IMG/VR virus record: IMGVR_UViG_3300030330_003356 | Location: 20,988 to 84,987 of that record | Origin: a virus | Lineage: Duplodnaviria; Caudoviricetes | Reading direction: 5' to 3' (one strand) | Length of the DNA stretch: 64,000 nt | The notes under the pieces: model-generated | The model's database searches: none | The model's input: only the letters and a program-made list of their open reading frames with translations | What the model was told of the DNA's origin: nothing | Shown: piece after piece, positions 1 through 64,000 of the stretch | Layout: each line of letters starts with the position of its first letter | How positions within the stretch are numbered: position 1 is the stretch's first letter | Program-made: the position numbers and the translations under genes

Positions 1-1
1 A

Positions 2-3000
2 GTACCTACTTTCATCAAAGGAAAGAATAGTGGTGCAACCGGTTTCTTAAAAGAGGCAGCAACTGATACTAAATCTTTAGTTCTTTATGAAACCTCTGGC
101 AAGTTTATTTTAAACGAGAACTTTATTATAGACGGAGTTGAAAACTCAAGAGTAGCAACTGCTGTCACATCTTATGGTATTAGTGATGTATTATCAGTAT
201 TTGGTAGCGCAAACGGTGCTGAAGTTGGAGCCGCAAGAACTTTCTCTGCTGATGTGGTTCTTACTCCCAATTTTAACGTTGGGGTTGCTACTATTACTGC
301 TGCTGCTAATGATTTTACATCGGTAATTAGATCAACTAATCCTCGTTTCCCAGGACAAATTAAAGCAGGAAATATTATCTCCTTTAGTGGAGATTTATCT
401 CAAGATCCAGTTTTTGCTTCAGTTGTTAGCGTAGCAACTTCTTCTGTAACTGTTACTGGTGTATCAACAGTTGATGGTGTTGCAAGTGGTGCTATTCCTA
501 CTTCTGCATCATCTTTAAATGATGTAAAAGTAATTGCTGGAGATTTGGGAGTTTCTAATGATAGAACTCTTTATACCGAATTATCAAAGAGTAATATTTC
601 AGATGTACAACTTAATGATGCATCTTTGGTAATTAGAAAAACTCAGCAAGTTAACATTGTTGATAATAAGTTATCATCAGCTATCTTAACAGAATCAAAC
701 GAAAGTTTCTTACCATTCACTCCTGAAAGATATCTTCTTATTAGAAGTGATGGTACAACTGAAGAATTAACATCTGATAAGGTACAGATTAATGCTGGAT
801 CTAATCAGTTGGAGATTTTCAATCTTGGATCAGATGATGAAGCGACTTTAGTTACAACAATTACTAAAGTAAAACCAAAGGCAAAGAATAAAATTAAGAA
901 TAGAGTTAATTCTATTGTAATTGATAAGTCTGTCAACAGCGCATCTGGAATTGGTTCAACTACATTGAATGATGGACTGACATATGGAAATTATCCATAT
1001 GGAACAAGAGTACAGGACGAAAATATTTCTCTCAATCATGCTGACTTGATTGAAGTTCATGGTGTTTTTGAATTAGCAACTGATCCTTCAGTCAACAACA
1101 CAAATCCATCTGCACCATCTGTTGTTCTCTCAAACTTAACAGGCCCAACAGGTAAAACTTCAGATTTGGTTATTGGAGAGGAAATTGTTGGAGAAACTTC
1201 AAATGCTCGCGCAATAGTCGCTGTTAAAGAAACTGATTCAAAAATTGTTTATCTTTCTAAAAATCAGATTAATTTCAAAGAAGGTGAAGTTGTTGATTTT
1301 GAAGAGTCGGGAGTTAGAGCAGTTGTCATCACTTTAGACACCCCAAGTAAGGATATCTCATTTAAATACAGTTTCACTAATGGACAAAATGGTGAATTTT
1401 ACAACTATGGTGTCCTGAATAGAAAGAACGATGAAGAAGCACCTCAGAGAAAATTAATTGCATATTTCTCTAATGGTTATTATGAATCAACTGACGATGG
1501 TGATATTACTACTGTAAATTCTTATTCTGGATTTGATTATGCTACAGAAATTCAGGATGTAAACGGAGTAAGAAATTCTGATATCATTGATATTCGTCCT
1601 AAGGTTTCTGATATTGAAACAGTTTCAGAGGGTGATAGATCTCCTCTTGAGTTTAATGGTAGATCATTTAATGTTTCTGGCAATTCTGCTACAAATATCC
1701 TTGCATCAAATGAGGGTATTTTAACTGACTTCTCTTTCTATCTTGGTAGAATTGATAGAGTATATCTCACAAAGGATGGAGTATTCCAAGTTAAGTATGG
1801 AACTCCAGCAGAAAATCCAGAAAAGCCAACATCTGTTGATGATGCACTTGAGATTGCTACGATAACTTTACCACCATTCTTATATAATATTACTGATGCT
1901 AGTAAGAGATTCTTAGAGCATAAGCGTTATAGAATGGTTGATATCAAGCAACTTGAAAATAGAATTAAGAATCTTGAATTCTTCACTTCTTTATCTCTGC
2001 TTGAGACTAACACCGCTAATCTTTTTGTTCCTGATGCAAACGGACTTAACAGATTTAAGTCTGGATTCTTTGTTGATAATTTCACTTCTTTCCTTGCTCA
2101 AGAAGAGTCAGTTGATTTAAAAAATAGTGTTGACTTTAATCAAAAAGAAGCACGTCCTAAGCACTATACAACACAAACTGATTTAACTCAAAGTCTTACC
2201 GGATCGGGTGATCTAAGATTTACTAATCCGGATGGGACAAATATTAGAAAGACAAATGATATTGTCACTCTTGACTATACTGACGAAGTTTGGTTAAGTC
2301 AGCAGTTCTGCACTAGATCTGAAAGTGTAACTCCCTTTATTGTTGGATTCTGGGTAGGTGCTCTAGAACTTCTTCCTGCATCAGATTCTTGGACTGATCA
2401 AGTAAGACTTGAAGCTAATATTGTTCAGGCAGAGGGTAATTTCTCTGAAACTCTTGAAAGAGCGTCTAGAACTCTTAATGTTGATCCTCAAACTGGATTT
2501 GCACCTGCTATCTGGAATTCTTGGGTTAATAATTGGACTGGACAAGAGGAAGGAGTCAGAACCGAGGATAGAACATTAAATGAAAGAAATGTTTTTGAAC
2601 GCGGTAACACCAGATTTGATGTAAGAACATCCACTACATTTAGAGATACTATTAGACAAGTATTTGATACTGGTGTAGCAACTAGAACTGGTACAAGAAC
2701 TGTTGTCACAGAACAATTTGATAACGAATCCCTTGGAGATAGAGTTGTAAGTAGAGATTTAATTTCTTTTGCAAGATCTAGAAATATTGAGTTTAATGTT
2801 AGTTCTCTGAAACCAAATACTCAAGTCTTTGGATTCTTTGATGGAGTGGCGATCACAGATTATTGTATTCCCAAACTTCTTGAAATCAATATGATTTCAG
2901 GAACCTTCCAAGTTGGCGAAACAATTACAGGAACCATGCGTCCTGTGGGGAACGCCCCTGCAACTGACAGTGATCCGCAAATCACTTTTAGAGTAGCACA

Positions 3001-6000
3001 AGCAAATCATAAATCTGGTGCTTTTGATAGTGCAACTGAGGTTTTCACTATTAACCCTTATAATAATACTCAAGTTCTTCCCAGCGCATATTCATCTACA
3101 TCTACGATTTTAAACATCGATACTTTCTCATTATGCGATCAACCACAAGGTGACTTTATCGGTTATGTCGCACCAGAAATGGTTCTGGTTGGAGGAACTA
3201 GTGGTGCTCAAGCCACTATTAGTCAAGTTAGACTCGTATCTGACTTTACTTCTTCATTGATTGGAAGTCTCTTTATTCCTGATCCTAATATTGGCAACAA
3301 CCCAAGATTTGAAGTTGGAACTAAAGTTCTTACGTTTATTGATGACGCTAATAATAATATTAGAAGTGCCACCACTCGTGCTACTTCAACATTCTTGATT
3401 AGTGGTGTCATAGAAACAGTACAAGAAAATATTGTTTCTATTAGAAACGCCAACGTACAGTCACAAGAAATTTCTGATGAGAGAGATATCAGAAGACAAA
3501 ATGAAACTGTAGGAACTCAAGTTCTTAGCACCGAAGTAATTGCTGAGCAAACTAGAACCTTCACTGAAAATATAAATCGTGGAGGTGGAGATCCTCTTGC
3601 ACAAACTTTTGTGGTTGAAGACACAACAGGAATCTTTATCACCAAATGTGATGTGTTCTTTGAGCAAGTTGATAATCTTGGAATCCCTGTAATTTGGGAA
3701 CTTAGAACAGTTGAAAATGGAGTGCCGACTACAAAAATTCTTCCATTGTCTCAAGTAATACTACCAGCTGATCAAATTAATGTCAGCGATGATGGTTCAG
3801 TTGCTACAACCTTTACTCTTAAGGCACCTGTATATCTCGAACCTGGTGTTGAATATGCTATGGTTATGCGCTCTGCATCTGCAAGATATAGAGTCTTTAT
3901 CTCAAGAGTTGGTGAAAATGATCTTATCACCCAAACATTCGTTTCTAACCAACCCTATCTTGGATCTCTTTATAAGTCTCAAAACGGATCTGTTTGGGAA
4001 CCAAGTCAGTGGGAAGATCTTAAGTTTACGCTTTACAGAGCTAATTTCGTTGAAAATGGTTCTATTGAAGTCTATAGTCCTCAGTTAAGCAGTGGTAATA
4101 ATCAAATTGCCAAACTTGTTCCAAATTCAATCAACCTTGTTTCTAGATCTGTTCGTATCGGCATAGGATCCACTCTTCAAGATACTGATCTTACTCTCGG
4201 CAACACGATTGTTCAACACGGAAGTAATGCATCTGGTAACTTTGTTGGAAAAGCGGGCATCGCTACTGGAACTTTAAACATTATTAATTCTGGAATTGGA
4301 TTCACTCCATCCTCTGGATATCTTGAGTATACCGGTGTTGAATTAATTAACATCACCAGTAACGGTAGAAATGCAAAAGCAGACATTACCATTGATAATG
4401 GTGTTGCAGTTGGCGCAACTATTTCTGAATACGTCGCTGCAAGTGGCGGACAAGGATATGTAATTGGTGATGTCTTAGGAGTTTCTACGATTGGAAATAA
4501 CAATCTTGGTAGAAATCTTAGATTGTCTCTCGTATCTATTGCTAATACAAATGAACTCCTCTTAGATAATGTTCAGGGAGACTTTATTACAGGTGCAGGA
4601 AATACCGTACAATTTATCAATAACTCTGGACTTAGAACCGATTTAAATGCTGCTCAAGGTGGAAATGCACTGATTGATGGTATTAACGACATTGTAAGTG
4701 ATGGTATTCATTTCAGCGTCAATCATAGAAACCATGGCATGTACTTTGCGGACAACAGAGTTGCAATCTCTGATGTTGAATCAGATATTCTCCCCATTAA
4801 ACTCACTGCTGCAATTGATTCTTCTTCAACATCACCTATCACGGTTGATTCTACGACAGGATTTGATACCTTTGAAAATGTAGGTGTTGGAACAACTAAC
4901 TTAGGTTATCTCAAGATTGGTAATGAAATTGTATCTTATGAAGCAGCATCTGGAAATAGCATTACCATTGTCGAAAGAGGAATTGATAGCACGTCTGCTG
5001 AAAATTACTCTGCAGGAACACAGGTATTTAAATATGAACTTGGTAATGTTTCTCTGAGAAGAATCAATAAAACACATAATCTGAATGATGTGACTGCCGC
5101 AAGTCCTCGTACTTTTGACTCATATAAAGTCAAACTCAACATGGGAGAAAGTGGAGTTGGACGTTCAACTGGCGAAAGTTTCCCCATTCTTTATATGGGC
5201 GAAACAAAATCAACTGGTGGATCTAAGATTAAGGCTACTCAAAACATTCCTTTTGAGATCTTAACTCCACAGATTCAGCATATGACTGTTCAGGGAACAA
5301 ACATTGATGCTCAAGTTAGAACGATCTCTGGATCTTCAATTAGTGGTAATGAAATTCCTTACATTGATCAAGGATTTGAAGAAATTTCAGTATCAAGTCC
5401 AAATTATTTCAGCACACCAAGAATTATTGCTTCTAAGGTAAACGAAGACGCAAAACTGTCCACTTTACCTGGCAATAAATCAATGACTCTGAGACTCAAC
5501 TTCGGAACAACTGATTCAAGAGTTTCTCCTGTCATTGATACCCAGAGAATGAGTGTTGTTACAACTTCTAATAGAGTTGATAATGTCATCACTAACTATA
5601 TTACTGATAGTAGAGTGAACGGTATTGAAACTGATCCAACTGGTTTCCAATATCTTTCTAAGGAAATTTCTCTTGAAAATCCTGCTACTTCATTGAAAAT
5701 TATTGTTGAAGTGTTTAAAGATAGAGATGCTGATATCAGAGGATTCTTTGCAATCGCTGATCATCAAAACTTTAATCCAATTTATGAAGCATTCCCTGGA
5801 TTTAATAACATTAACGAAAGAGGACAAATTATCGATGTTGCAAATAATGACGGTTCTAGTGACACTTTTGTCGCCCCTGCTGAAGACTTTAGAGAGCACA
5901 CATTCACAATTGATGAACTCCCTTCCTTCAACTCATATAGAATCAAACTCCTCCTCACTTCAACTAACCAGGCCAATCCACCTAGAATCAGAAATCTGAG

Positions 6001-6019
6001 AGTGATCGCACTTGCATAA
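2..6019 (+). CDS. Very large virion structural protein, VrlC/DUF4815-like; 5'-truncated by the window edge
   Basis: The frame of the 254..6019 ORF is open back to base 2 (VPTFIKGKNSGATGFLKE...). Motifs YLGRIDRVYL, RYRMVDIKQLENRIKNLEFFTSLSLLE, RFKSGFFVDNF and GGDPLAQTF match the large structural protein that precedes the neck genes in T4-like cyanophages. Confidence 0.8.
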   Translation, partial: VPTFIKGKNSGATGFLKEAATDTKSLVLYETSGKFILNENFIIDGVENSRVATAVTSYGISDVLSVFGSANGAEVGAARTFSADVVLTPNFNVGVATITAAANDFTSVIRSTNPRFPGQIKAGNIISFSGDLSQDPVFASVVSVATSSVTVTGVSTVDGVASGAIPTSASSLNDVKVIAGDLGVSNDRTLYTELSKSNISDVQLNDASLVIRKTQQVNIVDNKLSSAILTESNESFLPFTPERYLLIRSDGTTEELTSDKVQINAGSNQLEIFNLGSDDEATLVTTITKVKPKAKNKIKNRVNSIVIDKSVNSASGIGSTTLNDGLTYGNYPYGTRVQDENISLNHADLIEVHGVFELATDPSVNNTNPSAPSVVLSNLTGPTGKTSDLVIGEEIVGETSNARAIVAVKETDSKIVYLSKNQINFKEGEVVDFEESGVRAVVITLDTPSKDISFKYSFTNGQNGEFYNYGVLNRKNDEEAPQRKLIAYFSNGYYESTDDGDITTVNSYSGFDYATEIQDVNGVRNSDIIDIRPKVSDIETVSEGDRSPLEFNGRSFNVSGNSATNILASNEGILTDFSFYLGRIDRVYLTKDGVFQVKYGTPAENPEKPTSVDDALEIATITLPPFLYNITDASKRFLEHKRYRMVDIKQLENRIKNLEFFTSLSLLETNTANLFVPDANGLNRFKSGFFVDNFTSFLAQEESVDLKNSVDFNQKEARPKHYTTQTDLTQSLTGSGDLRFTNPDGTNIRKTNDIVTLDYTDEVWLSQQFCTRSESVTPFIVGFWVGALELLPASDSWTDQVRLEANIVQAEGNFSETLERASRTLNVDPQTGFAPAIWNSWVNNWTGQEEGVRTEDRTLNERNVFERGNTRFDVRTSTTFRDTIRQVFDTGVATRTGTRTVVTEQFDNESLGDRVVSRDLISFARSRNIEFNVSSLKPNTQVFGFFDGVAITDYCIPKLLEINMISGTFQVGETITGTMRPVGNAPATDSDPQITFRVAQANHKSGAFDSATEVFTINPYNNTQVLPSAYSSTSTILNIDTFSLCDQPQGDFIGYVAPEMVLVGGTSGAQATISQVRLVSDFTSSLIGSLFIPDPNIGNNPRFEVGTKVLTFIDDANNNIRSATTRATSTFLISGVIETVQENIVSIRNANVQSQEISDERDIRRQNETVGTQVLSTEVIAEQTRTFTENINRGGGDPLAQTFVVEDTTGIFITKCDVFFEQVDNLGIPVIWELRTVENGVPTTKILPLSQVILPADQINVSDDGSVATTFTLKAPVYLEPGVEYAMVMRSASARYRVFISRVGENDLITQTFVSNQPYLGSLYKSQNGSVWEPSQWEDLKFTLYRANFVENGSIEVYSPQLSSGNNQIAKLVPNSINLVSRSVRIGIGSTLQDTDLTLGNTIVQHGSNASGNFVGKAGIATGTLNIINSGIGFTPSSGYLEYTGVELINITSNGRNAKADITIDNGVAVGATISEYVAASGGQGYVIGDVLGVSTIGNNNLGRNLRLSLVSIANTNELLLDNVQGDFITGAGNTVQFINNSGLRTDLNAAQGGNALIDGINDIVSDGIHFSVNHRNHGMYFADNRVAISDVESDILPIKLTAAIDSSSTSPITVDSTTGFDTFENVGVGTTNLGYLKIGNEIVSYEAASGNSITIVERGIDSTSAENYSAGTQVFKYELGNVSLRRINKTHNLNDVTAASPRTFDSYKVKLNMGESGVGRSTGESFPILYMGETKSTGGSKIKATQNIPFEILTPQIQHMTVQGTNIDAQVRTISGSSISGNEIPYIDQGFEEISVSSPNYFSTPRIIASKVNEDAKLSTLPGNKSMTLRLNFGTTDSRVSPVIDTQRMSVVTTSNRVDNVITNYITDSRVNGIETDPTGFQYLSKEISLENPATSLKIIVEVFKDRDADIRGFFAIADHQNFNPIYEAFPGFNNINERGQIIDVANNDGSSDTFVAPAEDFREHTFTIDELPSFNSYRIKLLLTSTNQANPPRIRNLRVIALA

Positions 6020-6258
6020 TGAAACACTTAAAAGTTGAAGGACACAATAACCTTCTCAGAGATAGTGAAACCGGAGCTATCATCAATAACGATAAATCTG
6101 GTTTCTCTTCATATATGATGAGTAAGAATGTTAAAAATGAAGAGAGTATTAGAATACAGAATGTTGAGCGAGATCTTGCTAACATTCATAATGAAATCAG
6201 TGAACTAAAATCACTTCTCAAGGAGGCACTCTATGGATCCCGAATCGATCAAACTTAG
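6019..6258 (+). CDS. Conserved hypothetical protein, 79 aa, C-terminal coiled coil
   Basis: ATG overlaps the upstream TAA; KVEGHNNLLRDSETGAIIN followed by a heptad-like tail. Confidence 0.7.
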   Translation: MKHLKVEGHNNLLRDSETGAIINNDKSGFSSYMMSKNVKNEESIRIQNVERDLANIHNEISELKSLLKEALYGSRIDQT

Positions 6259-6409
6259 CAATTTATCTAAAAGTTTTGAATATACCAAATTAGCATCTGA
6301 GATAGATAGTTGTGATGATAGAGATACTTTGAGAAACATCGCAAAGTCATTTGTAAAACTTTATTATAAACAACAAGAGACTTTATCAGTAATAAACATA
6401 AATGGCTAA
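6233..6409 (+). CDS. Small helical protein, 58 aa, missing from the ORF track; weak NblA-like pattern
   Basis: Hand translation MDPESIKLSNLSKSFEYTKLASEIDSCDDRDTLRNIAKSFVKLYYKQQETLSVINING*; GGAGG lies upstream; fills the gap between two genes. Confidence 0.7.
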   Translation: MDPESIKLSNLSKSFEYTKLASEIDSCDDRDTLRNIAKSFVKLYYKQQETLSVINING

Positions 6410-6821
6410 TCAGAACGTAACCTTTGATGTAGCATCTGGTGCTCCATATGCCGTAAATTTAAACATTTACGGCGGGGCAAACTTTAGTGATAAGTTTACA
6501 ATTACTAATCCAAACGGAACTGCATTTAGATTTGATACTGGTGCTGGATCAACTCCTAGCAGTCCTGTTGAGTGGAGTGGTTCTGCCGCCATGTCCAAAA
6601 GTGTTGCTGTTGGAGCTACTTTAGGAGTTACGACTGCATTTACTGTAGGATTTACCAGCGCGAGAGATGGTGTTATGACATTATCTCTTAATCCAGCGGC
6701 TACTAGAAATCTTAAACCTGGTAGATATGTTTATGATGTCCTGGTGAGTTCTGGTAATACCACTTACAATATTATTAATGGTGATGTTTTAGTTAAAGCA
6801 GGTATTGCTACAAACCCATAA
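6402..6821 (+). CDS. Putative virion beta-sandwich protein, 139 aa
   Basis: Beta-rich; ends LKPGRYVYDVLVSSGNTTYNIINGDVLV, a pattern common in small phage structural proteins. Confidence 0.6.
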   Translation: MANQNVTFDVASGAPYAVNLNIYGGANFSDKFTITNPNGTAFRFDTGAGSTPSSPVEWSGSAAMSKSVAVGATLGVTTAFTVGFTSARDGVMTLSLNPAATRNLKPGRYVYDVLVSSGNTTYNIINGDVLVKAGIATNP

Positions 6822-6824
6822 ATA
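6817..6824 (+). promoter_or_regulatory. T4-type late promoter (CATAAATA) upstream of gp13
   Basis: Near match to the gp55 consensus TATAAATA, overlapping the upstream stop codon. Confidence 0.6.
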
Positions 6825-6840
6825 GGTAAAAAGTAGATAA

Positions 6841-7686
6841 ATGCAACCATCAACTAGAGCGGAGTTAGTAGACTACTGCAAAAGAAAGTTAGGTGCTCCT
6901 GTCCTTGAGATCAACGTTGCTGATGAGCAAATAGAGGACTTAGTTGATGATGCAATTCAATATTTTCATGAAAGACACTTTGATGGTGTTGGACAAGTAT
7001 TTTTAAAATATCAAATAACTCAAGACGATATTAACAGAGGTAGAAGTCCTTCCTCTAGCGTAACTCAAGCTGGTATTGTTACCACAACAGCAACAGCAAC
7101 TATTGATGGTGCTGATACTACATTTTCATACGAAGAAAACAGCAACTATTTACAAATCCCTCCCTCTGTTATTGGGGTAAATAAAATATTTCAATTTGCT
7201 GGTGGTAATTCAATCACTAACAATATGTTTAGTGTGAAATATCAATTATTCCTCAATGATGTTTACTTCTTCGGAAACACGGAGTTATTGTCATACGCTA
7301 TGACAAAGACTTATCTTGAAGATCTTGATTTCTTATTAAACACTCATAAGCAAATCAGATTTAATCAAAGGATGGATAGATTATATCTTGATATTGATTG
7401 GAGTAGTGTTACTGTTGGTGAGTATATAATTATTGATTGCTTCAGAACAGTTGATCCGAATGATTTTTCAAGAGTTTATAACGATTCTTTCTTAAAACCA
7501 TATCTCACTGCATTAATCAAGCGTCAATGGGGACAAAACTTGATGAAGTTCCAAGGAGTCAAACTCCCTGGTGGAGTTGAACTCAATGGTAGACAAATTT
7601 ATGAAGATGGACAAAATGATCTAGATAAAATCATGGAAAAAATGTCCAATACTTATGAACTTCCTCCCCTTGACTTTATCGGATAA
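6841..7686 (+). CDS. gp13: Neck protein gp13
   Basis: ELVDYCKRKLGAPVLEINVADEQIEDLVDDAIQYF, ALIKRQWGQNLMKFQGVKLPGGVELNGRQIY; synteny. Confidence 0.93.
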   Translation: MQPSTRAELVDYCKRKLGAPVLEINVADEQIEDLVDDAIQYFHERHFDGVGQVFLKYQITQDDINRGRSPSSSVTQAGIVTTTATATIDGADTTFSYEENSNYLQIPPSVIGVNKIFQFAGGNSITNNMFSVKYQLFLNDVYFFGNTELLSYAMTKTYLEDLDFLLNTHKQIRFNQRMDRLYLDIDWSSVTVGEYIIIDCFRTVDPNDFSRVYNDSFLKPYLTALIKRQWGQNLMKFQGVKLPGGVELNGRQIYEDGQNDLDKIMEKMSNTYELPPLDFIG

Positions 7687-9083
7687 TGGCGTTAAATCCT
7701 TTTTTCTTACAAGGCTCTCAAGGAGAGCAAAGTCTTGTTCAAGACTTGATCAACGAACAGTTGAGGATGTATGGTGTTGAAGTATATTACTTACCAAGAC
7801 AATACGTCACTAAAAACAAGGTAATACGAGAAGTAATTACTTCAGAATTTAATCAATCATATCCCATTGAGGCATATGTTGACAATTTTGATGGATATGG
7901 CGATAATACAGTTCTTTTATCAAAATTTGGTGTTCAAGCAACGAGTGAACTTAAGTTAATCATTTCACAAGAGAGATTTTCTAGTTATATTACTCCACTG
8001 ATTAAGAATTTACCAAATATTGAACTTGCAACTCGTCCAAAAGAGGGAGATCTGATTTATTTCCCACTTGGTGATAGACTTTTTGAAATTAAGTTTGTTG
8101 AGCACGAAAAACCTTTTTATCAGTTACAAAAAAATTACGTTTACGAATTAACTTGCGAACTGTTCAGAGGGGAAGATGAGGTTCTGGATACTGGTATTGA
8201 GGAAATCGATGATACCTTCGATGTGGAAGGAAATATCAGATCTCTCACGCTTATCGGATCTGGATCCACCGCAACCGCTATCTCTGGAAGAATTGCTAGC
8301 GGTGCCGTCAACCAAATTATCGTTACCTCTAGAGGTGAAAAATACAATTATCCACCCGCTGTTGCGATTTCATCTGCACCTACCGGTGGTATCCGCGCCA
8401 CAGGAATTTCAACCTTACGTAACGACATTGTTAATTGTGATGGAACTCTGATTGGAGAAAAAGTACAAGGAGTCTTTATTTCTAATCCTGGTGCGGGATA
8501 TACAGTCAATCCCGGTATTGTATTCGTAGGAGTTAACACTAATCCTGGTGTTGGTGCTGCTGCAACAACTAGAATATCTGATAATACAGTTGGTGTTGTA
8601 ACTATTAGTGATGGTGGTGGAGGATATGTATCTGCACCAACAGTTACGTTCAGCAGCCCTGGAATTGGTACAACTGCACAAGGTGTTGCCGTCGTCTCTG
8701 CTGCAGGAACAGTTACTGCAATTTATTTGACAAATGCTGGTGCTGGATACACAGTGGCACCTACTATCACCCTATCCGCTCCAGATCTTGGTGGAAGCGG
8801 AGACTTTATTCCCACAGAGACTATCACTGGTTCTACAAGTGGCGTTACTGGAATTGTTAAAACTTGGAATTCTGTCACAAACGTTCTTACATATTCTAAC
8901 GTCTCTGGCGACTTTGTTGCTGGCGAGACAATTACTGGATCTGAAAGCAGTGCTTCCTATGTAATTAGGGTTGTAGAAGATGACAACACTGTGAATAAGT
9001 ACCCCGATAATGATGAAATTGAACTCTCTGCTAAGGATGGAATCTTAGATTTCTCAGAATCAAATCCCTTTGGGAATCCTTAA
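7686..9083 (+). CDS. gp14: Neck protein gp14 with extended repeat-containing C-terminus
   Basis: MALNPFFLQGS...EQSLVQDLINEQLRMYGVEVYYLPR, RPKEGDLIYFPL, FEIKFVEHEKPFYQL, ending DFSESNPFGNP. Confidence 0.92.
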   Translation: MALNPFFLQGSQGEQSLVQDLINEQLRMYGVEVYYLPRQYVTKNKVIREVITSEFNQSYPIEAYVDNFDGYGDNTVLLSKFGVQATSELKLIISQERFSSYITPLIKNLPNIELATRPKEGDLIYFPLGDRLFEIKFVEHEKPFYQLQKNYVYELTCELFRGEDEVLDTGIEEIDDTFDVEGNIRSLTLIGSGSTATAISGRIASGAVNQIIVTSRGEKYNYPPAVAISSAPTGGIRATGISTLRNDIVNCDGTLIGEKVQGVFISNPGAGYTVNPGIVFVGVNTNPGVGAAATTRISDNTVGVVTISDGGGGYVSAPTVTFSSPGIGTTAQGVAVVSAAGTVTAIYLTNAGAGYTVAPTITLSAPDLGGSGDFIPTETITGSTSGVTGIVKTWNSVTNVLTYSNVSGDFVAGETITGSESSASYVIRVVEDDNTVNKYPDNDEIELSAKDGILDFSESNPFGNP

Positions 9084-9084
9084 C

Positions 9085-9091
9085 CTAAATA
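9085..9091 (+). promoter_or_regulatory. Late promoter (CTAAATA) upstream of gp15
   Basis: TAAATA core about 20 nt before the ATG. Confidence 0.55.
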
Positions 9092-9111
9092 GAGTTAACT
9101 AAGGCAATTGT

Positions 9112-10119
9112 ATGTTTGAATACTTTTACCATGAAATTCTGAGACGAACGATTATTTCGTTTGGAAGTCTTTTTAATGGAATTGAAATCAAGCATTTAGA
9201 TTCCAGTGGAGACGTTGATGAAGTTATCAAGGTTCCATTGGCATACGGGCCTACCCAAAAGTTTTTAGCAAGACTTGAGCAATCGGCAGATCTCAACAAA
9301 CCAACGTCGATTACTCTCCCAAGAATGTCATTTGAATTCACGGGACTTCAGTATGATGGCACAAGAAAAGTAACTACAACTCAAACTTTTAAATCCCAGA
9401 GTGTAGGAATTGCAACGGCAATCAGAAAAACCTACATGCCTGTTCCTTACAATATGTCGTTTGAACTATCAATCTTCACTAAGTTGAATGATGATATGCT
9501 TCAAATTGTTGAACAGATTTTACCATATTTTCAACCAGCATACACTCTTTCAGTTAATCTGGTAGATACAATTGGTGAGAAAAGAGATATTCCCATCGTG
9601 ATTGAAAATGTCACAATGCAAGATGATTACGAAGGCAATTACAGCACCAGACGCTCTCTTCTCTATACAATAAGATTTACTGCTAAGACATATCTGTTTG
9701 GCCCTGTTGGAGATACAACAAAGGCATCCAGAGATCTTATCAAAAAGGTTCGTGTTGGATATGTTCAAGACGATACTTCGACTCCAACCAGAGATCTTAC
9801 CTATACTGTTATTCCAAGAGCGACACAGAGTTACACAGACAACGTTGTAACAAATCTCGCAGAAGATGTTGGAACGACTACCAATATTCTGCAAGTAAAT
9901 GATTCTTCTGGAATTGCAGAAAATACTTATATCACGATTAATAATGAATCTATATACGTCGATCGAAAAGAAGGGAATACTTTATTTACGAAGAGAGGAC
10001 AAGACAACACTATTACAGGTTCCCATGTTCGTGGCACTGCAGTCAATCTCATCACTGATGCTGATGATGCTCTTATTGAAATAGGTGATGACTTTGGATT
10101 TGACGGGAGTATCTCATGA
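9112..10119 (+). CDS. gp15: Tail sheath stabilizer / completion protein gp15
   Basis: FYHEILRRTIISFGSLFNGI, KVPLAYGPTQKFLARL, LPRMSFE, QIVEQILPYFQP. Confidence 0.92.
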   Translation: MFEYFYHEILRRTIISFGSLFNGIEIKHLDSSGDVDEVIKVPLAYGPTQKFLARLEQSADLNKPTSITLPRMSFEFTGLQYDGTRKVTTTQTFKSQSVGIATAIRKTYMPVPYNMSFELSIFTKLNDDMLQIVEQILPYFQPAYTLSVNLVDTIGEKRDIPIVIENVTMQDDYEGNYSTRRSLLYTIRFTAKTYLFGPVGDTTKASRDLIKKVRVGYVQDDTSTPTRDLTYTVIPRATQSYTDNVVTNLAEDVGTTTNILQVNDSSGIAENTYITINNESIYVDRKEGNTLFTKRGQDNTITGSHVRGTAVNLITDADDALIEIGDDFGFDGSIS

Positions 10120-10535
10120 GTTTCGATAGTCTGAATGAAGCATTTGACGTATCGAGTGAGATCGTCTCTAGTGAACCTGAGCAGGTAAAACCTGTTCAGA
10201 AAGAGGTTGATGCAATTAAAACTGATACAAGAAAAGATTACGAATACACAAGAGGTAATCTTTATTCACTGATTGAAAAGGGACAAGAAGCAGTCAACGG
10301 TATACTTGAACTCGCACAGGAAACAGAGCAAGCAAGAGCATATGAGGTTGCAGGACAATTAATTAAGAGCGTTGCTGATGCAACTGACAAACTTCTTGAT
10401 TTACAGAAGAAACTAAAAGACGTTGAAGAGGAGTCACAATCTAAAGGCCCCACAAATGTCACAAACGCACTTTTTGTTGGTTCTACAGCAGATCTCGCTA
10501 AACTTTTAAAGCAGAATAAACAGCAAGATAAATAA
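10116..10535 (+). CDS. gp16: Terminase small subunit gp16
   Basis: DYEYTRGNLYSLIEKGQEA, RAYEVAGQLIK, NALFVGSTADL; position before gp17. Confidence 0.9.
   Translation: MSFDSLNEAFDVSSEIVSSEPEQVKPVQKEVDAIKTDTRKDYEYTRGNLYSLIEKGQEAVNGILELAQETEQARAYEVAGQLIKSVADATDKLLDLQKKLKDVEEESQSKGPTNVTNALFVGSTADLAKLLKQNKQQDK
10528..10534 (+). promoter_or_regulatory. Late promoter (ATAAATA)
   Basis: TAAATA core at the gp16 stop, upstream of the 1258-aa ORF. Confidence 0.55.
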
Positions 10536-10577
10536 ACTATAGGGTGAGAAAACCCGAGGTTATTTACTTATATTTTA

Positions 10578-13500
10578 ATGGCGCAGGCTGAAGATAAAAA
10601 CTTGCCGTCTTTGGACGATTATATTATTGAAGATGAATTTCCTTCAGTCGAAGAAGCGGTTGATAATGATTTGCCGTCTATAGAAGATAATAAAGAAAGC
10701 AATTTACCATCAATTGAAGAAGAAGTTGAAGCAGAACTTCCCTCAGTTGAAGAATTTGTAGAAAAAGAAGAAGAAGAGTTAGTCGAAGAAGTCATAGTAG
10801 AAGAAGACTTAACTCTTGACGAAGTAAAAGAACTAATTGAAGAAGTCAAGGCAGAAATACTTGACATTCCTCAAATCAAGCATTTTGACGAAGTTTTAGA
10901 AAAACTTTGTGAAGCAGTAGATCAAGTAAAATCAGAAATTCCTGAGGTTCCAGAACCAAAGGTATATGATGATGAAATCGAAGCAATTTGTGATGCCATT
11001 GATTCTGTAAAGGAAAATATTTCTTCTCTACCAGAAGTCAAGTATTATGATGAGCAAGTTCAAAATATTGAAGACAGAATAGATTCTGTTATTCAGGAAG
11101 TTACAAATCTTCCAGAACCAAAATATTACGATACAGATCTTGACTCGATAAAAGAGGACATCACTAAGGTAAGAGAAGAACTTGCTCCACTCCCTTGGGT
11201 TGAAAATACATTTTCGGGTATTGAAGAAAATTTTGAAAAAGTATCAGATGTAATCGATACATTAAAAGAAAAGTTAAATTTTAACTTTGACGAATATTCT
11301 GATTCTATAGATGTCAAGTTCTTTGAGAGTAAAGTTGAAACTCAAGGAATCAAAGAAGAGTTTGAATCTGAGAAAGAGAAAATATGGGATGAACTCAAAA
11401 AGTCCTCTGTCAAAATTTTTGAATATCAAAAAACATTCAAAGATGATGATAGAAAGTTAAAGAAACAAATTCTTGGTGAATATAATAAACTCAAGAATAA
11501 TATTAAAAAGGAACTTGAAGAAGCGACTGACAAGAGTATAAAAACTGATGAACTTCTTCTTGGATATTTTACTGAACTTAAAGGAGAGATATCAAATCTT
11601 CCAGAAGTAAAATATTATGATGAAGAAATTGATGAACTTCAAAAATTAGTCAGTAAGTTCAATAAAAGATTTTCTCCGGTAGAAGGAGATATTAAATCTC
11701 TCTATAGAATTGTAGAGGATATTAAAAAAACACAGATTGAACTTAATGAGCAGATTCTGGATGAGCCTGCCGATGTAAGTCAAGATGTAGGTGGTGGTAA
11801 AGATCCATTGACACCCACAGATCAAAAGTTTGCAACGCTTGATGATCTTTCCAAACATTACACACTTTTTGTAAATCGTATTCAGCAACAACTCTCTACT
11901 GTTGGCGGAGGCGGTGCAGGATTTATCAAAGATCTTTCAGACGTTGATATTTCTGAATTAGCAGATGGATATATTCTTCAATATAACGCATCAGAAAATA
12001 AGTGGGAAACAGTTGCCAACACTGGAGGTGGATCAGTTGGTGTTGCGACAGCCGCTGCTTCTCTTGTACTTGATGCTAGAAATAATAATATTGGATATGG
12101 ATTAACCATAGGTACACCAGTATATCAGACTGGATATAATAGTGGACAAAATAGAATTAATATTGAAGAAGCAAGAGCATCTCAGTCTTCAACAATGCCA
12201 GCAAAAGGTGTTGTCCGTACTGATCTTGCAAATAATACTAATGGCACCATAATTGTATATGGTGAGTTAGAGGGAGTTGACACCAGAGATTTTGAAGTTG
12301 CGGATGAACTATATGTAGCTCCTGGTGGTGGACTTACAAATGTTCGTCCTACGGATCCAACACATCTGGTTCAGAAGATTGCTGTTGTTCTGAAGAAGTC
12401 AAATAACGGCGCGATACTTGTTTATGGTGCTGGAAGAACTAATGATGTACCCAACAATATTAGTATTGCTGGATCAGTAACCGCTGCATCTTTCCACGGT
12501 GATGGATCTGGATTAACTAATGTAGGATTTGACACAAACTTTATTGTAGGAACTGCCATCACAATGGTTGATGGTATATTCAGTGGAAATTTATCTGTTG
12601 GTGGCACACTTACATATCAAGATGTAGAACATATTGATTCTGTTGGTATTATCACCGCACAGCAGGGTGTTCAGATTCTTAATAATGGACTGAACATAGT
12701 TAGTGGTATTGCAACTGTTGTAGGAACTTCTGGTACAACAACGATAGGTGGTGTAGGAAATACGGCGTTATACGTTGATGGTAACGCCCGAGTCGTTGGT
12801 GTCCTAACAGTTGGTAGAGCATCTGTCACGATTGATGGTGATAATAATCAAGTTTCTGTTGGTATTGTTACCATTACCAATACGAGCGTAGTTATTGGTG
12901 ATAATGTTACTATTGACACAGGTGCATCTGGTATCAACTCTGCACCCAATGTTTTATACGTTGCGAAAGATGGAGATGATGATAATAATGGAACATCTAT
13001 TGATAATGCATTCCTAACGATCAAAGCTGCTGTAGGTGCCGCTCAGTCTGGAACAACAGTTAAGGTGTTGTCAGGTAATTATGTTGAGGATAATCCAATT
13101 GAACTTCCTGCCTTTAGTGCTGTAGTAGGTGATGACTTAAGAACTTGCAAAATTCTTCCTAATAATGCAACTTCTGACATATTCCATGTTAACAAAGGAT
13201 GTAAGTTGCAAAATATGACTTTCTCTGGACATTTATCACCTGCTGCTGCTGTTGCATTCCCAGATAGTGGTGCAACTAATGTTGGTGGTGGTAAATGGAA
13301 AGGCCCATACGTCCAAAACTGCACAAGTGATACTACAACTGGAACTGGCATCAGAATTGATGGAAGTAAAGCGGTAAAAACAAAGTCAATGAATGTTGAC
13401 GCTTTTACTCAATATAATCAAGGTGGTGTTGGTGTCGCTGTAACTAATGAGGGTTATGCACAACTAGTATCTGTATTTACTATTTGCTGCGATAAAGCAA

Positions 13501-14354
13501 TTACTTGTCATGCTGGTGGACAAGCAGATGTTGCCAATAGTAATTGTAGTTTTGGTACACTTGGTTTAGTCGCTGATGGAAAGGGCGATCTTCAATATAT
13601 TGGTACTTGTACTGCCGCTGCTGATGCTGCTCAAGACAATGTTACTATCAATGTTGGTGCAGCAACCACACGTCCATATGATGGACAGATTGTATTCTTT
13701 GGCGAACTGTTTGAGTCTGTAGAAACTATTACAGTTGGTTCTGGAGGAACAGGATATACATCTACTCCTACAGTTACAGTAGATGCTCCAACAGGAGCTA
13801 GTGGAGAAACCGCTACTGCTTTTGCAACTTTAGAAGGAGAGAGTGTTGCATCTATTACTATTATAAGTAGCGGATCGCAATATCAAACAACACCTACTGT
13901 AACTATCAGTGCTCCTGATGTGGGCGTAAATACCGCAACTGCCACTGTTACGATGGCACCGATTTACTATACAATAAATAGTTCAACACCAATAGTATCT
14001 GGAATAACTACATTAACTCTTGAAGAAAACTTAATCAATGCAGTTGGTGTAGGAACATCGGTTCATTTCTTCCAACAAAGCAAGATTGTTGCTAGTTCAC
14101 ATACTTTTGAATATATCGGTGCTGGAAACACGATTACGGAAGCAACTCCAAAGCGTGGTGGCGTTACTATTCAGGCAAATGAAGTTACCAAAACAAACGG
14201 AGGTAATGTTGTTTATACCAGCACTGATCAATCTGGTAACTTCAGAATAGGTGATGACTTACAAATTAACCAGAACACTGGTACAATTAGTGGTAGAGCA
14301 TTCTCTAAGAGTTTGTTCTCAGAAATGACACCGTTTATTTTAGCATTGAGTTAA
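10578..14354 (+). CDS. 1258-aa protein: acidic repeat/coiled-coil N-half fused to a fibre-like, beta-helix C-half
   Basis: LPS[IV]EE and P[EQ][VP]KYYD repeats, then a GGGG hinge, then PNVLYVAKDGDDDNNGTSIDNAFLTIKAA, typical of the start of a right-handed beta-helix. Confidence 0.7.
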   Translation: MAQAEDKNLPSLDDYIIEDEFPSVEEAVDNDLPSIEDNKESNLPSIEEEVEAELPSVEEFVEKEEEELVEEVIVEEDLTLDEVKELIEEVKAEILDIPQIKHFDEVLEKLCEAVDQVKSEIPEVPEPKVYDDEIEAICDAIDSVKENISSLPEVKYYDEQVQNIEDRIDSVIQEVTNLPEPKYYDTDLDSIKEDITKVREELAPLPWVENTFSGIEENFEKVSDVIDTLKEKLNFNFDEYSDSIDVKFFESKVETQGIKEEFESEKEKIWDELKKSSVKIFEYQKTFKDDDRKLKKQILGEYNKLKNNIKKELEEATDKSIKTDELLLGYFTELKGEISNLPEVKYYDEEIDELQKLVSKFNKRFSPVEGDIKSLYRIVEDIKKTQIELNEQILDEPADVSQDVGGGKDPLTPTDQKFATLDDLSKHYTLFVNRIQQQLSTVGGGGAGFIKDLSDVDISELADGYILQYNASENKWETVANTGGGSVGVATAAASLVLDARNNNIGYGLTIGTPVYQTGYNSGQNRINIEEARASQSSTMPAKGVVRTDLANNTNGTIIVYGELEGVDTRDFEVADELYVAPGGGLTNVRPTDPTHLVQKIAVVLKKSNNGAILVYGAGRTNDVPNNISIAGSVTAASFHGDGSGLTNVGFDTNFIVGTAITMVDGIFSGNLSVGGTLTYQDVEHIDSVGIITAQQGVQILNNGLNIVSGIATVVGTSGTTTIGGVGNTALYVDGNARVVGVLTVGRASVTIDGDNNQVSVGIVTITNTSVVIGDNVTIDTGASGINSAPNVLYVAKDGDDDNNGTSIDNAFLTIKAAVGAAQSGTTVKVLSGNYVEDNPIELPAFSAVVGDDLRTCKILPNNATSDIFHVNKGCKLQNMTFSGHLSPAAAVAFPDSGATNVGGGKWKGPYVQNCTSDTTTGTGIRIDGSKAVKTKSMNVDAFTQYNQGGVGVAVTNEGYAQLVSVFTICCDKAITCHAGGQADVANSNCSFGTLGLVADGKGDLQYIGTCTAAADAAQDNVTINVGAATTRPYDGQIVFFGELFESVETITVGSGGTGYTSTPTVTVDAPTGASGETATAFATLEGESVASITIISSGSQYQTTPTVTISAPDVGVNTATATVTMAPIYYTINSSTPIVSGITTLTLEENLINAVGVGTSVHFFQQSKIVASSHTFEYIGAGNTITEATPKRGGVTIQANEVTKTNGGNVVYTSTDQSGNFRIGDDLQINQNTGTISGRAFSKSLFSEMTPFILALS

Positions 14355-14355
14355 G

Positions 14356-14688
14356 ATGGCACAATTAGCACTTAATAGATTCCAAACAGTAACACTTGAA
14401 CTAACTGACTCAGAGCAGACAATGTACACTGCTCCGACTGGTTATACTGCCATTCTTCTGTATGCTCATGTTGCAAATGTTGGTTCGTCTGATGCAACAG
14501 TTACAATGAAACATGCGAGATCTGGAACAGACACTGAGATTATCAAAGAAGCCAACGTTCCTACTAATGATGCATTCGTTCCACTAAGTGGAAAATTAGT
14601 TTTAGAAACTAGTGATGCGGTAAAGGTTACTGCAAGTGCAAACTCAACCCTTAAGTGTATCCTTAGTATCTTGGAGACAGCGACGTAA
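14356..14688 (+). CDS. Hypothetical beta-rich protein, probably virion-associated, 110 aa
   Basis: MYTAPTGYTAILLYAHVANVG...PLSGKLVLETSDAVKV; tight packing with neighbours. Confidence 0.65.
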   Translation: MAQLALNRFQTVTLELTDSEQTMYTAPTGYTAILLYAHVANVGSSDATVTMKHARSGTDTEIIKEANVPTNDAFVPLSGKLVLETSDAVKVTASANSTLKCILSILETAT

Positions 14689-15053
14689 TGCCATATATCG
14701 TAGGTTCATTAACAAAAACTAATTTAAATATGACTGGTGGTGTTGTTCAGTCGGGAGTGACGACAACCACCACTACAGATGAGACTGCGATTATTTCTTT
14801 ATCAGCACCGAAATATCAATCTGTTGAATTTAAGATACAAGTAACTGAATCTAGTTCTTATAATTCGACAATCGTAAGAGCGATGCATGATGGAACATCT
14901 GCATATGTTACTGAATATGGAACATTACAAGTTCCCTCAGGAATTGCAACATTTTCTGCAGATGTAAATGCTGGACAGTTGAGACTTTTAGCATATCCCA
15001 CAACTTCTGGTTTGACAACTTTTAGCGTGATTTACACTGCATTAAATTCATAA
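14688..15053 (+). CDS. Hypothetical beta-rich protein, probably virion-associated, 121 aa
   Basis: YQSVEFKIQV...HDGTSAYVTEYG...FSADVNAGQLRLLAYP; start overlaps the upstream stop. Confidence 0.65.
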   Translation: MPYIVGSLTKTNLNMTGGVVQSGVTTTTTTDETAIISLSAPKYQSVEFKIQVTESSSYNSTIVRAMHDGTSAYVTEYGTLQVPSGIATFSADVNAGQLRLLAYPTTSGLTTFSVIYTALNS

Positions 15054-15056
15054 ATA
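15049..15056 (+). promoter_or_regulatory. Late promoter (CATAAATA) upstream of the 611-aa modular protein
   Basis: TAAATA core overlapping the upstream stop codon. Confidence 0.6.
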
Positions 15057-15077
15057 TATTGAGACTACTAGTTTCTT

Positions 15078-16913
15078 ATGAAAAAGTGTCCATCAGGACA
15101 GTATTACTGTTTCACTGATAAAAAATGTAAGAAGATTCCCATGGGATACCATGTGGGTGGAAGAGGTATGCTTGAAAAGGACACCGAATCTGAAACCAAT
15201 AAAAATGGTAACGGTAATGGAAACGGTAATGGCAATGGAAATGGTAATGGTGGCAACGGCGGCAGTGGCAACGGTAATGGTGGTAATGGCGGGGGTGTGG
15301 GAGAAGAAGTAGTCTACGAGGGTGGAAACCTTCGTCAATGGTTCAAGGGTTCTCGCTCTAAAGGCGGTAAACCCGGATGGGTTCAAGTCGTATCAGGAAA
15401 ACCCTGTGCTAGACAACCCGGACAAAAAACCACACCTAAGTGTGTATCATCAGCAAAAAGAGCTTCGATGTCAGACGCTGAAAGAAAGTCTGCACAAAGA
15501 AGAAAAAGAGCAGCAGATCCAGGACAACCACAAAAATCTGGAGCTGCAAAACCAACCTATGTAAAAACTGATAGTCCTAGAAAGATGAAGAAAGAGGAGA
15601 TCGAACTGATTCAAGAAAAGGACAAAAAAGGTAAGGGCAGCGGAACTAAAGATGCCTGTTACCATAAAGTAAAATCTCGTTACAGTGTTTGGCCTAGTGC
15701 ATATGCGTCAGGAGCACTAGTCAAATGTCGTAAGGTAGGCGCTGCAAACTGGGGTAATAAGTCTGAAGGACTTTCCTGGGGCGAACTTACTGAAAAATTT
15801 AAAACACAATATGGTGACAAAACCAAATTGTCACAATCATCAGAACGTAAATCTCTTGGTAGAGGTTCCTCTATCAAAGATGGATCTAAGAAGAGTGGTT
15901 ACGAATCTAAGAAAGAGTTTCGTGATCAGTCTATGAAACTCAGAAAGCATCGCGAAAGATTTGGTGATCTCGCTAAAGAAGAGACATCACTCGATGAGAA
16001 GTGCTGGCCTGGGTATGAAAAGAAGGGTATGAAGACTATGTTTGGAAAGAGATATCCAAACTGTGTCAAAAAGAAAAAAACCAGAAAAGAGTCGGTTGAA
16101 GAAGCAGTAAGACTTCCCGCCAAAACTGGTAACATAATTGATGTGCATTTTGTCTTCAGAAGCAGAAGCTTTATGATCAAAATGTTTTTCCCTAAAGTTG
16201 GCATACCCAGCAGATCTGATGTAAGTGATCAAATTAACAAAGTTTATCCTGGCGCAAAACTAACGTTTTTCAGAGTCTCAGACTATGAACCAGGACAACC
16301 ACTCTTCAGAGTCACAGAAGAAAGAGCAGGAGATCAAGCAGTTGAGGAAACTACTAGATCTAACGCAACAGCATCAGGAAAAATCCTTAAGGATGCCGAG
16401 GGGACATTAACCGAAAAAAAGTATAAGAATGATCCCTGCTGGGATTCTCATAAGATGGAAGGGATGAAAAAAAAGGGAAACAAAATGGTTCCTAACTGCG
16501 TTCCTAGAAATGAAGAAGTTGATGTAAATGAGGCAACTATGGAGAAACCTCTTTCCGCTCAAGAGATTGCTCTTCAAAAGAAAAAGATGCAAATTGATAT
16601 GCAGATTCTTAAAAAAAGAAAACAGTCAATGAGTGATATTAAGAATGAAGAAGTAATTCTTGAAAAATCTGCTGCTTGGACAAGAAAAGCAGGAAAGAAC
16701 AAAGAGGGTGGACTCAACGAAAAAGGACGTAAGTCTTATGAAAGAGAGAATCCAGGTTCTGATCTCAAAGCACCTTCTAAGAAAGTCGGTAACAAAAGAA
16801 GAGCATCATTCTGTGCAAGAATGAAAGGAATGAAGAAGAAACTTACTTCTGCCAAAACTGCTAATGATCCCGATAGCAGAATCAATAAATCATTAAGAGC
16901 CTGGAACTGTTGA
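15078..16913 (+). CDS. 611-aa modular basic protein (candidate protease-processed head polyprotein)
   Basis: Lys/Arg-rich modules separated by EE-x(n)-[LIV]-x-E linkers; lies under a late promoter just before gp17. Confidence 0.75.
   Translation: MKKCPSGQYYCFTDKKCKKIPMGYHVGGRGMLEKDTESETNKNGNGNGNGNGNGNGNGGNGGSGNGNGGNGGGVGEEVVYEGGNLRQWFKGSRSKGGKPGWVQVVSGKPCARQPGQKTTPKCVSSAKRASMSDAERKSAQRRKRAADPGQPQKSGAAKPTYVKTDSPRKMKKEEIELIQEKDKKGKGSGTKDACYHKVKSRYSVWPSAYASGALVKCRKVGAANWGNKSEGLSWGELTEKFKTQYGDKTKLSQSSERKSLGRGSSIKDGSKKSGYESKKEFRDQSMKLRKHRERFGDLAKEETSLDEKCWPGYEKKGMKTMFGKRYPNCVKKKKTRKESVEEAVRLPAKTGNIIDVHFVFRSRSFMIKMFFPKVGIPSRSDVSDQINKVYPGAKLTFFRVSDYEPGQPLFRVTEERAGDQAVEETTRSNATASGKILKDAEGTLTEKKYKNDPCWDSHKMEGMKKKGNKMVPNCVPRNEEVDVNEATMEKPLSAQEIALQKKKMQIDMQILKKRKQSMSDIKNEEVILEKSAAWTRKAGKNKEGGLNEKGRKSYERENPGSDLKAPSKKVGNKRRASFCARMKGMKKKLTSAKTANDPDSRINKSLRAWNC
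15204..15296 (+). repeat. Asn-Gly low-complexity coding repeat
   Basis: AATGGT/AACGGT/AATGGA/AATGGC units encoding (NG)n and GGN; codons vary synonymously. Confidence 0.9.
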
Positions 16914-16919
16914 TAACTT

Positions 16920-18578
16920 ATGTCTGATAATGTATATCTTGGCAATCCTAATCTAAAAAAAGCGAATACCCCGATTGAGTTCACTGAAGAACAGATTATT
17001 GAATTTGTTCAGTGTCAACGGGATCCGGTTTATTTTGCCAATAAGTATGTAAAGATTGTTAGTTTGGATGAAGGACTTGTTCCATTCAAACCATATCGAT
17101 TTCAGGAAAAGTTAATTACTAATTTCCATGAAAATAGATTTAACATCTGCAAAATGCCGCGCCAGACTGGCAAGTCTACTACGGTGGTTTCTTATCTTCT
17201 GCATTATGCGGTTTTTAATGACAGCGTTAATATTGGCATACTTGCTAACAAAGCAGCAACAGCTAGGGAACTTTTAGGAAGATTACAAACTGCATACGAG
17301 AACTTGCCTAAGTGGATGCAGCAGGGTATTATTGCATGGAATAAGGGTTCGCTGGAGTTAGAGAATGGCAGTAAGATATTGGCAGCTTCTACGTCTGCGA
17401 GTGCTGTCCGAGGTATGTCATTTAACATCCTCTTTCTCGACGAATTCGCGTTCGTCCCAAATCACATTGCTGACTCGTTCTTTGCCTCTGTTTATCCTAC
17501 TATTACTTCTGGTAAAAACACCAAGGTAATTATTGTATCTACCCCTCACGGTATGAATCACTTCTACCGTATGTGGAGTGATGCAGAGAAGAGTAAGAAT
17601 GAATATATTCCAACTGATGTTCACTGGAGTGAAGTTCCAGGTAGAGATGAAGCGTGGAAAGAACAAACTATTGCAAACACATCGGAACAGCAGTTCAAGA
17701 TTGAGTTTGAGTGTGAGTTCTTAGGATCTATTGACACACTTATTGCTGCTAGTAAATTAAAATCTCTGGTTTACGATCACCCCATACAATCAAATGCAGG
17801 GTTAGAAGTATATGAACAACCAGTAAAAGATCACGATTATGTGATTACAGTTGACGTTGCAAGAGGTGTGGGAGAAGACTATTCAGCATTCGTATGCGTT
17901 GATATCACATCTTTCCCTCACAAGGTTGTTGCCAAATATAGAAACAATGACATTAAACCGATGTTGTTTCCAAATGTTATATGGGAAGTAGCGAAAAACT
18001 ATAATAGCGCATATGTATTGTGTGAAGTTAATGACGTTGGCGATCAAGTAGCTTCACTTCTTCATTATGACTTAGAGTATCAGAACGTTTTGATGTGCTC
18101 TATGAGAGGTAGAGCAGGACAAGTTGTAGGACAAGGATTCTCTGGTAAGAAGACTCAATTAGGCGTGAAGATGTCTAAGACAGTCAAGAAGGTTGGAGCA
18201 CTCAATCTGAAAACAATGATTGAAGAAGATAAACTCCTTTTTAAAGATCTAGATATTATATCAGAACTGACTACATTCATCTCAAAGAATAATTCATTTG
18301 AGGCTGAAGATGGTTGTCACGATGACTTGGCAATGTGTCTTGTCATTTATGCTTGGTTAGTTGCTCAGGATTACTTTAAAGAACTTACTGATCAAGACAT
18401 CAGGAAGAGACTTTACGAAGAGCAGAAAAATCAAATTGAACAAGACATGGCACCATTTGGTTTTATGGACGATGGACTTGATGATGCAAGTTTTGTCGAT
18501 GGTGAAGGTGATCGTTGGTTTGGTGCATCTGAATACGGCGAAACTGCTGGTGGTATGGATTACATGTGGAAGTATTAA
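16920..18578 (+). CDS. gp17: Terminase large subunit gp17
   Basis: Walker A KMPRQTGKST, Walker B ILFLDEFAF, IIVSTPHG, nuclease motifs TVDVARG and HDDLAM. Confidence 0.97.
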   Translation: MSDNVYLGNPNLKKANTPIEFTEEQIIEFVQCQRDPVYFANKYVKIVSLDEGLVPFKPYRFQEKLITNFHENRFNICKMPRQTGKSTTVVSYLLHYAVFNDSVNIGILANKAATARELLGRLQTAYENLPKWMQQGIIAWNKGSLELENGSKILAASTSASAVRGMSFNILFLDEFAFVPNHIADSFFASVYPTITSGKNTKVIIVSTPHGMNHFYRMWSDAEKSKNEYIPTDVHWSEVPGRDEAWKEQTIANTSEQQFKIEFECEFLGSIDTLIAASKLKSLVYDHPIQSNAGLEVYEQPVKDHDYVITVDVARGVGEDYSAFVCVDITSFPHKVVAKYRNNDIKPMLFPNVIWEVAKNYNSAYVLCEVNDVGDQVASLLHYDLEYQNVLMCSMRGRAGQVVGQGFSGKKTQLGVKMSKTVKKVGALNLKTMIEEDKLLFKDLDIISELTTFISKNNSFEAEDGCHDDLAMCLVIYAWLVAQDYFKELTDQDIRKRLYEEQKNQIEQDMAPFGFMDDGLDDASFVDGEGDRWFGASEYGETAGGMDYMWKY

Positions 18579-18808
18579 TGGATTTAGATAAGCAGATAAA
18601 ACTGGGGCATCTGCTTCTTAATGATAGAAAGTGTAGGGTGTGTGGAGAGACTAAAAATTTAATAGAAGGATTTTATAGAACAAGAAAAGATAGAGGTGCA
18701 GTTGCGTCATCATATTCATACGAATGTAAAGAATGCACTATCAAAAGAATTATAGATAATAGAAAGAAACAAACACCATTCTTGGATTGGGACTATCCAG
18801 ATTGGTAG
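18578..18808 (+). CDS. Small zinc-ribbon protein (CxxC...CxxC), 76 aa
   Basis: KCRVCGETK...YECKECT; the ATG at 18578 overlaps the gp17 stop and is preferred over the track start at 18566. Confidence 0.7.
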   Translation: MDLDKQIKLGHLLLNDRKCRVCGETKNLIEGFYRTRKDRGAVASSYSYECKECTIKRIIDNRKKQTPFLDWDYPDW

Positions 18809-18845
18809 TTCGCGTCACGTTTCCCCGCTGAAAATAGTCAAAATT

Positions 18846-18852
18846 CTAAATA
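18846..18852 (+). promoter_or_regulatory. Late promoter (CTAAATA) upstream of gp18
   Basis: TAAATA core in the intergenic region, followed by a GGAG ribosome-binding site. Confidence 0.6.
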
Positions 18853-18884
18853 TTCTTAGATAAACTGAGACAACGGAGAAAAAC

Positions 18885-21071
18885 ATGGCGACTCCTCAAT
18901 TATCTCCTGGGATACTTGTAAGGGAGGTTGATCTTACCGTAGGAAGAGCTGATAATGTTCTTCAGAACAACGGTGCGATTGCTGGCCCATTTAGTCTGGG
19001 CCCTGTAGCTGAAGCAGTTGACATCACCACCGAAGAAGAACTTATTGAAGTATTCGGACAACCTATCTCTACAGATAGACATTACGAATACTGGATGACT
19101 GCATCCTCTTTCCTGTCATATGGCGGAAGACTTAAAGTCGTCAGAGTTGATGGCTCTAACCTTAACAATGCTAACGCTGGTGTAGGTATTGCATCAACTA
19201 CTCTCAAGATTAAGAATTTTGATGACTATAATGCAAATTATAGTTCAGCAACAGACTTCTATTATGCAGGTAAAAACCCTGGAACTTATCTGAGTGATCT
19301 CAAAGTTGCAACGATTGACGATTTTGGAGATCAAGTCATTGGTATTAACACCACTGATCTGGGTAACCTTGGCGCTACAATTGGTTTTGGTGTTACTTCA
19401 GTTCTGTCAGGTACAGAAGCAGGAGTAGGAACCACTAAGACTATCGATGGACACCTTAAGGCAATCATCACTGGTGTTACCACCGACTCTACTAACGGAA
19501 ATAGCAGCATCGTAGTTAAGATTACCTCTAGAGTATCTGGTGCTGGAACTGAAACTGCTCTTACTTATGTTCAATCTGATCCCAACAGATCTTTTGAACC
19601 TTCAGATACCCTGTTCTTCGTAAACAACTCTGGTATTAATACTGGATCAACAGGAACCGCAGGAACCGTTACCGACTGGTATGATGGACAAACATTAGGA
19701 CTTACTAATGCTACCGTCTTCTGGAAGGAAATCGCTCCCAAACCCGTTTCAAGTCAATATGTGGTTGATAGAAATGGTAAAGGTGATGGAATGCACGTTG
19801 TTGTCATCGATGACAATGGAACAATCACTGGAGTAAAAGGTAATATTATTGAGAAGAATACCTTCATCTCAAAGGCATCTGATACTGTATCTGCACTTGC
19901 ATCTCCTGAAAGAACCTTCTATAAGGATTACCTTGCACAGGGTTCCAAATATCTTTATGCTGGTGGAAATGTTTCTGCTGCTGCAGATGGATTCCATGGA
20001 ACAGAACCAGTTGCAACTGGATTCTCAACTTCCTTCACCCCATTCACAACTGCAGAAGGACTGTTTGGACAAGCGGCACAAGATGTAACCTTCAGTGCTA
20101 TCGGTAATAAGACTTATACTCTTACTAACGGTAAGGACTACAGTGGAACAGACAATAAAGGTATGGCTGCCTCTCTTGGCGATATTACCGCTGGTTATGA
20201 ACTGTTCTCTAACAAAGATGAGATTGAAGTTAACTTCCTCCTGATGGGCCCTGGTTGCACCACTGAGACAGAAACACAAGCGAAAGCACAAAAACTGATT
20301 GCTGTTGCTAATGGCAGAAAAGATTGTGTTGCATGTATCTCACCTGACAGATCAAATGTAGTTGATGTTGCTTCAACCACTGATCAAACAAATAATATCA
20401 TTAGATTCTTCAGCGCACTGTCATCATCTTCATTCGCTGTCTTTGATAGTGGATATAAGTACACGTATGATAGATTTAACAATCAGTTCCGCTACATCCC
20501 AACTAATGGTGATATCGCAGGATTGATGGTTAGAACTGAGATTGATCAGTTCCCCTGGTACTCACCCGCTGGACAACAAAGAGGTGTCCTCAATAATGCG
20601 ATCAAACTCGCATACAACCCCAACAAAGCACAGAGAGATTCGCTGTATGAAGCAAGAGTCAACTCTATCGTAACATTACCTGGAGTTGGAACTGTTCTTT
20701 ACGGTGATAGAACCGGACTGAACTTTGCATCTGCATTCGATAGAATAAATGTTCGTCGTCTCTTCCTTACAGTTGAAAAAGCACTGGAAGGACTTGCTAA
20801 TGATCAACTGTTTGAGTTCAACGATGAGATCACCAGATCTTCCTTTACCAATGCAGTTGAACCTTTCCTTCGCGATGTTCAAGCGAAGAGAGGTTTGATT
20901 GACTTCCGAGTCATCTGTGATAGTTCCAATAACACACCTGATGTTATTGATAATAACGAGTTCAGAGCAGACATCTTCCTGAAGCCCACCAAGTCAATTA
21001 ATTATGTTACCTTGACGTTCGTTGCCACACGAACAGGTGTTGCTTTTGAAGAAGTGACTGGCAGAGTTTGA
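18885..21071 (+). CDS. gp18: Tail sheath protein gp18
   Basis: LSPGILVREVDLT, PWYSPAGQQRG, AFDRINVRRLFL, IDFRVICDSSNNTPDVIDNNEFRADIFLKPTKSINYVTLTFVATRTG. Confidence 0.97.
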   Translation: MATPQLSPGILVREVDLTVGRADNVLQNNGAIAGPFSLGPVAEAVDITTEEELIEVFGQPISTDRHYEYWMTASSFLSYGGRLKVVRVDGSNLNNANAGVGIASTTLKIKNFDDYNANYSSATDFYYAGKNPGTYLSDLKVATIDDFGDQVIGINTTDLGNLGATIGFGVTSVLSGTEAGVGTTKTIDGHLKAIITGVTTDSTNGNSSIVVKITSRVSGAGTETALTYVQSDPNRSFEPSDTLFFVNNSGINTGSTGTAGTVTDWYDGQTLGLTNATVFWKEIAPKPVSSQYVVDRNGKGDGMHVVVIDDNGTITGVKGNIIEKNTFISKASDTVSALASPERTFYKDYLAQGSKYLYAGGNVSAAADGFHGTEPVATGFSTSFTPFTTAEGLFGQAAQDVTFSAIGNKTYTLTNGKDYSGTDNKGMAASLGDITAGYELFSNKDEIEVNFLLMGPGCTTETETQAKAQKLIAVANGRKDCVACISPDRSNVVDVASTTDQTNNIIRFFSALSSSSFAVFDSGYKYTYDRFNNQFRYIPTNGDIAGLMVRTEIDQFPWYSPAGQQRGVLNNAIKLAYNPNKAQRDSLYEARVNSIVTLPGVGTVLYGDRTGLNFASAFDRINVRRLFLTVEKALEGLANDQLFEFNDEITRSSFTNAVEPFLRDVQAKRGLIDFRVICDSSNNTPDVIDNNEFRADIFLKPTKSINYVTLTFVATRTGVAFEEVTGRV

Positions 21072-21105
21072 TTTTAAGATACCATAATCACGGAGGACAC
21101 AACTA

Positions 21106-21765
21106 ATGGCAAACTTAAGAACGATCACTAACTTTAAATCCGCCCTCAGAGGGGGCGGTGCCCGTCCTAATTTATTTGAAGTTGACATCACCGGATGGCC
21201 TGGTGGCGAAAACATGGGTGACTTTGGTAATGATGCTAAGGAAGAATTTCAGTTCCTTTGCAAAGCAGCTGCTCTGCCTTCTTCAAACATCACCCCCATT
21301 GAGATTCCTTTCAGAGGAAGAACTCTGAAAGTTGCTGGTGATAGAACCTTTGATACTTGGACAATCACCATTATCAATGACGAAAACTTCAGACTTAGAA
21401 CTAAGTTTGAACAGTGGATGAATGGCATCAACAAACTTACCGATGGTTCTGGTGCAACTCAACCAGGTTCCTATATGGGTAATGCTGTTGTTCATCAACT
21501 TGGTAGAGGTGCTAATCAAGGAAGAAATTCTACCACTAACTCTGGTGGTGGAGATGGAAGTGGAGGACGTTCAGACATTACTCCCCTGAGAACTTATTAC
21601 TTCAGTGACATTTTCCCAACTGAAGTATCTGAAATTGGACTGTCTTATGATACCACTGATACTATTGAAGAATTCACCGTAACCTTCCAGGTTCAGTACT
21701 GGGTTGCTGGTTCTAACAGCACCAACGGTGGCCCCGCTGATCAACGCAATAGCGTAACCAGATAA
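21106..21765 (+). CDS. gp19: Tail tube protein gp19
   Basis: GGGARPNLFEV, FLCKAAALP, FRGRTLKVAGDRTFDTWTITIINDE, IEEFTVTFQVQYW. Confidence 0.95.
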   Translation: MANLRTITNFKSALRGGGARPNLFEVDITGWPGGENMGDFGNDAKEEFQFLCKAAALPSSNITPIEIPFRGRTLKVAGDRTFDTWTITIINDENFRLRTKFEQWMNGINKLTDGSGATQPGSYMGNAVVHQLGRGANQGRNSTTNSGGGDGSGGRSDITPLRTYYFSDIFPTEVSEIGLSYDTTDTIEEFTVTFQVQYWVAGSNSTNGGPADQRNSVTR

Positions 21766-21768
21766 ATA
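21762..21768 (+). promoter_or_regulatory. Late promoter (ATAAATA) upstream of gp20
   Basis: TAAATA core overlapping the gp19 stop. Confidence 0.55.
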
Positions 21769-21795
21769 GTCCAATAAAAGGACTAATATTAAATC

Positions 21796-23469
21796 ATGGC
21801 TAAGTTATTTGGTTTCTCTATTGAGGATACCGAAAAAACTCCACCCAGTGTGGTTTCCCCCGTTCCTCCTAATAATGAGGACGGGGTTGATCACTATCTG
21901 ACAAGTGGCTTTTTTGGGCAATATGTTGACATTGAAGGAGTCTATAAAACAGAGTTTGATTTAATCAAACGCTATCGTGAAATGGCACTTCATCCAGAAT
22001 GTGATAGTGCCATCGAAGATGTTGTAAACGAAGCAATCGTTGCGGATACTAACGATTCTCCCGTTGAAATTGAACTTTCCAATCTTAATGCTAGTGATGG
22101 CATTAAGAAAAAGATTAGAGAAGAGTTCAAGTATATTCTTGGTTTATTGGATTTTGACAAGAAAGCGCACGAAATCTATAGGAATTGGTACATTGACGGG
22201 CGTCTTTACTATCATAAAGTAATTGATATGAAGAATCCTCATGAGGGGATTCAAGAATTGCGTTATATTGACGCAATGAAAATGCGTTATATTCGCCAAC
22301 AAAAGAAATCAAAGAACGATCAAAATCGTTTAGCGAATATTAATAAGGGTACAGACAATCCCATGGAATATGAATTCCCTGAGATTGAAGAGTATTTCCT
22401 CTATAATCCAAAGAGTTCTTATCCTACTCAAAGTCCAGCAACTGCACAAGGTAATGCAGGAATTAAATTCTCAAAAGATTCAATTACCTATTGTTCATCA
22501 GGACTTGTAGATCGTAATAAGGGATCGACTCTTTCCTATCTCCATAAAGCAATTAAATCACTCAATCAACTTAGAATGATTGAGGATTCACTGGTAATCT
22601 ATAGATTGTCTCGTGCTCCTGAGCGTAGAATTTTCTACATTGATGTTGGTAATCTGCCTAAGGTAAAAGCAGAACAATATCTTCGCGATGTCATGAACAG
22701 ATATCGTAACAAGTTAGTATATAACGCACAAACAGGAGAGATTCGTGATGACAAAAAATTCATGTCAATGCTTGAAGATTTTTGGCTGCCCCGCAGAGAA
22801 GGCGGAAGGGGAACAGAAATCTCAACTCTGCCAGGAGGCCAAAACCTGGGAGAAATCACTGATATTGAGTATTTTAAAAAGAAACTATACAAGTCCCTTA
22901 ATGTTCCTATCTCCAGAATTGAAGGAGATGGTGGGTTTAACCTGGGGAGATCTTCTGAAATCCTGAGAGATGAAGTCAAATTCAGTAAGTTCGTTGGACG
23001 TTTGAGAAAGAGATTCTCAGGAATGTTCAATGATATGCTGAAGACTCAACTTCTTCTCAAGAATGTCATTACTCCCGAAGATTGGGAAGTAATGAGTGAA
23101 CATATTCAATATGACTTCCTTTATGATAATCACTTTGCAGAACTGAAGGAAGCAGAACTGATGAATGAGAGACTTACTCTTGTTCAAACTGCTGAAGCAT
23201 TTGTCGGCAAGTATTATTCTCAAGATTATATCAGAAGAAAAGTTCTTCGTCAGACTGATGAAGAGATTTTGGAACAAGATAAACTAATTGAGAAAGAAAT
23301 AAAGGCAGGTATCATTTCAGATCCAGCAGAAATGCAGATTGATCCTGCAACTGGACAACCAATTCCGGGTGCAGTTGGAGGTGGTGATTTAGGTGCCCCA
23401 GTTATGGAACCTGAAGTTGACGGATCTGCAACTGAAGCTCCAGAATTACCCAAGGGTGGTGAGATATAA
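21796..23469 (+). CDS. gp20: Portal vertex protein gp20
   Basis: YREMALHPECDSAIEDVVNE, WYIDGRLYYHK, MIEDSLVIYRLSRAPERRIFYIDVGNLPK, EDFWLPRREGGRGTEI. Confidence 0.97.
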   Translation: MAKLFGFSIEDTEKTPPSVVSPVPPNNEDGVDHYLTSGFFGQYVDIEGVYKTEFDLIKRYREMALHPECDSAIEDVVNEAIVADTNDSPVEIELSNLNASDGIKKKIREEFKYILGLLDFDKKAHEIYRNWYIDGRLYYHKVIDMKNPHEGIQELRYIDAMKMRYIRQQKKSKNDQNRLANINKGTDNPMEYEFPEIEEYFLYNPKSSYPTQSPATAQGNAGIKFSKDSITYCSSGLVDRNKGSTLSYLHKAIKSLNQLRMIEDSLVIYRLSRAPERRIFYIDVGNLPKVKAEQYLRDVMNRYRNKLVYNAQTGEIRDDKKFMSMLEDFWLPRREGGRGTEISTLPGGQNLGEITDIEYFKKKLYKSLNVPISRIEGDGGFNLGRSSEILRDEVKFSKFVGRLRKRFSGMFNDMLKTQLLLKNVITPEDWEVMSEHIQYDFLYDNHFAELKEAELMNERLTLVQTAEAFVGKYYSQDYIRRKVLRQTDEEILEQDKLIEKEIKAGIISDPAEMQIDPATGQPIPGAVGGGDLGAPVMEPEVDGSATEAPELPKGGEI

Positions 23470-23472
23470 ATA
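23465..23472 (+). promoter_or_regulatory. Late promoter, perfect TATAAATA
   Basis: Exact T4 gp55 consensus overlapping the gp20 stop. Confidence 0.75.
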
Positions 23473-23497
23473 AATCATAGTAAATATTGACTAAAAC

Positions 23498-23737
23498 ATG
23501 GACGAACTTATGGATATGATGGTATCCGATGAGTCCCCGTCGCAAATTAGCGATAGGATCAAGGAGATACTGTTTGGAAAAGCTGCTGAAAGGATCGATG
23601 CATTTCGTCCCATGGTAGCAAATGGAGTATTTGGTGAGGATGATATTGAAGTTGAGGATGGAGAAGAGGAAACTCTTGAAGTCACTGACGAATTAGAAAC
23701 TGAAACCGAAGACGAAACCGAAGAGGAGTCTGAATAA
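23498..23737 (+). CDS. Acidic prohead core protein, positional gp67 analogue
   Basis: 79 aa, very Glu-rich C-terminus; sits between portal and protease genes as gp67 does in T4. Confidence 0.55.
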   Translation: MDELMDMMVSDESPSQISDRIKEILFGKAAERIDAFRPMVANGVFGEDDIEVEDGEEETLEVTDELETETEDETEEESE

Positions 23738-24297
23738 TGGCACATCGTACAGTTGGTGCTGGACAAAGTATAACTACAAGTGGTAGTTCTGCTAAAAGTG
23801 ATGCAATTGCTGTAAAATCTAGCGTTTTAAGAATTACCGCCAGAGATGAGGATGCACATATTGCTATTGGCACAGAACCAACAGCAACAGTGACAGATTA
23901 TATTATTCTTGCCGGAACTAGTGAAACTTTGGGTGTTACTAAAGCATCTCAGAGAGTTAGAACTATTGAAAGTTCAGGCACAAAAACAATTGTCACTTGT
24001 CCCGAAGGCACTCAACAACCATTTGCCGTAGGAGACTGTGTTACTCTCGAAGCAAGTAATGCAGATAGTAACTGGACAACAGTTATTAGTCATGTCGGTG
24101 TTGATAGCGTTGATTCAAGTGCAGATTTTAGTGGTTCTTTTAGCACTAAGGTAACTCTAAGTGCTGATACAAGTGGCATTTCTACAGATTTTGTTAGTAG
24201 TGACGCTACCCTTCGTAAATCGATCAAAGTAGGTGCTGTTGCTACTGGCGCTGGATCTATTTTCGTTCAACAAGTACAAATAACCGGAGTTGCCTGA
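23737..24297 (+). CDS. Hypothetical beta-rich protein, 186 aa, in the head module
   Basis: Stop/start overlaps on both sides; Ser/Thr/Val/Ala-rich composition. Confidence 0.65.
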   Translation: MAHRTVGAGQSITTSGSSAKSDAIAVKSSVLRITARDEDAHIAIGTEPTATVTDYIILAGTSETLGVTKASQRVRTIESSGTKTIVTCPEGTQQPFAVGDCVTLEASNADSNWTTVISHVGVDSVDSSADFSGSFSTKVTLSADTSGISTDFVSSDATLRKSIKVGAVATGAGSIFVQQVQITGVA

Positions 24298-24947
24298 TGA
24301 AACTTATCAGAGAGGAAATCGAATCCGTCGAATTCATTGTCGAATCGAAAGGCGGTAAAAAACAACTTTATATTGAAGGTGTATTCCTTCAAGGAAACAT
24401 TAAAAACCGTAATGGTAGAATGTATCCTATGGAGACACTTCGCCGTGAAGTTGGTAGATATAACGAAAACCATGTTCAGGCAGGTAGAGCACTTGGTGAA
24501 CTTGGACACCCTGACGGCCCTACCGTTAACTTAGATCGTGTATCTCACAAGATTGTTTCTCTGAGAGAGTCTGGTTCTAACTTTATTGGTAAAGCGAAGA
24601 TCCTAAACACTCCCATGGGTAAGATTGCAGGATCTCTCATTGATGAGGGCGTCAAACTTGGTGTTTCTTCTAGGGGTATCGGTTCATTAAAGATGACACG
24701 CGAAGGTGTCAATGTTGTTGGTGATGATTTTATGTTAGCAACTGCTGCTGATATTGTTGCCGATCCTTCTGCTCCTGATGCATTTGTTGAGGGTATTATG
24801 GAAGGAAAAGACTGGGTATGGGATGGTGGTATTCTTCGTGAAAAATTTGCGGAGAAAACATATAGAGAGATTAACACTCTCGCTACTCAAAAGCAACTTG
24901 ACGAGAAGAAGTTGGATTTATTCAACGATTTTCTCAATAACCTTTGA
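24297..24947 (+). CDS. gp21: Prohead protease gp21
   Basis: YIEGVFLQGNIKNRNGRMY, RALGELGHP (catalytic His), GVKLGVSSRG (catalytic Ser), DIVADPSAPDAF. Confidence 0.96.
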   Translation: MKLIREEIESVEFIVESKGGKKQLYIEGVFLQGNIKNRNGRMYPMETLRREVGRYNENHVQAGRALGELGHPDGPTVNLDRVSHKIVSLRESGSNFIGKAKILNTPMGKIAGSLIDEGVKLGVSSRGIGSLKMTREGVNVVGDDFMLATAADIVADPSAPDAFVEGIMEGKDWVWDGGILREKFAEKTYREINTLATQKQLDEKKLDLFNDFLNNL

Positions 24948-24969
24948 TAACTGATAAAGTTTTCTAATT

Positions 24970-24977
24970 TATAAATA
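24970..24977 (+). promoter_or_regulatory. Late promoter, perfect TATAAATA, upstream of gp22
   Basis: Exact consensus in the intergenic region. Confidence 0.8.
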
Positions 24978-25015
24978 AATATAGTTTTTAAAAAAACGGA
25001 TACGGAGCTGTTCAA

Positions 25016-26110
25016 ATGTCTCGTGGCAAAAATTTACAAGAAATGGAAGTAAAGACACAGCAGTCCAAAACTGCTGCTAATGCTAACGCCAAACCTGGCG
25101 ATCCCATGCCCTCTCTGTCTGGAACAACTCCTGGACAGACTGGTTCTTACGAAGATCTCGGCGGGCCTACCCCTGAGAACTACAAAACCGATGATGATTC
25201 AGCAAAGCTGAAGACTCCCGGTAGCACTCTTAAGCAAGTTAAGGATGTAGTTAACAAGAAGGCAAAACCTGGTGATCCTGCACCTGCAGGCATGAAGGAA
25301 GAAGAAGTCGAAATCGAGGAACCCGTGATCGAAGAGGAAACCACAGACGAAGTAGTTGCTGAAGAAGAAACTACTGAAACCGTCGAGTACAACGTTGAAG
25401 AGGATGTTAACGCACTCCTCGGCGGCGAAGAACTCTCCGAAGAATTCAAAGAGAAAGCAAAGACAATCTTTGAAGCCGCAATCAATGCTAAGGTTGCTTC
25501 TATTCAAGAAGAAATCGAAGCACAATATGCTGCCAAGCTCGCTGAAGAAGTTGAGGCAGCGAAAGAATCACTCGCAGAGCGTGTTGATTCTTATCTTGAG
25601 TATGTCTCTGACGAGTGGTTTGAAGAAAACGCACTTGCCATTGAGGCAGGCCTCAAGACTGAAATGACTGAATCATTCCTTGAAGGAATGAAGGGCCTTT
25701 TTGAAGAACATTATGTATCAATCCCTGAAGAAAAATATGATGTGCTTGAGAGCATGGTAGAAAAACTTGATGATATGGAGACAAAACTCAACGAGCAAAT
25801 CGAGAAAAATATTGCTCTGAACGGCAGACTCGCTGAGTCTGTTGCAGACGGTATCCTTGATGACGTTTCTGAAGGACTTGCGTCCACTCAGAAGGAGAAG
25901 CTCGCCTCACTTTCCGAAAGTGTAGAGTTTGAAAGTGAAGAATCTTATCGTGAAAAGCTGGAGACGCTGAAGGAATCTTATTTCCCTAAGAACGCTGCTC
26001 CCGTCGCTAAAACTGAAACCCTGTCTGAAGGCGAAACTCATAACCATCAGCAGTATTCTGATCAAATGAGTGCTTATCTCAGATCCCTGGGAACTTTTAG
26101 CAAATCCTGA
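25016..26110 (+). CDS. gp22: Prohead core scaffolding protein gp22
   Basis: Acidic coiled coil; ELSEEFKEKAKTIFEAA, VDSYLEYVSDEW, GLFEEHYVSIPEEK. Confidence 0.92.
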   Translation: MSRGKNLQEMEVKTQQSKTAANANAKPGDPMPSLSGTTPGQTGSYEDLGGPTPENYKTDDDSAKLKTPGSTLKQVKDVVNKKAKPGDPAPAGMKEEEVEIEEPVIEEETTDEVVAEEETTETVEYNVEEDVNALLGGEELSEEFKEKAKTIFEAAINAKVASIQEEIEAQYAAKLAEEVEAAKESLAERVDSYLEYVSDEWFEENALAIEAGLKTEMTESFLEGMKGLFEEHYVSIPEEKYDVLESMVEKLDDMETKLNEQIEKNIALNGRLAESVADGILDDVSEGLASTQKEKLASLSESVEFESEESYREKLETLKESYFPKNAAPVAKTETLSEGETHNHQQYSDQMSAYLRSLGTFSKS

Positions 26111-26155
26111 ATTCAATATTAAACAAACACTAAACTTTTAAATAGGTAACCCGCA

Positions 26156-27541
26156 ATGTTCCAATCCGAACAGCTGCAGGAGAAGTGGGCACCCCTTCTT
26201 GAGTACGATGGACTTGAGTCTATCAAAGATCCTCATAGAAAGGCTGTAACCGCTGTCCTGCTCGAAAACCAAGAAAAATTCCTGAAGGAGTCTTCCTCCT
26301 TTGAGACTGGTGGATCCCTCCTGAGTGAGGCTGCTCCTACCAACTCAACCGGTTCTAGCGTAGACAACTTCGATCCCGTTCTGATCTCCCTGATCAGACG
26401 CTCCATGCCTAACCTGATCGCTTACGATCTGGCTGGCGTTCAACCCATGAGCGGCCCCACTGGACTCATCTTCGCGATGCGTTCCCGCTATCAGAACCAG
26501 ACTGGAACCGAAGCGTTCTACAACGAGCCTGATTCTGCATTCTCCGGACAGAACTTCGGACGCAACCTGGAAGGTGGCTTCTCCGATGGTACTGCTGGTA
26601 TGGGTACTACCAGTCAGTCTGGTACTAATCCCTCCGTCCTGAACCCTGTTGGTTCTGCCAACTCCAACGCATATAACCTTGGACAAGGTATGCAGACTTC
26701 CGATGCTGAGGCACTCGGAGATGCTGCTGCTAATGCCTTCAACCAGATGGCATTCAGCATTGAGAAGGTAACCGTTACTGCTAAGTCACGCGCCCTCAAA
26801 GCTGAGTACTCCCTGGAACTGGCACAGGATCTGAAAGCAATCCACGGTTTAAACGCCGAGGCTGAACTCGCCAACATCCTCTCTACTGAGATTCTGGCTG
26901 AGATCAACCGCGAAGTTATCCGTACTATCTACAAGGTTGCTGAGCAAGGTGCTGTTCAGAACACCGCTACCGCTGGTGAGTTCGATCTCGACATCGACTC
27001 CAACGGACGCTGGAGTGTTGAGAAGTTCAAGGGACTGCTGTTCCAGATCGAAAGAGACGCTAACGCGATTGCACAAAGAACTCGTAGAGGAAAGGGCAAC
27101 ACGATCCTTTGCTCTGCTGACGTTGCTTCTGCTCTCACTATGGCTGGTGTACTTGACTACACCCCCGCTCTGAACGCTAACCTGAACGTTGATGACACCG
27201 GTAACACCTTCGCTGGTGTTCTGCAAGGTAAGTATCGTGTATACATCGATCCTTATGCTGCTAACCTGACTTCAGGTAACGCAACCCCCGGTAACCAGTA
27301 TTACGTTGTCGGTTATAAGGGTTCTTCCCCCTATGACGCTGGACTGTTCTACTGCCCCTACGTTCCCCTGCAAATGGTTCGCGCCGTTGGAGAGGACACC
27401 TTCCAACCCAAGATTGGCTTCAAGACTCGCTACGGAATGGTAGCGAACCCCTTCGCTGAAGGAACCGAAGCACAACTGGGTGCCCTGAACGTTAATCAGA
27501 ACCGTTACTACAGACGTGTTGCTGTTAAGAACCTGATGTGA
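26156..27541 (+). CDS. gp23: Major capsid protein gp23
   Basis: LISLIRRSMPNLIAYDLAGVQPMSGPTGLIFAMR, SRALKAEYSLELAQDLKAIHG, FYCPYVPLQM, FQPKIGFKTRYG; likely maturation site LLSE|AAPTN. Confidence 0.98.
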   Translation: MFQSEQLQEKWAPLLEYDGLESIKDPHRKAVTAVLLENQEKFLKESSSFETGGSLLSEAAPTNSTGSSVDNFDPVLISLIRRSMPNLIAYDLAGVQPMSGPTGLIFAMRSRYQNQTGTEAFYNEPDSAFSGQNFGRNLEGGFSDGTAGMGTTSQSGTNPSVLNPVGSANSNAYNLGQGMQTSDAEALGDAAANAFNQMAFSIEKVTVTAKSRALKAEYSLELAQDLKAIHGLNAEAELANILSTEILAEINREVIRTIYKVAEQGAVQNTATAGEFDLDIDSNGRWSVEKFKGLLFQIERDANAIAQRTRRGKGNTILCSADVASALTMAGVLDYTPALNANLNVDDTGNTFAGVLQGKYRVYIDPYAANLTSGNATPGNQYYVVGYKGSSPYDAGLFYCPYVPLQMVRAVGEDTFQPKIGFKTRYGMVANPFAEGTEAQLGALNVNQNRYYRRVAVKNLM

Positions 27542-27573
27542 TATAATTTTCACATCCGTGTGAAGGAAGTGCT

Positions 27574-27600
27574 GGGGAACCGAAAGGTTCCCCTTTTTTT
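27574..27600 (+). terminator. Intrinsic terminator after gp23
   Basis: GGGGAACC-GAAA-GGTTCCCC followed by T7. Confidence 0.92.
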
Positions 27601-27602
27601 AT

Positions 27603-27609
27603 CTAAATA
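27603..27609 (+). promoter_or_regulatory. Late promoter (CTAAATA) upstream of gp3
   Basis: TAAATA core directly after the gp23 terminator. Confidence 0.6.
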
Positions 27610-27620
27610 CTTAGAAAACG

Positions 27621-28184
27621 ATGTCTTACGGCAATCCTTTTGAGAGACAGATAAGTAATAGGAATTTCTTATCTCCCACTGGTTTTAAGTTTACATTGCA
27701 GAGAGCACCTAAAGTTGCTTTCTTTGGCAACTCAGCGAACTTGCCTGCTATCTCTATGGGAACTGCCATTCAACCAACATATCTAAAGGATATTGATCGT
27801 CCTGGTGATAAAGTTGATTTCGGTGATTTTAATTATAGATTTCTTGTAGATGAAAACTTAGAAAACTATCTTGAGATCTATAATTGGATTAGAGGATTAG
27901 GATATCCCGAAAGTTTAAGTGAAATATATGATTGGCAAGGTGGTGTTGAGAATTTTCTACAACCAGCCAATTCAGAACTAAATTTATTCTCTGATGCTAC
28001 ACTGCAGGTTTTAACTAGCAAAGAGAATCCAAACTTCAAAGTAATGTTTCAAGACATGTTCCCGATAGAACTGTCTACACTGAATTTTGATGCGACAAGT
28101 GAAGACGTACAGTACTTTACAGCAGATGTCACTTTCAAGTATACTATCTACAATATAACTGACTTGTCTGGCAACAAATTATGA
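27621..28184 (+). CDS. gp3: Tail tube terminator / completion protein gp3
   Basis: NRNFLSPTGFKF, FLVDENLENYLEIYNWI, FQDMFPIELSTLNFD, YFTADVTFKY. Confidence 0.88.
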   Translation: MSYGNPFERQISNRNFLSPTGFKFTLQRAPKVAFFGNSANLPAISMGTAIQPTYLKDIDRPGDKVDFGDFNYRFLVDENLENYLEIYNWIRGLGYPESLSEIYDWQGGVENFLQPANSELNLFSDATLQVLTSKENPNFKVMFQDMFPIELSTLNFDATSEDVQYFTADVTFKYTIYNITDLSGNKL

Positions 28185-28618
28185 GTCTTGATCTTGAATC
28201 GATTCAAGAGATGTGGAAAAAAGATTCTGACATTGACAGAGACAACTTACACGAAGAGTCTTTGAAAATTCCATCTCTACATGCAAAATACTTTGAACTA
28301 TATAATACCATATTTCTTCTGAGGAAGAAAGCAGAACAACAAAAAAAGAATATAAGGCACGAAAGATATGAGTATTATTCTGGTAAAGCAGATCCCGACG
28401 TTTATATTGAAAATCCGTTTCCCAAAAAGATCCGAGATAAAGACACTATGCAAAAATATCTGGATGCAGATGAGAGACTCTCAGGAGTTTCGTTGAAGAT
28501 TGATTATTACGATACTATGCTTGTTTATATTGAGAGTATACTGAAGCAAGTAAGTAATCGAACTTATCACATCAAAAACGCAATAGAGTTCATGAGATTT
28601 AACGCGGGGTTAGGGTAA
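28181..28618 (+). CDS. uvsY: Recombination mediator UvsY
   Basis: SLKIPSLHAKY, RYEYYSGKA, KYLDADERL, RTYHIKNAIEF. Confidence 0.9.
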   Translation: MSLDLESIQEMWKKDSDIDRDNLHEESLKIPSLHAKYFELYNTIFLLRKKAEQQKKNIRHERYEYYSGKADPDVYIENPFPKKIRDKDTMQKYLDADERLSGVSLKIDYYDTMLVYIESILKQVSNRTYHIKNAIEFMRFNAGLG

Positions 28619-28845
28619 TGCAAGACTGGGATGATTGGACTTATGAAGATGAGGACTTTGATCCAGACAAAACTTACATAGAGTTGCAGTTTGGCCCCCA
28701 AGATCTTTATCTACTTTATAAATCAGTTTCCTTTCATGTTGAAAAATGGGCTGGAGGAAATCCAGAAGAACAAGAAAGAATTCAATATTTAAAAAACTTT
28801 TTGTATAGAATTGTTCTTGAATACAAGTTCAAAAACGAATCATAA
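28618..28845 (+). CDS. Hypothetical protein, 75 aa
   Basis: Start overlaps the uvsY stop; fills the gap to uvsW. Confidence 0.65.
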   Translation: MQDWDDWTYEDEDFDPDKTYIELQFGPQDLYLLYKSVSFHVEKWAGGNPEEQERIQYLKNFLYRIVLEYKFKNES

Positions 28846-28875
28846 ATATTCACAGGTGATTAATCCCTGTGAATA
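28842..28875 (+). promoter_or_regulatory. Late promoter plus hairpin masking the uvsW SD and GTG start
   Basis: ATAAATA at 28842-28848; 10-bp stem TATTCACAGG (28847-28856) / CCTGTGAATA (28866-28875). Confidence 0.7.
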
Positions 28876-30341
28876 CAACAGATCTTGTAATCTCTAAATC
28901 TAACGAAGTATTTCTAAAAATCAATACTGAACCTCATATTGAATATGAGTTAAGAGATCATTTCAAATTTGAAGTCCCAAATGCCAAGTTCATGCCACAG
29001 TATCGTGGTAGAAATTGGAATGGAGAAATTCATTTATATGACATGCGTTCCAAGCAGATCTATGTTGGACTTCTGGATAAGATTGTAAGTTTTTGTAAGA
29101 ACTACGGATATTCTTATTCGTTTGAAAATAATAAATTCTACGGACAACCCTTTGAAGTAAATGATGAGATATCATTTGAGGGTGTCAAGGGATTTATGAA
29201 ATCTATTTGTACTCATACTCCACGTCAATACCAAATTGAGGGAGTATACGATGCTTTAAAGCATAATAGAAAGCTATTGATAAGCCCCACTGGGAGCGGC
29301 AAATCTCTAATGATTTATTCATTAGTGAGATATTATGTAGACAAAGGACAAAAAATTCTTCTTGTCGTTCCAACGACATCTCTTGTAGAGCAGATGTACA
29401 AGGATTTTGAGGATTACGGTTGGGACGCTGAGACATATTGTCATAAGATTTACAGCGGTAAAGAGAAGGACACAACTTGTCCTGTGACAATTACCACCTG
29501 GCAATCTATCTATAAGTTAGAAAGATCTTGGTTTGAAGAATATAATGTTGTAATTGGTGACGAGGCACATCTCTTCAAGAGTAAGTCTCTGATATCAATC
29601 ATGACTAAACTTCATCATGCTAAGTATAGATTTGGGTTTACAGGTACTTTAGACGGCACACAGACGCATAAATGGGTGCTTGAGGGAGTCTTTGGCCCTT
29701 CATATAAGGTGACAAGAACTGATGAATTGATGAAGCAAGGACATCTCTCTGAGTTAGATATTCAGTGCCTTGTTCTTAAACATGATCCACAAAAGTTTGA
29801 AACATATAATGATGAGATTGAATATCTAATCTCTCATGAACAAAGAAATAAATTTATTACCAATCTAACGTTAGATCTTAAAGGAAATACCCTTGTGCTT
29901 TTTGCAAGAGTCGAAGCACATGGAGAGATACTCTACAATCAGATAAATAAAAACAAGCGTGACAACCGTAAGGTATTTTTTGTACATGGTGGTGTAGACG
30001 CTGAAGAAAGGGAGGTAGTTCGAGAAATCACAGAAAGAGAAAACAATGCTATCATCGTTGCCTCTTATGGAACTTTTTCTACAGGTATCAATATTAAAAA
30101 CCTCCATAATGTTATCTTTGCCTCTCCAAGTAAGTCCAGAGTCAGAAATCTTCAGAGTATTGGACGAGTTCTTAGAAAAGGAAAAGACAAAGTAAAAGCA
30201 ACTCTGTATGATATTGCAGATGATTGTTCTACTAAAACAAGAAAGAATTATACGTTAAACCATCTCATTGAAAGAATTAAAATCTATAACGAAGAGAACT
30301 TTAACTATGATATCATAACCATTCATTTAAAGAAAGCATGA
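28869..30341 (+). CDS. uvsW: SF2 helicase UvsW (GTG start)
   Basis: LISPTGSGKS, VIGDEAHLF, GFTGTL, ASYGTFSTGINI, LQSIGRVLR. Confidence 0.95.
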   Translation: MNTTDLVISKSNEVFLKINTEPHIEYELRDHFKFEVPNAKFMPQYRGRNWNGEIHLYDMRSKQIYVGLLDKIVSFCKNYGYSYSFENNKFYGQPFEVNDEISFEGVKGFMKSICTHTPRQYQIEGVYDALKHNRKLLISPTGSGKSLMIYSLVRYYVDKGQKILLVVPTTSLVEQMYKDFEDYGWDAETYCHKIYSGKEKDTTCPVTITTWQSIYKLERSWFEEYNVVIGDEAHLFKSKSLISIMTKLHHAKYRFGFTGTLDGTQTHKWVLEGVFGPSYKVTRTDELMKQGHLSELDIQCLVLKHDPQKFETYNDEIEYLISHEQRNKFITNLTLDLKGNTLVLFARVEAHGEILYNQINKNKRDNRKVFFVHGGVDAEEREVVREITERENNAIIVASYGTFSTGINIKNLHNVIFASPSKSRVRNLQSIGRVLRKGKDKVKATLYDIADDCSTKTRKNYTLNHLIERIKIYNEENFNYDIITIHLKKA

Positions 30342-30760
30342 TAGAAGATGATTTCTACGCAACAATTAAACTAAAGTCTGGTGAAGAAATCTTTGCCAAA
30401 GTAGCTGCTGAAGAAGAACCTGATAGAACTATTCTTGTAGTTTCTAATCCTGTTATTATTAAAGAAGTAAAAGGTAGAGTAGGAATAATTGGTTACAAGG
30501 TAGAACCTTGGTTAAAAACTACTACTGATGATATGTTCTTCATTAATTTAAATGATGTATTAACAATGTCTGAATCATGTGATATTGAAATGATACTCAT
30601 GCATCAAGAATATGTAAGAAAAGCAGATAGTGATCCTACATCTGGTTCTAGTAATCATAAACTTGATAAGAAGATGGGATATCTTGCTAATGTAAATGAT
30701 GCAAGAGAGATACTAGAAAAACTCTATAATAGTCCTTCTAATAAAGATATTAGTAATTAA
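30338..30760 (+). CDS. Conserved hypothetical protein downstream of uvsW
   Basis: FYATIKLKSGEEIFAKV...KVEPWLK; usual position in T4-like cyanophages. Confidence 0.7.
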   Translation: MIEDDFYATIKLKSGEEIFAKVAAEEEPDRTILVVSNPVIIKEVKGRVGIIGYKVEPWLKTTTDDMFFINLNDVLTMSESCDIEMILMHQEYVRKADSDPTSGSSNHKLDKKMGYLANVNDAREILEKLYNSPSNKDISN

Positions 30761-30814
30761 GCTATAGCTGTCTCTTCAAACCCAACAAAGGTAGTCTACA
30801 CAAGGTTTAGAGAC

Positions 30815-30843
30815 TTGTCAAGTATATGTCTTAGTGGTATACT
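30815..30843 (+). promoter_or_regulatory. Sigma70-type (early) promoter for gp55
   Basis: TTGTCA-N17-TATACT. Confidence 0.75.
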
Positions 30844-30868
30844 TTATACATAATGATGAGATATAGTT

Positions 30869-31363
30869 ATGATACAACCAGGCATGACTAAGAGAAAAAG
30901 ATCCGAACATTATGTAAATAATAAGGAGTTCCTTGCTGCTCTGATTGCATATCGTGAAGAAAGAGAAATTGCAGAAGCAAAAGGACTTCCAAGGCCTATT
31001 ATTCCCAGGTACATTGGGGAGTGCTTCCTTAAGATCGCAACTCACTTATCATTCAAACCAAACTTCGTGAACTACATGTTCAAGGATGATATGGTTTCTG
31101 ATGGTATTGAAAACTGTGTGCAGTACATCCACAATTTCAATCCTGAGAAGTCTCAGAATCCTTTTGCATATTTCACACAAATTATTCATTACGCTTTCTT
31201 GAGACGAATTCAAAGAGAGAAGCGTCAACTAGAAATCAAGAACAAAATTCTGGAGAAGTCCGGGTACAGTGAGGTGTTTGACGACAACAACACCCTTGAC
31301 GGATCGAACTACAGTGACTATAATTCCATCAAGGATGCAGTCCACTCTAAACTTCGTTATTGA
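30869..31363 (+). CDS. gp55: Late-transcription sigma factor gp55
   Basis: HYVNNKEFL, YIGECFLKIATHLS, DMVSDGIENC, NPFAYFTQIIHYAFLRRI. Confidence 0.95.
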   Translation: MIQPGMTKRKRSEHYVNNKEFLAALIAYREEREIAEAKGLPRPIIPRYIGECFLKIATHLSFKPNFVNYMFKDDMVSDGIENCVQYIHNFNPEKSQNPFAYFTQIIHYAFLRRIQREKRQLEIKNKILEKSGYSEVFDDNNTLDGSNYSDYNSIKDAVHSKLRY

Positions 31364-32403
31364 TGAAAGTTGCAATTATCACGGATCAACACTTTGGTGC
31401 CCGTAAGAATTCTAAACTCTTTCACAATTATTTTCTTAAATTCTATAACGATATCTTTTTTCCATATCTAGAAGAACATGGTATTACCACTGTTGTAGAT
31501 ATGGGAGATACCTTTGATAATCGCACAGGTATTAACTTTGGTTCTCTTGCGTGGGCAAAAGATAATTATTATGATCGCTTAGGTGTTATGGGCGTTCATG
31601 TTCATACGATTGTCGGTAATCACACTGCATATTACAAAAATACAAATGAAGTGAACGCAGTTGATCTGTTACTTCGTGAGTATCATAATGTTTCAGTGTA
31701 TTCTTCACCTGAAGAAGTAATGCTGGATAATTTAAAAGTTCTCTTTATACCATGGATCAATGAAGAAAATTCTAAAAGTACTTTCTTATCTATTGAAAAT
31801 ACAGATAGCACATGCGCGATGGGGCACCTTGAATTACGCGGATTTAGAGCTCATCGCGGATGCGTCATGGAGCATGGTTTTGAGAGCGACTTATTTAAGA
31901 AGTTCACCAAGGTGTTCTCGGGACACTACCACACTCGATCAGATGATCAAAAGATCTTCTATCTAGGCAACCCCTATGAGATGTTCTGGAATGATGTTGG
32001 AGACACCAGAGGATTTACTATTTTTGATACTGAAACTCTAGAGCACACACATGTAAACAATCCATATCGGATGTTCTATAACATCTATTATGAAGATACT
32101 GATTATCAAACTTTTGATGCCAGAGAATATGAGAACAAGATCGTAAAAGTTATTGTTCGTAAAAAATCAAACAGTAAGAAGTTTGAGAAGTTTGTTGATA
32201 AGTTGTATTCTGTTGGTGTTGCTGATCTCAAGACTGTAGAAAACTTTGAAGTTGGTGATCCTGAAGAGTTTGAAGCTTTTGAATCTGAAGACACACTTTC
32301 TATTTTGAATAGATATATCCAAGAAGCAGAAATCAATCTTGATAAGTCTGTTCTGCAGGATATTATGAGAACAACATATCAGGAGGCGTGTGAGTTAATT
32401 TAA
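31360..32403 (+). CDS. gp47: Recombination nuclease gp47 (Mre11/SbcD-like)
   Basis: Phosphoesterase motifs ITDQHFG, MGDTFD, VGNH, GHLE, SGHYH. Confidence 0.94.
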   Translation: MMKVAIITDQHFGARKNSKLFHNYFLKFYNDIFFPYLEEHGITTVVDMGDTFDNRTGINFGSLAWAKDNYYDRLGVMGVHVHTIVGNHTAYYKNTNEVNAVDLLLREYHNVSVYSSPEEVMLDNLKVLFIPWINEENSKSTFLSIENTDSTCAMGHLELRGFRAHRGCVMEHGFESDLFKKFTKVFSGHYHTRSDDQKIFYLGNPYEMFWNDVGDTRGFTIFDTETLEHTHVNNPYRMFYNIYYEDTDYQTFDAREYENKIVKVIVRKKSNSKKFEKFVDKLYSVGVADLKTVENFEVGDPEEFEAFESEDTLSILNRYIQEAEINLDKSVLQDIMRTTYQEACELI

Positions 32404-32681
32404 TGTTTATTCTAACTGTAGAGGGAAAGGAAGATAAGGGAGCGTATTCCGTAGTAAATGAAACGGGAGATAAGATTTTGTATCTCTTTGAAGAAGAGGA
32501 TGACGCTACTCGATATGCTATGCAGTTAGAAGATGAGCATGGATATCCTGAAATGAATATTATCGAAGTAGAAGACGATATAATGCTTAAGACATGCCAC
32601 ATTCATGAGTGTGAGTATGCTATAATTTCTAAGAACGACATCGTAGTGCCGCCAGAGACTGAAGAGTATGATTTTATTTGA
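32403..32681 (+). CDS. Hypothetical protein, DUF3110-like
   Basis: GAYSV...LYLFEEEDDATRYAMQLE resembles the cyanobacterial DUF3110 pattern (from memory). Confidence 0.55.
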   Translation: MFILTVEGKEDKGAYSVVNETGDKILYLFEEEDDATRYAMQLEDEHGYPEMNIIEVEDDIMLKTCHIHECEYAIISKNDIVVPPETEEYDFI

Positions 32682-34377
32682 AAAAATTCGTTGGAAGAAC
32701 TTTCTTTCTACGGGTAATCATTGTACTGAAGTCGAATTAAACAAGAATGGCAACACAATGATTATCGGCACCAATGGTGCTGGTAAGTCTACTATTCTTG
32801 ATGCCCTTACATTCTCTCTTTTTGGTAAGGCATTTCGTAAAATCAACAAACCACAACTGATCAACACAACTAACGAGAAAGATTGTGTTGTAGAAGTTGA
32901 GTTTTCTATTAGTAATATTTCTTGGAAAGTCGTCCGTGGCATTAAACCTGCCATTTTCAAGATTTATCGTAATGGTGAAGAACTGAATCAAGACGCTGCA
33001 GCACTAGATCAGCAGAAATGGCTGGAGCAGAACGTCTTGAAGATGAATTATAAGTCTTTTACACAGATTGTTATCCTTGGAAGCAGCACATTTGTGCCCT
33101 TTATGCAGCTTTCAGCAGCAAATCGACGTGATGTTATCGAAGATTTGCTCGATATCAAGATTTTTTCGTCCATGAATACAGTAATTAAGAGCAAAATTAG
33201 TGCTCTTAAGGACGAAGTTAAGACTCTGACACTCAAAAAAGAGTCTCTGAGTGACAAAGTTGACATGCAAAGTCGCTTTATCGACGAGTTGGAGTCCCAA
33301 GGTAAGGAAAATATTGCCAAAAAGAAGGAAAAAGTCTCTGAACAGACAAAACTGATCAGTCTTTACAATAAAGAGGTGTCTTTGAACCAAGAAAAGGTGC
33401 AAAAACAACTTGTAGAGCAAGAAAAAGTGACTGGAGCTACCGAAAAACTCCGCAAAATGAGTGGGTTGAGGGGGAAAATCACTCAAAAAGCGTCTACGAT
33501 CATGAAAGATCATAAGTTTTTTAACGAAAATACGGTTTGTCCCACCTGTACGCAGTCGATTGATGAGGATTTCCGCATAAATAAGATTAACGACGCTCAA
33601 AATGTAGCGAAAGAGTTGCAATCTGGTTTGCAAGAACTGGATGAGGCAATTAATGAAGAACAGGAGCGAGAGCGTCAATTTCTTGCCCTATCGAAGGAGA
33701 TTTCTAAACTACAGAATGAGATTTCTCAAGACAATGTTCGGATTTCTGGATGTCAGCGACAAATCAGAAGTCTGGAATCGGAAGTTCAAGAGCTTACCGA
33801 GCAACTTGCAAACCGAAATACTGAACATGAGAAGCTAGAAACCTTCAAAGACAACTTAAGAACCACATTTGACGATTTAGCGTCGAGAAAGGACACGATC
33901 AACTACTACGATTTTTCGTATAGTCTACTTAAAGACGGTGGAGTCAAGACAAAGATCATCAAGAAGTATTTGCCGCTGATTAATCAGCAAGTGAACCGTT
34001 ATCTGCAGATGATGGACTTCTATATTAACTTTACTCTCGATGAAGAGTTTAACGAAACCGTCCAGTCCCCGATACATGAGGACTTTTCCTATTCTTCTTT
34101 CAGCGAGGGAGAGAAGATGAGAATCGACTTAGCACTTTTGTTTACCTGGAGAGAAGTAGCAAGGATGAAAAACTCTGTCAACACTAACTTACTCATCATG
34201 GATGAAGTGTTTGACAGTTCTCTCGATGGATTTGGAACAGATGAGTTCCTTAAGATTATTAGATTTGTTATCAAGGATGCAAATATCTTTGTTATCTCTC
34301 ACAAAGAGTCTTTGTTTGACAAATTCGAGAATGTAATTAAGTTTGAGAAAGTTAAAGGATTCTCAAGAATTGTGTAA
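32668..34377 (+). CDS. gp46: Recombination ATPase gp46 (Rad50/SbcC-like)
   Basis: Walker A GTNGAGKST, Zn-hook CPTC, signature FSEGE, Walker B IMDEVFD, ISH. Confidence 0.95.
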   Translation: MILFEKIRWKNFLSTGNHCTEVELNKNGNTMIIGTNGAGKSTILDALTFSLFGKAFRKINKPQLINTTNEKDCVVEVEFSISNISWKVVRGIKPAIFKIYRNGEELNQDAAALDQQKWLEQNVLKMNYKSFTQIVILGSSTFVPFMQLSAANRRDVIEDLLDIKIFSSMNTVIKSKISALKDEVKTLTLKKESLSDKVDMQSRFIDELESQGKENIAKKKEKVSEQTKLISLYNKEVSLNQEKVQKQLVEQEKVTGATEKLRKMSGLRGKITQKASTIMKDHKFFNENTVCPTCTQSIDEDFRINKINDAQNVAKELQSGLQELDEAINEEQERERQFLALSKEISKLQNEISQDNVRISGCQRQIRSLESEVQELTEQLANRNTEHEKLETFKDNLRTTFDDLASRKDTINYYDFSYSLLKDGGVKTKIIKKYLPLINQQVNRYLQMMDFYINFTLDEEFNETVQSPIHEDFSYSSFSEGEKMRIDLALLFTWREVARMKNSVNTNLLIMDEVFDSSLDGFGTDEFLKIIRFVIKDANIFVISHKESLFDKFENVIKFEKVKGFSRIV

Positions 34378-34491
34378 TTTAACTAAAACTTCATTAAGTT
34401 AGCATACGATGACTAGATAGTATAGAATTGGAGATAAGGTTATGAATTGAAATTTAATTCTATATTATTTGATATTGTAATAGGTAAAATT

Positions 34492-34674
34492 ATGCACAAT
34501 CTAATTTCACATAATCAGTTAGCGGGTTGGAAGCAAAGTATTGAACGTTTGACTCACACATTAGATCGTACACTAGAAGAATCTGATCTAATAAACGATT
34601 ACTACGACTGTCTAATTGAATGTGATGGAGATCAGGCGACATGTAAACGAGTTTGTAGGAGCATTCTTTCATAA
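34492..34674 (+). CDS. 60-aa protein with twin CX3C motif
   Basis: MHNLISHNQLAGW...DYYDCLIECDGDQATCKRVC; ATG 34492 with AGGT upstream is preferred over the track TTG start at 34447. Confidence 0.7.
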   Translation: MHNLISHNQLAGWKQSIERLTHTLDRTLEESDLINDYYDCLIECDGDQATCKRVCRSILS

Positions 34675-34708
34675 CCAACTGTAGACACATAGGAAACTGT
34701 CACTGAGG

Positions 34709-34740
34709 GCCCTCACCGAAAGGTGGGGGTTTAGTATTAT
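34709..34740 (+). promoter_or_regulatory. GAAA-tetraloop hairpin (terminator-like) abutting a -10-like TATTAT
   Basis: GCCCTCACC-GAAA-GGTGGGGGT then TTAGTATTAT, about 22 nt before the vWA gene start. Confidence 0.55.
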
Positions 34741-34762
34741 ATGGGCATCAAAGGGAGATCAC

Positions 34763-36850
34763 ATGCCAGTTCAACAGGAAATCAAGTCTCAACTTGCTAA
34801 ACTCCTTGCCACTGAAGATTTGGTGGTTGAGCACCGTAAAGTTGCCACTGCTCAGTTTGATGTTCATAAGCGTGTGTTGACACTTCCGATGTGGGAGAGT
34901 GCAAGCAATACTGTCTACGATCTTCTTGTAGGACATGAAGTCGGACATGCTCTCTTCACTCCTGACGAAGATCCACCGAAAGGTGTTCCTCACTCATTCA
35001 TTAACATTGTTGAGGATGCTCGCATTGAGAAGTTGATGAAGCGTAAGTATCCTGGAATGAGTAAGACATTCTACAAAGGATATAGTGAGATGAATGATGA
35101 TGATTTCTTCTCAATCATTGATGAAGATCTCAGTGCAATGAATCTTGCTGATCGAGTAAACCTTTATTTCAAGATTGGCAACTTCGTTGATATTGAGTTC
35201 AATGAAGAGGAGATGAATATTATTCGTCTGATTGCAGATTGTGAGACTTTTGAAGATGTTGGTGAAGCAGCAAAAGTTCTCTACAAATATTGTAAGAAAG
35301 AAGTTGAGAATGAAACTCAAAATATCGATGCCTCACAATCTGAGCAGCAATCGCAAGAAGAGCAGGAAGAACAGAGTTCTGAGTCTAAACCAGACGGTAT
35401 GATGGAGGAAACCTCTGAAGAGGGTACAAATACTGACGATAGTATTGAAGAACCAGAGGTTCAAACTGCTGATGCATTGTCTGAAGCAATTGATCAGTTG
35501 GCTCAAAACTCTGATGGTATTGAGAACGTTTATGTTGAGATTCCGAAAGTAAATCTAGATACGATTATCGTCAGTAACGATATGGTTCATCAATACGTTG
35601 ATCATATCTTTGATCGTCAAGAACGTGCTGGACTTGAAATGGATATGAAAATCTTTGAGGAGTGTGATAAAGAATACATTCAGTTCAAGCGCACGGCGCA
35701 GAAAGAAGTCAACTACCTGGTGAAAGAGTTTGAATGCAAGAAAGCTGCAGACTCGTATGCTCGTGCCACAACATCTCGCACTGGTGTTCTTGATTGCACT
35801 AAACTTCACACCTACAAGTACAATGAAGATCTTTTTCGCAAGGTAACAACTCTTGCAGACGGTAAGAACCACGGACTCGTGTTTTTGCTTGATTGGAGTG
35901 GTTCAATGCAATACACTCTTCTTGATACTTGTAAGCAGATGTTTAACCTTCTGTGGTTCTGTAAGAAAGTTGGAATTCCTTTTGACGTTTATGCTTTCAC
36001 TAATGAATGGAGTGACGGAAATGAAGAGGGTTATTATCATGAAAGTGTAGATCATTATGAGAAGAAAGAAAACCTTCTCTGTGTTCCAAATGATTTCAAC
36101 CTTCTCAACATTCTTACCAGCAAAGTATCTGCCAAAGATCTAGAGCACCAGATGATCAATATTTGGCGTCATGCTGCTGCTTTCTGCAGGATTTATCGCT
36201 GTTCTTATACTTGGGGTAGGAAGATGACTCTTTCGGGGACTCCTTTGAATGAAGCACTCGTATCTCTTCATCAGATTCTCCCTAAGTTTCAACGTGAAAA
36301 TAAACTGCAGAAAGTTCAGTGTGTGGTTCTGACTGATGGTGAAGCATGTCCTCTCAGCCGTCACAAACTGATCAAGCGTTATTGGGAGAATGATGCTGAG
36401 TTCTTGGGACATGCACGTCACGATTATTGGAAGACTATTCTTCGTGATCGTAAGACTGGTAACATGTACAGTTTTGAGAATGGAGGTTTCAATGGTTTCT
36501 CTGACGTGATGTTGAATAATCTGAAGGATAATTTTCCTACAGTAAACTTCATTGGTATTCGTTTGCTTGCACCTCGCGATGCTAATGGGTTTATCAAGTT
36601 GTATAGTGATGAACGCAACGAAATCGAGAAACTGCAGACTGAGTGGAAGAAATCAAAGTCTTTTGTAATTCGCAACTCTGGATATGATGCATATTTTGGT
36701 ATGTCTTGTGCTGCTCTCGCTCAAGATGTTGAGTTTGATGTTGATGAGGGTGCAACTAAATCTAAGATCAAGTCAGCATTCGTTAAAAGTTTGAAGACTA
36801 AGAAACTAAATAAAAAAGTATTGGGAGAGTTTATCTCTCTGGTGGCATGA
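34763..36850 (+). CDS. Metallopeptidase-like plus vWA domain protein (CobT-like partner)
   Basis: GHEVGH (HExxH) with INIVEDARIE; acidic linker; MIDAS LLDWSGSM; VVLTDGE. Confidence 0.8.
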   Translation: MPVQQEIKSQLAKLLATEDLVVEHRKVATAQFDVHKRVLTLPMWESASNTVYDLLVGHEVGHALFTPDEDPPKGVPHSFINIVEDARIEKLMKRKYPGMSKTFYKGYSEMNDDDFFSIIDEDLSAMNLADRVNLYFKIGNFVDIEFNEEEMNIIRLIADCETFEDVGEAAKVLYKYCKKEVENETQNIDASQSEQQSQEEQEEQSSESKPDGMMEETSEEGTNTDDSIEEPEVQTADALSEAIDQLAQNSDGIENVYVEIPKVNLDTIIVSNDMVHQYVDHIFDRQERAGLEMDMKIFEECDKEYIQFKRTAQKEVNYLVKEFECKKAADSYARATTSRTGVLDCTKLHTYKYNEDLFRKVTTLADGKNHGLVFLLDWSGSMQYTLLDTCKQMFNLLWFCKKVGIPFDVYAFTNEWSDGNEEGYYHESVDHYEKKENLLCVPNDFNLLNILTSKVSAKDLEHQMINIWRHAAAFCRIYRCSYTWGRKMTLSGTPLNEALVSLHQILPKFQRENKLQKVQCVVLTDGEACPLSRHKLIKRYWENDAEFLGHARHDYWKTILRDRKTGNMYSFENGGFNGFSDVMLNNLKDNFPTVNFIGIRLLAPRDANGFIKLYSDERNEIEKLQTEWKKSKSFVIRNSGYDAYFGMSCAALAQDVEFDVDEGATKSKIKSAFVKSLKTKKLNKKVLGEFISLVA

Positions 36851-36984
36851 ACTGGAAAGAAATAGCACTACAGATGGAAACCGATCCTAAGGTTCGGAAG
36901 GTTCTCCTTGAAGGGCCGCGAAGTCTTGCTCAAGCGTGGATGTTGCAAGCAATGAAGTTCAAGTATGGACGATTTGCAAAGTGA
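36847..36984 (+). CDS. 45-aa hypothetical protein, missing from the ORF track
   Basis: Hand translation MNWKEIALQMETDPKVRKVLLEGPRSLAQAWMLQAMKFKYGRFAK*; ATGA overlap with the upstream stop. Confidence 0.6.
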   Translation: MNWKEIALQMETDPKVRKVLLEGPRSLAQAWMLQAMKFKYGRFAK

Positions 36985-36990
36985 ACACCA

Positions 36991-37024
36991 GGGGGGCAGC
37001 GCCCCCCTTTTTTGTGTGTATAAT
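36991..37024 (+). terminator. Intrinsic terminator followed by a TATAAT -10 element
   Basis: GGGGGG-CAGCG-CCCCCC-T6, then GTGTG TATAAT (37019-37024). Confidence 0.75.
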
Positions 37025-37047
37025 AAGCAGGTAAACAACAAAGGCAC

Positions 37048-38124
37048 ATGGCACTCTCCAAAGAAAGCATCATCGATTGTCTCCGTGAATCCTATGGTGA
37101 GTCGGTGACTTCTGCCGAGATCAAGGCATTCTGTCAGATGAATGACTTCAACTATCAAACTATCACTAACAAACTGACTGATTTCAAAGTCGGACGTGGT
37201 AAGTGGAACCTTGAAGTAACTAAAGAAACAGTTCAAGAACTGGAAGTAACTTACAATGCTCCTGCAGCGATGCCTGCAGTTGAACAAAACCTTATTCCTC
37301 AGAAAGATGATTCCTTCGTCCGCTTTGGTAATTTCGCAGATATTAAAAAAGTTATTCAGTCCGGCGTATTCTACCCTACGTTCATCACGGGCTTGTCGGG
37401 CAATGGTAAAACGTTTTCTGTCGAGCAAGCGTGTGCCCAACTCGGACGCGAACTCATCCGTGTAAACATTACAATCGAAACCGATGAAGATGATCTTATT
37501 GGCGGTTTCCGCCTTGTTGATGGCAACACCGTCTGGCACAATGGCCCAGTCATTGAAGCACTCGAACGAGGAGCTGTTCTGCTCCTTGACGAGATCGACC
37601 TCGCTTCTAACAAAATTCTCTGTCTCCAATCTATCCTTGAGGGGAAAGGAGTTTTCCTTAAAAAAGTCGGACGATGGGTTTCTCCTGCAAGTGGATTCAA
37701 CGTCATTGCCACAGCCAACACTAAGGGTAAGGGTTCAGACGACGGACGATTCATTGGAACTAACGTGCTCAACGAAGCCTTCCTAGAGCGTTTCCCTATC
37801 ACTTTTGAACAGGAATATCCTACTGCTGCCATTGAAACCAAGATTCTGAACAAACTCTCTGATGATGCTGAGTTTTGTAAGCGTCTTGCTGATTGGGCAG
37901 ACATTATCCGTAAAACCTTCTATGATGGCGGTATCGAAGAGATCATCAGCACTCGTCGTCTGGTTCACATTATCAAGGCATACAACATCTTTGGTGACAA
38001 GGCTAAGGCGATTAGTGTCTGTGTGAATCGTTTCGATGATGAAACTAAGCAAGCATTCCTTGAACTCTATGACAAGGTTGATGTTGATTTTGAAATGCCC
38101 GTTGACGAAACCACTATCTCTTGA
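37048..38124 (+). CDS. cobS: CobS-like MoxR-family AAA+ ATPase
   Basis: Walker A GLSGNGKT, DLIGG, Walker B LLLDEID, ATAN, LNEAFLERF, STRRL. Confidence 0.88.
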   Translation: MALSKESIIDCLRESYGESVTSAEIKAFCQMNDFNYQTITNKLTDFKVGRGKWNLEVTKETVQELEVTYNAPAAMPAVEQNLIPQKDDSFVRFGNFADIKKVIQSGVFYPTFITGLSGNGKTFSVEQACAQLGRELIRVNITIETDEDDLIGGFRLVDGNTVWHNGPVIEALERGAVLLLDEIDLASNKILCLQSILEGKGVFLKKVGRWVSPASGFNVIATANTKGKGSDDGRFIGTNVLNEAFLERFPITFEQEYPTAAIETKILNKLSDDAEFCKRLADWADIIRKTFYDGGIEEIISTRRLVHIIKAYNIFGDKAKAISVCVNRFDDETKQAFLELYDKVDVDFEMPVDETTIS

Positions 38125-38130
38125 TATACT
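38102..38130 (+). promoter_or_regulatory. Sigma70-type promoter inside the cobS 3' end
   Basis: TTGACG-N17-TATACT, 5 nt before the next ATG. Confidence 0.75.
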
Positions 38131-38135
38131 AAACT

Positions 38136-38651
38136 ATGACTTCTTGGAGTTTTCTTTACGACGCTATGTCTGAACAACAAAATGAAGATGTTATTCTGTC
38201 GAGTAACATCAGTGAAGCATCGGAATCTGATTACATCGATTTCTGGGGAGGAATTGGTGCAGCAGACACAGTTCCTTTTGAACTGTATGGTGCAGGACAA
38301 GATACTATTTCCCTTGAAATTCCTGATCTTCCCGATACTCCTAAAAATGACAATGGTTTCTGGAAGTATCATGAGGATGTGATCCTCAAAGAGATTCGTG
38401 AATATCTGGGCGGAACTTATCGTTCACATTATGCTGCCCAGGACTCTAAAACTCAGACACTTGATCTGATTGAAGGTATTGGTGATGCAGAACCTTTCTG
38501 TCGTTCCAATGCTATCAAGTACCTTTCTCGCTTCGGTAAAAAGAATGGCAAGTCGAAGCAAGATATCTTGAAAGCAATTCACTATTGCATTCTTCTCTAT
38601 CACTTCGCTGGCCTTTGTAATGAAAATACGCAACCCTATGAAACTTTCTGA
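38136..38651 (+). CDS. DUF3310-like (T7 gp1.7-type nucleotide kinase-like) protein with acidic N-terminus
   Basis: HY...QTLDLIE...FCRSNAIKYLSRFGKKNG...DILKAIHY matches the DUF3310 pattern. Confidence 0.65.
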   Translation: MTSWSFLYDAMSEQQNEDVILSSNISEASESDYIDFWGGIGAADTVPFELYGAGQDTISLEIPDLPDTPKNDNGFWKYHEDVILKEIREYLGGTYRSHYAAQDSKTQTLDLIEGIGDAEPFCRSNAIKYLSRFGKKNGKSKQDILKAIHYCILLYHFAGLCNENTQPYETF

Positions 38652-39303
38652 TTCTACTCTTTCTCTTCTCAAGAACTTTTCTTCTATCAATCAGTCGATT
38701 CTTTTCAAAGAGGGTAGCAAACTTCGCACTATCAGTGTGATGAAAAATATTCTCGCAGAAGCAACTGTTAATGAAGAGTTTGCTCGCGACTTTGGCATCT
38801 ATGATCTCAACCAGTTCCTCAATGGTTTGAGTCTGCACCAAAAACCTGAACTTGACTTCGCTAATGATGGTTATGTGGTGATCCGAGAAGGACGTTCTCG
38901 CTCAAAGTATTTCTTTGCTGATCCTTCTGTCATTGTCACTCCTCCCGACAAAGAGATTACACTTCCTAGTGAAGATGTCTGCTTTGAACTCACCACCACT
39001 GTCCTTGAGAAACTTCTGAAGGCAGCGGCTGTCTATCAACTCCCTGATATCTCTGCTGTTGGTGAAGCAGGTGTTGTGAAGTTGGTTGTTCGTGATAAGA
39101 AGAACGACACATCTAACGCTCACGAAGAAGTTGTTGGTGAAACTGATGCCACCTTTAACTTCAACTTCAAGGTTGAGAACATCAAGATTCTTCCTGGAAC
39201 TTATGAAGTTGTTGTGTCTCAGAAACTCCTGTCTCGATTCACCAGCAAGAATCACGATCTGACTTACTACATTGCACTGGAACCCGATTCCACTTTTGGT
39301 TGA
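38638..39303 (+). CDS. gp45: Sliding clamp gp45
   Basis: MKLSDSTLSLLKNFSSINQSI, FGIYDLNQFL, YFFADPSVI, YYIALEPDS; start at the second Met of the track ORF. Confidence 0.93.
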   Translation: MKLSDSTLSLLKNFSSINQSILFKEGSKLRTISVMKNILAEATVNEEFARDFGIYDLNQFLNGLSLHQKPELDFANDGYVVIREGRSRSKYFFADPSVIVTPPDKEITLPSEDVCFELTTTVLEKLLKAAAVYQLPDISAVGEAGVVKLVVRDKKNDTSNAHEEVVGETDATFNFNFKVENIKILPGTYEVVVSQKLLSRFTSKNHDLTYYIALEPDSTFG

Positions 39304-39319
39304 TTAAACCTTTTACATT

Positions 39320-40264
39320 ATGCGTGATGAATTTCTGTGGGTGGAAAAATACCGCCCACGTAAAATTGAAGAGTGTATACTTCCTGACAATATCAAAAAA
39401 ACGTTCCTTGACTTCCTAGATAAAGGAGAGGTGCCTAATCTTCTTCTTGCAGGCCCCGCAGGTTGTGGCAAGACGACGGTTGCAAAGGCGCTTTGTACTG
39501 AACTTGGGGTAGACTATTATGTCATCAATGGATCCGATGAGGGACGATTCCTTGATACTGTCCGAAATAATGCGAAGAATTTCGCTTCGACCGTCTCACT
39601 TGCGTCAACTGCAAAACACAAAGTCATCATCATTGATGAGGCAGATAACACAACCAATGATGTACAACTCCTCCTACGGGCGTTTATTGAGGAGTTTAGT
39701 GCAAACTGCAGATTCATCTTTACCTGCAACTACAAAAACAAAATCGTTGAACCACTCCACTCTCGATGTGCAGTCGTCGAGTTTGGAATCAAAGGAAAAG
39801 AGAAGCAGCAAATTGCTGCAGGATTCTTCAAACGTCTCCAAGAAATCTTGGGTGCAGAAGGTGTTGAATATGATAACAAGGTCCTGGTAGAATTAATCAA
39901 CAAACATTTTCCTGATTGGCGTCGAGTTCTAAATGAAATACAGCGATACTCGTCGGGTGGAGCGATCGACGCTGGAATCCTGGCAACGTTTTCAGATGTT
40001 AAAGTTAACAACCTTATCTCAAACCTTAAACAAAAGAACTTCCCTGAAGTTCGGAAGTGGGTGGTGGATAATCTGGACAATGATTCTGGTGTACTTATGC
40101 GTCGTATTTACGATGCTCTTTATACATCCTTGGCAAACTCTAGTATTCCTGCTGCTGTGCTTATCATTGCTAAGTATCAGTATCAGATTGCCTTCGTTGC
40201 GGATCAAGAAATAAACTTGCTGGCTTGTCTGACTGAGATTATGGTGGAGTGTGAATTCAAATGA
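39320..40264 (+). CDS. gp44: Clamp loader large subunit gp44
   Basis: LWVEKYRP, GPAGCGKTT, IIIDEADN, FIFTCN, PLHSRC. Confidence 0.96.
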   Translation: MRDEFLWVEKYRPRKIEECILPDNIKKTFLDFLDKGEVPNLLLAGPAGCGKTTVAKALCTELGVDYYVINGSDEGRFLDTVRNNAKNFASTVSLASTAKHKVIIIDEADNTTNDVQLLLRAFIEEFSANCRFIFTCNYKNKIVEPLHSRCAVVEFGIKGKEKQQIAAGFFKRLQEILGAEGVEYDNKVLVELINKHFPDWRRVLNEIQRYSSGGAIDAGILATFSDVKVNNLISNLKQKNFPEVRKWVVDNLDNDSGVLMRRIYDALYTSLANSSIPAAVLIIAKYQYQIAFVADQEINLLACLTEIMVECEFK

Positions 40265-40449
40265 CAGAGCAGGAATTAGAACGAGAAAGATGTGTTGATG
40301 ACGACTATGAAGTTGTCAATAATTACTATCGTGCTAAATATTGGCACCCAAATATTCCATTCTATCTACAAGATGAGAATGGAGATACTTATGAGTTTGG
40401 GTGGAAATTAATTTATGAGTATATCGCTAACTTAAATGATACTGACTGA
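40261..40449 (+). CDS. Hypothetical protein, 62 aa
   Basis: ATGA overlap with gp44; continuous packing. Confidence 0.6.
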   Translation: MTEQELERERCVDDDYEVVNNYYRAKYWHPNIPFYLQDENGDTYEFGWKLIYEYIANLNDTD

Positions 40450-41500
40450 GAGTGATGCGGTTTATGCCGCAGATAAATTTATTAATTATTATACTCAGTT
40501 CAATCGTATTGATGATTATCTAAGGCACATCAAAGAAGATAGAGGTGAGAACAGATCAGGATATCTTCCTGGTTTTGGTGCAGACTCAGACATGTTTGAC
40601 AAGTTTGACATGCACCCTAATGACATGAATTTTGAAGTTCATGTTGTTGATACTGATGCAAAAAGTCGTTCAAAGTATAATCAGTGGCTCTATTCAGAGA
40701 CGCTGAATTTGACTGCATCTAATCCTATTGAAGAAGCAATTCCTGGTAGGACACATAAATGGATTGTAGTTGAAACAAACACAGACAAGGTTGTTGGTGT
40801 TGTGAGGTTTGGTTCACCCACAATCAATAGTAAACCTCGCAATAATTACTTTGGTGAAGTCAAGTCTCTTGGTGATATTAATGCTCATTTCGTTATGGGT
40901 TTCAATATCGTTCCTACTCAACCTTTCGGATACAATTATCTCGGTGGTAAGTTGCTTGCACTTCTAGCATCATCAAAAGAACTGAAGCAACAGTTTGATG
41001 AGAAGTATGGAACAGATCTTAAATACTTTGAGACTACATCTCTCTATGGAACCACTAAGGGTGTGTCAATGTATGATGGACTCAAACCGTTCCTAAGGCA
41101 TATTGGAGATACTGAGAGTAAGTTCTTACCACTGTTTCATGATGATGTGTTTAGAGACTTCTTCTGGTGGTTCAACGAACGTAACGGTGGAGAGCGTTTG
41201 ATTTCTGCTGATAAGTCCTCAAAGAAACTGAAGATTCAAGTCAAGATGATTTCTATCATCAAGAACTCTTTGAAGGATGATGACAAACTAAAGCAGTTCA
41301 ACGATTGCATTGATCATGCAATGTCTCTTACAGAAAAGAAAAGATATTATCTTGGAGACTTCCGTCACACTTCTGAAGAAGTAATCACCTGGTGGAAGAA
41401 GAAAGCATCCAAGCGTTTTGAAAAACTTAAGTCTGAAGACAGAGTAAGAACTGAACTTGAGATTTGGGGATCTACAGAAAATATGGAGATCATTAGATAA
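40436..41500 (+). CDS. DUF4338 / Druantia DruA-like protein
   Basis: IPGR...VVGVVRFGSP...PFGYNYLGGKLLALL...FETTSLYG resembles the DruA/DUF4338 pattern. Confidence 0.6.
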   Translation: MILTESDAVYAADKFINYYTQFNRIDDYLRHIKEDRGENRSGYLPGFGADSDMFDKFDMHPNDMNFEVHVVDTDAKSRSKYNQWLYSETLNLTASNPIEEAIPGRTHKWIVVETNTDKVVGVVRFGSPTINSKPRNNYFGEVKSLGDINAHFVMGFNIVPTQPFGYNYLGGKLLALLASSKELKQQFDEKYGTDLKYFETTSLYGTTKGVSMYDGLKPFLRHIGDTESKFLPLFHDDVFRDFFWWFNERNGGERLISADKSSKKLKIQVKMISIIKNSLKDDDKLKQFNDCIDHAMSLTEKKRYYLGDFRHTSEEVITWWKKKASKRFEKLKSEDRVRTELEIWGSTENMEIIR

Positions 41501-41868
41501 TGGAACTCAAAGATTGGTTGAACTCTATCAACTTTACAAAAGAAGATTTGTCTGAGGACATGAAGTCCTACCCACCATATATCGTCAATCGTTGCTTATC
41601 TGGACATATTGATTGTGTATTGTTCGCTAATGAGATGAACAAGAATCACTTTCTTGATAAAGATATGCAATATAAATTTTATCTAAATAGTCTGAGGAAA
41701 AAGAAGAGATTTTCTCCCTGGCTCCGTAAGGATAAAGTCACGGATCTCGAAAGTGTCAAACAATACTATGGTTATAGTAATGAGAAGGCATGTCAAGCTC
41801 TGAAAATCCTGACACAAGAACAGATTAACTTTATTAAAAAACGACTTGACGTTGGAGGAACAAAATGA
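41500..41868 (+). CDS. gp62: Clamp loader small subunit gp62
   Basis: DWLNSIN, YPPYIVNRCLS, FANEMN, RKKKRFSPW, YYGYSNEKA. Confidence 0.92.
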   Translation: MELKDWLNSINFTKEDLSEDMKSYPPYIVNRCLSGHIDCVLFANEMNKNHFLDKDMQYKFYLNSLRKKKRFSPWLRKDKVTDLESVKQYYGYSNEKACQALKILTQEQINFIKKRLDVGGTK

Positions 41869-42308
41869 GTAATACTGTGGAACCTCAGTATCACTGGACT
41901 CAGGATCAGATGATCGAAGTCCTACTTAATGAACCAGATGATTTCCTAAAGGTAAGAGAGACACTGACAAGAATTGGAGTTGCTTCTAGGAAAGAGAAGA
42001 AACTTTATCAGTCTTGTCACATTCTTCATAAGCAGGGCAAGTATTATATTGTCCACTTTAAGGAATTGTTTGCTCTGGATGGAAAGCACGCCAATCTTTC
42101 TATCAATGATGTTCAGCGCCGCAATCGTATTGTCCGTCTGCTTTCGGACTGGGGATTGATCTCTATCGTCGATGAAGATACGGTTCTTGACATCGCCCCT
42201 CTGAACCAAATCAAAGTTCTTTCTTACAAGGACAAGGGTGAGTGGATTCTTGAGCAGAAATATAATATTGGTAAGAAAGGCAAAGAGAATGCTCAACAAA
42301 CTGAATAA
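41865..42308 (+). CDS. regA: Translational repressor RegA
   Basis: DDFLKVRETLTRIGVA, LYQSCHILHKQGKYYIVHFKELFALDG, WILEQKYNIG. Confidence 0.96.
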   Translation: MSNTVEPQYHWTQDQMIEVLLNEPDDFLKVRETLTRIGVASRKEKKLYQSCHILHKQGKYYIVHFKELFALDGKHANLSINDVQRRNRIVRLLSDWGLISIVDEDTVLDIAPLNQIKVLSYKDKGEWILEQKYNIGKKGKENAQQTE

Positions 42309-42312
42309 AATC

Positions 42313-42348
42313 AAGGGAGGTTGACACCTCCTTTTTTTGTGCTATATT
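42313..42348 (+). promoter_or_regulatory. Dual element: terminator whose loop is a TTGACA -35 box, with -10 TATATT
   Basis: AAGGGAGG-TTGACA-CCTCCTTT plus T tract; -35 at 42321-42326, 16-nt spacer, TATATT at 42343-42348. Confidence 0.75.
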
Positions 42349-42412
42349 AACTAAGTAACCTCCCACAACCACCTCTTGGTTAGTGGTTTTCGTATTTACA
42401 CCGAGGTAAATT

Positions 42413-43420
42413 GTGACTGTTAAAAGAAGTGATGGGACTACTGTACCCTTCCTACCGATTAAAGAAAGTGGAGACATCAATGCATATTGGATGCCATATG
42501 ATGAATACGCTAATCTTCCTGAAGTATTTTGTCAACGTAATACTGAAGGTCGTTTAAGTAAAGCAATAAAACATCTTGCTAAACTTCTCCCTGAACATTG
42601 TGTTGTTTTTGTTGCAAAACTGACTGAAAAGGATGAACTTTTTGGAAAGAAATATCCTGCTGGATATCTTTGGAGAATCGATTCTAATACTAGGGCGCTG
42701 AACTGGGAACGAGGTGGATCTGATTGTATTCCTAAAGATTTGCTAGTAATTGAGTATTCTTTTCCTTCATGCGAAAGAATTCGTGAATCTTATAACACTT
42801 TTGATTCTCCTGATAGTGTAGAAAGAAATCAGGAAAAACTTTATGGAATTCTGCAAGGAATGTATCGATACACTCCGCAGAATGATAAAATGATCAAAGG
42901 ACAAATTCTTTGTGCTCTGAACAAAGCATGTCATTTTTATTTTCCTGATACCTGGAATCAGCAAAATATTAGAACATCTGAGCTTCCTGGCCAGGTTGGT
43001 GCTTTCTTGGAGGAAATTAAAAAATTTGATGAAATCTGCACTAAGACTTCTCACTGGGATCAAGCACTTGTTTGTGCTGCTCTTATGGCACTTAAGAAAT
43101 ATGGAACTGATAATGATACTCTAAACGAGGCTCTTGGTTTCATTAATGATCGTGCTGCTGGATCTCGTAGAGGAAAAGATTGGGACGGAGTTACACATAT
43201 CATTCATGAATGGGAAACGGGAAAAAGATTCCCAGACAAACAAACTAATTGGCACAGATCCAATGGTTTAGATTACACAGTTCCTTTTGCACTCTATTGG
43301 ATTGATAAGTATGTGAAAGGTGAAACTGGAATTACATGTGGAAATAATTATAAGACGACTGCCGTAAAATATAAAGATCAAACAGTGTCTTCACTTAATC
43401 GTTTGCTTGGAATATCGTAA
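42413..43420 (+). CDS. ParB/Srx-like domain protein, 335 aa, GTG start
   Basis: FCQRNTE and WRIDSNTR resemble the QR...DGxHR/DGNTR motifs of ParB/DndB-like domains; GAGGT SD upstream. Confidence 0.5.
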   Translation: MTVKRSDGTTVPFLPIKESGDINAYWMPYDEYANLPEVFCQRNTEGRLSKAIKHLAKLLPEHCVVFVAKLTEKDELFGKKYPAGYLWRIDSNTRALNWERGGSDCIPKDLLVIEYSFPSCERIRESYNTFDSPDSVERNQEKLYGILQGMYRYTPQNDKMIKGQILCALNKACHFYFPDTWNQQNIRTSELPGQVGAFLEEIKKFDEICTKTSHWDQALVCAALMALKKYGTDNDTLNEALGFINDRAAGSRRGKDWDGVTHIIHEWETGKRFPDKQTNWHRSNGLDYTVPFALYWIDKYVKGETGITCGNNYKTTAVKYKDQTVSSLNRLLGIS

Positions 43421-43434
43421 AACCGAATAAAAAT

Positions 43435-43460
43435 GAGCGGGTTTCAACACCCCCTTTTTT
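43435..43460 (+). terminator. Imperfect intrinsic terminator after the ParB-like gene
   Basis: GAGCGGGT-TTCAAC-ACCCCCTT with one C-C mismatch, followed by a T tract. Confidence 0.5.
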
Positions 43461-43471
43461 GTGCTTAGTTG

Positions 43472-43536
43472 TATAATTAGTATGTACGCCGGAAGGGTAC
43501 ACACAACACACTCTCGCTTAAATAAGGAGAAGTCAA
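43472..43536 (+). promoter_or_regulatory. hsp20 -10 box and structured 5' UTR (ROSE-like RNA thermometer candidate)
   Basis: TATAAT at 43472-43477; hairpin GTAC(G)CC-GGAA-GGGTAC; hairpin TCTC(G)CTT-AAAT-AAGGAGA masking the SD. Confidence 0.65.
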
Positions 43537-43968
43537 ATGACAAACTTAATGAAGTTTAATGCTGCCGATTTGGATCAGTTGATGGATAAAATCACCCGTA
43601 ATTCTATCGGGATTGATGACTATCTGAACAACGTCTTCCATACCCAAACACAAAGCAACTATCCCCCATATAATGTTGTACAATTAAACAATACAGAGAC
43701 TAAACTTGAGATTGCTCTGGCTGGATTTACAAAAGATGAAATCAAAGTTTATACAGAGTATGGTAAACTCACAGTCAAAGGGGAGAAAGAAGCAACCACC
43801 GAGGAGGGACAATACCTTCATAAAGGACTTGCTCATAGGAACTTTGAAAGATCATGGACACTTGCTGAGGGAACGGAAGTTACTGATGTGACTTTTGAAA
43901 ATGGACTTCTCAGTGTGCTTGTGAAGAAGATTGTTCCTGAACACCATGCTCGTAAGGATTATCTCTAA
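43537..43968 (+). CDS. hsp20: Small heat-shock protein Hsp20 (IbpA-like)
   Basis: NYPPYNVV, EIALAGF, YLHKGLAHRNFERSWTL, FENGLLSV. Confidence 0.95.
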   Translation: MTNLMKFNAADLDQLMDKITRNSIGIDDYLNNVFHTQTQSNYPPYNVVQLNNTETKLEIALAGFTKDEIKVYTEYGKLTVKGEKEATTEEGQYLHKGLAHRNFERSWTLAEGTEVTDVTFENGLLSVLVKKIVPEHHARKDYL

Positions 43969-44048
43969 ATAAAACTGAATATCGTCGTCGCAGACGGAGG
44001 GGCAACTGGCCAAATCCAGTTGACGCCCCTCTTTTTTATTGCTAAACT
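43966..44048 (+). promoter_or_regulatory. Late promoter, short structured RNA and terminator overlapping a sigma70 promoter
   Basis: TAAATA at 43966-43971; hairpin GAGGGGCAACTGG / CCAGTT(GAC)GCCCCTC plus T6; TTGACG (44020-44025)-N17-TAAACT (44043-44048). Confidence 0.65.
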
Positions 44049-44069
44049 ACTAGGAGGTACACACTAAAG

Positions 44070-44432
44070 ATGACTGTAAAACTTTTGCTGCTGAAGTCCG
44101 GTGAGGACGTGATCGCTGATGTAAGTGAGATGGCAGTGGGTGAAGATGCCGACAAGAAAGTCCTTGGATATTTTCTTGATAAACCCTGTGTTGTCAAGAT
44201 TCTGAATGCTGAGCAGCAGGAAGAAGGAGATAAGAAGGCAGCGTTTAATGTTTCAATGTATCCCTGGTGCCCCCTTGCTGAAGATAGTGTTATCCCTCTT
44301 CCTGTAGACTGGGTGGTAACAATCGTTGAACCTAAACAAAAACTCAAAGAAATGTATTTGGAGGATGTAGTCGGAAATGGACAAACTAGTGAAGGTGATT
44401 CTGCTGACGAGCAATCAGAGACTGATCAGTGA
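44070..44432 (+). CDS. Conserved hypothetical protein (Sm-like beta pattern)
   Basis: KLLLLKSGEDVIADV...MYPWCPL...VPVDW-type pattern (LPVDWVVTIVEP); GGAGG SD; usual position after hsp20. Confidence 0.7.
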   Translation: MTVKLLLLKSGEDVIADVSEMAVGEDADKKVLGYFLDKPCVVKILNAEQQEEGDKKAAFNVSMYPWCPLAEDSVIPLPVDWVVTIVEPKQKLKEMYLEDVVGNGQTSEGDSADEQSETDQ

Positions 44433-44634
44433 AATCGAAGAGGTAGGTGCTGAGATTGGTGAACCTGATTGCAAGTTGATCAATCCCATGGAAATTTGTG
44501 AGGGTAATATGCTTGCTCCATGGATGATGGATCACACGATGCAAGACACTTTTATGATTAGTTCGGACAAGATCATCACACTTGCTGATCCTATGCCAAC
44601 ATTGCTTGAAAAATACTTAGAACAGACTAAATGA
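44377..44634 (+). CDS. Conserved hypothetical protein upstream of gp43
   Basis: LISEIEEVGAEIGEPDCKLINP...FMISSDKIITL. Confidence 0.7.
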   Translation: MDKLVKVILLTSNQRLISEIEEVGAEIGEPDCKLINPMEICEGNMLAPWMMDHTMQDTFMISSDKIITLADPMPTLLEKYLEQTK

Positions 44635-47129
44635 AATTTTACACCAACGTTCAGCTGATCGGTAATCAGTTTTTGGTTCGTGGAGTTGAAGACGGAAAGA
44701 GATTTGAGATTCGGGATAGTGAATTCTGTCCCACTCTTTTCGTCAAAAGTAAAAGAGAAACCAAGTACAAAACGCTGGATGGTGAGAGTGTAGAACCTAT
44801 TCAACCTGGACAGGTTCGTGACTGTCGTGAGTTCTATAAAAAGTATCAAGATGTAGATGGTTTTGCCATCTATGGTAATGATCGGTACATCTATCAATAC
44901 ATCTCTGAGAAGTATCCTCAGGATGAAGTCAAGTTTGACATCAGTAAGATTAAACTGGTGACACTTGATATTGAGACAACTGCTGAGCAAGGATTTCCTG
45001 ATGTTGAATCTGCTCAGGAACAGATCCTGGCGATTACTATTCAAGATTACACCTCCAAGCAGATTATCACCTGGGGCGTAAAACCATTCATCAACAAACA
45101 AAAGAATGTTACTTATCATCATTGTGTTGATGAGCACAGTCTTCTGAATAGTTTTATCAATCACTGGATGCAGGATGTACCTGATGTCATCACAGGTTGG
45201 AACATTCAACTGTTCGATATTCCATACATCTGTAAGCGTCTCAACAGGGTGCTTGGAGAGAAGTTGATGAAACGTTTCTCACCGTGGGGACTGGTGAGTG
45301 AAAGTGAAATGTATATTCAGGGACGTAAGCACATCATCTTTGATGTTGGTGGCGTTACTCAACTGGATTATCTTGATCTGTATAAGAAGTTTACTTATAA
45401 GGCACAGGAATCATATCGTCTGGATTATATTGCCAGTGTAGAACTTGGACAGAAGAAACTTGATCACTCCGAATACGATACATTCAAGGACTTCTACACA
45501 AACGGATGGCAGAAGTTTATTGAATACAACATCGTTGACGTAGAACTGGTTGACAGGTTGGAAGATAAGATGAAACTTATCGAACTTGCCCTGACGATGG
45601 CTTATGATGCTAAGGTGAATTATAACGATGTGTTCTATCAAGTCCGGATGTGGGACAACATCATTTATAACTATCTAAAGAAGAGGGATATTGTTATTCC
45701 TCAAAAACGCCAGACGGACAAGAACGAAAAGTACGCAGGTGCTTATGTCAAGGAACCGATTCCGGGAAAGTATGATTGGGTTGTCAGTTTTGATCTCAAC
45801 AGCCTTTATCCTCATCTTATTATGCAGTATAACATCTCCCCAGAGACGCTCTTGGATGAGAGACATCCCACAGTTACCGTTGATAAAATACTTAATGAAG
45901 AGATAAATTTTGAACTCTACAAGGACAATGCGATTTGTGCTAACGGTGCAATGTATCGCAAAGATGTTCGTGGGTTCTTACCTGAGTTGATGGAGAAGAT
46001 GTATGGAGATCGTGTTGTCTTCAAAAAGCGAATGCTCAAAGCCAAGCAAGAGTATGAGAAGACGCCTACTAAAGCACTTGAAAAAGAAATCGCCCGATGT
46101 AACAACATTCAAATGGCGAAGAAGATTTCTCTTAACTCTGCTTATGGTGCTATTGGCAATCAATATTTCCGCTATTACAAACTAGAGAACGCAGAAGCAA
46201 TTACTTTGTCGGGACAAGTTTCAATCCGTTGGATTGAACAGAAGATGAATGAATATCTAAATAATCTGTTAAAAACAGAGAAAGAGGATTACGTAATTGC
46301 ATCCGACACAGACTCAATTTATCTTAATCTTGGACCTGTTGTTGATAAATTTCTTGCTAATCGCTCTAGCGACAAAGCAAAGGTTGTGGAGTTACTTGAT
46401 ATGGTTTGTCGTGACAAACTGGAACCGTACATCGACGAATGTTATAGCAACCTCGCGACGTATGTATCGGCGTATGATCAGAAGATGCAGATGAAGCGTG
46501 AGAATATTGCTGATCGTGGTATCTGGACTGCGAAGAAGCGATATATTCTCAACGTGTGGGATAGTGAAGGTGTTCGCTACGAAGAACCTAAACTGAAGGT
46601 GATGGGTATTGAATCTGTCAAATCATCCACGCCGGCTCCTTGTCGCCAGATGTTGAAAGATGCATTCAAAATTTTGATGACTGGTTCTGAAGATGAGATG
46701 ATTAAGTTCATCGACTCTAAACGTGATGAGTTTAAGAAGTTGCCACCTGAGGAAGTGTCTTTCCCCAGATCTGTGTCTGACGTGGTAAAATATAAATCCC
46801 ACGCAAGCATCTACACTAAAGGAACTCCTATTCACGCTAGAGGCGCACTACTCTACAATCACTACATCAAAGAGAAAAAACTTGATGCCAAGTATTCTCT
46901 TATTCAGAACGGCGAGAAAATCAAGTTCTGTTATTTGAAAAAACCAAATCACATTCATGAGAATGTCATCTCATTCATTCAAGATTTTCCTAGGGAATTG
47001 AATCTTGACAAGTACGTTGATTACGACTTACAATTTGAAAAGTCATTCCTTGAACCTCTAAAAGCCATCCTTGATGCTATTGGATGGAGTGTTGAAAAAA
47101 CTGTAAACCTGGAACTATTTTTTGGCTGA
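44631..47129 (+). CDS. gp43: Family B DNA polymerase gp43
   Basis: ExoI LDIET, GWNIQLFD, SFDLNSLYP, KISLNSAYG, ASDTDS; uninterrupted 832 aa. Confidence 0.98.
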   Translation: MKFYTNVQLIGNQFLVRGVEDGKRFEIRDSEFCPTLFVKSKRETKYKTLDGESVEPIQPGQVRDCREFYKKYQDVDGFAIYGNDRYIYQYISEKYPQDEVKFDISKIKLVTLDIETTAEQGFPDVESAQEQILAITIQDYTSKQIITWGVKPFINKQKNVTYHHCVDEHSLLNSFINHWMQDVPDVITGWNIQLFDIPYICKRLNRVLGEKLMKRFSPWGLVSESEMYIQGRKHIIFDVGGVTQLDYLDLYKKFTYKAQESYRLDYIASVELGQKKLDHSEYDTFKDFYTNGWQKFIEYNIVDVELVDRLEDKMKLIELALTMAYDAKVNYNDVFYQVRMWDNIIYNYLKKRDIVIPQKRQTDKNEKYAGAYVKEPIPGKYDWVVSFDLNSLYPHLIMQYNISPETLLDERHPTVTVDKILNEEINFELYKDNAICANGAMYRKDVRGFLPELMEKMYGDRVVFKKRMLKAKQEYEKTPTKALEKEIARCNNIQMAKKISLNSAYGAIGNQYFRYYKLENAEAITLSGQVSIRWIEQKMNEYLNNLLKTEKEDYVIASDTDSIYLNLGPVVDKFLANRSSDKAKVVELLDMVCRDKLEPYIDECYSNLATYVSAYDQKMQMKRENIADRGIWTAKKRYILNVWDSEGVRYEEPKLKVMGIESVKSSTPAPCRQMLKDAFKILMTGSEDEMIKFIDSKRDEFKKLPPEEVSFPRSVSDVVKYKSHASIYTKGTPIHARGALLYNHYIKEKKLDAKYSLIQNGEKIKFCYLKKPNHIHENVISFIQDFPRELNLDKYVDYDLQFEKSFLEPLKAILDAIGWSVEKTVNLELFFG

Positions 47130-47299
47130 TGGATCTTCCTATCGATGATAAAGAACTCGCTACTATTGTGAGTGCATTGAGACTGGGTGGTGATGCCGCT
47201 CTGTATCAAAAATTGAATACTATTAAAAATATTCGTGAGGAAAACCCAGGTGGCCCTTACAAAAAGATCGCTCGTGAACAATTTGGATTTGTACTGTAA
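47129..47299 (+). CDS. 56-aa hypothetical protein, missing from the ORF track
   Basis: Hand translation MDLPIDDKELATIVSALRLGGDAALYQKLNTIKNIREENPGGPYKKIAREQFGFVL*; one-base stop/start overlaps on both sides. Confidence 0.7.
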   Translation: MDLPIDDKELATIVSALRLGGDAALYQKLNTIKNIREENPGGPYKKIAREQFGFVL

Positions 47300-48306
47300 T
47301 GGATTTTCTTAAAGAGATTGTAAAAGAGATTGGAGATGACTACACAAAACTCGCATCTGATATTGACGATACTGAACAATATGTGGATACGGGTTCTTAC
47401 ATTTTTAACGGACTTGTTTCAGGGAGTATATTTGGTGGTGTATCTGGGAATAAGATTACTGCCATTGCTGGGGAGTCTAGCACTGGAAAAACTTTCTTCT
47501 CGCTTGCAGTTGTCAAGAACTTCCTGGATTCTAATCCTGATGGGTATTGCTTATATTTTGACACTGAAGCCGCTGTTAACAAATCTCTTCTCGCAGATAG
47601 GGGTTTAGATCTCAATCGTGTTGCTGTTGTCAATGTTGTTACAATTGAGGAGTTCCGTAGCAAAGCACTTAAGGCAGTTGATCTATACTTAAAAAAACCT
47701 GTAGACGAACGCAAACCCTGTATGTTTGTGTTAGACTCTTTGGGGATGCTTTCCACAGAGAAGGAGATTACAGACGTTCTGAACGACAAGCAAGTTCGTG
47801 ACATGACTAAATCACAACTTGTCAAAGGTGCTTTTAGGATGCTGACTCTGAAACTGGGACAAGCAAACATTCCTATGATCGTTACCAACCACACTTACGA
47901 TGTCATTGGCGCATATGTTCCTACAAAGGAAATGGGAGGAGGCAGTGGACTCAAGTATGCTGCTTCTACAATCATCTATCTCAGCAAGAAGAAAGAAAAA
48001 GATGGAACAGAAATCGTTGGAAACCTTATCAAGGCAAAGACTGCTAAGTCGCGTTTGAGTAAGGAGAATAAGGATGTTACTGTTCGTCTTTATTACGATA
48101 ATCGCGGTTTGGATCGCTATTATGGTTTGCTTGAACTGGGCGAACTTGGTGGACTTTGGAAGAATGTGGCTGGACGCTATGAAATAGATGGTAAGAAAGT
48201 CTATGCAAAGGCAATTTACAAAGATCCAGAACAATACTTCACCCCAGAGGTGATGGAAAAATTAGACGAGATTGCAAAACAGGAGTTTAGTTATGGACAA
48301 TGTTGA
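47299..48306 (+). CDS. uvsX: RecA-like recombinase UvsX
   Basis: AGESSTGKT, FDTEAA, VLDSLG, MGGGSGLKYAAS. Confidence 0.95.
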   Translation: MDFLKEIVKEIGDDYTKLASDIDDTEQYVDTGSYIFNGLVSGSIFGGVSGNKITAIAGESSTGKTFFSLAVVKNFLDSNPDGYCLYFDTEAAVNKSLLADRGLDLNRVAVVNVVTIEEFRSKALKAVDLYLKKPVDERKPCMFVLDSLGMLSTEKEITDVLNDKQVRDMTKSQLVKGAFRMLTLKLGQANIPMIVTNHTYDVIGAYVPTKEMGGGSGLKYAASTIIYLSKKKEKDGTEIVGNLIKAKTAKSRLSKENKDVTVRLYYDNRGLDRYYGLLELGELGGLWKNVAGRYEIDGKKVYAKAIYKDPEQYFTPEVMEKLDEIAKQEFSYGQC

Positions 48307-49666
48307 GTTTCTAATTCTTAGAAACCTACTTCATAATGAGGAATATGTCCGTAAGGTAATTCCATTTATCAAAGCAGATTATTTTGTAAACCGTAGCGAA
48401 AAGATTGTCTATGAAGAGATTCTTAAATTTGTAGAGCAATATAATAAACCAGTCACCAAAGAGATTCTCTGTATTGAAACGGAGAAGCGTCAGGATATTA
48501 CTGATAGTGATTATAAAGAAATTAAACAACTTATTTCTTCATTAGAAGAAGCACCTACAGAGTTTGATTGGTTGGTATCTACCACTGAAAAGTGGTGCCG
48601 CGATCGTGCCATCTACTTGGCTTTGATGGATTCTATTGCCATTGCTGATGGTGATAGTAAAGATAAGAGTAGAGATGCTATTCCAAGTATTCTCTCTGAT
48701 GCTCTTGCAGTGTCATTTGACACTCATGTGGGACATGATTATCTTCAGGATTATGAGGCACGTTATGAGTCCTATCACAAGAAAGAAGACAAAACCGAAT
48801 TCGACTTGGAGTATTTCAACAAGATTACGAAAGGTGGTTTGCCTAACAAGACGCTTAATATTGCTCTCGCTGGCACTGGCGTCGGTAAGAGTTTGTTTAT
48901 GTGCCATGTCGCTGCTTCGGCACTCCTTAACGGAAAAAATGTGCTATACATCACGCTTGAAATGGCTGAAGAAAAGATTGCAGAGCGAATTGATGCAAAC
49001 CTTCTCAATGTACCCATTCAGGAGATAGCAGATCTTCCTAAGATGATGTATGAGAGTAAGGTGACAAAACTCTCAGAAAAGACTCAAGGCACCCTAATTA
49101 TTAAGGAGTATCCTACTGCTTCAGCACATGCAGGACATTTCCGTGGTTTGCTTAATGAACTCGCTATTAAGAAATCATTTCGTCCTGACATTATTTTCAT
49201 TGATTACCTTAATATATGTGCTTCCTCTAGGTATCGCGGAAACCTTTCTGTCAATTCATATAGTTATATCAAAGCTATTGCTGAAGAACTTAGAGGACTC
49301 GCTGTCGAAGCGAACGTACCTATCGTATCTGCCACCCAGACTACCCGTTCTGGTTATGGTAGCTCTGATGTTGAGCTTACTGATACTAGTGAGTCCTTTG
49401 GCCTCCCTGCTACTGCTGATTTTATGTTTGCCCTTATTAGTACTGAAGAGCTCGAAGAATTGGGACAGATTATGGTAAAGCAGTTGAAGAACCGATATAA
49501 CGATCCGACTGTTTACAAGCGTTTCATTGTTGGTATTGATCGTGCCAAGATGCGACTCTATGATTGTGAGCAGACTGCTCAGACTGATATGGTTGACAGT
49601 GGGCAGGAAGAGGAGTATACTTACGATGACAAACCTAAAAAATCATTTGATGGTTTCAAATTCTAA
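48293..49666 (+). CDS. gp41: Replicative helicase gp41 (DnaB-like)
   Basis: LAGTGVGKS, ITLEM, FIDYL, SATQTTR, SESFGLP, KQLKNRY; start at MDNVEF. Confidence 0.95.
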   Translation: MDNVEFLILRNLLHNEEYVRKVIPFIKADYFVNRSEKIVYEEILKFVEQYNKPVTKEILCIETEKRQDITDSDYKEIKQLISSLEEAPTEFDWLVSTTEKWCRDRAIYLALMDSIAIADGDSKDKSRDAIPSILSDALAVSFDTHVGHDYLQDYEARYESYHKKEDKTEFDLEYFNKITKGGLPNKTLNIALAGTGVGKSLFMCHVAASALLNGKNVLYITLEMAEEKIAERIDANLLNVPIQEIADLPKMMYESKVTKLSEKTQGTLIIKEYPTASAHAGHFRGLLNELAIKKSFRPDIIFIDYLNICASSRYRGNLSVNSYSYIKAIAEELRGLAVEANVPIVSATQTTRSGYGSSDVELTDTSESFGLPATADFMFALISTEELEELGQIMVKQLKNRYNDPTVYKRFIVGIDRAKMRLYDCEQTAQTDMVDSGQEEEYTYDDKPKKSFDGFKF

Positions 49667-49935
49667 TGTATTCTGTATTTGATCCAACTGGCAAAAAGAT
49701 CGCTGATTGTGGATCATTGAGAGACGCAACCAACTTAGTTGGAATGCGTGGTGAAGGACATTACTACCAATATAAACCAGTTTATCAAACTGTAGATATT
49801 AAACCTGCTCAAGATCAACTTCCTACAACGGATATCGTCGTAAATATGGACGGTGGTGTTGGTGGTTCTTGGTTTGAAGTCGCAGGACAAACACTGCAAA
49901 TGCAACAATCTGAATTACCTGAAGTAGATTTATGA
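49666..49935 (+). CDS. Hypothetical protein, 89 aa
   Basis: Start overlaps the gp41 stop. Confidence 0.6.
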   Translation: MYSVFDPTGKKIADCGSLRDATNLVGMRGEGHYYQYKPVYQTVDIKPAQDQLPTTDIVVNMDGGVGGSWFEVAGQTLQMQQSELPEVDL

Positions 49936-50324
49936 ACAACTACACTGAATTTGTAAAGCAAACCACCAGTGCTCCTAGTCTTGATTACGCTGTTATGGCA
50001 ACTCGTTTTGCTGAACTGGAAGCAAACGGAACTAACACAACTCAACTTCTTACTGCTGCCCTTGGACTGACTGCAGAAGCAGGTGAGTTTACTGAGGTTG
50101 TGAAAAAAATTGTCTTTCAAGGTAAACCCTACAATGAGGACAATGTGTTCCACATGAAGCGTGAACTGGGTGACATCTGTTGGTATCTTGCTCAAGCATT
50201 CATGGCACTGGATACCAATTTTGAAGAGATTCTTGATATGAATATTGAGAAACTCTCTGCTCGATATCCTGAGGGAACTTTCGACGAATACTATTCTGAA
50301 AATCGTAAGGAGGGTGATCTATGA
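49932..50324 (+). CDS. mazG: MazG-like nucleotide pyrophosphohydrolase
   Basis: GLTAEAGEFTEVVKK, RELGDICWY, NIEKLSARYP. Confidence 0.9.
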   Translation: MNNYTEFVKQTTSAPSLDYAVMATRFAELEANGTNTTQLLTAALGLTAEAGEFTEVVKKIVFQGKPYNEDNVFHMKRELGDICWYLAQAFMALDTNFEEILDMNIEKLSARYPEGTFDEYYSENRKEGDL

Positions 50325-50521
50325 TTAAACTTGAAATGGAATCCCGTGAAGCAGCAGCACTTGCACATGCTTTGTTTCTTCACACCAAAGATGACTCTGA
50401 GTTTTTTGCATCTGAACGTGTGCAACTGATCAGGGGAGTTCTTCATAGACTTTATAAAGAAATTGATGTAGATTTTGAACAACGACAAGAGGCATTAAAG
50501 AATGAAACTACTGACACTTGA
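50321..50521 (+). CDS. Hypothetical protein, 66 aa
   Basis: ATGA overlap with mazG. Confidence 0.6.
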   Translation: MIKLEMESREAAALAHALFLHTKDDSEFFASERVQLIRGVLHRLYKEIDVDFEQRQEALKNETTDT

Positions 50522-50744
50522 GGATTATCAAAAGGCTGGAGAAACGTTTTGGCCTAAGTATTGGTATGTGGCAAAAGAACTTGGCGAAGATGCAAAACCA
50601 GAACAAGTTCTCAAAGTTATGGAAGCAGTCGGTGGACTTGCACTTAAACTCGCACTAGACAAAAAGGAAGGCCCCTTTGGATTCAACAAATCAAATGACG
50701 GAACAGAAGAAACCAACATTGGCAGCAACGTTGGGCCCGAATAA
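50502..50744 (+). CDS. Hypothetical protein, 80 aa
   Basis: LLTLEDYQKAGETFWPKYWYVAKELGE; continuous packing. Confidence 0.65.
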   Translation: MKLLTLEDYQKAGETFWPKYWYVAKELGEDAKPEQVLKVMEAVGGLALKLALDKKEGPFGFNKSNDGTEETNIGSNVGPE

Positions 50745-50988
50745 TACTATCGAAAAGAACATTCCAGAAGATGTTGTCTGGATTGATGATGTCTTTTACA
50801 TTAAAAAGACACGTTTTGGATTGTATACTAGCATCCTTAAAGAACCACTTGGAGCACACTTTCTCACAGGTGGCACATATGAAGGAGTGGAAACTATGTC
50901 GCGTTGGCATCTAATGCAACTACAAGAAGGAACACTTCAAGATCATAGTCGTATTATTAATTCTGGTGTTGTTGGAGGAAAACTCTAA
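50695..50988 (+). CDS. Hypothetical protein, about 97 aa
   Basis: WIDDVFYIKKTRFGLYTS...SRIINSGVVGGKL; ATG 50695 preferred over the TTG start in the track. Confidence 0.6.
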   Translation: MTEQKKPTLAATLGPNNTIEKNIPEDVVWIDDVFYIKKTRFGLYTSILKEPLGAHFLTGGTYEGVETMSRWHLMQLQEGTLQDHSRIINSGVVGGKL

Positions 50989-50991
50989 ATA
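50985..50991 (+). promoter_or_regulatory. Late promoter (CTAAATA) upstream of the nuclease gene
   Basis: TAAATA core overlapping the upstream stop. Confidence 0.55.
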
Positions 50992-51003
50992 CCTAAAAAA
51001 ATA

Positions 51004-51786
51004 ATGCCTAAATTTAAAACCTATAAAGAAGATTCTCCTAGGGATAAAGATTATTATGATCTCCCTTCTAGTGTCAACAACAAAGGTTTTTTATATGAAG
51101 AGTACATTTTTGAATTATTGAAAGAGCAAAATTTAGTGCCATCTGGATTTTATCCAGCAGGTTCAGATGACACTGCTCCTGATTGTAAGTTTATCTGGAA
51201 AGGTAAAGAATATAATCTTGAAATTAAACTTAATGAAAAAGCAGATTTTGGGCAGAGTGGATTAAAGTATAATATCTCTACAAAGAAATGGTACTTGGAT
51301 GGTAAGAACAATACTTATCATCGAACCATGAGAAAAAATTTAGAAAAATTTGGAGTCCCATCTTTTGTGCAAAAAGAATGGGGCTCTTTTGGTGTTCCTA
51401 GACTTTTTGAAAGAGCAAGTAATAGAGAAAAAATGACTTGGGATGATAAAGATCATGACTATCAAACTTTCAAAGACGCTTATATCCCCATAGATAATAG
51501 AACTTTTTTTAAATTTTATAATTCAAAAAATGTATACTATATTCAAATCGGTGGAGGGTATGGGACTTACTACTTGGGGAAAGATCCTGCTAACTTAAAG
51601 GGATTTACTGATATTATAAAATTTGATGGAACAATTAAATTAAGAATCAGAAAAAAAGGTTCTACAATATCTCCCAACTATCGATTTAGCACTGCTTTGA
51701 TGATTGATAGTAATCCCACAAAATCACAATTTGACATTTCACAAAGCGACTCCATAGAATATTTGGTTTCAAATCTTTCTAAATAA
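51004..51786 (+). CDS. PD-(D/E)xK restriction-endonuclease-like protein
   Basis: GFLYE...APDCKF...NLEIK: E, PD and ExK residues in nuclease order; visibly AT-rich coding sequence. Confidence 0.55.
   Translation: MPKFKTYKEDSPRDKDYYDLPSSVNNKGFLYEEYIFELLKEQNLVPSGFYPAGSDDTAPDCKFIWKGKEYNLEIKLNEKADFGQSGLKYNISTKKWYLDGKNNTYHRTMRKNLEKFGVPSFVQKEWGSFGVPRLFERASNREKMTWDDKDHDYQTFKDAYIPIDNRTFFKFYNSKNVYYIQIGGGYGTYYLGKDPANLKGFTDIIKFDGTIKLRIRKKGSTISPNYRFSTALMIDSNPTKSQFDISQSDSIEYLVSNLSK
51779..51785 (+). promoter_or_regulatory. Late promoter (CTAAATA) upstream of the nucleotidyltransferase
   Basis: TAAATA core overlapping the end of the nuclease gene. Confidence 0.55.
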
Positions 51787-51808
51787 CATATAAGGATCAA
51801 TAATATAG

Positions 51809-53038
51809 ATGAAAAGTTTCTTTCAGTTCCTTGGTGAAGCAGAAACACAAGCAGCATCACAGGCGAAAAAACTTGGTTTGAAAGGCGACGGACATGGTGG
51901 CTGGGTAAACCGTGCTGGAGAGTTTGTCGCTAAAACCGTTGACGGTAAGTTAAAGTTTTTTGATAAGAATCAAAAACCTGGTAAGGATCCAGATCAAACT
52001 CCTAATACTAAAAAGGTAGAACCCAAACTTAAAACCAAAACAATGTCTGTGGACAAATCTCCACAGAAAGCACCAAAGAAAGGTGGAAAGGAAGGAGACG
52101 AAGAAGTAATCGGATCTGATACTTTGACTCTCGCTTTCGGTAGATTTAATCCTCCTACTGTTGGGCATGAAAAACTTTTACAGATGGCAAAGAAAGTTGC
52201 CGCTAATGGTACTTTAAGGATTTATCCTTCTAGGACTCAAGACAAGAAGAAGAATCCTCTTGATCCTGATATTAAAGTATCTTACATGAGAAAAATGTTC
52301 CCTGATTTTGAGGAGAACATTATTAATGATAGTGAGATGAGATCTATCTTTAATGTTCTGCAGAGTGCAGATAGAGATTTCAAAAATATCAATATCATTG
52401 TAGGTTCGGATCGTCAAGCAGAATTTGAAAACCTGTCAAATAAGTACAATGGTGAACTTTATAACTTCGATGAGATTAGAGTGATATCTGCTGGTGCAAG
52501 AGATGCAGATGCTGAAGGAATCGAAGGAATGTCTGCTTCTAAGATGCGTAAAGCAGTTGTAGATGGAGATATGGAATCCTTTAAAAAAGGACTTCCAAAG
52601 ATTGTTACAGATTCTGAGGCACAGTCACTCTTCGATGCTGTTGCTGATGGAATGAAAATTAAGAAGAAACAGAAAGTCGCTGCTGAGATGTGGGAGATTG
52701 CTCCTAAGTATGATGCTAAAGGACTTAGAGAGCAATATGTAAATGGACTCATCTATAAGATTGGCGATATTGTAGAAAATTTGAACACAGGATTGATTGG
52801 TGAGATTGTCCGTAGAGGAACCAATCATCTTATTTGTGTCACTAAAGAAAATATCATGTTCAAGTCTTGGATTCGTGATGTTATGGAGTATACTGAAGTT
52901 AAAATGGATCGTCGTATGAGAGTTCCTGGTAAACCTAACACTCTGGATGGCACTGGTGGTTATCTCAAGAATGCTATGGCGGCAACTGGCACCTCTACTA
53001 TTAAGAATTTCATAAATAAGTACAAAGCTAAAAAGTAG
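51809..53038 (+). CDS. HIGH-superfamily nucleotidyltransferase (cyanophage cytidylyltransferase)
   Basis: FGRFNPPTVGHEKL (HxGH-like), IIVGSDR, MSASKMR; N-terminus resembles the T4 capsid-targeting sequence. Confidence 0.8.
   Translation: MKSFFQFLGEAETQAASQAKKLGLKGDGHGGWVNRAGEFVAKTVDGKLKFFDKNQKPGKDPDQTPNTKKVEPKLKTKTMSVDKSPQKAPKKGGKEGDEEVIGSDTLTLAFGRFNPPTVGHEKLLQMAKKVAANGTLRIYPSRTQDKKKNPLDPDIKVSYMRKMFPDFEENIINDSEMRSIFNVLQSADRDFKNINIIVGSDRQAEFENLSNKYNGELYNFDEIRVISAGARDADAEGIEGMSASKMRKAVVDGDMESFKKGLPKIVTDSEAQSLFDAVADGMKIKKKQKVAAEMWEIAPKYDAKGLREQYVNGLIYKIGDIVENLNTGLIGEIVRRGTNHLICVTKENIMFKSWIRDVMEYTEVKMDRRMRVPGKPNTLDGTGGYLKNAMAATGTSTIKNFINKYKAKK
53011..53018 (+). promoter_or_regulatory. Late promoter (CATAAATA) upstream of the 783-aa protein
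   Basis: TAAATA core 30 nt before the ATG. Confidence 0.5.
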
Positions 53039-53047
53039 TAGATAGCC

Positions 53048-55399
53048 ATGTCTAATGGAATCGGTAAGAATCCTTTGAATGATATTTCAAAGGTATACTT
53101 AGAAATGCGTGAGTCTTATAAGATTGAACCTCCTAAGGAGAGATTGAAGACTGATCGCAATATGTTCAATATTCCTAAGGACGAACAAGAGGCAGCTAGA
53201 GAGCGTCTTAAGGCAAAGGCTGCTGCTAAGCGTGCTGAGCGTGCTAAGATGAAAGAAGCACTTGATCCTGTTGGCAAGGAAGATGGTGATGTCAATAATG
53301 ATGGTAAGAAAGATAGCACCGATTCTTATCTGTTGAAGCGTCGTAAGGCAATCGCCAAAGCGATGAAGACTCGCAAAGAAGAATTAGAGACTACTGAGAT
53401 TGAAATCACAGAAGAAATGGTGGCAAGTAATGCTGCTCATTACTTCTATGAAGAGGGTATTAATGAAGAGGGTGTAGAAATATTCATTGAAGAACTTGGA
53501 CTCGAAGAGTTTGTATCTTTTGTAGAGGATCTGTCTTCTGACTTGCTTACTGAAGCGAGAGCGGCAAGAAGAGCACGTAAAGGTGCAAAATCATATGATC
53601 AAGTAAAGGCAGAGATTGATGCCAAAGAGGCTTCCAAGAAAAAAGCATCTCCCGCAAAGGTTCAGACTGCTACAGCAACTGCTAAAAAGCAACAACCTAA
53701 GAAGAGAGGTGCGTTAGATAGCATTGCAAGAACGGTTCTTAAGGGGATGGATCGTCATAAAGCGGCAATGGCAAGAGCTAAGAGTGATATTCAAACCACC
53801 AAAAAGATTGCTTCAAAGGTTGGTAAAGGTGCAAGGGAATTTGGTAAAGGATTTGCTTCTGGTGTAAAAACTGCAGGTACAACTGCAAAGGTTGCAAAGA
53901 AAGCAATGGAAGAGTACTCTGATTGGAGATCTGATCTCGTAGAAGCAGATCTTATTGAAGTTATGGATGAGGACGAAGCAGAAAAACCCATCAAAGAAAA
54001 GAAGGTAAATAATAAAGTAAAGATCAACCCTAAACTTGGTGAAGCCATTGAAGAGATTGGTGGAACTTTGCTTGAGGAAGTTGAGATTGATGAACTTGAT
54101 ATCATCATTGAGAGTGTATATGATGAACTGATTGAAGAAGGATACTCTGAGGATGATGTTGAGGATGCGATTGAGTTTGCTCTGACTGAACAACTTAATG
54201 AGGTAAGTGATCGTTATTATGATTCTGCAGTAAAAGCATCAAAGGATGCTGCTGCCAAGAAAAAAAGAGAAGAGATGATGAAGAGAGCGAAAGGACGCCT
54301 CAGATTCATGAAGAGAAAGGCTGGTGAAGCATCTGCCAAACTGAGAGGAAAGGCTGCTGGTGCTGCTGTTGCTGCTACCATGGCGGGTGGTATTGCTAAA
54401 GATCAGGCAAGAAGAACTGGTAGAGCAGTTAAGCAGGCAGTAACAAGTGCTCCTGGAAAAGCGAAGAGAAGCATTAAGGATAGAATTAAGAAAGCAGCAC
54501 TTGGTGTTGCTAAGCGCATGAGCGAGGAAAAGCAGGATCTTCAAGAACTTCCTATTGTCCCCATGGCTGCTGGTGCCGCTGCTTTAGGTGGTGCTGCCAT
54601 GGCGATTAATAAAGCGATGAAATCTGCAAATACTCATAGCGATAAGTCAGTTGGAAAACCAACAATCCAGGGTGCTGCTTCTGGTATGAGAAATAAAAAT
54701 GCTAAACTGCAAAAAGCGTTAGATCTGCTGAAGCAATCTCATGAGCCTGAGGGTGATGTTATCGATGAGAAGTTTGGCATGGCAGCAGACACTTCTAAAC
54801 CTCAGTCTCCAAGGCCAACAAAAATGCCTAAGAGCAGAGAAAGAAACATCGGGAAGCATGACGACTGGAAGGATAAGCATCCTGACAAGAGAGATTTCGG
54901 TGAAAGGCCTTCCAAAGGACAGAAACTGAAGTCCAGAGCATCCGCTGTTGTCCAGTCCCAGAGACGCACCGACAAGGAAGTTGGTGTCAGAGAGCAGAGC
55001 GAACTTGAGGAAGGCAAGAAAAAAATGCCTTACGTCAAGATGTTCCGCAAGGCAGGTAACCTTGGACGTGACGGAAGTCCTGAAGCAATGGAGCGTTCTA
55101 AGAAAATCACTGGTGTGATGAACAAGAATGCTGAAAGAGTTGCTGCTCACCGCGAAAGAGATGATGCTGCCAAGGATGCTAAAGCAGCAAGAAAGGCAAA
55201 AATGAAAGAAGAATTATCCATTGATCAGCAGATGAAGATCTCTCGTGATGCAGCAAAGGATAGAAATCCTAATCCTGATCACAAGGCAATTCGTGGTAAG
55301 ATGTTGAAGAAACCTCTTCCTAAGGACACTAGAACAGATGCTCAGAAAATGACTGATGCAACTGGCCCCCGTCCTGGTTCCCGTTACAGAGGTGACTGA
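53048..55399 (+). CDS. 783-aa modular protein with alternating acidic and basic blocks
   Basis: Basic Lys/Ala/Arg modules begin right after LxE motifs (LLTE|ARAARR, QLNE|VSDR, DLQE|LPIV, VIDE|KFG, ELEE|GKKK). Confidence 0.75.
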   Translation: MSNGIGKNPLNDISKVYLEMRESYKIEPPKERLKTDRNMFNIPKDEQEAARERLKAKAAAKRAERAKMKEALDPVGKEDGDVNNDGKKDSTDSYLLKRRKAIAKAMKTRKEELETTEIEITEEMVASNAAHYFYEEGINEEGVEIFIEELGLEEFVSFVEDLSSDLLTEARAARRARKGAKSYDQVKAEIDAKEASKKKASPAKVQTATATAKKQQPKKRGALDSIARTVLKGMDRHKAAMARAKSDIQTTKKIASKVGKGAREFGKGFASGVKTAGTTAKVAKKAMEEYSDWRSDLVEADLIEVMDEDEAEKPIKEKKVNNKVKINPKLGEAIEEIGGTLLEEVEIDELDIIIESVYDELIEEGYSEDDVEDAIEFALTEQLNEVSDRYYDSAVKASKDAAAKKKREEMMKRAKGRLRFMKRKAGEASAKLRGKAAGAAVAATMAGGIAKDQARRTGRAVKQAVTSAPGKAKRSIKDRIKKAALGVAKRMSEEKQDLQELPIVPMAAGAAALGGAAMAINKAMKSANTHSDKSVGKPTIQGAASGMRNKNAKLQKALDLLKQSHEPEGDVIDEKFGMAADTSKPQSPRPTKMPKSRERNIGKHDDWKDKHPDKRDFGERPSKGQKLKSRASAVVQSQRRTDKEVGVREQSELEEGKKKMPYVKMFRKAGNLGRDGSPEAMERSKKITGVMNKNAERVAAHRERDDAAKDAKAARKAKMKEELSIDQQMKISRDAAKDRNPNPDHKAIRGKMLKKPLPKDTRTDAQKMTDATGPRPGSRYRGD

Positions 55400-56139
55400 T
55401 GCCTTTAGATCTGAAGAAAGACGATATGGGGGATGTCATTAAGGACTTTTATAAGTCCAAGGCACCCCAATTCAAAGGTAAGTCTAAGAAAAAAAGAAGG
55501 GAGATGGCCATCGCTGCCAAGTTAAGTGCAGAGCGTGGCCCTCTTCCCGAAGAGGATAATCCTCGTATTCCTAGAAAGAAGGGACAACCTGCTAATTCTA
55601 AGAAACATTCTGATCTTTACACTGATGAGAATCCTAAGGGAACTATTCATGGTTTAGGATTTAAAGATGTTGCTACTGCGAAAGCATCAGTCTCTAAGAT
55701 TCGCAATTCATCTAGATCTCATGCTCATAAGATCCAGGCAGCAGTTGCTATGGAACAAAGAGCAAGAGAGATGGGTAAGACTTCAGAAGCAGCAGTCTTC
55801 AGAAAATATATTAATGCGATGAAAAAGAAGACTAAGAAGATGAATGAGGGGTGGAGTGACAAGTATAAGAAGTCAATTGATTGTAATAACCCCAAAGGAT
55901 TCTCACAGAGAGCACATTGTCAGGGTAAAAAGAAGAAAGTAGACGAAACTGCTTACTACAAAACTGACAAGTATAATAAAAAGGTTGCAGACGCAGAAAA
56001 GCGTAACAAGGAAAAAGACAAACGAATGAAGTTTGGTAAGTTTTATGATAAAGCAAAGGAAGCAAGAGATCGTTTACGTCCTGGTGAAGTAAAACGTTAC
56101 GATAAGAAGTTAGGAAGGTACGTTTCTAATAAAGAGTGA
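55399..56139 (+). CDS. 246-aa modular basic protein
   Basis: Four Lys-rich modules separated by LPE|E, KMNE|G and KVDE|T. Confidence 0.72.
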   Translation: MPLDLKKDDMGDVIKDFYKSKAPQFKGKSKKKRREMAIAAKLSAERGPLPEEDNPRIPRKKGQPANSKKHSDLYTDENPKGTIHGLGFKDVATAKASVSKIRNSSRSHAHKIQAAVAMEQRAREMGKTSEAAVFRKYINAMKKKTKKMNEGWSDKYKKSIDCNNPKGFSQRAHCQGKKKKVDETAYYKTDKYNKKVADAEKRNKEKDKRMKFGKFYDKAKEARDRLRPGEVKRYDKKLGRYVSNKE

Positions 56140-56170
56140 CGATATATAGTGTGTAGAACTGAGGTTCATC

Positions 56171-56371
56171 ATGCTCGCATTTTTACTTCCTTTAGCTTCA
56201 AAAATTATCAAAGATGCCGTCGCCAAGATTCCAGAAAATGAGGAACTCGGTGAGAAGATGGTTGAGATCTGTCTTATTATTCTTGCTAAGGCAGTTAAGT
56301 TAACCAAGACTGATATGGATGATCAACTGCTTGAAGTTGTCACTAAGGCAATTGAAGCGAGAGAAGAATGA
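56171..56371 (+). CDS. Small helical hypothetical protein, 66 aa
   Basis: GAGG SD; FLLPLASKII...LTKTDMDDQLL. Confidence 0.7.
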   Translation: MLAFLLPLASKIIKDAVAKIPENEELGEKMVEICLIILAKAVKLTKTDMDDQLLEVVTKAIEAREE

Positions 56372-56374
56372 ATT

Positions 56375-56382
56375 TATAAATA
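56375..56382 (+). promoter_or_regulatory. Late promoter, perfect TATAAATA
   Basis: Exact consensus upstream of the 56416 gene. Confidence 0.75.
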
Positions 56383-56415
56383 TCTCTATGCAATTAAAAC
56401 TATCGGACGCAAGAC

Positions 56416-56946
56416 ATGGCACTCTGGGGCAATAACGATAATATTACCACAACCGGAATTGTCACCGTTAACTACTCTACCAGAGAAGTGACAGGTTTCA
56501 ATGCAGGATTTGGTGAAAGTGGAAAGATTCAGGCTGGAGATATTATCCGCATTGGATCCCTGACAAAACCAGGAACATATTATGGCGATGCTGTAGTTGT
56601 CAGTATTGCTAGCACTTCTTCCTTGACTATCGCATCTACAGCAGGACTTAGTGGAGCTGCTATCGCTGGCACCTCTTACGTTGCTACTCAATATCCCAAG
56701 TGGGCTGTTGATGGACACAACAGTGAGAGAAACACTGCATACTCTTCACAGAACTATGGTGTCGCTGCCGCAGGTGCTAATGACGCAAGTGGTACAGTAT
56801 ACGAGACTGGTGTAGGTTGGGTTGGTGTTACAACTTACACTGACAATGCTGGCAACCTTAGAGTCAAGAAAGAGATTCTTTGTGCAATGTCTGGTATTAC
56901 CACAGGAAACGCTCCTAGTTATCCTAATATTGAAGCCGCTAACTGA
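56416..56946 (+). CDS. Putative virion structural protein, 176 aa
   Basis: MALWG start, Gly/Ala/Thr-rich, GWVGVTTYTDNAGNLRVKKE; late promoter upstream. Confidence 0.6.
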   Translation: MALWGNNDNITTTGIVTVNYSTREVTGFNAGFGESGKIQAGDIIRIGSLTKPGTYYGDAVVVSIASTSSLTIASTAGLSGAAIAGTSYVATQYPKWAVDGHNSERNTAYSSQNYGVAAAGANDASGTVYETGVGWVGVTTYTDNAGNLRVKKEILCAMSGITTGNAPSYPNIEAAN

Positions 56947-56952
56947 TAAAGG

Positions 56953-57339
56953 ATGTTATTTCATGAATTGAATTCGGAGAACTTTCTCCTCTTTGCCATT
57001 AAAAATTATGAAAATCCTCAGGCAGTAACGAGAGAAGACTTTGATAAAGATCTAAATCATTTTAAGTATATTAAACGGTTGCTTAAAAGGTATAAGTCAA
57101 CTGGTGAGTTGAAGACACATCTTCTTCTCAATCACTTTATTGTACTTTATAATATTTTTGGTGAAGCAACAACACCGATGTTGTTTTTTAAAATTGATGA
57201 GCAAGATTTGTGGAGTTGTCTAAAAACATTTGTGATATTTTTAGATAAACTTCCAGATTATCCTCACACATATATTCATGATTTGGATATAGATGATAAT
57301 TGTTTAAGAGAACTTATTTCTTTTCACAATGAGCAGTAA
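56953..57339 (+). CDS. Conserved T4-like hypothetical protein
   Basis: FLLFAIKNYENP, DLNHFKYIKRLL, LLLNHFIVLYNIFG. Confidence 0.75.
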   Translation: MLFHELNSENFLLFAIKNYENPQAVTREDFDKDLNHFKYIKRLLKRYKSTGELKTHLLLNHFIVLYNIFGEATTPMLFFKIDEQDLWSCLKTFVIFLDKLPDYPHTYIHDLDIDDNCLRELISFHNEQ

Positions 57340-57547
57340 ATCAGTCGATAAGTTTCTACATCTTTTTAGAGAAATGATGGGAGCAGGAGCTATGGGTGCT
57401 CCTACTAACAATGTTGGTAGTGGAAATATCGCTGGTACTGCTGAGGCTGGAGACGATCCACCGGTAAGAAAGAAGAAAAGAAAACCCACACCTGTAGGTA
57501 GATACGGCACTCGCAGAACTTGGCGTCAAAATGGCGGAGCAAATTAA
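57329..57547 (+). CDS. 72-aa protein with Gly-rich middle and basic C-terminus
   Basis: FLHLFRE|MMGAGAMGAPTN...RKKKRK. Confidence 0.65.
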   Translation: MSSKSVDKFLHLFREMMGAGAMGAPTNNVGSGNIAGTAEAGDDPPVRKKKRKPTPVGRYGTRRTWRQNGGAN

Positions 57548-57932
57548 GGTTGCAGTTCTAGAAGAAAGACTTCAAAACTTTGAGGCAGTAGTCTCTAAGT
57601 TAGATTCTGCAATTGAAAAAATTGCTGAGGTAAATAATAATGTGTCAAGGATGCTTGCCGTCCATGAAGAAAGAATCACAAAACAAGAAGAGATCGACTC
57701 GGTATTGTTTGATAAGATCGACAAACTCCGTGATAAAATGGACAGCGATCATGACAACGTTACTAAACGATTATCTTTATTGGAACGAAAACTTTGGGTT
57801 GGTATCGGAGCATTGGGAGCAATATTAGTATTGACAAACCCACAAGCGATCAAAGTTCTTAAACCCTTGTTATCCTCTGCTGAAAGTGCTATAGTAGCAC
57901 CAGCAGTTGCCTTCGTGAATGGATCACATTGA
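57531..57932 (+). CDS. Coiled-coil protein with C-terminal hydrophobic segment, 133 aa
   Basis: Heptad pattern, then KLWVGIGALGAILVL. Confidence 0.7.
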   Translation: MAEQIKVAVLEERLQNFEAVVSKLDSAIEKIAEVNNNVSRMLAVHEERITKQEEIDSVLFDKIDKLRDKMDSDHDNVTKRLSLLERKLWVGIGALGAILVLTNPQAIKVLKPLLSSAESAIVAPAVAFVNGSH

Positions 57933-58890
57933 TTCTAAGTATATCGGGATTATTTCTCCACGCTTAGAGAAGTTCAAGAGAGTAAAGGCAAACCTTTACA
58001 ACTTCCGTTGTCCCATCTGTGGCGACTCGAAGAAGAATAAAAACAAAACACGGGGTTATATTTACTCTGTGAAAGCGAATACAAACTTCAAGTGTCACAA
58101 CTGTGGTGCTTCAATGTCGTTTAATAATTTTTTGAAGCATGTAGATCCTCCGACTCATAAGCAATACTCATTAGAGAAATTCAAAGAAGGACACTCAGGT
58201 GGTAGGAATTTTGTTGTTGAAGAACCTGACTTTAAGTTTGAGGCACCAAAATTCAAAAAGAGTCTGAAACTTCCAAAGGCATCGGAAAATCCTAAAGCAT
58301 CTGGATATTTGACTGCAAGGAAACTTGATACCTCTCAGTTTTACTACGCAAAGAAGTTTAAAAAGTTTGTAAATACACTCAAACCAACCTTTGATGATAC
58401 TCGCTATGATGAGGAGAGAATCATCATTCCAATCTATTACAACAAAAATTTGATTGGACTTCAGGGAAGATCCATAGATCCTAACCCTGTTAAATATATC
58501 ACTGTGATGCTTGATGATGACGCACCAAAAATCTATGGACTGGATAACATCAGAACAGATGCTCCAGTCTACGTTACAGAAGGGCCTTTCGACAGCACGT
58601 TCCTTCGCAACGCGATTGCAATGTGCGGTGCTGACGCTGATGTTAGTAAGTGGGGGATTAGCAATCCTGTGTGGATCTATGATAACGAACCACGCAACAG
58701 AGAGATCGTCAATCGAATCAGTAAAACAATCGATAGTGGCGACTCCGTAGTTATTTTTCCATCATCTATGGATGAGAAAGATATCAACGATATGATAATC
58801 GCTGGACATGATGTTCAGAAGATTGTAGAATGTAACACGTACAGTGGCTTGGAAGCAAAACTTAAATTCAACACCTGGAAGAAAATATGA
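57919..58890 (+). CDS. gp61: DNA primase gp61
   Basis: Zn finger CPICGDS...CHNC; TOPRIM VTEGPFDS, IYDNE, KDIND. Confidence 0.95.
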   Translation: MDHIDSKYIGIISPRLEKFKRVKANLYNFRCPICGDSKKNKNKTRGYIYSVKANTNFKCHNCGASMSFNNFLKHVDPPTHKQYSLEKFKEGHSGGRNFVVEEPDFKFEAPKFKKSLKLPKASENPKASGYLTARKLDTSQFYYAKKFKKFVNTLKPTFDDTRYDEERIIIPIYYNKNLIGLQGRSIDPNPVKYITVMLDDDAPKIYGLDNIRTDAPVYVTEGPFDSTFLRNAIAMCGADADVSKWGISNPVWIYDNEPRNREIVNRISKTIDSGDSVVIFPSSMDEKDINDMIIAGHDVQKIVECNTYSGLEAKLKFNTWKKI

Positions 58891-61184
58891 GTAACGGTAT
58901 TAAGGTTAAAAAACGAGACGGTAGAATTGAGTCTCTTGATTTGGATAAAATGCATCTGATGGTTGATGAAGCAACCAAAGGACTTGCAGGTGTTTCAGCC
59001 AGTCAGGTTGAGATGAAGTCTGGTATTCAGTTCTATGATGGCATCACCACTGAAGAAATTCAGGAAATTCTGATTCGTGCTGCTTCTGATCTGATTGATT
59101 TGGATCACCCCAACTATCAGTTTGTCGCTGCCAGATTGCTTCTGTTCTCGCTTAGGAAGCAACTCTATGGCAAGATGAGAGAACTGCCTCATCTTGAGGC
59201 ACATATCATGGATTGCACTGCAAAAGAAGTGTATGACAAAGATATTTTTATTAAATATTCTAAGGAAGAAATTGCGAAAGCAAATTCTTATATTGATCAT
59301 ACCCGTGACTTTCTGTTTACATATGCTGGACTGCGCCAGGTAGCAGACAAGTATCTGGTTCAGGATCGCAGTACTGGTGGAGTGTATGAAACTCCTCAGT
59401 TCATGTATATGATGATTGCTCTGACTATTTTTGCAGAGTATCCCAAAGACACTAGGATGTCTTACGTCAAGAGGTATTATGACGCAATCTCAAAGCACAA
59501 AATCAACATTCCCACACCTATCATGGCAGGAGTGCGAACTCCACTTCGACAATTTGCTAGCTGTGTGCTTGTTGATGTTGATGACACCCTCGATTCTATC
59601 TTTACTTCTGATATGGCAATTGGCCGGTACGTTGCACAAAGGGCGGGAATCGGTATCAACGCAGGCAGAATCCGTGGCATCAACAGTAAAATCCGAGGTG
59701 GAGAAGTTCAACACACAGGTGTTGTACCATTCCTTAAAAAGTTTGAATCGACTGTCAGATGCTGTACACAGAATGGAATTCGTGGTGGCTCAGCAACTGT
59801 CCACTTCCCAATCTGGCACCAAGAAATCGAAGACATCATCGTCCTGAAGAATAACAAAGGCACAGAGGACAACCGCGTAAGGAAACTTGACTATTCCATC
59901 CAGATTTCAAAACTTTTCTACGAACGTTTCATCGCTGATGGAGAGATTAGCCTCTTCTCACCGCATGACGTACCAGGTTTATATGACGCTTTTGGTACTG
60001 ATAGGTTCGATGATCTATATGTTAGTTTTGAACGAAATGAGTTTATTCCAAGAAAGACTATCGGGGCACAGAAACTGATCCTTGATCTTCTGAAGGAGCG
60101 TGCAGAGACTGGACGCCTCTATATCATGAACATTGATCACTGTAACTCCCATTCCTCCTTTAAAGATAAGGTTGAGATGTCTAATCTCTGCCAAGAAATC
60201 ACTCTTCCAACCTATCCTCTGAATCATATTGACGATGAGTTTGGTGAGATTGCACTTTGCATTCTGTCTGCTATCAACGTTGGTAAAGTCAAGTCTGATG
60301 AAGAACTTGAGAATCTTTGTGATCTTTCTGTTCGTGGACTGGAAGAACTGATTGACTATCAGAAGTACCCTGTAAAGGCGGCAGAAATCGCTACAAGGGC
60401 GCGTAGATCGCTTGGTATTGGATTCATTGGTTTAGCGCATTATTTGGCGAAATTGGGTTATAATTATGGATCTCAAGAGGCATGGGATGCAGTCCATGGA
60501 CTTGCTGAGTCCTTCCAGTATTACCTTCTGAAGGCGTCTAATCAACTTGCCAAGGAAAAGGGACACTGCGAATACTTTGGGCGTACTAAGTATGCAGATG
60601 GTATTCTTCCTATCGATACTTACAAGAAAGATGTTGATGAAATTTCTAGTCAAGAATTAGCACATGATTGGGAAAGTCTTAGAGAGTCTATCTCCACCCA
60701 CGGATTACGGCACTCAACATTGTCTGCTCAGATGCCATCGGAGAGCAGTTCCGTTGTGTCAAACGCAACAAATGGAATCGAACCACCTAGAGACTATTTG
60801 TCCGTTAAGAAGAGCAAGAAGGGCCCGCTTAAACAGATCGTACCGTCTTACGCGACTCTTAAAAATAATTACACCCTTTTGTGGGATATGCCTAACAATA
60901 GGGGTTATATTAATGTTGTTGCTGTGATGCAGAAATTCTTTGATCAAGCAATTTCTGGTAACTGGAGTTATAATCCAGAGCATTATCCTGATAATGAAGT
61001 CCCAGTGTCCGTCATGGCACAAGACTTTTTGACTACATATAAGTACGGTTGGAAAACCTCTTACTATCAGAATACAAATGATCTTAAGTCTGATGAAGTA
61101 GAGGACGACAAAGAAAAACTGAATAGTATCATCCAAGAATTAGAACAAGCCGAGGAGGGAGAGTGTGAATCCTGTGCAGTTTAA
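58887..61184 (+). CDS. nrdA: Class Ia ribonucleotide reductase alpha subunit
   Basis: ATP cone VKKRDG, PTPIMAG, FASCVL, SNLCQEI, AQMPSESSS, C-terminal CESCAV. Confidence 0.97.
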   Translation: MSNGIKVKKRDGRIESLDLDKMHLMVDEATKGLAGVSASQVEMKSGIQFYDGITTEEIQEILIRAASDLIDLDHPNYQFVAARLLLFSLRKQLYGKMRELPHLEAHIMDCTAKEVYDKDIFIKYSKEEIAKANSYIDHTRDFLFTYAGLRQVADKYLVQDRSTGGVYETPQFMYMMIALTIFAEYPKDTRMSYVKRYYDAISKHKINIPTPIMAGVRTPLRQFASCVLVDVDDTLDSIFTSDMAIGRYVAQRAGIGINAGRIRGINSKIRGGEVQHTGVVPFLKKFESTVRCCTQNGIRGGSATVHFPIWHQEIEDIIVLKNNKGTEDNRVRKLDYSIQISKLFYERFIADGEISLFSPHDVPGLYDAFGTDRFDDLYVSFERNEFIPRKTIGAQKLILDLLKERAETGRLYIMNIDHCNSHSSFKDKVEMSNLCQEITLPTYPLNHIDDEFGEIALCILSAINVGKVKSDEELENLCDLSVRGLEELIDYQKYPVKAAEIATRARRSLGIGFIGLAHYLAKLGYNYGSQEAWDAVHGLAESFQYYLLKASNQLAKEKGHCEYFGRTKYADGILPIDTYKKDVDEISSQELAHDWESLRESISTHGLRHSTLSAQMPSESSSVVSNATNGIEPPRDYLSVKKSKKGPLKQIVPSYATLKNNYTLLWDMPNNRGYINVVAVMQKFFDQAISGNWSYNPEHYPDNEVPVSVMAQDFLTTYKYGWKTSYYQNTNDLKSDEVEDDKEKLNSIIQELEQAEEGECESCAV

Positions 61185-62355
61185 GGTTTCATCCGTAGAC
61201 GACAAGAAGACAGAAGTCAAAGGGATGACTGTCTTCAATACAGAACAAGTAGATACCAAAAAGCAACCGATGTTTTTTGGAAAACCTCTGGGAGTCCAGA
61301 GGTATGATTCCTATAAGTATCCAGTTTTTGATAAACTGACTACACAACAACTTGGATACTTTTGGCGTCCTGAAGAAGTATCTCTGCAGAAAGATCGCGG
61401 AGATTATCAAACTCTTCGTCCAGAGCAAAAGCACATCTATACTTCTAATCTGAAGTATCAGATTATGCTTGACTCTATTCAGGGTAGAGGGCCTGGAATG
61501 GCATTCATTCCTTACTGCTCTCTTCCTGAGTTGGAAGCATGTATGGAAGTCTGGGGATTCATGGAAATGATCCACAGTCGCTCCTACACTTACATCATCA
61601 AGAACGTCTATGCGGATCCCTCAGAGGTATTCGATAAGATTGTCACCGACAAGCGTATTCTGGAGCGTGCTAGCAGCGTTACAGAGGCATATGATGACTT
61701 TATCAACGGTGCCCAGAACTGGGGCAACGGACAGATGTGGAAGGAAGATTTCAGAGATTCACCTACCGCACAATGGGAGATCAAAGATGTCAAGCGTAGA
61801 CTCTACAGAGCAGTCGCAAACGTTAACATTCTTGAAGGTATTCGGTTCTACGTTAGTTTTGCTTGTAGTTTCGCCTTTGGTGAACTTAAGCTTATGGAAG
61901 GATCAGCTAAAGTCATCTCTCTTATCGCAAGAGACGAAAACCAACACCTAGCAATCACTCAGAATATTCTGAACAAGTGGAGAGCAGGTGATGATCCTGA
62001 AATGAAGCAGATCATGAAGGAAGAGGAGGAGTGGACGTACAAGATGTTTGATCGTGCTGTCAACGAAGAGAAGCGTTGGGCAGACTATCTGTTCAAGGAT
62101 GGTTCAATGATCGGACTGAATGACAAACTTCTTCAGCAGTACGTTGAATGGATTGCAAACCGTCGTCTGAAAGCAATCGGACTCAAACCGCAGTATGATA
62201 TTGCTGCATCGGCTAACCCACTGCCCTGGACACAGCACTGGATCTCCTCTAAGGGACTCCAAGTTGCCCCTCAGGAGACTGAAGTTGAGTCCTATGTGGT
62301 TGGTGGCATTAAGCAGGATGTGAAAAAGGACACATTCAGTGGTTTCCAACTCTGA
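61165..62355 (+). CDS. nrdB: Class Ia ribonucleotide reductase beta subunit
   Basis: FWRPEEV, QIMLDSIQ, EMIHSRSY, LEGIRFYVSF, RDENQH, APQETE. Confidence 0.97.
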   Translation: MNPVQFKVSSVDDKKTEVKGMTVFNTEQVDTKKQPMFFGKPLGVQRYDSYKYPVFDKLTTQQLGYFWRPEEVSLQKDRGDYQTLRPEQKHIYTSNLKYQIMLDSIQGRGPGMAFIPYCSLPELEACMEVWGFMEMIHSRSYTYIIKNVYADPSEVFDKIVTDKRILERASSVTEAYDDFINGAQNWGNGQMWKEDFRDSPTAQWEIKDVKRRLYRAVANVNILEGIRFYVSFACSFAFGELKLMEGSAKVISLIARDENQHLAITQNILNKWRAGDDPEMKQIMKEEEEWTYKMFDRAVNEEKRWADYLFKDGSMIGLNDKLLQQYVEWIANRRLKAIGLKPQYDIAASANPLPWTQHWISSKGLQVAPQETEVESYVVGGIKQDVKKDTFSGFQL

Positions 62356-62391
62356 TTGCTGCTATACATAAGGGGAGTAACATCCCCTTAT

Positions 62392-62553
62392 ATGCCACGT
62401 AATCAAATTACTGTTGCAGAGATCAAAACAAAAGTAGAGAAAATTAAAAATGAACTCTACTGGGAAGAAGGAAAGTATGGAGAAGAAGCAAGAGGTTTAG
62501 CACATAAATATGTCAACATGGTGCTAGACGCTATTGATGAGTATCGAATGTGA
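62392..62553 (+). CDS. 53-aa hypothetical protein
   Basis: MPRNQITVAEIKTKVEKIKNELYW...; ATG directly after a 9-bp hairpin. Confidence 0.6.
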   Translation: MPRNQITVAEIKTKVEKIKNELYWEEGKYGEEARGLAHKYVNMVLDAIDEYRM

Positions 62554-62995
62554 TTATGAAAACCCATGGTATTTTGAGGGAACCCCTTTTTTATCTGAGA
62601 ATATTGACGATAACTTCGGTTTTGTCTATCTCATTACAAATCTCTCAAACAATCGCCAGTACATCGGCAGGAAATACTTTTGGCAGTTTAGAACTCCAAG
62701 AGGTAAAAAACGAAAAGTAAAATCTGAATCTGATTGGAAAAAGTATTATGGTTCTTGTCCAGAACTTAAGGAAGACATTATCAAATTCGGCAAGCAAAAT
62801 TTTAGCAGATCTATTATCAGTCTTCATAAGACGAAGGGCAAAACTAATTTTGAAGAAACCAGACAACTCTTCATCAACGGAGTCCTCACCGAATCCCTTG
62901 ACACAGGAGAACCCAAATACTATAATAGCAACATCCTCAGCAGATACTTCCGAAAAGATTATTATGGAGACGGATGTGGTGATGCAAGCTCGTGA
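62534..62995 (+). CDS. GIY-YIG family endonuclease-like protein
   Basis: GFVYLITN...QYIGRK, YYGS, FSRSII, E and YYNSNI in GIY-YIG order. Confidence 0.75.
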   Translation: MMSIECDYENPWYFEGTPFLSENIDDNFGFVYLITNLSNNRQYIGRKYFWQFRTPRGKKRKVKSESDWKKYYGSCPELKEDIIKFGKQNFSRSIISLHKTKGKTNFEETRQLFINGVLTESLDTGEPKYYNSNILSRYFRKDYYGDGCGDASS

Positions 62996-63167
62996 TTGGG
63001 CTATCAAACGTATTGAAGAGATGGCAACAACCGAATCAGTAGATCAAATCTACGATAGACTTGCGATGATGGATGAATGGTACGAATGGTTCGATCTTGA
63101 CAAAATGGATGGAATGGACTATATTGTACTCGAAGACACAACTCAGAATTCTGAGTCAGAGATCTGA
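62964..63167 (+). CDS. 67-aa acidic hypothetical protein
   Basis: METDVVMQARDWAIKRIEE...DEWYEWFD; internal ATG of the 62748 track ORF. Confidence 0.6.
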   Translation: METDVVMQARDWAIKRIEEMATTESVDQIYDRLAMMDEWYEWFDLDKMDGMDYIVLEDTTQNSESEI

Positions 63168-63178
63168 GTCTTCTTTCT

Positions 63179-63251
63179 GGGTACGTAGCATAATGGATAA
63201 TGCCCCCGCCTTCTAAGCGGTAGATTGTAGGTTCGAGTCCTACCGTACCTG
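63179..63251 (+). tRNA. tRNA-Arg(TCT)
   Basis: Acceptor GGGTACG/CGTACCT, D arm GCAT/ATGC, loop CT-TCT-AA, T arm GTAGG-TTCGAGT-CCTAC; no encoded CCA. Confidence 0.92.
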
Positions 63252-63303
63252 CTAGGCATTAAGAGAGTCCCACCACCACTCCTCTCTTATGTAAGTCCTT
63301 ATC

Positions 63304-63375
63304 GCGGGATTAGTTCAGTGGTAGAACGTCAGCCTTCCAAGCTGAATGTCGTCGGTTCGAGTCCGATATCCCGCT
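63304..63375 (+). tRNA. tRNA-Gly(TCC)
   Basis: Acceptor GCGGGAT/ATCCCGC, anticodon arm TCAGC-CTTCCAA-GCTGA, TTCGAGT loop. Confidence 0.95.
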
Positions 63376-63377
63376 TA

Positions 63378-63492
63378 ACGGATTGGCGACATCCGTGCTC
63401 ACATTTCCGAGATAAAAAAGAATCGGAGCAACAACCCATGTGAGAGAGGGGTGGGATCCCCCTTGGTGCTACCGCTGCTGACGAGTAGCGGT
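63378..63492 (+). ncRNA. Candidate structured non-coding RNA between tRNA-Gly and tRNA-Asn
   Basis: Five helices folded by hand in 115 nt (see findings); no plausible ORF. Confidence 0.6.
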
Positions 63493-63501
63493 TATTCTTA
63501 A

Positions 63502-63574
63502 TCCTCTATAGCTCAGTTGGTAGAGCAGGTGACTGTTAATCACCCTGTCCCTGGTTCGAGTCCAGGTGGAGGAG
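63502..63574 (+). tRNA. tRNA-Asn(GTT)
   Basis: Acceptor TCCTCTA/TGGAGGA, anticodon arm GGTGA-CTGTTAA-TCACC, T arm CCTGG-TTCGAGT-CCAGG. Confidence 0.95.
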
Positions 63575-63577
63575 TAC

Positions 63578-63649
63578 GGGAGTTTGGCGCAGCGGTAGCG
63601 CATCTGCTTTACACGCAGCTGGTCACTGGTTCGATCCCAGTAACTCCCA
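63578..63649 (+). tRNA. tRNA-Val(TAC)
   Basis: Acceptor GGGAGTT/AACTCCC, D arm GCGC/GCGC, loop TT-TAC-AC, T arm ACTGG-TTCGATC-CCAGT. Confidence 0.92.
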
Positions 63650-63673
63650 TTCCCTCTAAGAGGTTTATGAAAA

Positions 63674-63922
63674 ATGATTACCGTAAGATGCAAAGAATGT
63701 GGAAAGGAATTGACTTCCACTAGTAAGGTACAATTCTGTGGTTGTCCCAACCAAGTAAGAGTTGTGGACAATAAAGTTGGTGCTGTTGACTTAGAGAAAG
63801 TTGTAATGGTATCCAACAACGTAGAGAATAAGATTAATAGTCATTTCTCTAGAACAGAACTTCTCTACCAAGAGGAGAGACGTAGACGCAAGGTTCGTAG
63901 ACTGGATTTTGAAGTCAAATAG
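63674..63922 (+). CDS. 82-aa Cys-containing (Zn-binding-like) hypothetical protein inside the tRNA cluster
   Basis: RCKECG...FCGCPN; basic C-terminus RRRRKVRRL; GAGG upstream. Confidence 0.7.
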   Translation: MITVRCKECGKELTSTSKVQFCGCPNQVRVVDNKVGAVDLEKVVMVSNNVENKINSHFSRTELLYQEERRRRKVRRLDFEVK

Positions 63923-64000
63923 GAAGAGTGGTCGAGTGGTTTATGGCACTGGTCTTGAAAACCAGCGAGGGTGCAAGTCCTCCGTGGGTTCAAATCCCAC
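63922..64000 (+). tRNA. tRNA-Ser(TGA), 3'-truncated by the window edge
   Basis: GGAAGAG-TGGTCGAGTGG, anticodon arm CTGGT-CTTGAAA-ACCAG, long variable arm, T arm GTGGG-TTCAAAT-CCCAC. Confidence 0.92.

Follow-up and report, generated by a model that had tools for sequence, protein, structure and literature searches.

What is made from the 611-aa gene that lies between the two terminase genes of this T4-like ocean cyanophage, and what becomes of its product? The question arises within a 64,000-nt stretch of Caudoviricetes DNA, hereafter the window. Previously, an inspection of the letters alone (hereafter the sequence-only reading) had proposed that the gene encodes a polyprotein of small basic peptides, cut by the prohead protease gp21 and packaged as cargo. 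The gene and the element preceding it are as follows.

15078..16913, + strand: 611-aa candidate polyprotein ORF of the T4-GC119 / PHROG 727 family, with DUF6321 at the C-terminus
15050..15056, + strand: late-promoter-like ATAAATA heptamer (motif only), 22 nt 5′ of the ATG

The protein belongs to the DUF6321 and T4-GC119 / PHROG 727 families. It matched the DUF6321 (PF19846) profile with 80.2 bits against a curated cut-off of 28.5 (E=1.8e-22), residues 539-609 aligning with profile positions 1-72 of 72, and the PHROG 727 profile with E=5e-127. P-SSM2 gp114 is a member of the same grouping. In the window the gene is placed between gp16 (small terminase, 10116-10535) and gp17 (large terminase, 16920-18578); T4-GC119 homologues occupy the corresponding place, and in S-ShM2 the copy carries the label T4-LIKE GC 119. 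Sequence membership and the gp16-gp17 position are common to the DUF6321, PHROG 727 and T4-GC119 entries, which assign no function. A published remark on T4-GC119 describes a hypothetical or structural protein that is a member of a mobile cassette. The sequence-only reading had placed the gene under a late promoter, and at the level of the motif this holds for the ATAAATA ahead of the gene. The heptamer occurs 14 times in the window, always on the coding (+) strand and for the most part 20-40 nt 5′ of a gene start. Since this total is no higher than chance (14 against 14.1 expected), only the bias in strand and position is informative.

The full-length protein (68 kDa) has a pI of 9.9, with 21.8% Lys+Arg and 11.6% Asp+Glu. 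It had been described as a chain of short basic modules, and we likewise recognised about nine modules with disordered linkers between them. The parts, all on the + strand, are given below.

15078..15176, + strand: module A (aa 1-33), a three-Cys beta-hairpin, pLDDT 70-78, terminating in MLE33 then K
15177..15320, + strand: acidic Asn/Gly-rich spacer (aa 34-81) with sites VGE76 and VYE81
15321..15617, + strand: module B (aa 82-180), an LRxWF...PKC unit with 2 Cys and net charge +16, terminating in IQE180 then K
15618..15794, + strand: module C (aa 181-239), a DACYHKV...WPSAYASG unit with 2 Cys, terminating in LTE239 then K
15795..15998, + strand: module D (aa 240-307), an FKTQYG unit, terminating in LDE307 then K
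15999..16103, + strand: module E (aa 308-342), a CWPGY...PNC Cys-bracketed beta-hairpin, pLDDT ~80, terminating in VEE342 then A
16104..16319, + strand: module F (aa 343-414), a beta-beta-alpha-beta domain, pLDDT 76-86, terminating in VTE414 then E
16320..16415, + strand: spacer (aa 415-446) with sites VEE424 then T and LTE446 then K
16416..16532, + strand: module E2 (aa 447-485), a second hairpin, PCWD...PNC, terminating in VNE485 then A
16533..16664, + strand: helical module (aa 486-529), terminating in ILE529 then K
16665..16910, + strand: module G (aa 530-611), DUF6321 with 2 Cys and an internal LNE548 then K

Most modules contain two Cys. Module C is almost invariant throughout the family, the aa 34-81 spacer varies in length among orthologues, module D is gained or missing as a whole block, and the E2 block is missing from ~90% of close orthologues. 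The AlphaFold model of the full protein is poor (mean pLDDT 51). Its small folded units are separated by stretches of pLDDT below 50, and every listed site lies in one of these. If all sites were cut, the products would be eight basic peptides of 3.8-10.8 kDa and pI 8.7-10.7 (A to F, E2 and the helix), together with four short acidic or neutral spacer pieces. The DUF6321 module, if also cut at LNE548, would give two basic pieces of 2.0 and 7.1 kDa. A motif of the LNE548 type was present in the T4-type DUF6321 copies examined, two representative sequences of that type having Ala at it, and was absent from most other copies.

All nine [LIV]-x-Glu sites proposed earlier were found in the protein, namely VYE81/G, IQE180/K, LTE239/K, LDE307/K, VEE342/A, VEE424/T, LTE446/K, VNE485/A and ILE529/K (a slash marks the candidate cut), along with four further motif matches, MLE33/K, VGE76/E, VTE414/E and LNE548/K. 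Five sites of this copy have Lys at P1′, which we counted against cutting by gp21. The number of [LIV]xE motifs exceeded that in composition-preserving shuffles (12 vs 5.1, p=0.003), and that of [LI]xE was 6 vs 3.0 (p=0.065). We rejected this enrichment within the protein as a distinctive signal, as gp22 and two other ORFs of the window score alike. The informative signal appears to be the positional conservation of the motif at module junctions among relatives.

We examined this conservation in two sets of junctions. The first comprised 244 family proteins, with 284 distinct Glu-ending contexts preceding nine module types; the second, independent set comprised 123 contexts before DUF6321 from cluster representatives at 50% identity, in 112 of which a Glu lay no more than 3 residues from the domain. 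The counts take in related sequences, the contexts being non-independent events, and on this footing P3 was hydrophobic (L, I, V, M or F) in 231 of the 284 contexts of the first set (81%), against 25% of other Glu and 18.5% of Asp, and in 87/112 of the second (78%), against 26% of comparison Glu. Specifically, 51/52 junction contexts of module E followed the rule. The apparent exceptions in the first set mostly read hydrophobic-x-E plus a second E, and in about 10-20% of junctions the hydrophobic residue sits at P4 (LLHTE/G, EVQHE/D) or is missing. Among the contexts examined in the second set, Asp was never the last acidic residue, and P1′ was G, A or S in 94/112. P2, the wider surroundings and the distance from motif to domain vary freely, and a constant P1 Glu with a hydrophobic P3 amid such variation is the pattern expected of a selected short linear motif. 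Furthermore, large orthologue indels start and stop at the sites, both ends falling 0-2 residues from them. Both observations agree with the sequence-only reading, under which hydrophobic-x-Glu should be enriched at module boundaries over other Glu, and indel breakpoints should coincide with those boundaries.

The presumed processing enzyme and a second presumed substrate are encoded downstream.

24297..24947, + strand: gp21 prohead protease homologue, presumed processing enzyme (PHROG 207 E=8e-84; T4 gp21, 5JBL, E=5e-23)
26321..26329, + strand: gp23 propeptide site, LSE58 then A59, aligning with the T4 gp23 maturation cut, LTE65 then A66

The gp21 homologue has His in GELGHP and Ser in GVSSRG, where the solved chain 5JBL has Ala; we take these His and Ser to be the catalytic residues. 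The matching site claimed earlier for gp23 (LLSE/AAPT) is borne out by the alignment of LSE58/A59 with the T4 Glu65/Ala66 cut. Processing of T4 IPIII requires leader residues 8 and 10 and is prevented by Asp at position 10 (PMC9026906). The hydrophobic/Glu rule that follows from IPIII genetics equals the cyanophage junction rule.

The T4 capsid-targeting sequence is MKTYQEFIAE (PMC8442874). A T4-like targeting leader is absent from the 611-aa protein, the N-terminus of which is module A (MKKCPSGQYYC). Among relatives, 50 of 63 distinct leaders before the first module end in hydrophobic-x-E, and several are close to the T4 sequence (MKTFQEFQAE/, MKSFSEFINE/, MRSYQEFME/). Such a leader also occurs elsewhere in the window.

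51809..53038, + strand: cytidylyltransferase-like protein, T4-GC190, with the T4-like leader MKSFFQFLGE then A

The N-terminal pattern MK[KS]Fxx[F][LI]xE/A of T4-GC190 is present in this phage, P-SSM4, S-ShM2, S-RIM2 and S-RIM8, and the T4-GC190 family was detected in the S-SM1 virion. The T4-GC190 leader indicates that this phage probably has the machinery for such targeting and processing.

The presence of the protein in virions, on which the cargo reading depends, could be followed in homologues. In the published S-SM1 virion proteome, T4-GC119 has 13 peptide counts, and mass spectrometry led to the annotation 'virion protein' for the homologue in S-SCSM1; in Syn9 virions, no family member was detected. 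The S-SM1 virion list also includes gp21 and gp22, which indicates that prohead material was carried over to some extent. No peptide positions were found in the published proteome data for S-SCSM1 or from Sullivan 2010.

Considering these results, we think it fairly likely that the product of this gene is a precursor from which internal head proteins derive, built as a chain of about nine small basic modules, most with a Cys pair. The comparisons suggest that the 611-aa chain probably ends up in the capsid and is cleaved into individual peptides. The protein would be synthesised late and built into the prohead core. There, the T4-type gp21 of the phage would act on the disordered linkers, cleaving behind the Glu of each hydrophobic-x-Glu. 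The freed basic peptides, about 4-11 kDa, would stay in the virion alongside the packaged DNA and presumably be delivered with it into the host, like T4 internal proteins. They may serve in neutralising DNA charge, in anti-defence or in host takeover. The junction motif, the in-register indels, the virion-detected homologues, the gp21 homologue with its His and Ser, and the alignment of the gp23 site with the T4 cut all lend support to the gp21-cut cargo polyprotein proposed earlier, in which we infer the cutting itself.

Of the other explanations, an uncut virion protein fares best, although we consider it unlikely. The modules would then be beads on a string, for example exposed in association with fibres or whiskers, and hydrophobic-x-Glu would be part of the linker or of the domain start. 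Tail-fibre-like genes adjoin the T4-GC119 gene here, in S-SCSM1 and in RN05-S, and homologues are annotated 'structural' or 'virion'. Paired Cys are more typical of exposed, extracellular domains, and most modules have exactly two, as is frequent in extracellular mini-domains. The missing N-terminal targeting leader would also suit a protein of this kind. However, P1 Glu (never Asp) and the hydrophobic P3 are kept while the surroundings and the domain distance vary, and the junction residues are predicted to be disordered. Moreover, stand-alone modules elsewhere begin after the motif, which puts the motif outside the fold, and the leaders of first modules in relatives resemble the T4 targeting sequence.

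Distinctly less probable is that the protein, though a gp21 substrate, is a transient accessory of the prohead core or scaffold like T4 gp22, gp67 and gp68, with fragments that mostly exit before DNA packaging. The gp22 of this phage contains at least 20 hydrophobic-x-Glu motifs, a density equalled in the 611-aa protein, and its KEEEVEIEE/ is similar to the acidic linkers of the latter; the lack of detection in Syn9 virions also fits. On the other hand, the family is in the S-SM1 and S-SCSM1 virion proteomes, though so, too, is gp22. Scaffold fragments are acidic, whereas the modules have a strongly basic character and should therefore remain with the DNA. They also occur as free-standing small proteins in phages without nearby T4 markers. 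We find it very improbable that the gene encodes a non-virion fusion of small intracellular effectors, uncut or cut by another protease, with virion detections due to contamination: the stand-alone DUF6321 of Greip does lie among early/replication-type genes and the gp21 and gp22 of the S-SM1 list do show prohead carry-over, but against this stand the late-promoter-like motif and location in the structural block, detection of the family by two independent virion proteomes, the fit of the motif to the phage's own head protease and the capsid-targeting-like leaders of relatives.

A precursor of internal head proteins would have its nearest parallel in the internal proteins of T4 (IPI, IPII and IPIII). 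Both are small basic proteins of a T4-type head (predicted here from sequence), and the P3/P1 rule of T4 cutting after hydrophobic-x-Glu recurs at the cyanophage junctions, where cutting is inferred. The T4 leader has near matches in family relatives and in T4-GC190 of this phage, but not in the 611-aa protein, and the locus is highly variable between related phages in both cases. In contrast, T4 internal proteins are single proteins with one cut by the leader, whereas the 611-aa chain has about 13 candidate sites and about nine modules. Furthermore, Pfam and PHROG profile scans of the 611-aa protein returned no internal-protein family among their matches, only families of unknown function. 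The T4 core proteins gp22, gp67 and gp68 share with it the principle of one precursor with many hydrophobic-x-Glu cuts within the prohead, at similar site density; however, they are acidic scaffold of one conserved architecture, whereas the T4-GC119 family consists of basic, independently folding, shuffled modules. Each of the inner-body or ejection proteins of phiKZ, 201phi2-1 and SPN3US is cut after Glu at several positions by a gp21-like protease, and the products are retained inside the head (PMC9026906). These multiple cuts after Glu resemble the candidate sites of the 611-aa protein, but the phages belong to a different group, and their cleavage-site logos are shown apart from that of T4 (PMC9026906). 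In addition, their proteins are large, whereas T4-GC119 proteins are strings of mini-modules that are also free-standing genes elsewhere. The sequence-only reading knew of no polyprotein cargo described for cyanophages. In agreement, we found no description of such a system in the literature searched on DUF6321, on cyanophage capsid-targeting sequences and on internal head proteins or polyproteins. To our knowledge, T4-like cyanophages still lack any defined internal head protein.

The function of the modules was sought by profile and by fold. Pfam matched only DUF6321 (DUF192 in some relatives), and all PHROG matches were to function-unknown families. Foldseek with the full model gave no PDB match at E<=0.001 and, in BFVD, matches only to family members. 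Module F folded alone reached pLDDT 76; its Z scores, 6.0 at best (ribosomal protein LX) and 4.5 for T7 Gp2, gave it no convincing structural relative, and an ESM Atlas search with it gave no lead. As both scores are too weak to assign a fold or a function, we dropped the idea that module F is a Gp2-like RNA polymerase binder.

T4-like cyanophages are among the ocean's most abundant viruses. If the family is a protease-cut polyprotein as proposed, each virion would bring basic peptides, ready-made and variable in their make-up, into Prochlorococcus and Synechococcus cells. Host takeover or anti-defence would thereby gain a new layer, one encoded in a region already known to be hypervariable, and a very large family of unknown function would be accounted for. 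In addition, a simple sequence rule (T4-like leader plus hydrophobic-x-Glu) would predict packaged cargo in metagenomes.

In one search, the family spanned more than 8000 sequence clusters at 90% identity, with DUF6321 in about 2500 clusters at 50% identity, and its shuffled architectures number in the thousands. We compared 80 viral DUF6321 loci. With a single exception, the T4-marker loci in which the domain was located have hydrophobic-x-E or hydrophobic-x-x-E at the end of the part preceding it. Where T4 markers are absent, the locus mostly has an ORF of 85-100 aa that starts M-A-K-[ST]-[PA]-A-W, exactly at the junction. Phages with stand-alone family modules and no nearby T4 markers include a T7-like podovirus, and pelagiphage Greip has its stand-alone DUF6321 gene among early/replication-type genes. 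In another lineage, the DUF6321 module is set between eight copies of a different 14-residue motif, and its gene lies between the portal and major capsid protein genes. More tentatively, aquatic phages may draw on a shared pool of cargo modules, dozens of mini-proteins strung into polyproteins with joints matching the head-maturation machinery of each lineage; the peptides might be pre-made effectors injected with the DNA, and the shuffling might reflect an arms race with host defences. By lineage, the joints in such a pool would be hydrophobic-x-Glu in T4-like cyanophages, the module standing alone in podoviruses.

The window comes from a contig of 85 kb whose gene order, of the Kyanoviridae type, is that of a T4-like cyanophage. 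The gene for the 611-amino-acid (aa) candidate polyprotein follows gp13-gp14-gp15-gp16, a 1258-aa fibre-like protein and two small ORFs, and precedes gp17, endonuclease VII, gp18, gp19, gp20, a 186-aa ORF, gp21, gp22 and gp23. The protein is a member of the cyanophage family T4-GC119 (P-SSM2 'gp114'; family number from Sullivan et al. 2010), whose usual place is between gp16 and gp17. The features discussed here are as follows (window coordinates).

10578-14354: 1258-aa fibre-like protein, between gp16 and the candidate polyprotein gene
15078-16913 (+): 611-aa candidate polyprotein
16704-16721: GGLNEKGR motif within its DUF6321 domain (aa 543-548)
23737-24297: 186-aa ORF in the T4 gp67/gp68 position, directly before gp21
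24297-24947: gp21 homologue
51809-53038: 409-aa cytidylyltransferase-like protein
53048-55399: 783-aa late ORF
55399-56139: 246-aa late ORF

With a pI of 9.9 and 21.8% Lys+Arg, the 611-aa protein is basic. Its sole Pfam domain is DUF6321 (residues 539-609), and its PHROG matches (727, 3477 and others) are of unknown function throughout. All nine [LIV]-x-E sites quoted in the sequence-only reading are present, together with four more that fit the motif. The protein carries 12 [LIV]xE motifs against 5.1 expected (p=0.003); taken alone, this count is weak evidence, because gp22, the neighbouring fibre protein and the 783-aa ORF score comparably. As a whole, the chain is modelled poorly by AlphaFold (mean pLDDT 51). 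The model shows small folded units at residues 1-35, 97-143, 308-333, 350-405, 455-478, 490-520 and 570-611. Low-confidence stretches separate these units, and all the quoted sites lie inside such stretches. If every site were cut, the modules A-F, E2 and helix would come out as eight basic peptides weighing 3.8-10.8 kDa, and the spacers as four short pieces, acidic or neutral; cleavage at LNE548 as well would split DUF6321 into two basic pieces (2.0 + 7.1 kDa). Three cysteines fall in the N-terminal unit, exactly two in each of five other units and none in the rest. In the fibre-like protein, the N-terminal half is acidic and repeats LPS[IV][ED][ED] units, and the [LIV]xE excess is the largest of the window (38 vs 23 expected).

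The junctions are better judged across the family, for which one search returned ~8000 relatives of similar length and ~6600 shorter ones; a profile-free scan gave 2491 DUF6321-containing clusters at 50% identity, with proteins of roughly 100-1200 aa. Their architectures vary widely, and the same module types keep recurring. Junction contexts were taken as the residues upstream of nine module cores used as anchors. Among 284 distinct contexts, 231 (81%) had L, I, V, M or F at P3, two positions ahead of the final Glu (P1); the corresponding shares were 25% for the remaining Glu of these proteins and 18.5% for Asp. Such counts include related sequences and are descriptive, not independent trials. 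The apparent exceptions were mostly hydrophobic-x-E with another E directly behind it; in a second class, made up of the others, the hydrophobic residue is shifted back by one position (LLHTE/G and EVQHE/D, the slash marking the predicted cut). In an independent representative set, 123 distinct contexts preceded DUF6321; 112 of them had a Glu within three residues, and Asp was never the last acidic residue. There, P3 was hydrophobic in 87/112 (78%, background 26%) and P1' was Gly, Ala or Ser in 94/112. Thus, the concentration of hydrophobic-x-Glu at module boundaries, as claimed earlier, is borne out, while P2, the wider linker sequence and the distance to the domain vary. Processing of T4 IPIII by gp21 is decided by leader residues 8 and 10, and Asp at 10 blocks it (PMC9026906). 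The family pattern of an invariant Glu, never Asp, with P3 hydrophobic and P2 free matches these genetics.

Orthologue indels follow the same boundaries, a check proposed with the original claim. The frequent large deletions in relatives (239-306, 413-529, 446-528 and 447-487 of the 611-aa protein) have both ends within 0-2 residues of a predicted site, and insertions lie inside linkers. In ~90% of the close orthologues, module E2 (447-485) is lacking as one block, which starts just past LTE446 and ends at VNE485.

A candidate protease is at hand. The gp21 homologue (PHROG 207; T4 gp21 structure 5JBL, E=5e-23) has His and Ser at two positions that are Ala in the solved chain. The gp23 site said to match the gp21 motif, LSE58/A59, does align with T4 LTE65/A66, and the solved mature T4 gp23 chain is 65 residues shorter than its precursor, consistent with a cut at E65/A66. 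gp22 holds at least 20 hydrophobic-x-E motifs, including KEEEVEIEE/, which resembles the family linkers. The 186-aa ORF has zero [LIV]xE motifs, and its sole match is to PHROG 682, whose function is unknown; it does not resemble a core protein processed by a protease.

Family proteins that begin with a module have 63 distinct N-terminal leaders, of which 50 finish in hydrophobic-x-E; these 50 include ones as short as MQE/ and MTE/, with the initiator Met as P3. Several leaders are close to the T4 capsid-targeting sequence MKTYQEFIAE (PMC8442874): MKTFQEFQAE/, MKSFSEFINE/, MRSYQEFME/, MKTFEQFTE/ and MKNYKEFKELAE/. The 611-aa protein itself lacks an N-terminal targeting leader. A whole-contig scan for T4-like leaders had one match, the 409-aa protein, of the T4-GC190 family, which starts MKSFFQFLGE/A. 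Orthologues in P-SSM4, S-ShM2, S-RIM2 and S-RIM8 start MKKFS[AT]F[LI]xE/A. The conserved positions 4, 7, 8 and 10 of this leader are those that matter in T4 (PMC9026906). T4-GC190 was found in S-SM1 virions (Sullivan et al. 2010), and cyanophage virion proteomes repeatedly contain related enzymes. Since a virion-detected family carries a conserved T4-like leader, T4-style targeting and gp21 processing likely operate in these phages.

The 783-aa and 246-aa late ORFs adjoin this tagged enzyme. In the former, acidic and basic segments alternate, hydrophobic-x-E is enriched (z=3.6), and PHROGs 3477 and 38880 are common to it and the 611-aa protein. The latter holds modules known from long family members (NPRIPRK...HSDLYTDENPKG and GWSDKYKKSIDC), joined at LPE/, MNE/ and VDE/. 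Both look like members of the same system.

Homologues have been detected in virions of two phages. Table S8 of Sullivan et al. 2010 counts T4-GC119 among the structural proteins detected in S-SM1 (13 peptide counts); Syn9 gave no detection, and the S-PM2 genome does not encode the family. In S-SCSM1 the homologue is ORF29, with the annotation 'virion protein'; the paper that goes with this record gives 45 virion proteins from mass spectrometry.

The most economical reading, which we consider probable, is that the 611-aa protein is a polyprotein version of the T4 internal proteins. It would be expressed late, enter the prohead and be cut by gp21 at its joints, and the released basic peptides would stay with the DNA. 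One speculation on how a leaderless copy is recruited is that its basic modules attach to the gp22 core, which is very acidic. Many predicted sites have Lys at P1' and the gene lies near fibre genes, both of which count against a polyprotein. The main rival, an uncut, exposed beads-on-a-string virion protein, seems unlikely to us. Fold searches on the protein and its module F returned nothing usable for peptide function.

Among the closest known systems, T4 internal proteins and Alt have a targeting leader and a single gp21 cut; T4 gp22, gp67 and gp68 are cut many times but are scaffold parts; and inner-body proteins of phiKZ-like phages are multiply cut. The polyprotein proposed here differs in stringing many independently folding, freely shuffled mini-modules on one chain, and in that its modules occur as single genes in other phages. 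No description of such a polyprotein was found in the literature searched. The rapid shuffling recalls the variability of internal-protein genes among T-even phages (PMC9026906).

We classed 80 viral DUF6321 loci by their tblastn matches to gp15, gp16, gp17, gp18, gp20, gp21 and gp23 of the phage in the window. Where the domain was located, all T4-marker loci but one have an upstream module or leader ending hydrophobic-x-E or hydrophobic-x-x-E; in the exception, this part ends ...DYQKE. Loci without T4 markers mostly have a stand-alone ORF of 85-100 aa that starts, with M-A-K-[ST]-[PA]-A-W, exactly at the junction, as annotated in pelagiphage Greip, cyanopodovirus P-SCSP1g and Planktothrix phage Pag-Yong1. 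This argues that the modules are independent functional units elsewhere; on this sequence comparison, the linker motif is confined to phages that have the T4-type protease. Within the domain, the Glu of GGLNE/KGR is present in all T4-marker loci (among loci L011-L089), whereas most stand-alone copies read GGLNAKGR; Ala also occurs in two representative sequences, P0260 and P0338. The T4-type lineage may have acquired a further cleavage site with this Glu; alternatively, the substitution is just a lineage difference. DUF6321 is ~80% identical between pelagiphages and cyanophages, which points to a very conserved target.

In another lineage (L010:7874-10759, P0391; also P0385, P0388, P0371 and P0294), DUF6321 lies within a 962-aa protein encoded between the portal and major head protein genes of a 49-kb viral contig. 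Its parts are each flanked by [MFL]-S-A-R-[ED]-x-L-x-x-I-x-x-[FL], in eight copies, instead of hydrophobic-x-Glu, which suggests that the joint signal is lineage-specific and the cargo module common to lineages.

Follow-up and report, generated by a model that had tools for sequence, protein, structure and literature searches.

A conserved ROSE-like leader of predicted regulatory function precedes the hsp20 gene of T4-like cyanophages

The DNA analysed here, termed the window, is a 64-kb stretch of the genome of a T4-like ocean cyanomyovirus, which is represented in IMG/VR by an 85-kb fragment. Its nearest named relative is Synechococcus phage Bellamy, with 89.6% nucleotide identity over the hsp20 region. 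We found that hsp20, a core gene of T4-like cyanophages (PMC3037559), is preceded by a short leader which is a conserved and covarying RNA consisting of two hairpins, and not a product of chance. Judged by its sequence, it is a real and conserved ROSE-like leader, for which a regulatory function is predicted. The explanation we favour as a whole, and which we consider probable, is that of a ROSE-type leader whose SD sequence would be hidden by the second hairpin, which would be opened by warming and/or by the release of Hsp20.

In the window, hsp20 is flanked upstream by an ORF of 335 amino acids and downstream by two DUF6561 genes, which are followed by the DNA polymerase gene. The features of the region are as follows.

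42413-43420: 335-aa ORF between regA and hsp20, without a Pfam match
43435..43460, plus strand: weak terminator-like hairpin with T-run, at the end of the 335-aa ORF
43472-43477, plus strand: -10 box TATAAT, without a convincing -35 element; the spacing from box to leader is conserved
43484-43500, plus strand: hairpin 1 of the minimum-energy fold, extendable by a U-A pair to 43483-43501
43501-43511, plus strand: unpaired linker of A and C only
43512-43530, plus strand: hairpin 2, seven pairs, G43516 bulged
43512-43519, plus strand: anti-SD strand of hairpin 2
43520-43523, plus strand: loop of hairpin 2
43524-43530, plus strand: SD-containing strand of hairpin 2 (SD, 43524-43529)
43537..43968, plus strand: hsp20, with its ATG at 43537; 143-aa IbpA-like class A small heat-shock protein (Pfam HSP20, E = 2e-14)
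43997..44037, plus strand: strong intrinsic terminator (-26.4 kcal/mol, z = -3.52)

The 335-aa ORF looks like an inserted cassette, because in Bellamy regA directly adjoins hsp20 upstream. The terminator-like hairpin at its end has a fold z of -0.96; this value is weak because the stem, which is perfect in the relatives, differs from theirs by one base. Thus, part of the hsp20 message in the window may be due to read-through across this weak terminator. The strong terminator downstream of the gene is predicted to close a monocistronic hsp20 unit. The stretch from 43965 to 44059 takes in the hsp20 terminator as well as the beginning of the following intergenic region. It can be aligned far more widely than the hsp20 coding sequence, with identities of 82-91% across some 250 cyanophage records. 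It is overlapped by a promoter-like site, TTGACG-17-TAAACT. The two DUF6561 genes are overlapping paralogues of 120 and 85 aa, located at 44070-44634 between hsp20 and the DNA polymerase gene.

RNAfold returns the two-hairpin structure both as the minimum-energy and as the centroid fold of the leader (-13.5 kcal/mol, z = -3.05), and only 1 of 200 shuffled sequences matched its energy. Folded alone, hairpin 2 has a z of -3.12. The TATAAT box, both hairpins, the linker, the SD and the bulged G all lie exactly where the original prediction had placed them, and the fold it had drawn, with the SD paired opposite a bulged G, is the minimum-energy structure. Hairpin 1 forms a 5'-terminal stem with G43488 bulged, a G+C top and a GGAA tetraloop. 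Its likely roles are those of a transcript stabiliser and of a scaffold for folding, and it is possibly also a protein-binding site. The linker is rich in A and C and single-stranded throughout the aligned leaders and may serve as a ribosome standby site. SD accessibility was ranked for the 23 mechanically called ORFs of the window that have an SD-like tetramer. At 25 C the SD of hsp20 is predicted to be 1% unpaired, compared to a median of 39% for the 23 ORFs. In this model it is strongly sequestered, although it ranks fourth of the 23 and is therefore not unique by accessibility alone. A third hairpin of 3 bp over the AUG (43532-43541) was considered and rejected: its sequence recurs in the closest relatives and is absent from most other leaders.

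To assess conservation we gathered 80 IMG/VR loci encoding relatives of Hsp20 and added those of P-SSM2 and Bellamy. All of them follow a common plan, in which the terminator of the upstream gene is followed by a -10-like box and, 5-6 nt past it, by a hairpin. Then come an A/C-rich linker, the anti-SD heptamer and the SD, both invariant and separated by a loop that varies, and, after 4-10 nt, the ATG. The leader of P-SSM2 aligns by blastn at 76% identity, whereas its coding sequence no longer aligns. Among 57 distinct cyanophage leaders, 93.3% of the cells of the alignment are paired, compared to 84.6% in shuffles, none of which reached the observed value (0/500), and the covariation score is 0.208 as opposed to 0.071 in the shuffles. 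Sliding the 3' partners by 1-3 columns lowers pairing to 39-54%. RNAalifold independently recovers both hairpins from this alignment, and three pairs of hairpin 1 covary among G-C, U-A, A-U and U-G. The original prediction had proposed covariation across cyanophage hsp20 leaders as a check, and in these 57 leaders compensatory changes are clear in hairpin 1. The strands of hairpin 2 are invariant, save for one U-A to C-G exchange found in two sequences.

Since invariant pairs are uninformative on structure, hairpin 2 was examined in more distant clades. These comprise wider phage Hsp20 clades, whose proteins are 30-45% identical and were retrieved by protein search and not by motif, as well as alphaproteobacterial genes. 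In the wider phage clades and in some alphaproteobacterial hsp20 leaders the anti-SD reads either UCGCU or UUGCU, and this U(U/C)GCU variability is a defining feature of ROSE elements (PMC3669281). The resulting alignment has 44 distinct rows. It was fitted to the model, so that its 95.8% of paired cells are biased toward structure; even so, the slide control drops pairing to 50-61%. Eight pairs show changes on both sides. At the signature U/C position 31 rows have C-G and 13 have U-G; the basal pair of hairpin 2 occurs as U-A (10), C-G (9), U-G (4) and A-U (1), and its loop-closing pair as U-A (40) and C-G (3). In hairpin 1 six of the seven pairs show two-sided changes. Both hairpins share a bulged-G module, in which a G is bulged between two C's (C-G-C) that face G-G, and one phage clade has a hairpin 1 whose sequence can itself be read as a second ROSE-like module. 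Five leaders (L004, L015, L017, L087 and L104) have an extra G+C-rich hairpin with a T-run between the box and hairpin 1, which results in a three-hairpin leader. Another variant, L205, was found on a phage-like 189-kb contig of a Prochlorococcus single-cell assembly, in which hairpin 1 is kept, the anti-SD is degenerate and the loop is missing. It may be a natural variant that has lost sequestration of the SD.

The leader is tightly associated with hsp20 genes. A composite motif, defined as the anti-SD, 3-6 nt, the SD, 4-10 nt and ATG, has one match in the window with 0 expected, and the covariance model of the leader has a single match in the 85-kb virus record (69.6 bits). When 80 IMG/VR loci were sampled by the hairpin-2 motif alone, an Hsp20 ORF lay directly downstream in 58 of them, and some of these Hsp20s are only 30-45% identical to that of the window. 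Five more of the 80 loci end at contig ends and have an upstream 5' hairpin that resembles hairpin 1. In cellular genomes, hsp20 was found at 4 of 80 sampled motif matches. All four are proteobacterial: two are enterobacterial ibpB-type leaders, one is from a Rhodospirillaceae MAG and one from an alphaproteobacterial MAG.

A scan for sigma-70 promoters detected no -35/-10 pair at the 43472-43477 site, and the spacing of the box suggests that transcription would start at the base of hairpin 1 (about 43482-43485). Of 133 distinct leaders, 47 have TATAAT and 63 have the late-type TAAATA as the box located 5-6 nt 5' of hairpin 1. A few leaders carry both box types or an extra hairpin between box and leader; in L025 TATAAT and TAAATA are found in tandem. 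Given early-type boxes in some phages and T4-late-type boxes in others, the timing of hsp20 expression may differ between them. The RNA module is kept whatever the promoter class, which argues for an action after transcription. As to published transcription starts, the text of the P-HM2 paper does not mention hsp20.

How the leader relates to known ROSE thermometers was analysed by Rfam searches with queries of 801 and 68 nt (E <= 10), which include the ROSE models RF00435, RF01832 and RF02523. The last of these, ROSE_3, is presumably based on the Pseudomonas ibpA elements of Krajewski et al. 2013. None of the ROSE models matched the phage leader in either query, and RF01832 (ROSE_2) found nothing in the entire 85-kb virus record. 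The matches that were returned are chance ones, namely a miRNA, an EBV RNA, DUF2815, freshwater-2 and a CRISPR repeat. The leader of E. coli ibpA, in contrast, scores 100 bits to ROSE_2. The SD hairpin of E. coli ibpA and phage hairpin 2 have a common layout of 3 bp, a bulged G, 3 bp and a tetraloop; their anti-SD cores are identical, and a G-C pair of the E. coli stem corresponds to U-A in the phage. Their predicted dG is equal (-4.6 kcal/mol at 37 C and about -6.3 at 25 C), and both leaders precede a class A small heat-shock gene. The two leaders differ in that the one of E. coli ibpA is longer, with further hairpins, and in that E. coli ibpA is heat-shock induced at the level of transcription, by sigma-32 for bacterial sHsps (PMC10474464). 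In the reverse direction, the model of the phage leader gives weak matches to the ibpA hairpin and to the ibpB leader of E. coli. The latter, located in the ibpA-ibpB spacer (L211, 2899-2977), is matched with 14.6 bits. Within it, a hairpin similar to phage hairpin 1, with a G+C top and a bulged G, precedes an anti-SD/SD pair identical to that of the phage. The anti-SD heptamer is also identical to the phage one in two enterobacterial ibpB leaders (L231 and L241).

A counterpart in size and layout is provided by the ROSE-like elements of Pseudomonas ibpA (PMC3669281), which share with the phage leader a length of about 60 nt, a free AUG, a stable G+C-rich hairpin I, a single-stranded linker and a short hairpin II. 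In the Pseudomonas hairpin II, as in phage hairpin 2, the partner of the SD is the U(U/C)GCU motif, and the Pseudomonas hairpin confers thermoregulation on its own (PMC3669281). For hairpin I, Krajewski et al. suggested a role in stabilising the mRNA, the ibpA mRNA being unusually stable (PMC3669281). Unlike the Pseudomonas elements, the phage leader belongs to a phage of cyanobacteria, follows an early-/late-type box instead of a sigma-32 promoter, carries a bulged-G module of its own in hairpin 1 and has no Rfam match. The thermometer of hsp17 in the cyanobacterium Synechocystis likewise acts on the translation of a small heat-shock gene. It consists of one short hairpin (PMC3669281) without the ROSE signature, whereas the phage leader has two hairpins and the signature, so that the single hairpin and class B-like sHsp which define the hsp17 type are not what we see here. 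As to the ROSE class itself, the leader has its structural hallmarks: it is the 5' untranslated region of an Hsp20/IbpA-family gene and ends at the ATG, it has two hairpins, within the two to four of the class, with the SD in the 3'-proximal one, and it contains UCGCU at 43514-43518, with G43516 bulged, as the U(U/C)GCU anti-SD. The class has alpha- or gammaproteobacterial hosts and a sigma-32 promoter, and here the gene is that of a cyanophage.

The ROSE-like reading put forward in the original prediction is thus upheld as far as the covarying two-hairpin RNA, the signature and the near-identity to the ibpA hairpin are concerned. The Infernal search with ROSE models that it had proposed as a check gave no match with those of Rfam. 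We file the leader as one that would work like a ROSE-like element, by analogy of its structure, which conforms to the definition of the class, and with a failed Rfam-model test. Phage lambda cIII is a translational RNA thermometer that switches between two alternative folds. Full-text searches of the literature yielded neither a paper that connects the hsp20 of cyanophages with RNA thermometers nor one on a ROSE-like element in a phage.

The mechanism we propose is the following. The hsp20 mRNA would start at the foot of hairpin 1 and carry a short ROSE-type leader, in which hairpin 1, as a stable 5'-terminal stem, would protect the transcript and help the remaining leader to fold. In hairpin 2, pairing of the SD with the ROSE-signature anti-SD strand would keep 30S subunits off the mRNA. 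Being marginally stable, this hairpin could open, and translation would then rise. It might be opened by warming, as in the ibpA thermometers, by the release of bound Hsp20, as in the self-repression of IbpA, or by both. Translational repression and its signal are what we infer from the features of the leader; the chaperone output is probably set at translation, with heat, the chaperone itself or both as the signal. Energy calculations do not discriminate between a thermometer and an ordinary hairpin here. Nearest-neighbour predictions with ViennaRNA give an SD exposure below 10% up to 45 C for the phage hairpin and for the validated E. coli hairpin alike; predicted accessibility barely shifts between 5 and 45 C, and ViennaRNA separates neither hairpin from a non-thermometer. 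The ocean hardly warms or cools while a single infection runs its course, and this makes a heat-shock switch less plausible.

The alternative that survives best, and overlaps with our favoured explanation, is that the chaperone is the main signal. Free Hsp20 would bind the leader and repress its own translation until unfolded or aggregating proteins, arising during virion assembly, draw it away, in the manner of the E. coli IbpA aggregation sensor. In E. coli, translation of ibpA is held down by IbpA itself, which attaches to the thermometer-type 5' UTR of its mRNA until it is sequestered by aggregating clients (PMC10474464; Miwa et al. 2021, cited therein). R93 is essential for this binding; it is common in the IbpAs of alpha- and gammaproteobacteria and missing from IbpB and from the sHsps of Gram-positives (PMC10474464). 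The phage Hsp20 scores best to IbpA among the NCBIfam models (96 bits, with 92 bits for IbpB), and in the alignment its R101 and Y42 correspond to R93 and Y34 of IbpA. Of 117 distinct phage Hsp20s, 116 have Arg at the position of R93 and 114 have Tyr at that of Y34; E. coli IbpB, being unable to self-repress, has Q and F instead (PMC10474464). The phage system resembles the one of IbpA in its conserved essential Arg, its aromatic residue and its structured, thermometer-type leader. The presence of the same bulged-G module in both hairpins would also fit a binding protein, and an ocean of constant temperature leaves more to do for a feedback sensor than for a heat switch. Yet conservation of R93 may reflect the structure of the chaperone instead of RNA binding, the Pseudomonas hairpin II thermoregulates with no protein present (PMC3669281), and self-repression has been demonstrated for gammaproteobacterial IbpAs only. 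The evidence from R101, Y42 and the twin modules is permissive and no proof, and we regard the chaperone as main signal as a serious possibility that is somewhat improbable.

It is quite improbable, on the other hand, that the leader is a mere stability or processing element, in which the 5' hairpin would counteract 5'-end-dependent nucleases and the pairing of the SD would have no regulatory effect. Hairpin 1 is indeed located where a 5'-terminal stem would be, and such a role has been suggested for hairpin I by Krajewski et al. (PMC3669281). However, this explanation does not account for an anti-SD strand and a bulged G that are invariant across Hsp20s of 30-60% identity, in combination with 33 different loop sequences, and it leaves the pair-preserving changes in hairpin 2 unexplained.

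Least credible of all, to the point of being nearly dismissed, is that the conserved sequence acts as DNA, be it as a Pho box bound by PhoB or as a late promoter within the loop, since the part that matches either site is the loop, which varies, and the invariant parts are two mutually pairing strands whose changes preserve pairing. Rihtman et al. 2024 list a stretch of linker, anti-SD and loop upstream of S-PM2d130 (hsp20) as a putative Pho box in Table 2 of PMC10976474, and they report this gene as up-regulated under phosphate limitation; the hsp20 fragment is not known to be among those tested by gel shift. As to the late promoter, the loop of the window does contain TAAATA, on the basis of which the original prediction had raised the possibility of a late-promoter bypass. 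We reject this candidate, as only 9 of 121 distinct leaders have TAAATA inside hairpin 2, all of them from the clade of the window itself, and 33 loop sequences are found. Paired strands that are fixed around a loop that is free to vary fit an RNA better than a DNA site, although PhoB may still have an effect in S-PM2.

Where the gene and its leader come from was traced in cellular genomes. Cyanophage sHSPs form one clade that is nearer to bacterial class A than to cyanobacterial sHSPs (PMC3827213). Searching 151 host-family genomes with the leader model revealed no host gene with a phage-type leader; the sole matches were the phage contig L205 and five weak chance sites without an hsp20 ORF downstream. 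Likewise, a protein-pattern scan of cellular genomes for close relatives matched only this phage contig. Hsp20 relatives at E <= 1e-10 are encoded in 294 of 401 sampled alphaproteobacterial genomes, a tally that takes in two unpublished genomes (G195 and G395) on which no other claim rests. The best of these matches are 36-45% identical to the protein of the window. Several of the top ones are from genomes of 1.1-1.6 Mb, at loci with 29-38% G+C, and have the two-hairpin leader. The phage model matches alphaproteobacterial leaders directly upstream of hsp20 with 21-35 bits. In the small, low-G+C genomes these leaders resemble the one of the phage in their two-hairpin plan and in the G+C top of hairpin 1, and their anti-SD has the UUGCU form. 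These similarities are consistent with gene and leader having travelled together from, or to, small marine alphaproteobacteria.

A more far-reaching version of the ROSE-type reading, which is speculative and which we consider rather unlikely as a whole, combines these points. In it, the twin bulged-G modules would be bound by the IbpA-like Hsp20 and constitute a viral proteostasis sensor, with temperature doing no more than shifting its set-point. The gene would have been exchanged, together with its leader, between phages and small marine alphaproteobacteria before both spread through T4-like cyanophages under early- or late-type promoters. If this version is true, synthesis of the chaperone would be released when unfolded structural proteins draw off Hsp20 during assembly.

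T4-like cyanophages are among the most abundant marine viruses. If our explanation holds, the range of ROSE-type leaders, which covers alpha- and gammaproteobacteria, would come to include cyanobacterial viruses, and the leaders would represent a natural set of short thermosensor variants from organisms of cool waters. In these viruses, translation would be the step at which the amount of chaperone is matched to the temperature of the water or to the folding load, independently of the promoter class, which would bear on how the yield of infections responds to ocean warming.

Follow-up and report, generated by a model that had tools for sequence, protein, structure and literature searches.

A T4-type capsid-targeting-like sequence heads the cyanomyovirus core cytitidyltransferase

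Among the closest described systems are the internal proteins of bacteriophage T4 and the T4 ADP-ribosyltransferase Alt. IPIII starts with MKTYQEFIAE|ASV and IPI with MKTFKEF, the latter being cut after ITE. The first ten residues of IPIII are enough for head loading (Black review; PMC9026906), and in the T4 capsid targeting sequence residues 4 and 7 have been mapped as the main targeting positions, residues 8 and 10 as those for processing (PMC9026906). T4 tagged proteins as well as Alt are ejected (PMC9026906). Alt provides the concept of a head-packaged, gp21-trimmed and injected early-acting enzyme, although its fold and chemistry are unrelated to those of a nucleotidyltransferase. Alt is not known to start with an IPIII-type decapeptide.

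We analyzed a stretch of 64,000 nucleotides (hereafter the window), which is part of an 85-kb IMG/VR contig from a T4-like cyanomyovirus; the contig is about 44% complete and its nearest isolates are Bellamy, S-SM2 and S-SCSM1. The ORF at 51809-53038 (plus strand), whose start reads MKSFFQFLGEAETQ, was confirmed as a real gene and encodes 409 amino acids. Profile search matched the protein to PHROG 395 ‘cytidyltransferase’ (E 5.9e-97), and the ORF product is that of the cyanomyovirus core gene ‘cytitidyltransferase’ (T4-GC190, PHROG 395); T4-GC190 is on the cyanophage core-gene list (Sullivan et al. 2010). By tblastn, homologues were detected in 566 phage records, most of them of Synechococcus or Prochlorococcus myoviruses. 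The orthologues in S-SCSM1, S-SM2 and Bellamy are 62-68% identical over the full length with an equal domain order, ranging from the S-SCSM1 protein (62% over all 409 residues) to the Bellamy ORF (68%, tblastn); the S-SM2 orthologue is annotated as cytitidyltransferase, T4-GC190. The gene sits between gp41/mazG and gp61, a synteny kept in all three isolates. With no essential difference from the cyanophage cytitidyltransferase family (T4-GC190; PHROG 395), the window protein is a new member of it.

The first ten residues (MKSFFQFLGE, 51809-51838, plus strand) form a capsid-targeting-like tag with a predicted cut after E10, as judged from the likeness to T4 IPIII and from conservation across clusters. 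Like T4 IPII and IPIII, the window protein has Lys2, Ser/Thr3, aromatics at positions 4 and 7, Leu/Ile8, Glu10 and Ala11. A first-pass annotation of this DNA had proposed a T4-style capsid-targeting N-terminus, and with F4, F7, L8, E10 and A11 all present the protein agrees with IPII/IPIII at every position mapped in T4. The 409-residue protein has no [LI]xE|A other than L8-G9-E10|A11, and the three other [LI]xE sites lie inside a folded C-terminal barrel. Searching 1.84 billion cluster representatives with residues 1-63 returned 328 proteins, and conservation was counted in the 128 of the best 150 matches that retain the N-terminus, all being representatives of 50%-identity clusters. The decapeptide motif is nearly invariant over these 128 diverged clusters. 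Met1 and Phe7 are present in all 128, Lys2 in 125 and Phe4 in 110 (Leu in 16, Tyr in 2); on the cleavage side, Leu/Ile8 is found in 115, Glu10 in 123 and Ala/Ser11 in 110, and positions 5, 6 and 9 are variable. The same counts bear out the expectation that MK[ST]FxxF[LI]xE would be conserved in orthologues. Six-frame translation of the 85-kb contig yields the motif a single time, which together with the cluster conservation argues that the tag is not a chance occurrence; neither a second tagged ORF nor another copy of the N- or C-terminal module was found in the contig. AlphaFold2 (AF2) gave low confidence for residues 1-11 and drew residues 4-11 as a helix. TPR matches of the N-terminal query (P0201 and P0249) were rejected as repeat/composition artefacts. 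The deposited start of Bellamy gene 170 (L001:8001-9236), at 8049, is an internal Met that cuts off the tag; extending the ORF to 8001 gives the N-terminus MKSLFQFLNEA.

When a DNA pattern derived from the cyanophage tag was run against the T4 genome, it matched only ipII, ipIII and 61.1, and the reversed control pattern had zero matches there. T4 gp61.1 (L139:667-831) is an uncharacterised protein of 54 residues that starts with MKTFKEFIKE. Its gene adjoins the primase gene 61, and the cyanophage tagged gene is likewise located between gp41 and gp61.

The head-assembly proteins on which such a tag would depend are encoded in the same window on the plus strand. A gp21-type prohead protease (Peptidase_S77; 24297-24947; PF03420, E 9e-35) is the predicted processing enzyme, and a gp22-type scaffold (T4_CASP; 25016-26110; PF25623, E 5e-82) is the predicted docking partner of the tag. 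They are followed by the gp23 major capsid protein (26156-27541), whose N-terminal propeptide region retains LSE|A (residues 56-58|59); the Gp23 Pfam domain begins further on, at residue 69. We take this region to correspond to that in which T4 gp23 is cut, at LTE|A.

A late-promoter-like element, TCTAAATA, is located at 51778-51785 (plus strand), 31 nt before the ATG, and agrees with the published late consensus of cyanophages, NATAAATA (PMC2984593), at all positions but one. Its core TAAATA is kept in Bellamy and S-SM2, and the octamer TCTAAATA is also present 5' of the tail sheath and tail tube genes. The upstream late promoter noted earlier is a putative variant and not the exact T4 late octamer TATAAATA, which shows no enrichment in the window (3 matches versus 3.15 expected). 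A ribosome-binding site, AAGGA, was read from the sequence at 51792-51796 (plus strand) and is invariant in the three-phage alignment. The relaxed pattern [ACT]TAAATA lies 5' of genes for neck, sheath-stabiliser, fibre, sheath, portal, scaffold and tube proteins. The replication genes between 28181 and 50695 lack it, hsp20 at 43537 being the one exception, and it returns before four genes, at 51004, 51809, 53048 and 56416. The relaxed pattern, and not the exact T4 octamer, is the informative late motif. On this reading of the sequence, 51004-56946 appears to be a late-gene island within the replication module.

Besides the nucleotidyltransferase, the island contains two ORFs of 260 and 176 aa, a charged protein of 783 aa and a Lys-rich protein of 246 aa. 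The 783-aa protein, encoded by the neighboring, putatively late gene (53048-55399, plus strand), is a homologue of the S-SCSM1 virion protein gp280 and has six [LI]xE[AGS] sites. The 260-aa ORF upstream (51004-51786) had no Pfam match and shows by eye a PD...E-I-K pattern like that of PD-(D/E)xK nucleases; its position is filled in relatives by unrelated genes with no BLAST match to it. Elsewhere in the window, the PHROG 447 label ‘NAD synthetase’ for 62537-62992 was rejected, the protein being a SegE-type GIY-YIG endonuclease (Pfam E 9e-55).

To define the parts of the protein, we combined an orthologue alignment with an AF2 model built on 16 orthologues; all parts lie on the plus strand. Behind the tag, residues 11-58 (51839-51982) form a conserved mini-domain of a helix and three strands (GLxGDGHGGW...GEFVAKT...GKLKFF) that is missing from some tagged orthologues; its helix and strands lie at about residues 12-50. 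A 564-residue metagenomic protein, P0247, carries two copies of it (GL.S.G.G...G..VARTV.GEL) before an unrelated C-terminal part, indicating that the mini-domain is an independent module. Residues 59-102 (51983-52114) are, by alignment and AF2, a disordered low-complexity linker rich in Lys, Pro and Gln and of variable length; the ‘basic linker’ of the first-pass annotation is thus present but only mildly basic (pI 9.4). The HIGH-signature nucleotidyltransferase domain spans residues 103-286 (52115-52666), as assigned by Pfam, PHROG and a confident AF2 Rossmann-like fold over residues 103-285. It contains the (H/T)xGH motif in FGRFNPPTVGH (residues 110-120; TVGH at 117-120) and an SxSxxR motif (residues 241-247), in which H120 and R247, respectively, are invariant in the alignment. 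A disordered, unconserved linker (residues 287-301, 52667-52711) containing VAAE|MWE leads to a small beta-barrel (residues 302-360, 52712-52888) identified by structure comparison. Folded alone, the barrel is a generic SH3/Tudor/KOW-like domain (Z no higher than 7.4), and this modeled fold says little on function. Catalytic domain and barrel are separate ORFs in S-RSM4 and S-CAM1, which indicates that the modules are real evolutionary units. Residues 361-409 and the stop codon (52889-53038) make up a basic tail of low AF2 confidence. VAAE|MWE in the linker before the barrel and DVME|YTE at the barrel end do mark module borders, as had been suggested, but are not canonical protease sites. We rejected both as extra cuts: P3 is Ala or Val instead of Leu or Ile, VAAE is unconserved, and the positions are domain or gene borders in other phages.

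Tagged orthologues have been found in virions by mass spectrometry in S-SM1, S-SCSM1, S-CREM2 and S-SZBM1 (PMC3037559, PMC9602691, PMC10665884, PMC9146016), and T4-GC190, present in S-SM1 particles, was not detected in those of S-PM2. The N-termini of the four virion-associated proteins are MKKFSAFLNEA (S-SM1), MKSFLQFLKEA (S-SCSM1), MKNFSSFLTEA (S-CREM2, with the catalytic domain directly after) and MRFRQFIIEA (S-SZBM1). The S-PM2 protein, undetected in virions, has an N-terminus without the tag, its N-terminal half being like the ligase-like protein encoded upstream in relatives. Tag versus virion detection in these five phages constitutes a small but coherent natural experiment. The S-SCSM1 orthologue is annotated ‘NMNAT (virion protein)’, and its flanking genes, that of gp280 among them, encode virion proteins too. 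The authors of the proteomic studies proposed virion carriage and gave no loading mechanism; they also cautioned that particle preparations may carry along late proteins of high abundance (PMC9602691, PMC10665884). Packaging of the enzyme in this uncultured phage, as claimed in the first-pass annotation, is a prediction well supported by the conserved tag, the presence of gp21, gp22 and gp23, the tagged orthologues in four cyanophage virions and the undetected tag-less S-PM2 protein.

In S-PM2 p139 (L015:1633-2805), the catalytic domain is fused behind a segment like the C-terminus of the DUF6267 ligase-like protein. The DUF6267 ligase-like protein is the upstream neighbor in P-SSM7, S-SM1, S-RSM4 and S-SZBM1. 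The fusion and the neighborhood together hint at a functional link between the two enzymes. No DUF6267 gene is found in the 85-kb contig, a gap that does not mean absence from the phage since the contig is only 44% complete.

Loading through the T4-type tag is the best explanation of these observations, and a probable one. The gene would encode a late-expressed, 409-residue multi-domain nucleotidyltransferase with a T4-type capsid targeting sequence in its first ten residues. Aromatic residues 4 and 7 would dock the protein onto the scaffolding core during prohead assembly; the gp21-type protease would then cut after Glu10 (L-G-E|A), freeing a basic 44-kDa enzyme (pI 9.4) within the head, and the enzyme would exit with the DNA at infection. 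Its reaction would most likely be AMP transfer from ATP to a phosphorylated small molecule, NMNAT-like or PPAT-like. The arrangement resembles that of the T4 internal proteins in the gp21-type protease and gp22 scaffold present in the phage, the late-promoter-like element, the basic mature product and the occurrence of relatives of the window enzyme in virions. It differs from T4 in the cargo, a 44-kDa multi-domain enzyme versus a small basic protein, in the marine cyanobacterial host and in the single tagged gene of the contig versus the T4 cluster. Scaffold docking, the E10|A11 cut and ejection into the host are steps that we infer for the cyanophage enzyme. Alternatively, the tag could load the enzyme into the prohead to act or stay there, on the head contents or as a basic DNA-condensing internal protein, rather than as an injected effector. 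Such an in-head role would fit the basic mature protein (pI 9.4), the generic SH3-like barrel, a fold that often binds nucleic acid, and the highly charged virion proteins encoded next to the gene. It is nonetheless unlikely, as the invariant catalytic motifs argue that the protein is used as an enzyme, a filled head is unlikely to offer ATP and substrates, and T4 tagged proteins and Alt are ejected (PMC9026906).

The tag is also borne by other proteins. Scanning IMG/VR with the back-translated tag identified at least 120 stretches, from which 80 loci with 85 matches were examined. Each of the 85 matches listed for these 80 loci lies at the start of an ORF, preceded by no more than 27 in-frame codons. 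The tagged ORFs among the matches listed encode nucleotidyltransferases with and without the mini-domain, several basic protein families, DUF6267 proteins (E 1.5e-102; ligase-type KxDG motif) and a GNAT acetyltransferase. Many unrelated proteins from marine T4-like contigs start with this tag. Of 20 longer records with the tag, seven encode the S77 protease, and the three records with a completeness of at least 89% are all among these seven. Some IMG/VR contigs (L034:3736-4529, L041, L081, L087, L094) have two tagged ORFs about 280-1300 bases apart, like ipII/ipIII, and one ORF among these pairs is the GNAT acetyltransferase. The distribution bears on another reading, in which the N-terminus is no more than the initial helix of the N-terminal domain, detection in virions reflects an abundant late protein that co-purifies, or DNA-mediated carry-over, and the T4 likeness has no function. 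Despite the co-purification caveat of the proteomics authors and the AF2 helix at residues 4-11, we regard this as quite improbable: the tag also stands directly before the catalytic domain where the mini-domain is missing and on unrelated proteins, the S-PM2 enzyme, which has no tag, went undetected in virions, and the N-terminus agrees with T4 at all four mapped positions.

With the (H/T)xGH and SxSxxR motifs, the PF01467 match and the Rossmann-like fold, the HIGH-type catalytic domain recognized in the first-pass annotation is upheld, and the protein belongs to the HIGH-signature nucleotidyltransferase superfamily (PF01467-like). The Pfam score is barely above the cut-off (21.3 bits versus 21), and comparison with Foldseek and VIA-align places the catalytic domain among HIGH nucleotidyltransferases. 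The best structural neighbors are PPAT (Z 13.4; 3pxu, rmsd 3.1 over 155 residues), NadM (12.9), archaeal NMNAT (12.6) and NadD (12.5), which in these model-based comparisons appear tied. The window protein shares with NadM, NadD, archaeal NMNAT and CoaD the Rossmann-like HIGH fold, with 150-160 residues aligned, as well as GxFxPxTxGH and SxxxxR, but at 12-16% identity and far below the equivalog cut-offs. It also differs from NMNAT and CoaD enzymes in its extra N- and C-terminal modules, and the related genomes are without a salvage partner. Every NCBIfam equivalog model failed by a wide margin, including those of NAD type (TIGR00482, 16.4 versus a cut-off of 112.45; TIGR01526, 15.5 versus 341.15) and that for CoaD (TIGR01510, 13.2 versus 103.3), and sequence search against solved structures gave only marginal matches (best E 0.07). 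The motif after SxSxxR bears a weak resemblance to the NMNAT/MJ0951 type. Nampt (PF04095) is absent from the complete genomes of Bellamy, S-SM2, S-SCSM1 and S-SM1 and from the contig, with control genomes scoring positive. The structure comparison that the first-pass annotation called for thus confirmed a HIGH nucleotidyltransferase and left PPAT and NMNAT types tied at Z 12.5-13.4; the NMNAT-like reaction it had offered as an example fits the HIGH-type fold but is not singled out by the tied Z scores, the failed equivalogs or the absent Nampt. Because NMNAT and PPAT score equally, no substrate was assigned to the enzyme. Because, in addition, the equivalogs fail and the complete relatives lack Nampt, we assign only a general class, the transfer of an adenylyl or cytidylyl group to a phosphorylated acceptor, and regard NMNAT-like chemistry as the leading guess. 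The usual annotation in genome papers, a cytoplasmic auxiliary metabolic enzyme that makes NAD, CoA or CDP-glycerol late in infection, would accord with the cytidyltransferase, NMNAT or TagD labels in GenBank records and papers and with the HIGH-type fold, but is very improbable given the wide-margin failure of all equivalog models, the missing Nampt partner in four complete relatives, and the tag and virion presence that it leaves unexplained.

The gene family, its presence in virions and the T4 tag were each already known. Linking the family to the tag appears unpublished, and in the open-access literature searched no paper tied a capsid targeting sequence to cyanophage proteins. Head loading through the tag offers a concrete, testable mechanism for a repeated puzzle, the non-structural ‘cytidyltransferase’ or ‘NMNAT’ in cyanophage virion proteomes. 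It also provides a simple rule, based on sequence, by which candidate injected proteins can be listed from marine phage metagenomes, and suggests that the tag may be of practical use for bringing reporters or enzymes into cyanophage heads. How important the finding is will be decided by the substrate of the enzyme. For the T4 superfamily, the finding indicates that the T4 head-loading signal is conserved over a very deep split. We tentatively raise the possibility that MK[ST][FY]xxF[LI]xE|A is a portable head-loading signal of the superfamily, from coliphages to ocean cyanophages, and marks a large unrecognised set of injected enzymes (the nucleotidyltransferase, the DUF6267 ligase-like protein and GNAT); the nucleotidyltransferase might then be a counter-defence or takeover enzyme of the first minutes of infection, for example one that restores a nucleotide cofactor or attaches an adenylyl group to a host molecule.

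Follow-up and report, generated by a model that had tools for sequence, protein, structure and literature searches.

Does the 126-nt interval that separates two tRNA genes in the genome of a marine phage encode an RNA of its own and, if so, what might such an RNA do? The interval is located close to the end of the window, that is, the stretch of 64,000 nucleotides analysed here, which is part of an 85-kb IMG/VR viral record. The window derives from a T4-like Synechococcus myophage whose nearest relative is phage Bellamy, with 90.6% identity over the tRNA array and 96% identity over the interval in question. T4-like cyanophages have as their host Synechococcus, a marine picocyanobacterium that is both abundant and photosynthetic, and the tRNA arrays of these phages are usually regarded as codon-usage aids only.

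A structured element between tRNA-Gly and tRNA-Asn

The last 900 bases of the window are occupied by a tRNA array on the + strand, as indicated by both ARAGORN and Rfam. The initial annotation of this locus, made by hand folding, placed between two of the tRNA genes an RNA with five helices, P1 to P5. The features of the array and of the element are the following.

63097-63125, + strand: sigma-70-type promoter, putative in function (TTGACA, 17 nt, TATATT; 11 of 12 consensus matches), ~50 nt before tRNA-Arg
63179-63252, + strand: tRNA-Arg (TCT), the first in the array; ARAGORN; Rfam tRNA model, 65.2 bits
63304-63375, + strand: tRNA-Gly (TCC), with the element beginning right after its last base; ARAGORN; Rfam tRNA model, 73.7 bits
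63376-63501, + strand: the whole structured RNA, comprising a 2-nt leader, P1-P5 and a 9-nt tail; covariance model R1, 146.8 bits over the full model length; fold z = -3.2
63378-63396, + strand: P1 hairpin, 63378-83 with 63391-96; UGG in the loop is invariant
63398-63444, + strand: P2, 63398-404 with 63438-44; encloses P3 and an asymmetric internal loop
63405-63428, + strand: P3, 63406-10 with 63423-27, closed by the wobble position 63405/63428 and capped by the 12-nt A-rich loop 63411-22
63429-63437, + strand: 3' strand of the internal loop, with the near-invariant CAACCC at its end, of which CCC (63435-37) would take part in the proposed pseudoknot
63446-63464, + strand: P4 hairpin, 63446-51 with 63459-64; 7-nt loop UGGGAUC (63452-58)
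63465-63470, + strand: conserved single-stranded linker GGUGCU; columns 95, 99 and 100 of alignment A3 are nearly invariant
63471-63501, + strand: P5 terminator-like hairpin and tail UAUUCUUAA, 63471-79 with 63484-92, GACG loop; the tail reaches tRNA-Asn
63502-63574, + strand: tRNA-Asn (GTT), beginning where the element ends; ARAGORN; Rfam tRNA model, 66 bits
63578-63649, + strand: tRNA-Val (TAC); ARAGORN; Rfam tRNA model, 66.5 bits
63922 onwards, + strand: tRNA-Ser, only the start of the gene being in the window

The promoter at 63097-63125 probably drives the tRNA array. Just 5' of the array, there is a 153-aa ORF (62534-62995, +) that encodes a full-length SegE-type GIY-YIG homing-endonuclease domain (PF19835, E = 9e-55); this gene may partly account for the shuffling of array modules between phages. 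A second sigma-70 promoter (62898-62926, +), matching the consensus at 12 of 12 positions, lies within the endonuclease ORF. The 51-nt spacer between tRNA-Arg and tRNA-Gly (63253-63303, +) folds into a hairpin of 8 bp whose loop is C-rich (-9.9 kcal/mol, z = -2.1). Between tRNA-Val and tRNA-Ser, an 82-aa ORF (63674-63922, +) encodes a protein with a CxxC...CxC cysteine pattern that is kept in Bellamy and S-SM2 as a hypothetical protein and has a single, weak Pfam match (DUF7695, under the cut-off).

The element spans the entire interval from tRNA-Gly to tRNA-Asn: the tRNA ends called by ARAGORN bear out the claim of the initial annotation that the gap is filled completely. All five hand-folded helices are found at the positions originally assigned to them. 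The minimum-energy structure predicted by ViennaRNA for 63376-63501 has an energy of -44.2 kcal/mol and recovers P1-P5. The corresponding value for 200 dinucleotide shuffles is -33.2 +/- 3.4 kcal/mol (z = -3.2), and none of the shuffles folds as well; the opposite strand of the element folds more weakly (z = -1.8). The other properties ascribed to the element hold as well. Its GC content (50.8%) is above that of the window (39.4%) and near that of the flanking tRNAs (53-58%). It contains no credible ORF, as all overlapping ORFs of at least 30 aa extend also into tRNA genes. Neither is there a tRNA cloverleaf: ARAGORN calls four tRNAs, none of them within 63376-63501, and the Rfam tRNA model (RF00005) has no match on the element even at E <= 10. 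No pairing joins the two ends of the element.

The initial annotation did not assign this RNA to a family, and a search of Rfam 15 (4227 models) leads to the same result. In the window, only tRNA models pass the gathering threshold, none of them on the element. When matches with E <= 10 are considered for the region 63100-64000, the only one inside the element is TMV_UPD-PK1, with 17.5 bits (E = 1.8), the gathering score of this model being 33.

Homologues, compensatory changes and invariant loops

A blastn search with the 126 nt alone detects the element in 11 distinct Synechococcus myophage isolates that represent at least five named Kyanoviridae genera (carrier isolates: Bellamy, Sf-CH1b, Sf-CH11/1a, S-SCSM2R, S-8S53, Sf-FR1, S-CAM3, S-CREM2, S-SCSM1 and S-H34). 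In these isolates, there is no deposited annotation over the element. Two independent motif scans of IMG/VR, the first with a motif in the P3 loop and the second with a motif that spans the junction to the P4 loop, yielded at least 119 contigs each. The covariance model R1, built from the isolates found by blastn, identifies one and only one full-length element at each of 142 additional loci, with scores of 46-154 bits, and one copy per genome in all five complete genomes (5/5). The collected loci comprise 113 distinct element sequences.

Homologues in hosts were sought by a fixed-motif scan of prokaryote genomes, one genome per species. Across 185,579 prokaryote species, the second motif has one match, on a 501-bp MAG contig; within the reach of this motif, the family appears to be viral. 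Two relatives, S-SM2 and SynMITS9220M01, possess a syntenic tRNA array without the element, which indicates that the element is accessory and dispensable, similarly to individual tRNAs. The syntenic Gly-Asn site of S-SM2 contains a different spacer of ~150 nt (L157 1404-1555), which has no R1 match and whose fold shows no advantage over shuffles (z = -0.4); at this site, the coordinates deposited for tRNA-Asn appear to be shifted.

Comparison of the 113 distinct homologues, the approach suggested along with the original fold, reveals covariation in all five helices. Standard pairs account for 99.3% and 98.4% of the cells in two model-based alignments, and double-sided changes are found in 17 and 19 of the 33 pairs, respectively. 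The covariation scores of these alignments are 0.337 and 0.365, compared to 0.124 and 0.129 for column shuffles (0/500 reach the observed value), whereas registers slid by 1-3 columns score 0.04-0.08. Both alignments were fitted to the covariance model and are thus biased in its favour; the same compensatory changes are visible in a plain MAFFT alignment of the isolates.

In P1, both sides change in three of the five stem pairs in alignment A3 and in four in A4. In P2, pairs 33/69, 31/71 and 34/68 of A3 change on both sides, and 99.8% of the cells are paired. Four pairs of P4 change on both sides, with 100% of the cells paired, and so do all seven modelled pairs of P5. In the first set, P3 shows no change, having been held constant by the search motif; among the contigs gathered with the motif outside P3, TCCGA/TCGGA is replaced by TCCAG/CTGGA in three loci (L142, L137 and L136), which amounts to two compensated pairs. 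The outermost pair of P3, at the boundary with P2 (63405/63428), is U.G in the window sequence. Across the family, 99 sequences have C.A at this position and 12 have U.G, the two never being mixed, a pattern that marks a conserved wobble geometry. G.U cells number 163 and A.C cells only one, an asymmetry which indicates that selection acts on the fold in the RNA of the tRNA (+) strand rather than on DNA or the opposite transcript.

The conserved part of the element is a 95-nt core that consists of P1, the P2-P3 arm with its A-rich loop, and P4. It is the unpaired segments that are near-invariant, namely, UGG in the P1 loop, the 12-nt loop GAGAAAAAAGAA, CAACCC in the junction, UGGGA in the P4 loop and G..GC in the linker, while the stems drift. 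In the IMG/VR set, the first motif imposes part of the P3-loop invariance, which accordingly rests mainly on the 11 isolates found by blastn and 11 new loci found with the second motif. CAACCC is kept in 103 of the 107 distinct sequences scored, and GGG of the P4 loop in 106 of the 107. As originally pointed out, UGGG of the P4 loop (63452-55) is complementary to CCCA (63435-38), and a pseudoknot formed by these segments is sterically plausible. Both proposed strands, CCC and GGG, are kept in 105 of the 107 sequences, which leaves no variation for covariation. The two single exceptions, S-H34 and L048, break the pairing with no compensation, and the lone loop-loop double change, seen in L084 and L049 (junction A to G and loop U to C), does not follow the register of this pseudoknot.

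Two other readings of the core were considered and rejected. An anti-Shine-Dalgarno function of GAGGUGGGAUCC in P4 is ruled out because the stem bases drift by compensation. Pairing of UGG-N in the P1 loop with the N-CCA end of a neighbouring tRNA, in the style of the T-box or RNase P, would link the fourth loop base to the last base of a flanking tRNA, but the two are not consistently related for the tRNA on either side, as far as can be judged from a noisy discriminator extraction.

P5 belongs to several unrelated types, in both sequence and length, and is absent in S-H34. Wherever present, it is followed by (U/C)AUU and about five further bases, so that the tail is only a weak U-tract. P5 passes a simple intrinsic-terminator scan (9 pairs, 5 G-C, tail TATTCTTAAT), although family-wide only (U/C)AUU is conserved, and the tRNA starts 9-10 nt later. 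With a tRNA gene directly after the tail, termination at P5 cannot be complete. We read P5 as a replaceable 3' hairpin that may serve for protection or for partial termination. A hammerhead reading of CUGACGAG in P5 was also rejected: this sequence is the tip of a covarying hairpin, no stem II or stem III follows it, and the other P5 types lack it.

The 113 distinct homologues, the five covarying helices and the lack of an Rfam match all agree with the initial view that this is a functional non-coding RNA outside the known families, inserted in a tRNA operon. The element represents a new RNA family, a phage tRNA-cluster small RNA with unusually strong comparative support.

Ends of the element and explanations for its position

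Among the collected loci, there are 127 non-redundant contexts, and the 5' side can be assessed in 118 of them. In 98 of these 118, the element starts at most 3 nt past the 3' end of a co-oriented tRNA (0-1 nt in most contexts); 93 of the abutting tRNAs are ARAGORN calls, and five were recognised by eye from the T-arm and the acceptor end. In L019, L114, L115, L123 and L132, a clear tRNA 3' half that is not called by ARAGORN abuts the element and might belong to an unusual or truncated tRNA. In the remaining 20 contexts, the element is preceded, at a distance of 5-9 nt, by a sequence match to a promoter of the form TTGnnn, 16-18 nt, TAnnnT, which in most cases is the exact consensus TTGACA-17-TATAAT; Sf-FR1 and S-CREM2 are among the phages with such a promoter. 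None of the 118 contexts has neither an abutting tRNA nor a promoter. This promoter-or-tRNA rule for the 5' end of the element is new here; by this comparison, the 5' boundary is identical whether it would result from processing or from initiation.

On the 3' side, a tRNA is found within 6 nt in 95 of the 118 contexts; 107 contexts have one within 60 nt, and 117 have one within 2.5 kb. The element is the first member of the array 20 times and the last one at most once; where it leads the array, it has a promoter of its own. The upstream tRNAs are of six kinds (Asn, Thr, Gly, Ala, Arg and Leu) and the downstream tRNAs of seven (Asn, Thr, Val, Ala, Pro, Leu and Gly); in the same arrays, tRNA-tRNA spacers without the element have a median length of 3 nt. 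The presence of a tRNA or a promoter on the 5' side, combined with that of a tRNA on the 3' side, suggests an independent RNA gene that is handled like a tRNA, that is, packed and shuffled in the same manner. The proposal in the initial annotation that the RNA is cut out by tRNA-processing nucleases can be maintained in part. The ends of the element match tRNA ends in most contexts, which is an argument from position, whereas in the 20 contexts with a promoter, the 5' end would be a transcription start instead.

These observations can be brought together in the following explanation. The element would be a ~126-nt single-copy non-coding RNA gene of marine T4-like Synechococcus myophages (Kyanoviridae), the mature RNA of which binds a factor in trans. 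We consider this explanation, taken as a whole, to be somewhat probable; the part that identifies a non-coding RNA gene is highly probable, and the part that posits trans-acting binding falls slightly short of being probable. The element would be transcribed early by the host RNA polymerase, on the tRNA strand, either within the tRNA array or from its own sigma-70 promoter, and it would need no signal of its own to define its ends. The predicted 5' end is either the cut that frees the 3' end of the upstream tRNA (by RNase Z, or by RNase E followed by trimming) or the transcription start, and the predicted 3' end is the one left when RNase P cleaves at the next tRNA, an end that P5 would protect. 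A stable RNA would accumulate, and the mature RNA would present a fixed three-dimensional surface, with the invariant loops binding a host or phage protein or a small ligand, most plausibly in the area of translation or tRNA metabolism. It is the combination of invariant loops with drifting stems that points to action in trans through factor binding.

A more specific version of this explanation can be put forward tentatively: the 95-nt core could be a new high-information RNA fold, of aptamer or ribozyme grade, that is expressed early with the tRNAs to bind a specific host molecule. The candidates for such a molecule include a factor of translation or tRNA metabolism, a nuclease of a tRNA-targeting defence system and a small-molecule signal.

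The main rival explanation, which we regard as rather unlikely, is that the element is a cis-acting leader or attenuator, with P1-P4 sensing a signal and P5, together with the U-rich tail, setting the read-through into the downstream tRNAs in a riboswitch-like manner. The terminator-like character of P5 and its tail, the order of promoter, element and tRNA in 20 contexts, and the near-constant presence of a downstream tRNA (107 of the 118 contexts within 60 nt and 117 within 2.5 kb, with the element last at most once) are all compatible with this possibility. However, the P5 types are unrelated between subfamilies, and P5 is missing in S-H34, while the core is invariant, so that a conserved anti-terminator pairing between the core and P5, as expected of a riboswitch, is impossible. 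Furthermore, the tail of (U/C)AUU and variable bases is a weak U-tract, and the element is in the middle of the array in most contexts. The downstream tRNA also differs from phage to phage, so there is no common gene to be regulated.

An unlikely alternative is a structural spacer or processing aid that would insulate the pre-tRNAs from misfolding, or recruit RNase P, Z or E, and would then be degraded. Such a role fits an element that is located exactly between tRNAs and whose ends coincide with processing sites, and other spacers in these arrays form hairpins, too. Nevertheless, the 3-nt median of the spacers without the element implies that these tRNAs need no insulator; near-invariant loops and a fixed architecture next to six upstream and seven downstream kinds of tRNA exceed what an insulator would need; and in the 20 contexts with a promoter, there is nothing upstream to insulate.

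HDV-like theta ribozymes have been reported behind phage tRNAs, and the element has features that small ribozymes typically show, namely, its size, the possible pseudoknot and a large number of invariant unpaired nucleotides. The start of the element 0-1 nt past the tRNA in most contexts would likewise suit a new self-cleaving ribozyme class with a part in the cutting of the tRNA precursor. Such a class is nevertheless very unlikely: no Rfam model, ribozyme families included, matches the core at E <= 10, host RNase P and RNase Z already explain both cuts, and the 20 contexts in which transcription starts at the 5' end leave nothing to be removed by cleavage. Finally, the element could be taken for the decayed remnant of one or two tRNAs, for a recombination site, a homing site or another element acting at the DNA level, or for a fold that arose by chance, considering the location in a tRNA array beside a SegE-type homing endonuclease gene and the superficial resemblance of three hairpins with single-nucleotide gaps to a cloverleaf, but the negative results of ARAGORN and the Rfam tRNA model, the compensatory changes with 163 G.U versus 1 A.C, which bespeak single-strand RNA-fold selection, and the persistence of the element across 113 distinct sequences leave this reading with a negligible probability.

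Relation to known RNAs

Among known RNAs, those closest to the element are the small stable RNAs RNAC (species 1, rnaC, 139 nt) and RNAD (species 2, rnaD, 119 nt) of the phage T4 tRNA cluster, the biological roles of which are still unknown (PMC3014915; PMC9697503). Like the element, these are structured RNAs other than tRNA that are encoded on the tRNA strand inside a T4-type tRNA cluster and abut a tRNA gene, and in both cases, a GIY-YIG homing endonuclease gene is found in or beside the cluster, segB in T4 and the SegE-type gene here. The differences, however, are substantial. The T4 RNAs are located at the end of the cluster, past the last tRNA, whereas the element is almost never last; they are classed as late RNAs (PMC9697503), whereas the element has an early-type sigma-70 promoter in 20 contexts; and the folds differ, rnaC ending in a T-arm-like hairpin. 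No homology to rnaC or rnaD is detectable in the scores of R1 on the T4 region (69000-75000), which stay below 5 bits: with filters off, the best match has 4.5 bits (E ~1) and is outside rnaC and rnaD, and the second-best match (3.9 bits, E 1.3) overlaps just the 3' end of rnaC.

Another group of RNAs to consider consists of the covariation-defined motifs of Weinberg et al. 2010, namely, manA (RF01745), wcaG (RF01761), PhotoRC-II (RF01717) and the glutamine riboswitch, which are found almost only in marine metagenomes and T4-like cyanophages (PMC2864571). As described there, these motifs reside in the 5' UTRs of protein-coding genes, with a presumed cis-regulatory role, whereas the element is flanked by tRNAs, not mRNAs. 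None of these families matches the element at E <= 10, the manA model included. The initial annotation cited manA as an example of a phage motif found next to tRNA genes; the main text of PMC2864571 contains no such statement.

Y RNAs (YrlA, RF02553; Ro60/Rsr) are small structured RNAs that occur within phage tRNA clusters (PMC4201824). The element lacks the closing stem between the 5' and 3' ends that is typical of Y RNAs, and the sole YrlA match in the region (63225-63327) is outside the element and has 14.3 bits against a gathering score of 69. In architecture, the element resembles bacterial small RNAs, with a conserved 5' domain, a variable GC-rich 3' hairpin and a U-rich tail, but unlike in those RNAs, the tail runs straight into a tRNA gene. 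Neither a published description of a cyanophage tRNA-cluster RNA similar to the element nor a transcriptome of a carrier phage was found in the literature covered; a 2023 catalogue of 10,006 viral candidate RNAs could include the element.

The presence of a strictly conserved, single-copy, promoter-equipped RNA gene with invariant loops means that these arrays are subject to selection beyond decoding. If the core indeed binds a host molecule, the element would become the first RNA of a phage tRNA cluster to which an activity can be assigned and would provide a handle on the role of T4 RNAC and RNAD. It is also a better test case than the two T4 RNAs, with 113 natural variants that define the fold. 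The clean boundaries allow simple deletion and trans-complementation, and cultured phage-host pairs exist, for example, Bellamy on WH8109, and S-SCSM1 and S-SCSM2R on WH7803. The family is ready for submission to Rfam as a new family.

In S-CREM2 (L008 712-756), a ~45-nt module of two hairpins (CCAGGAC..GUCC and GCAGGU..ACCUGC) is present between the tail of the element and the next tRNA; the same module is found in L019, L031, L077, L032, L072 and L086 and looks like a separate small RNA module.
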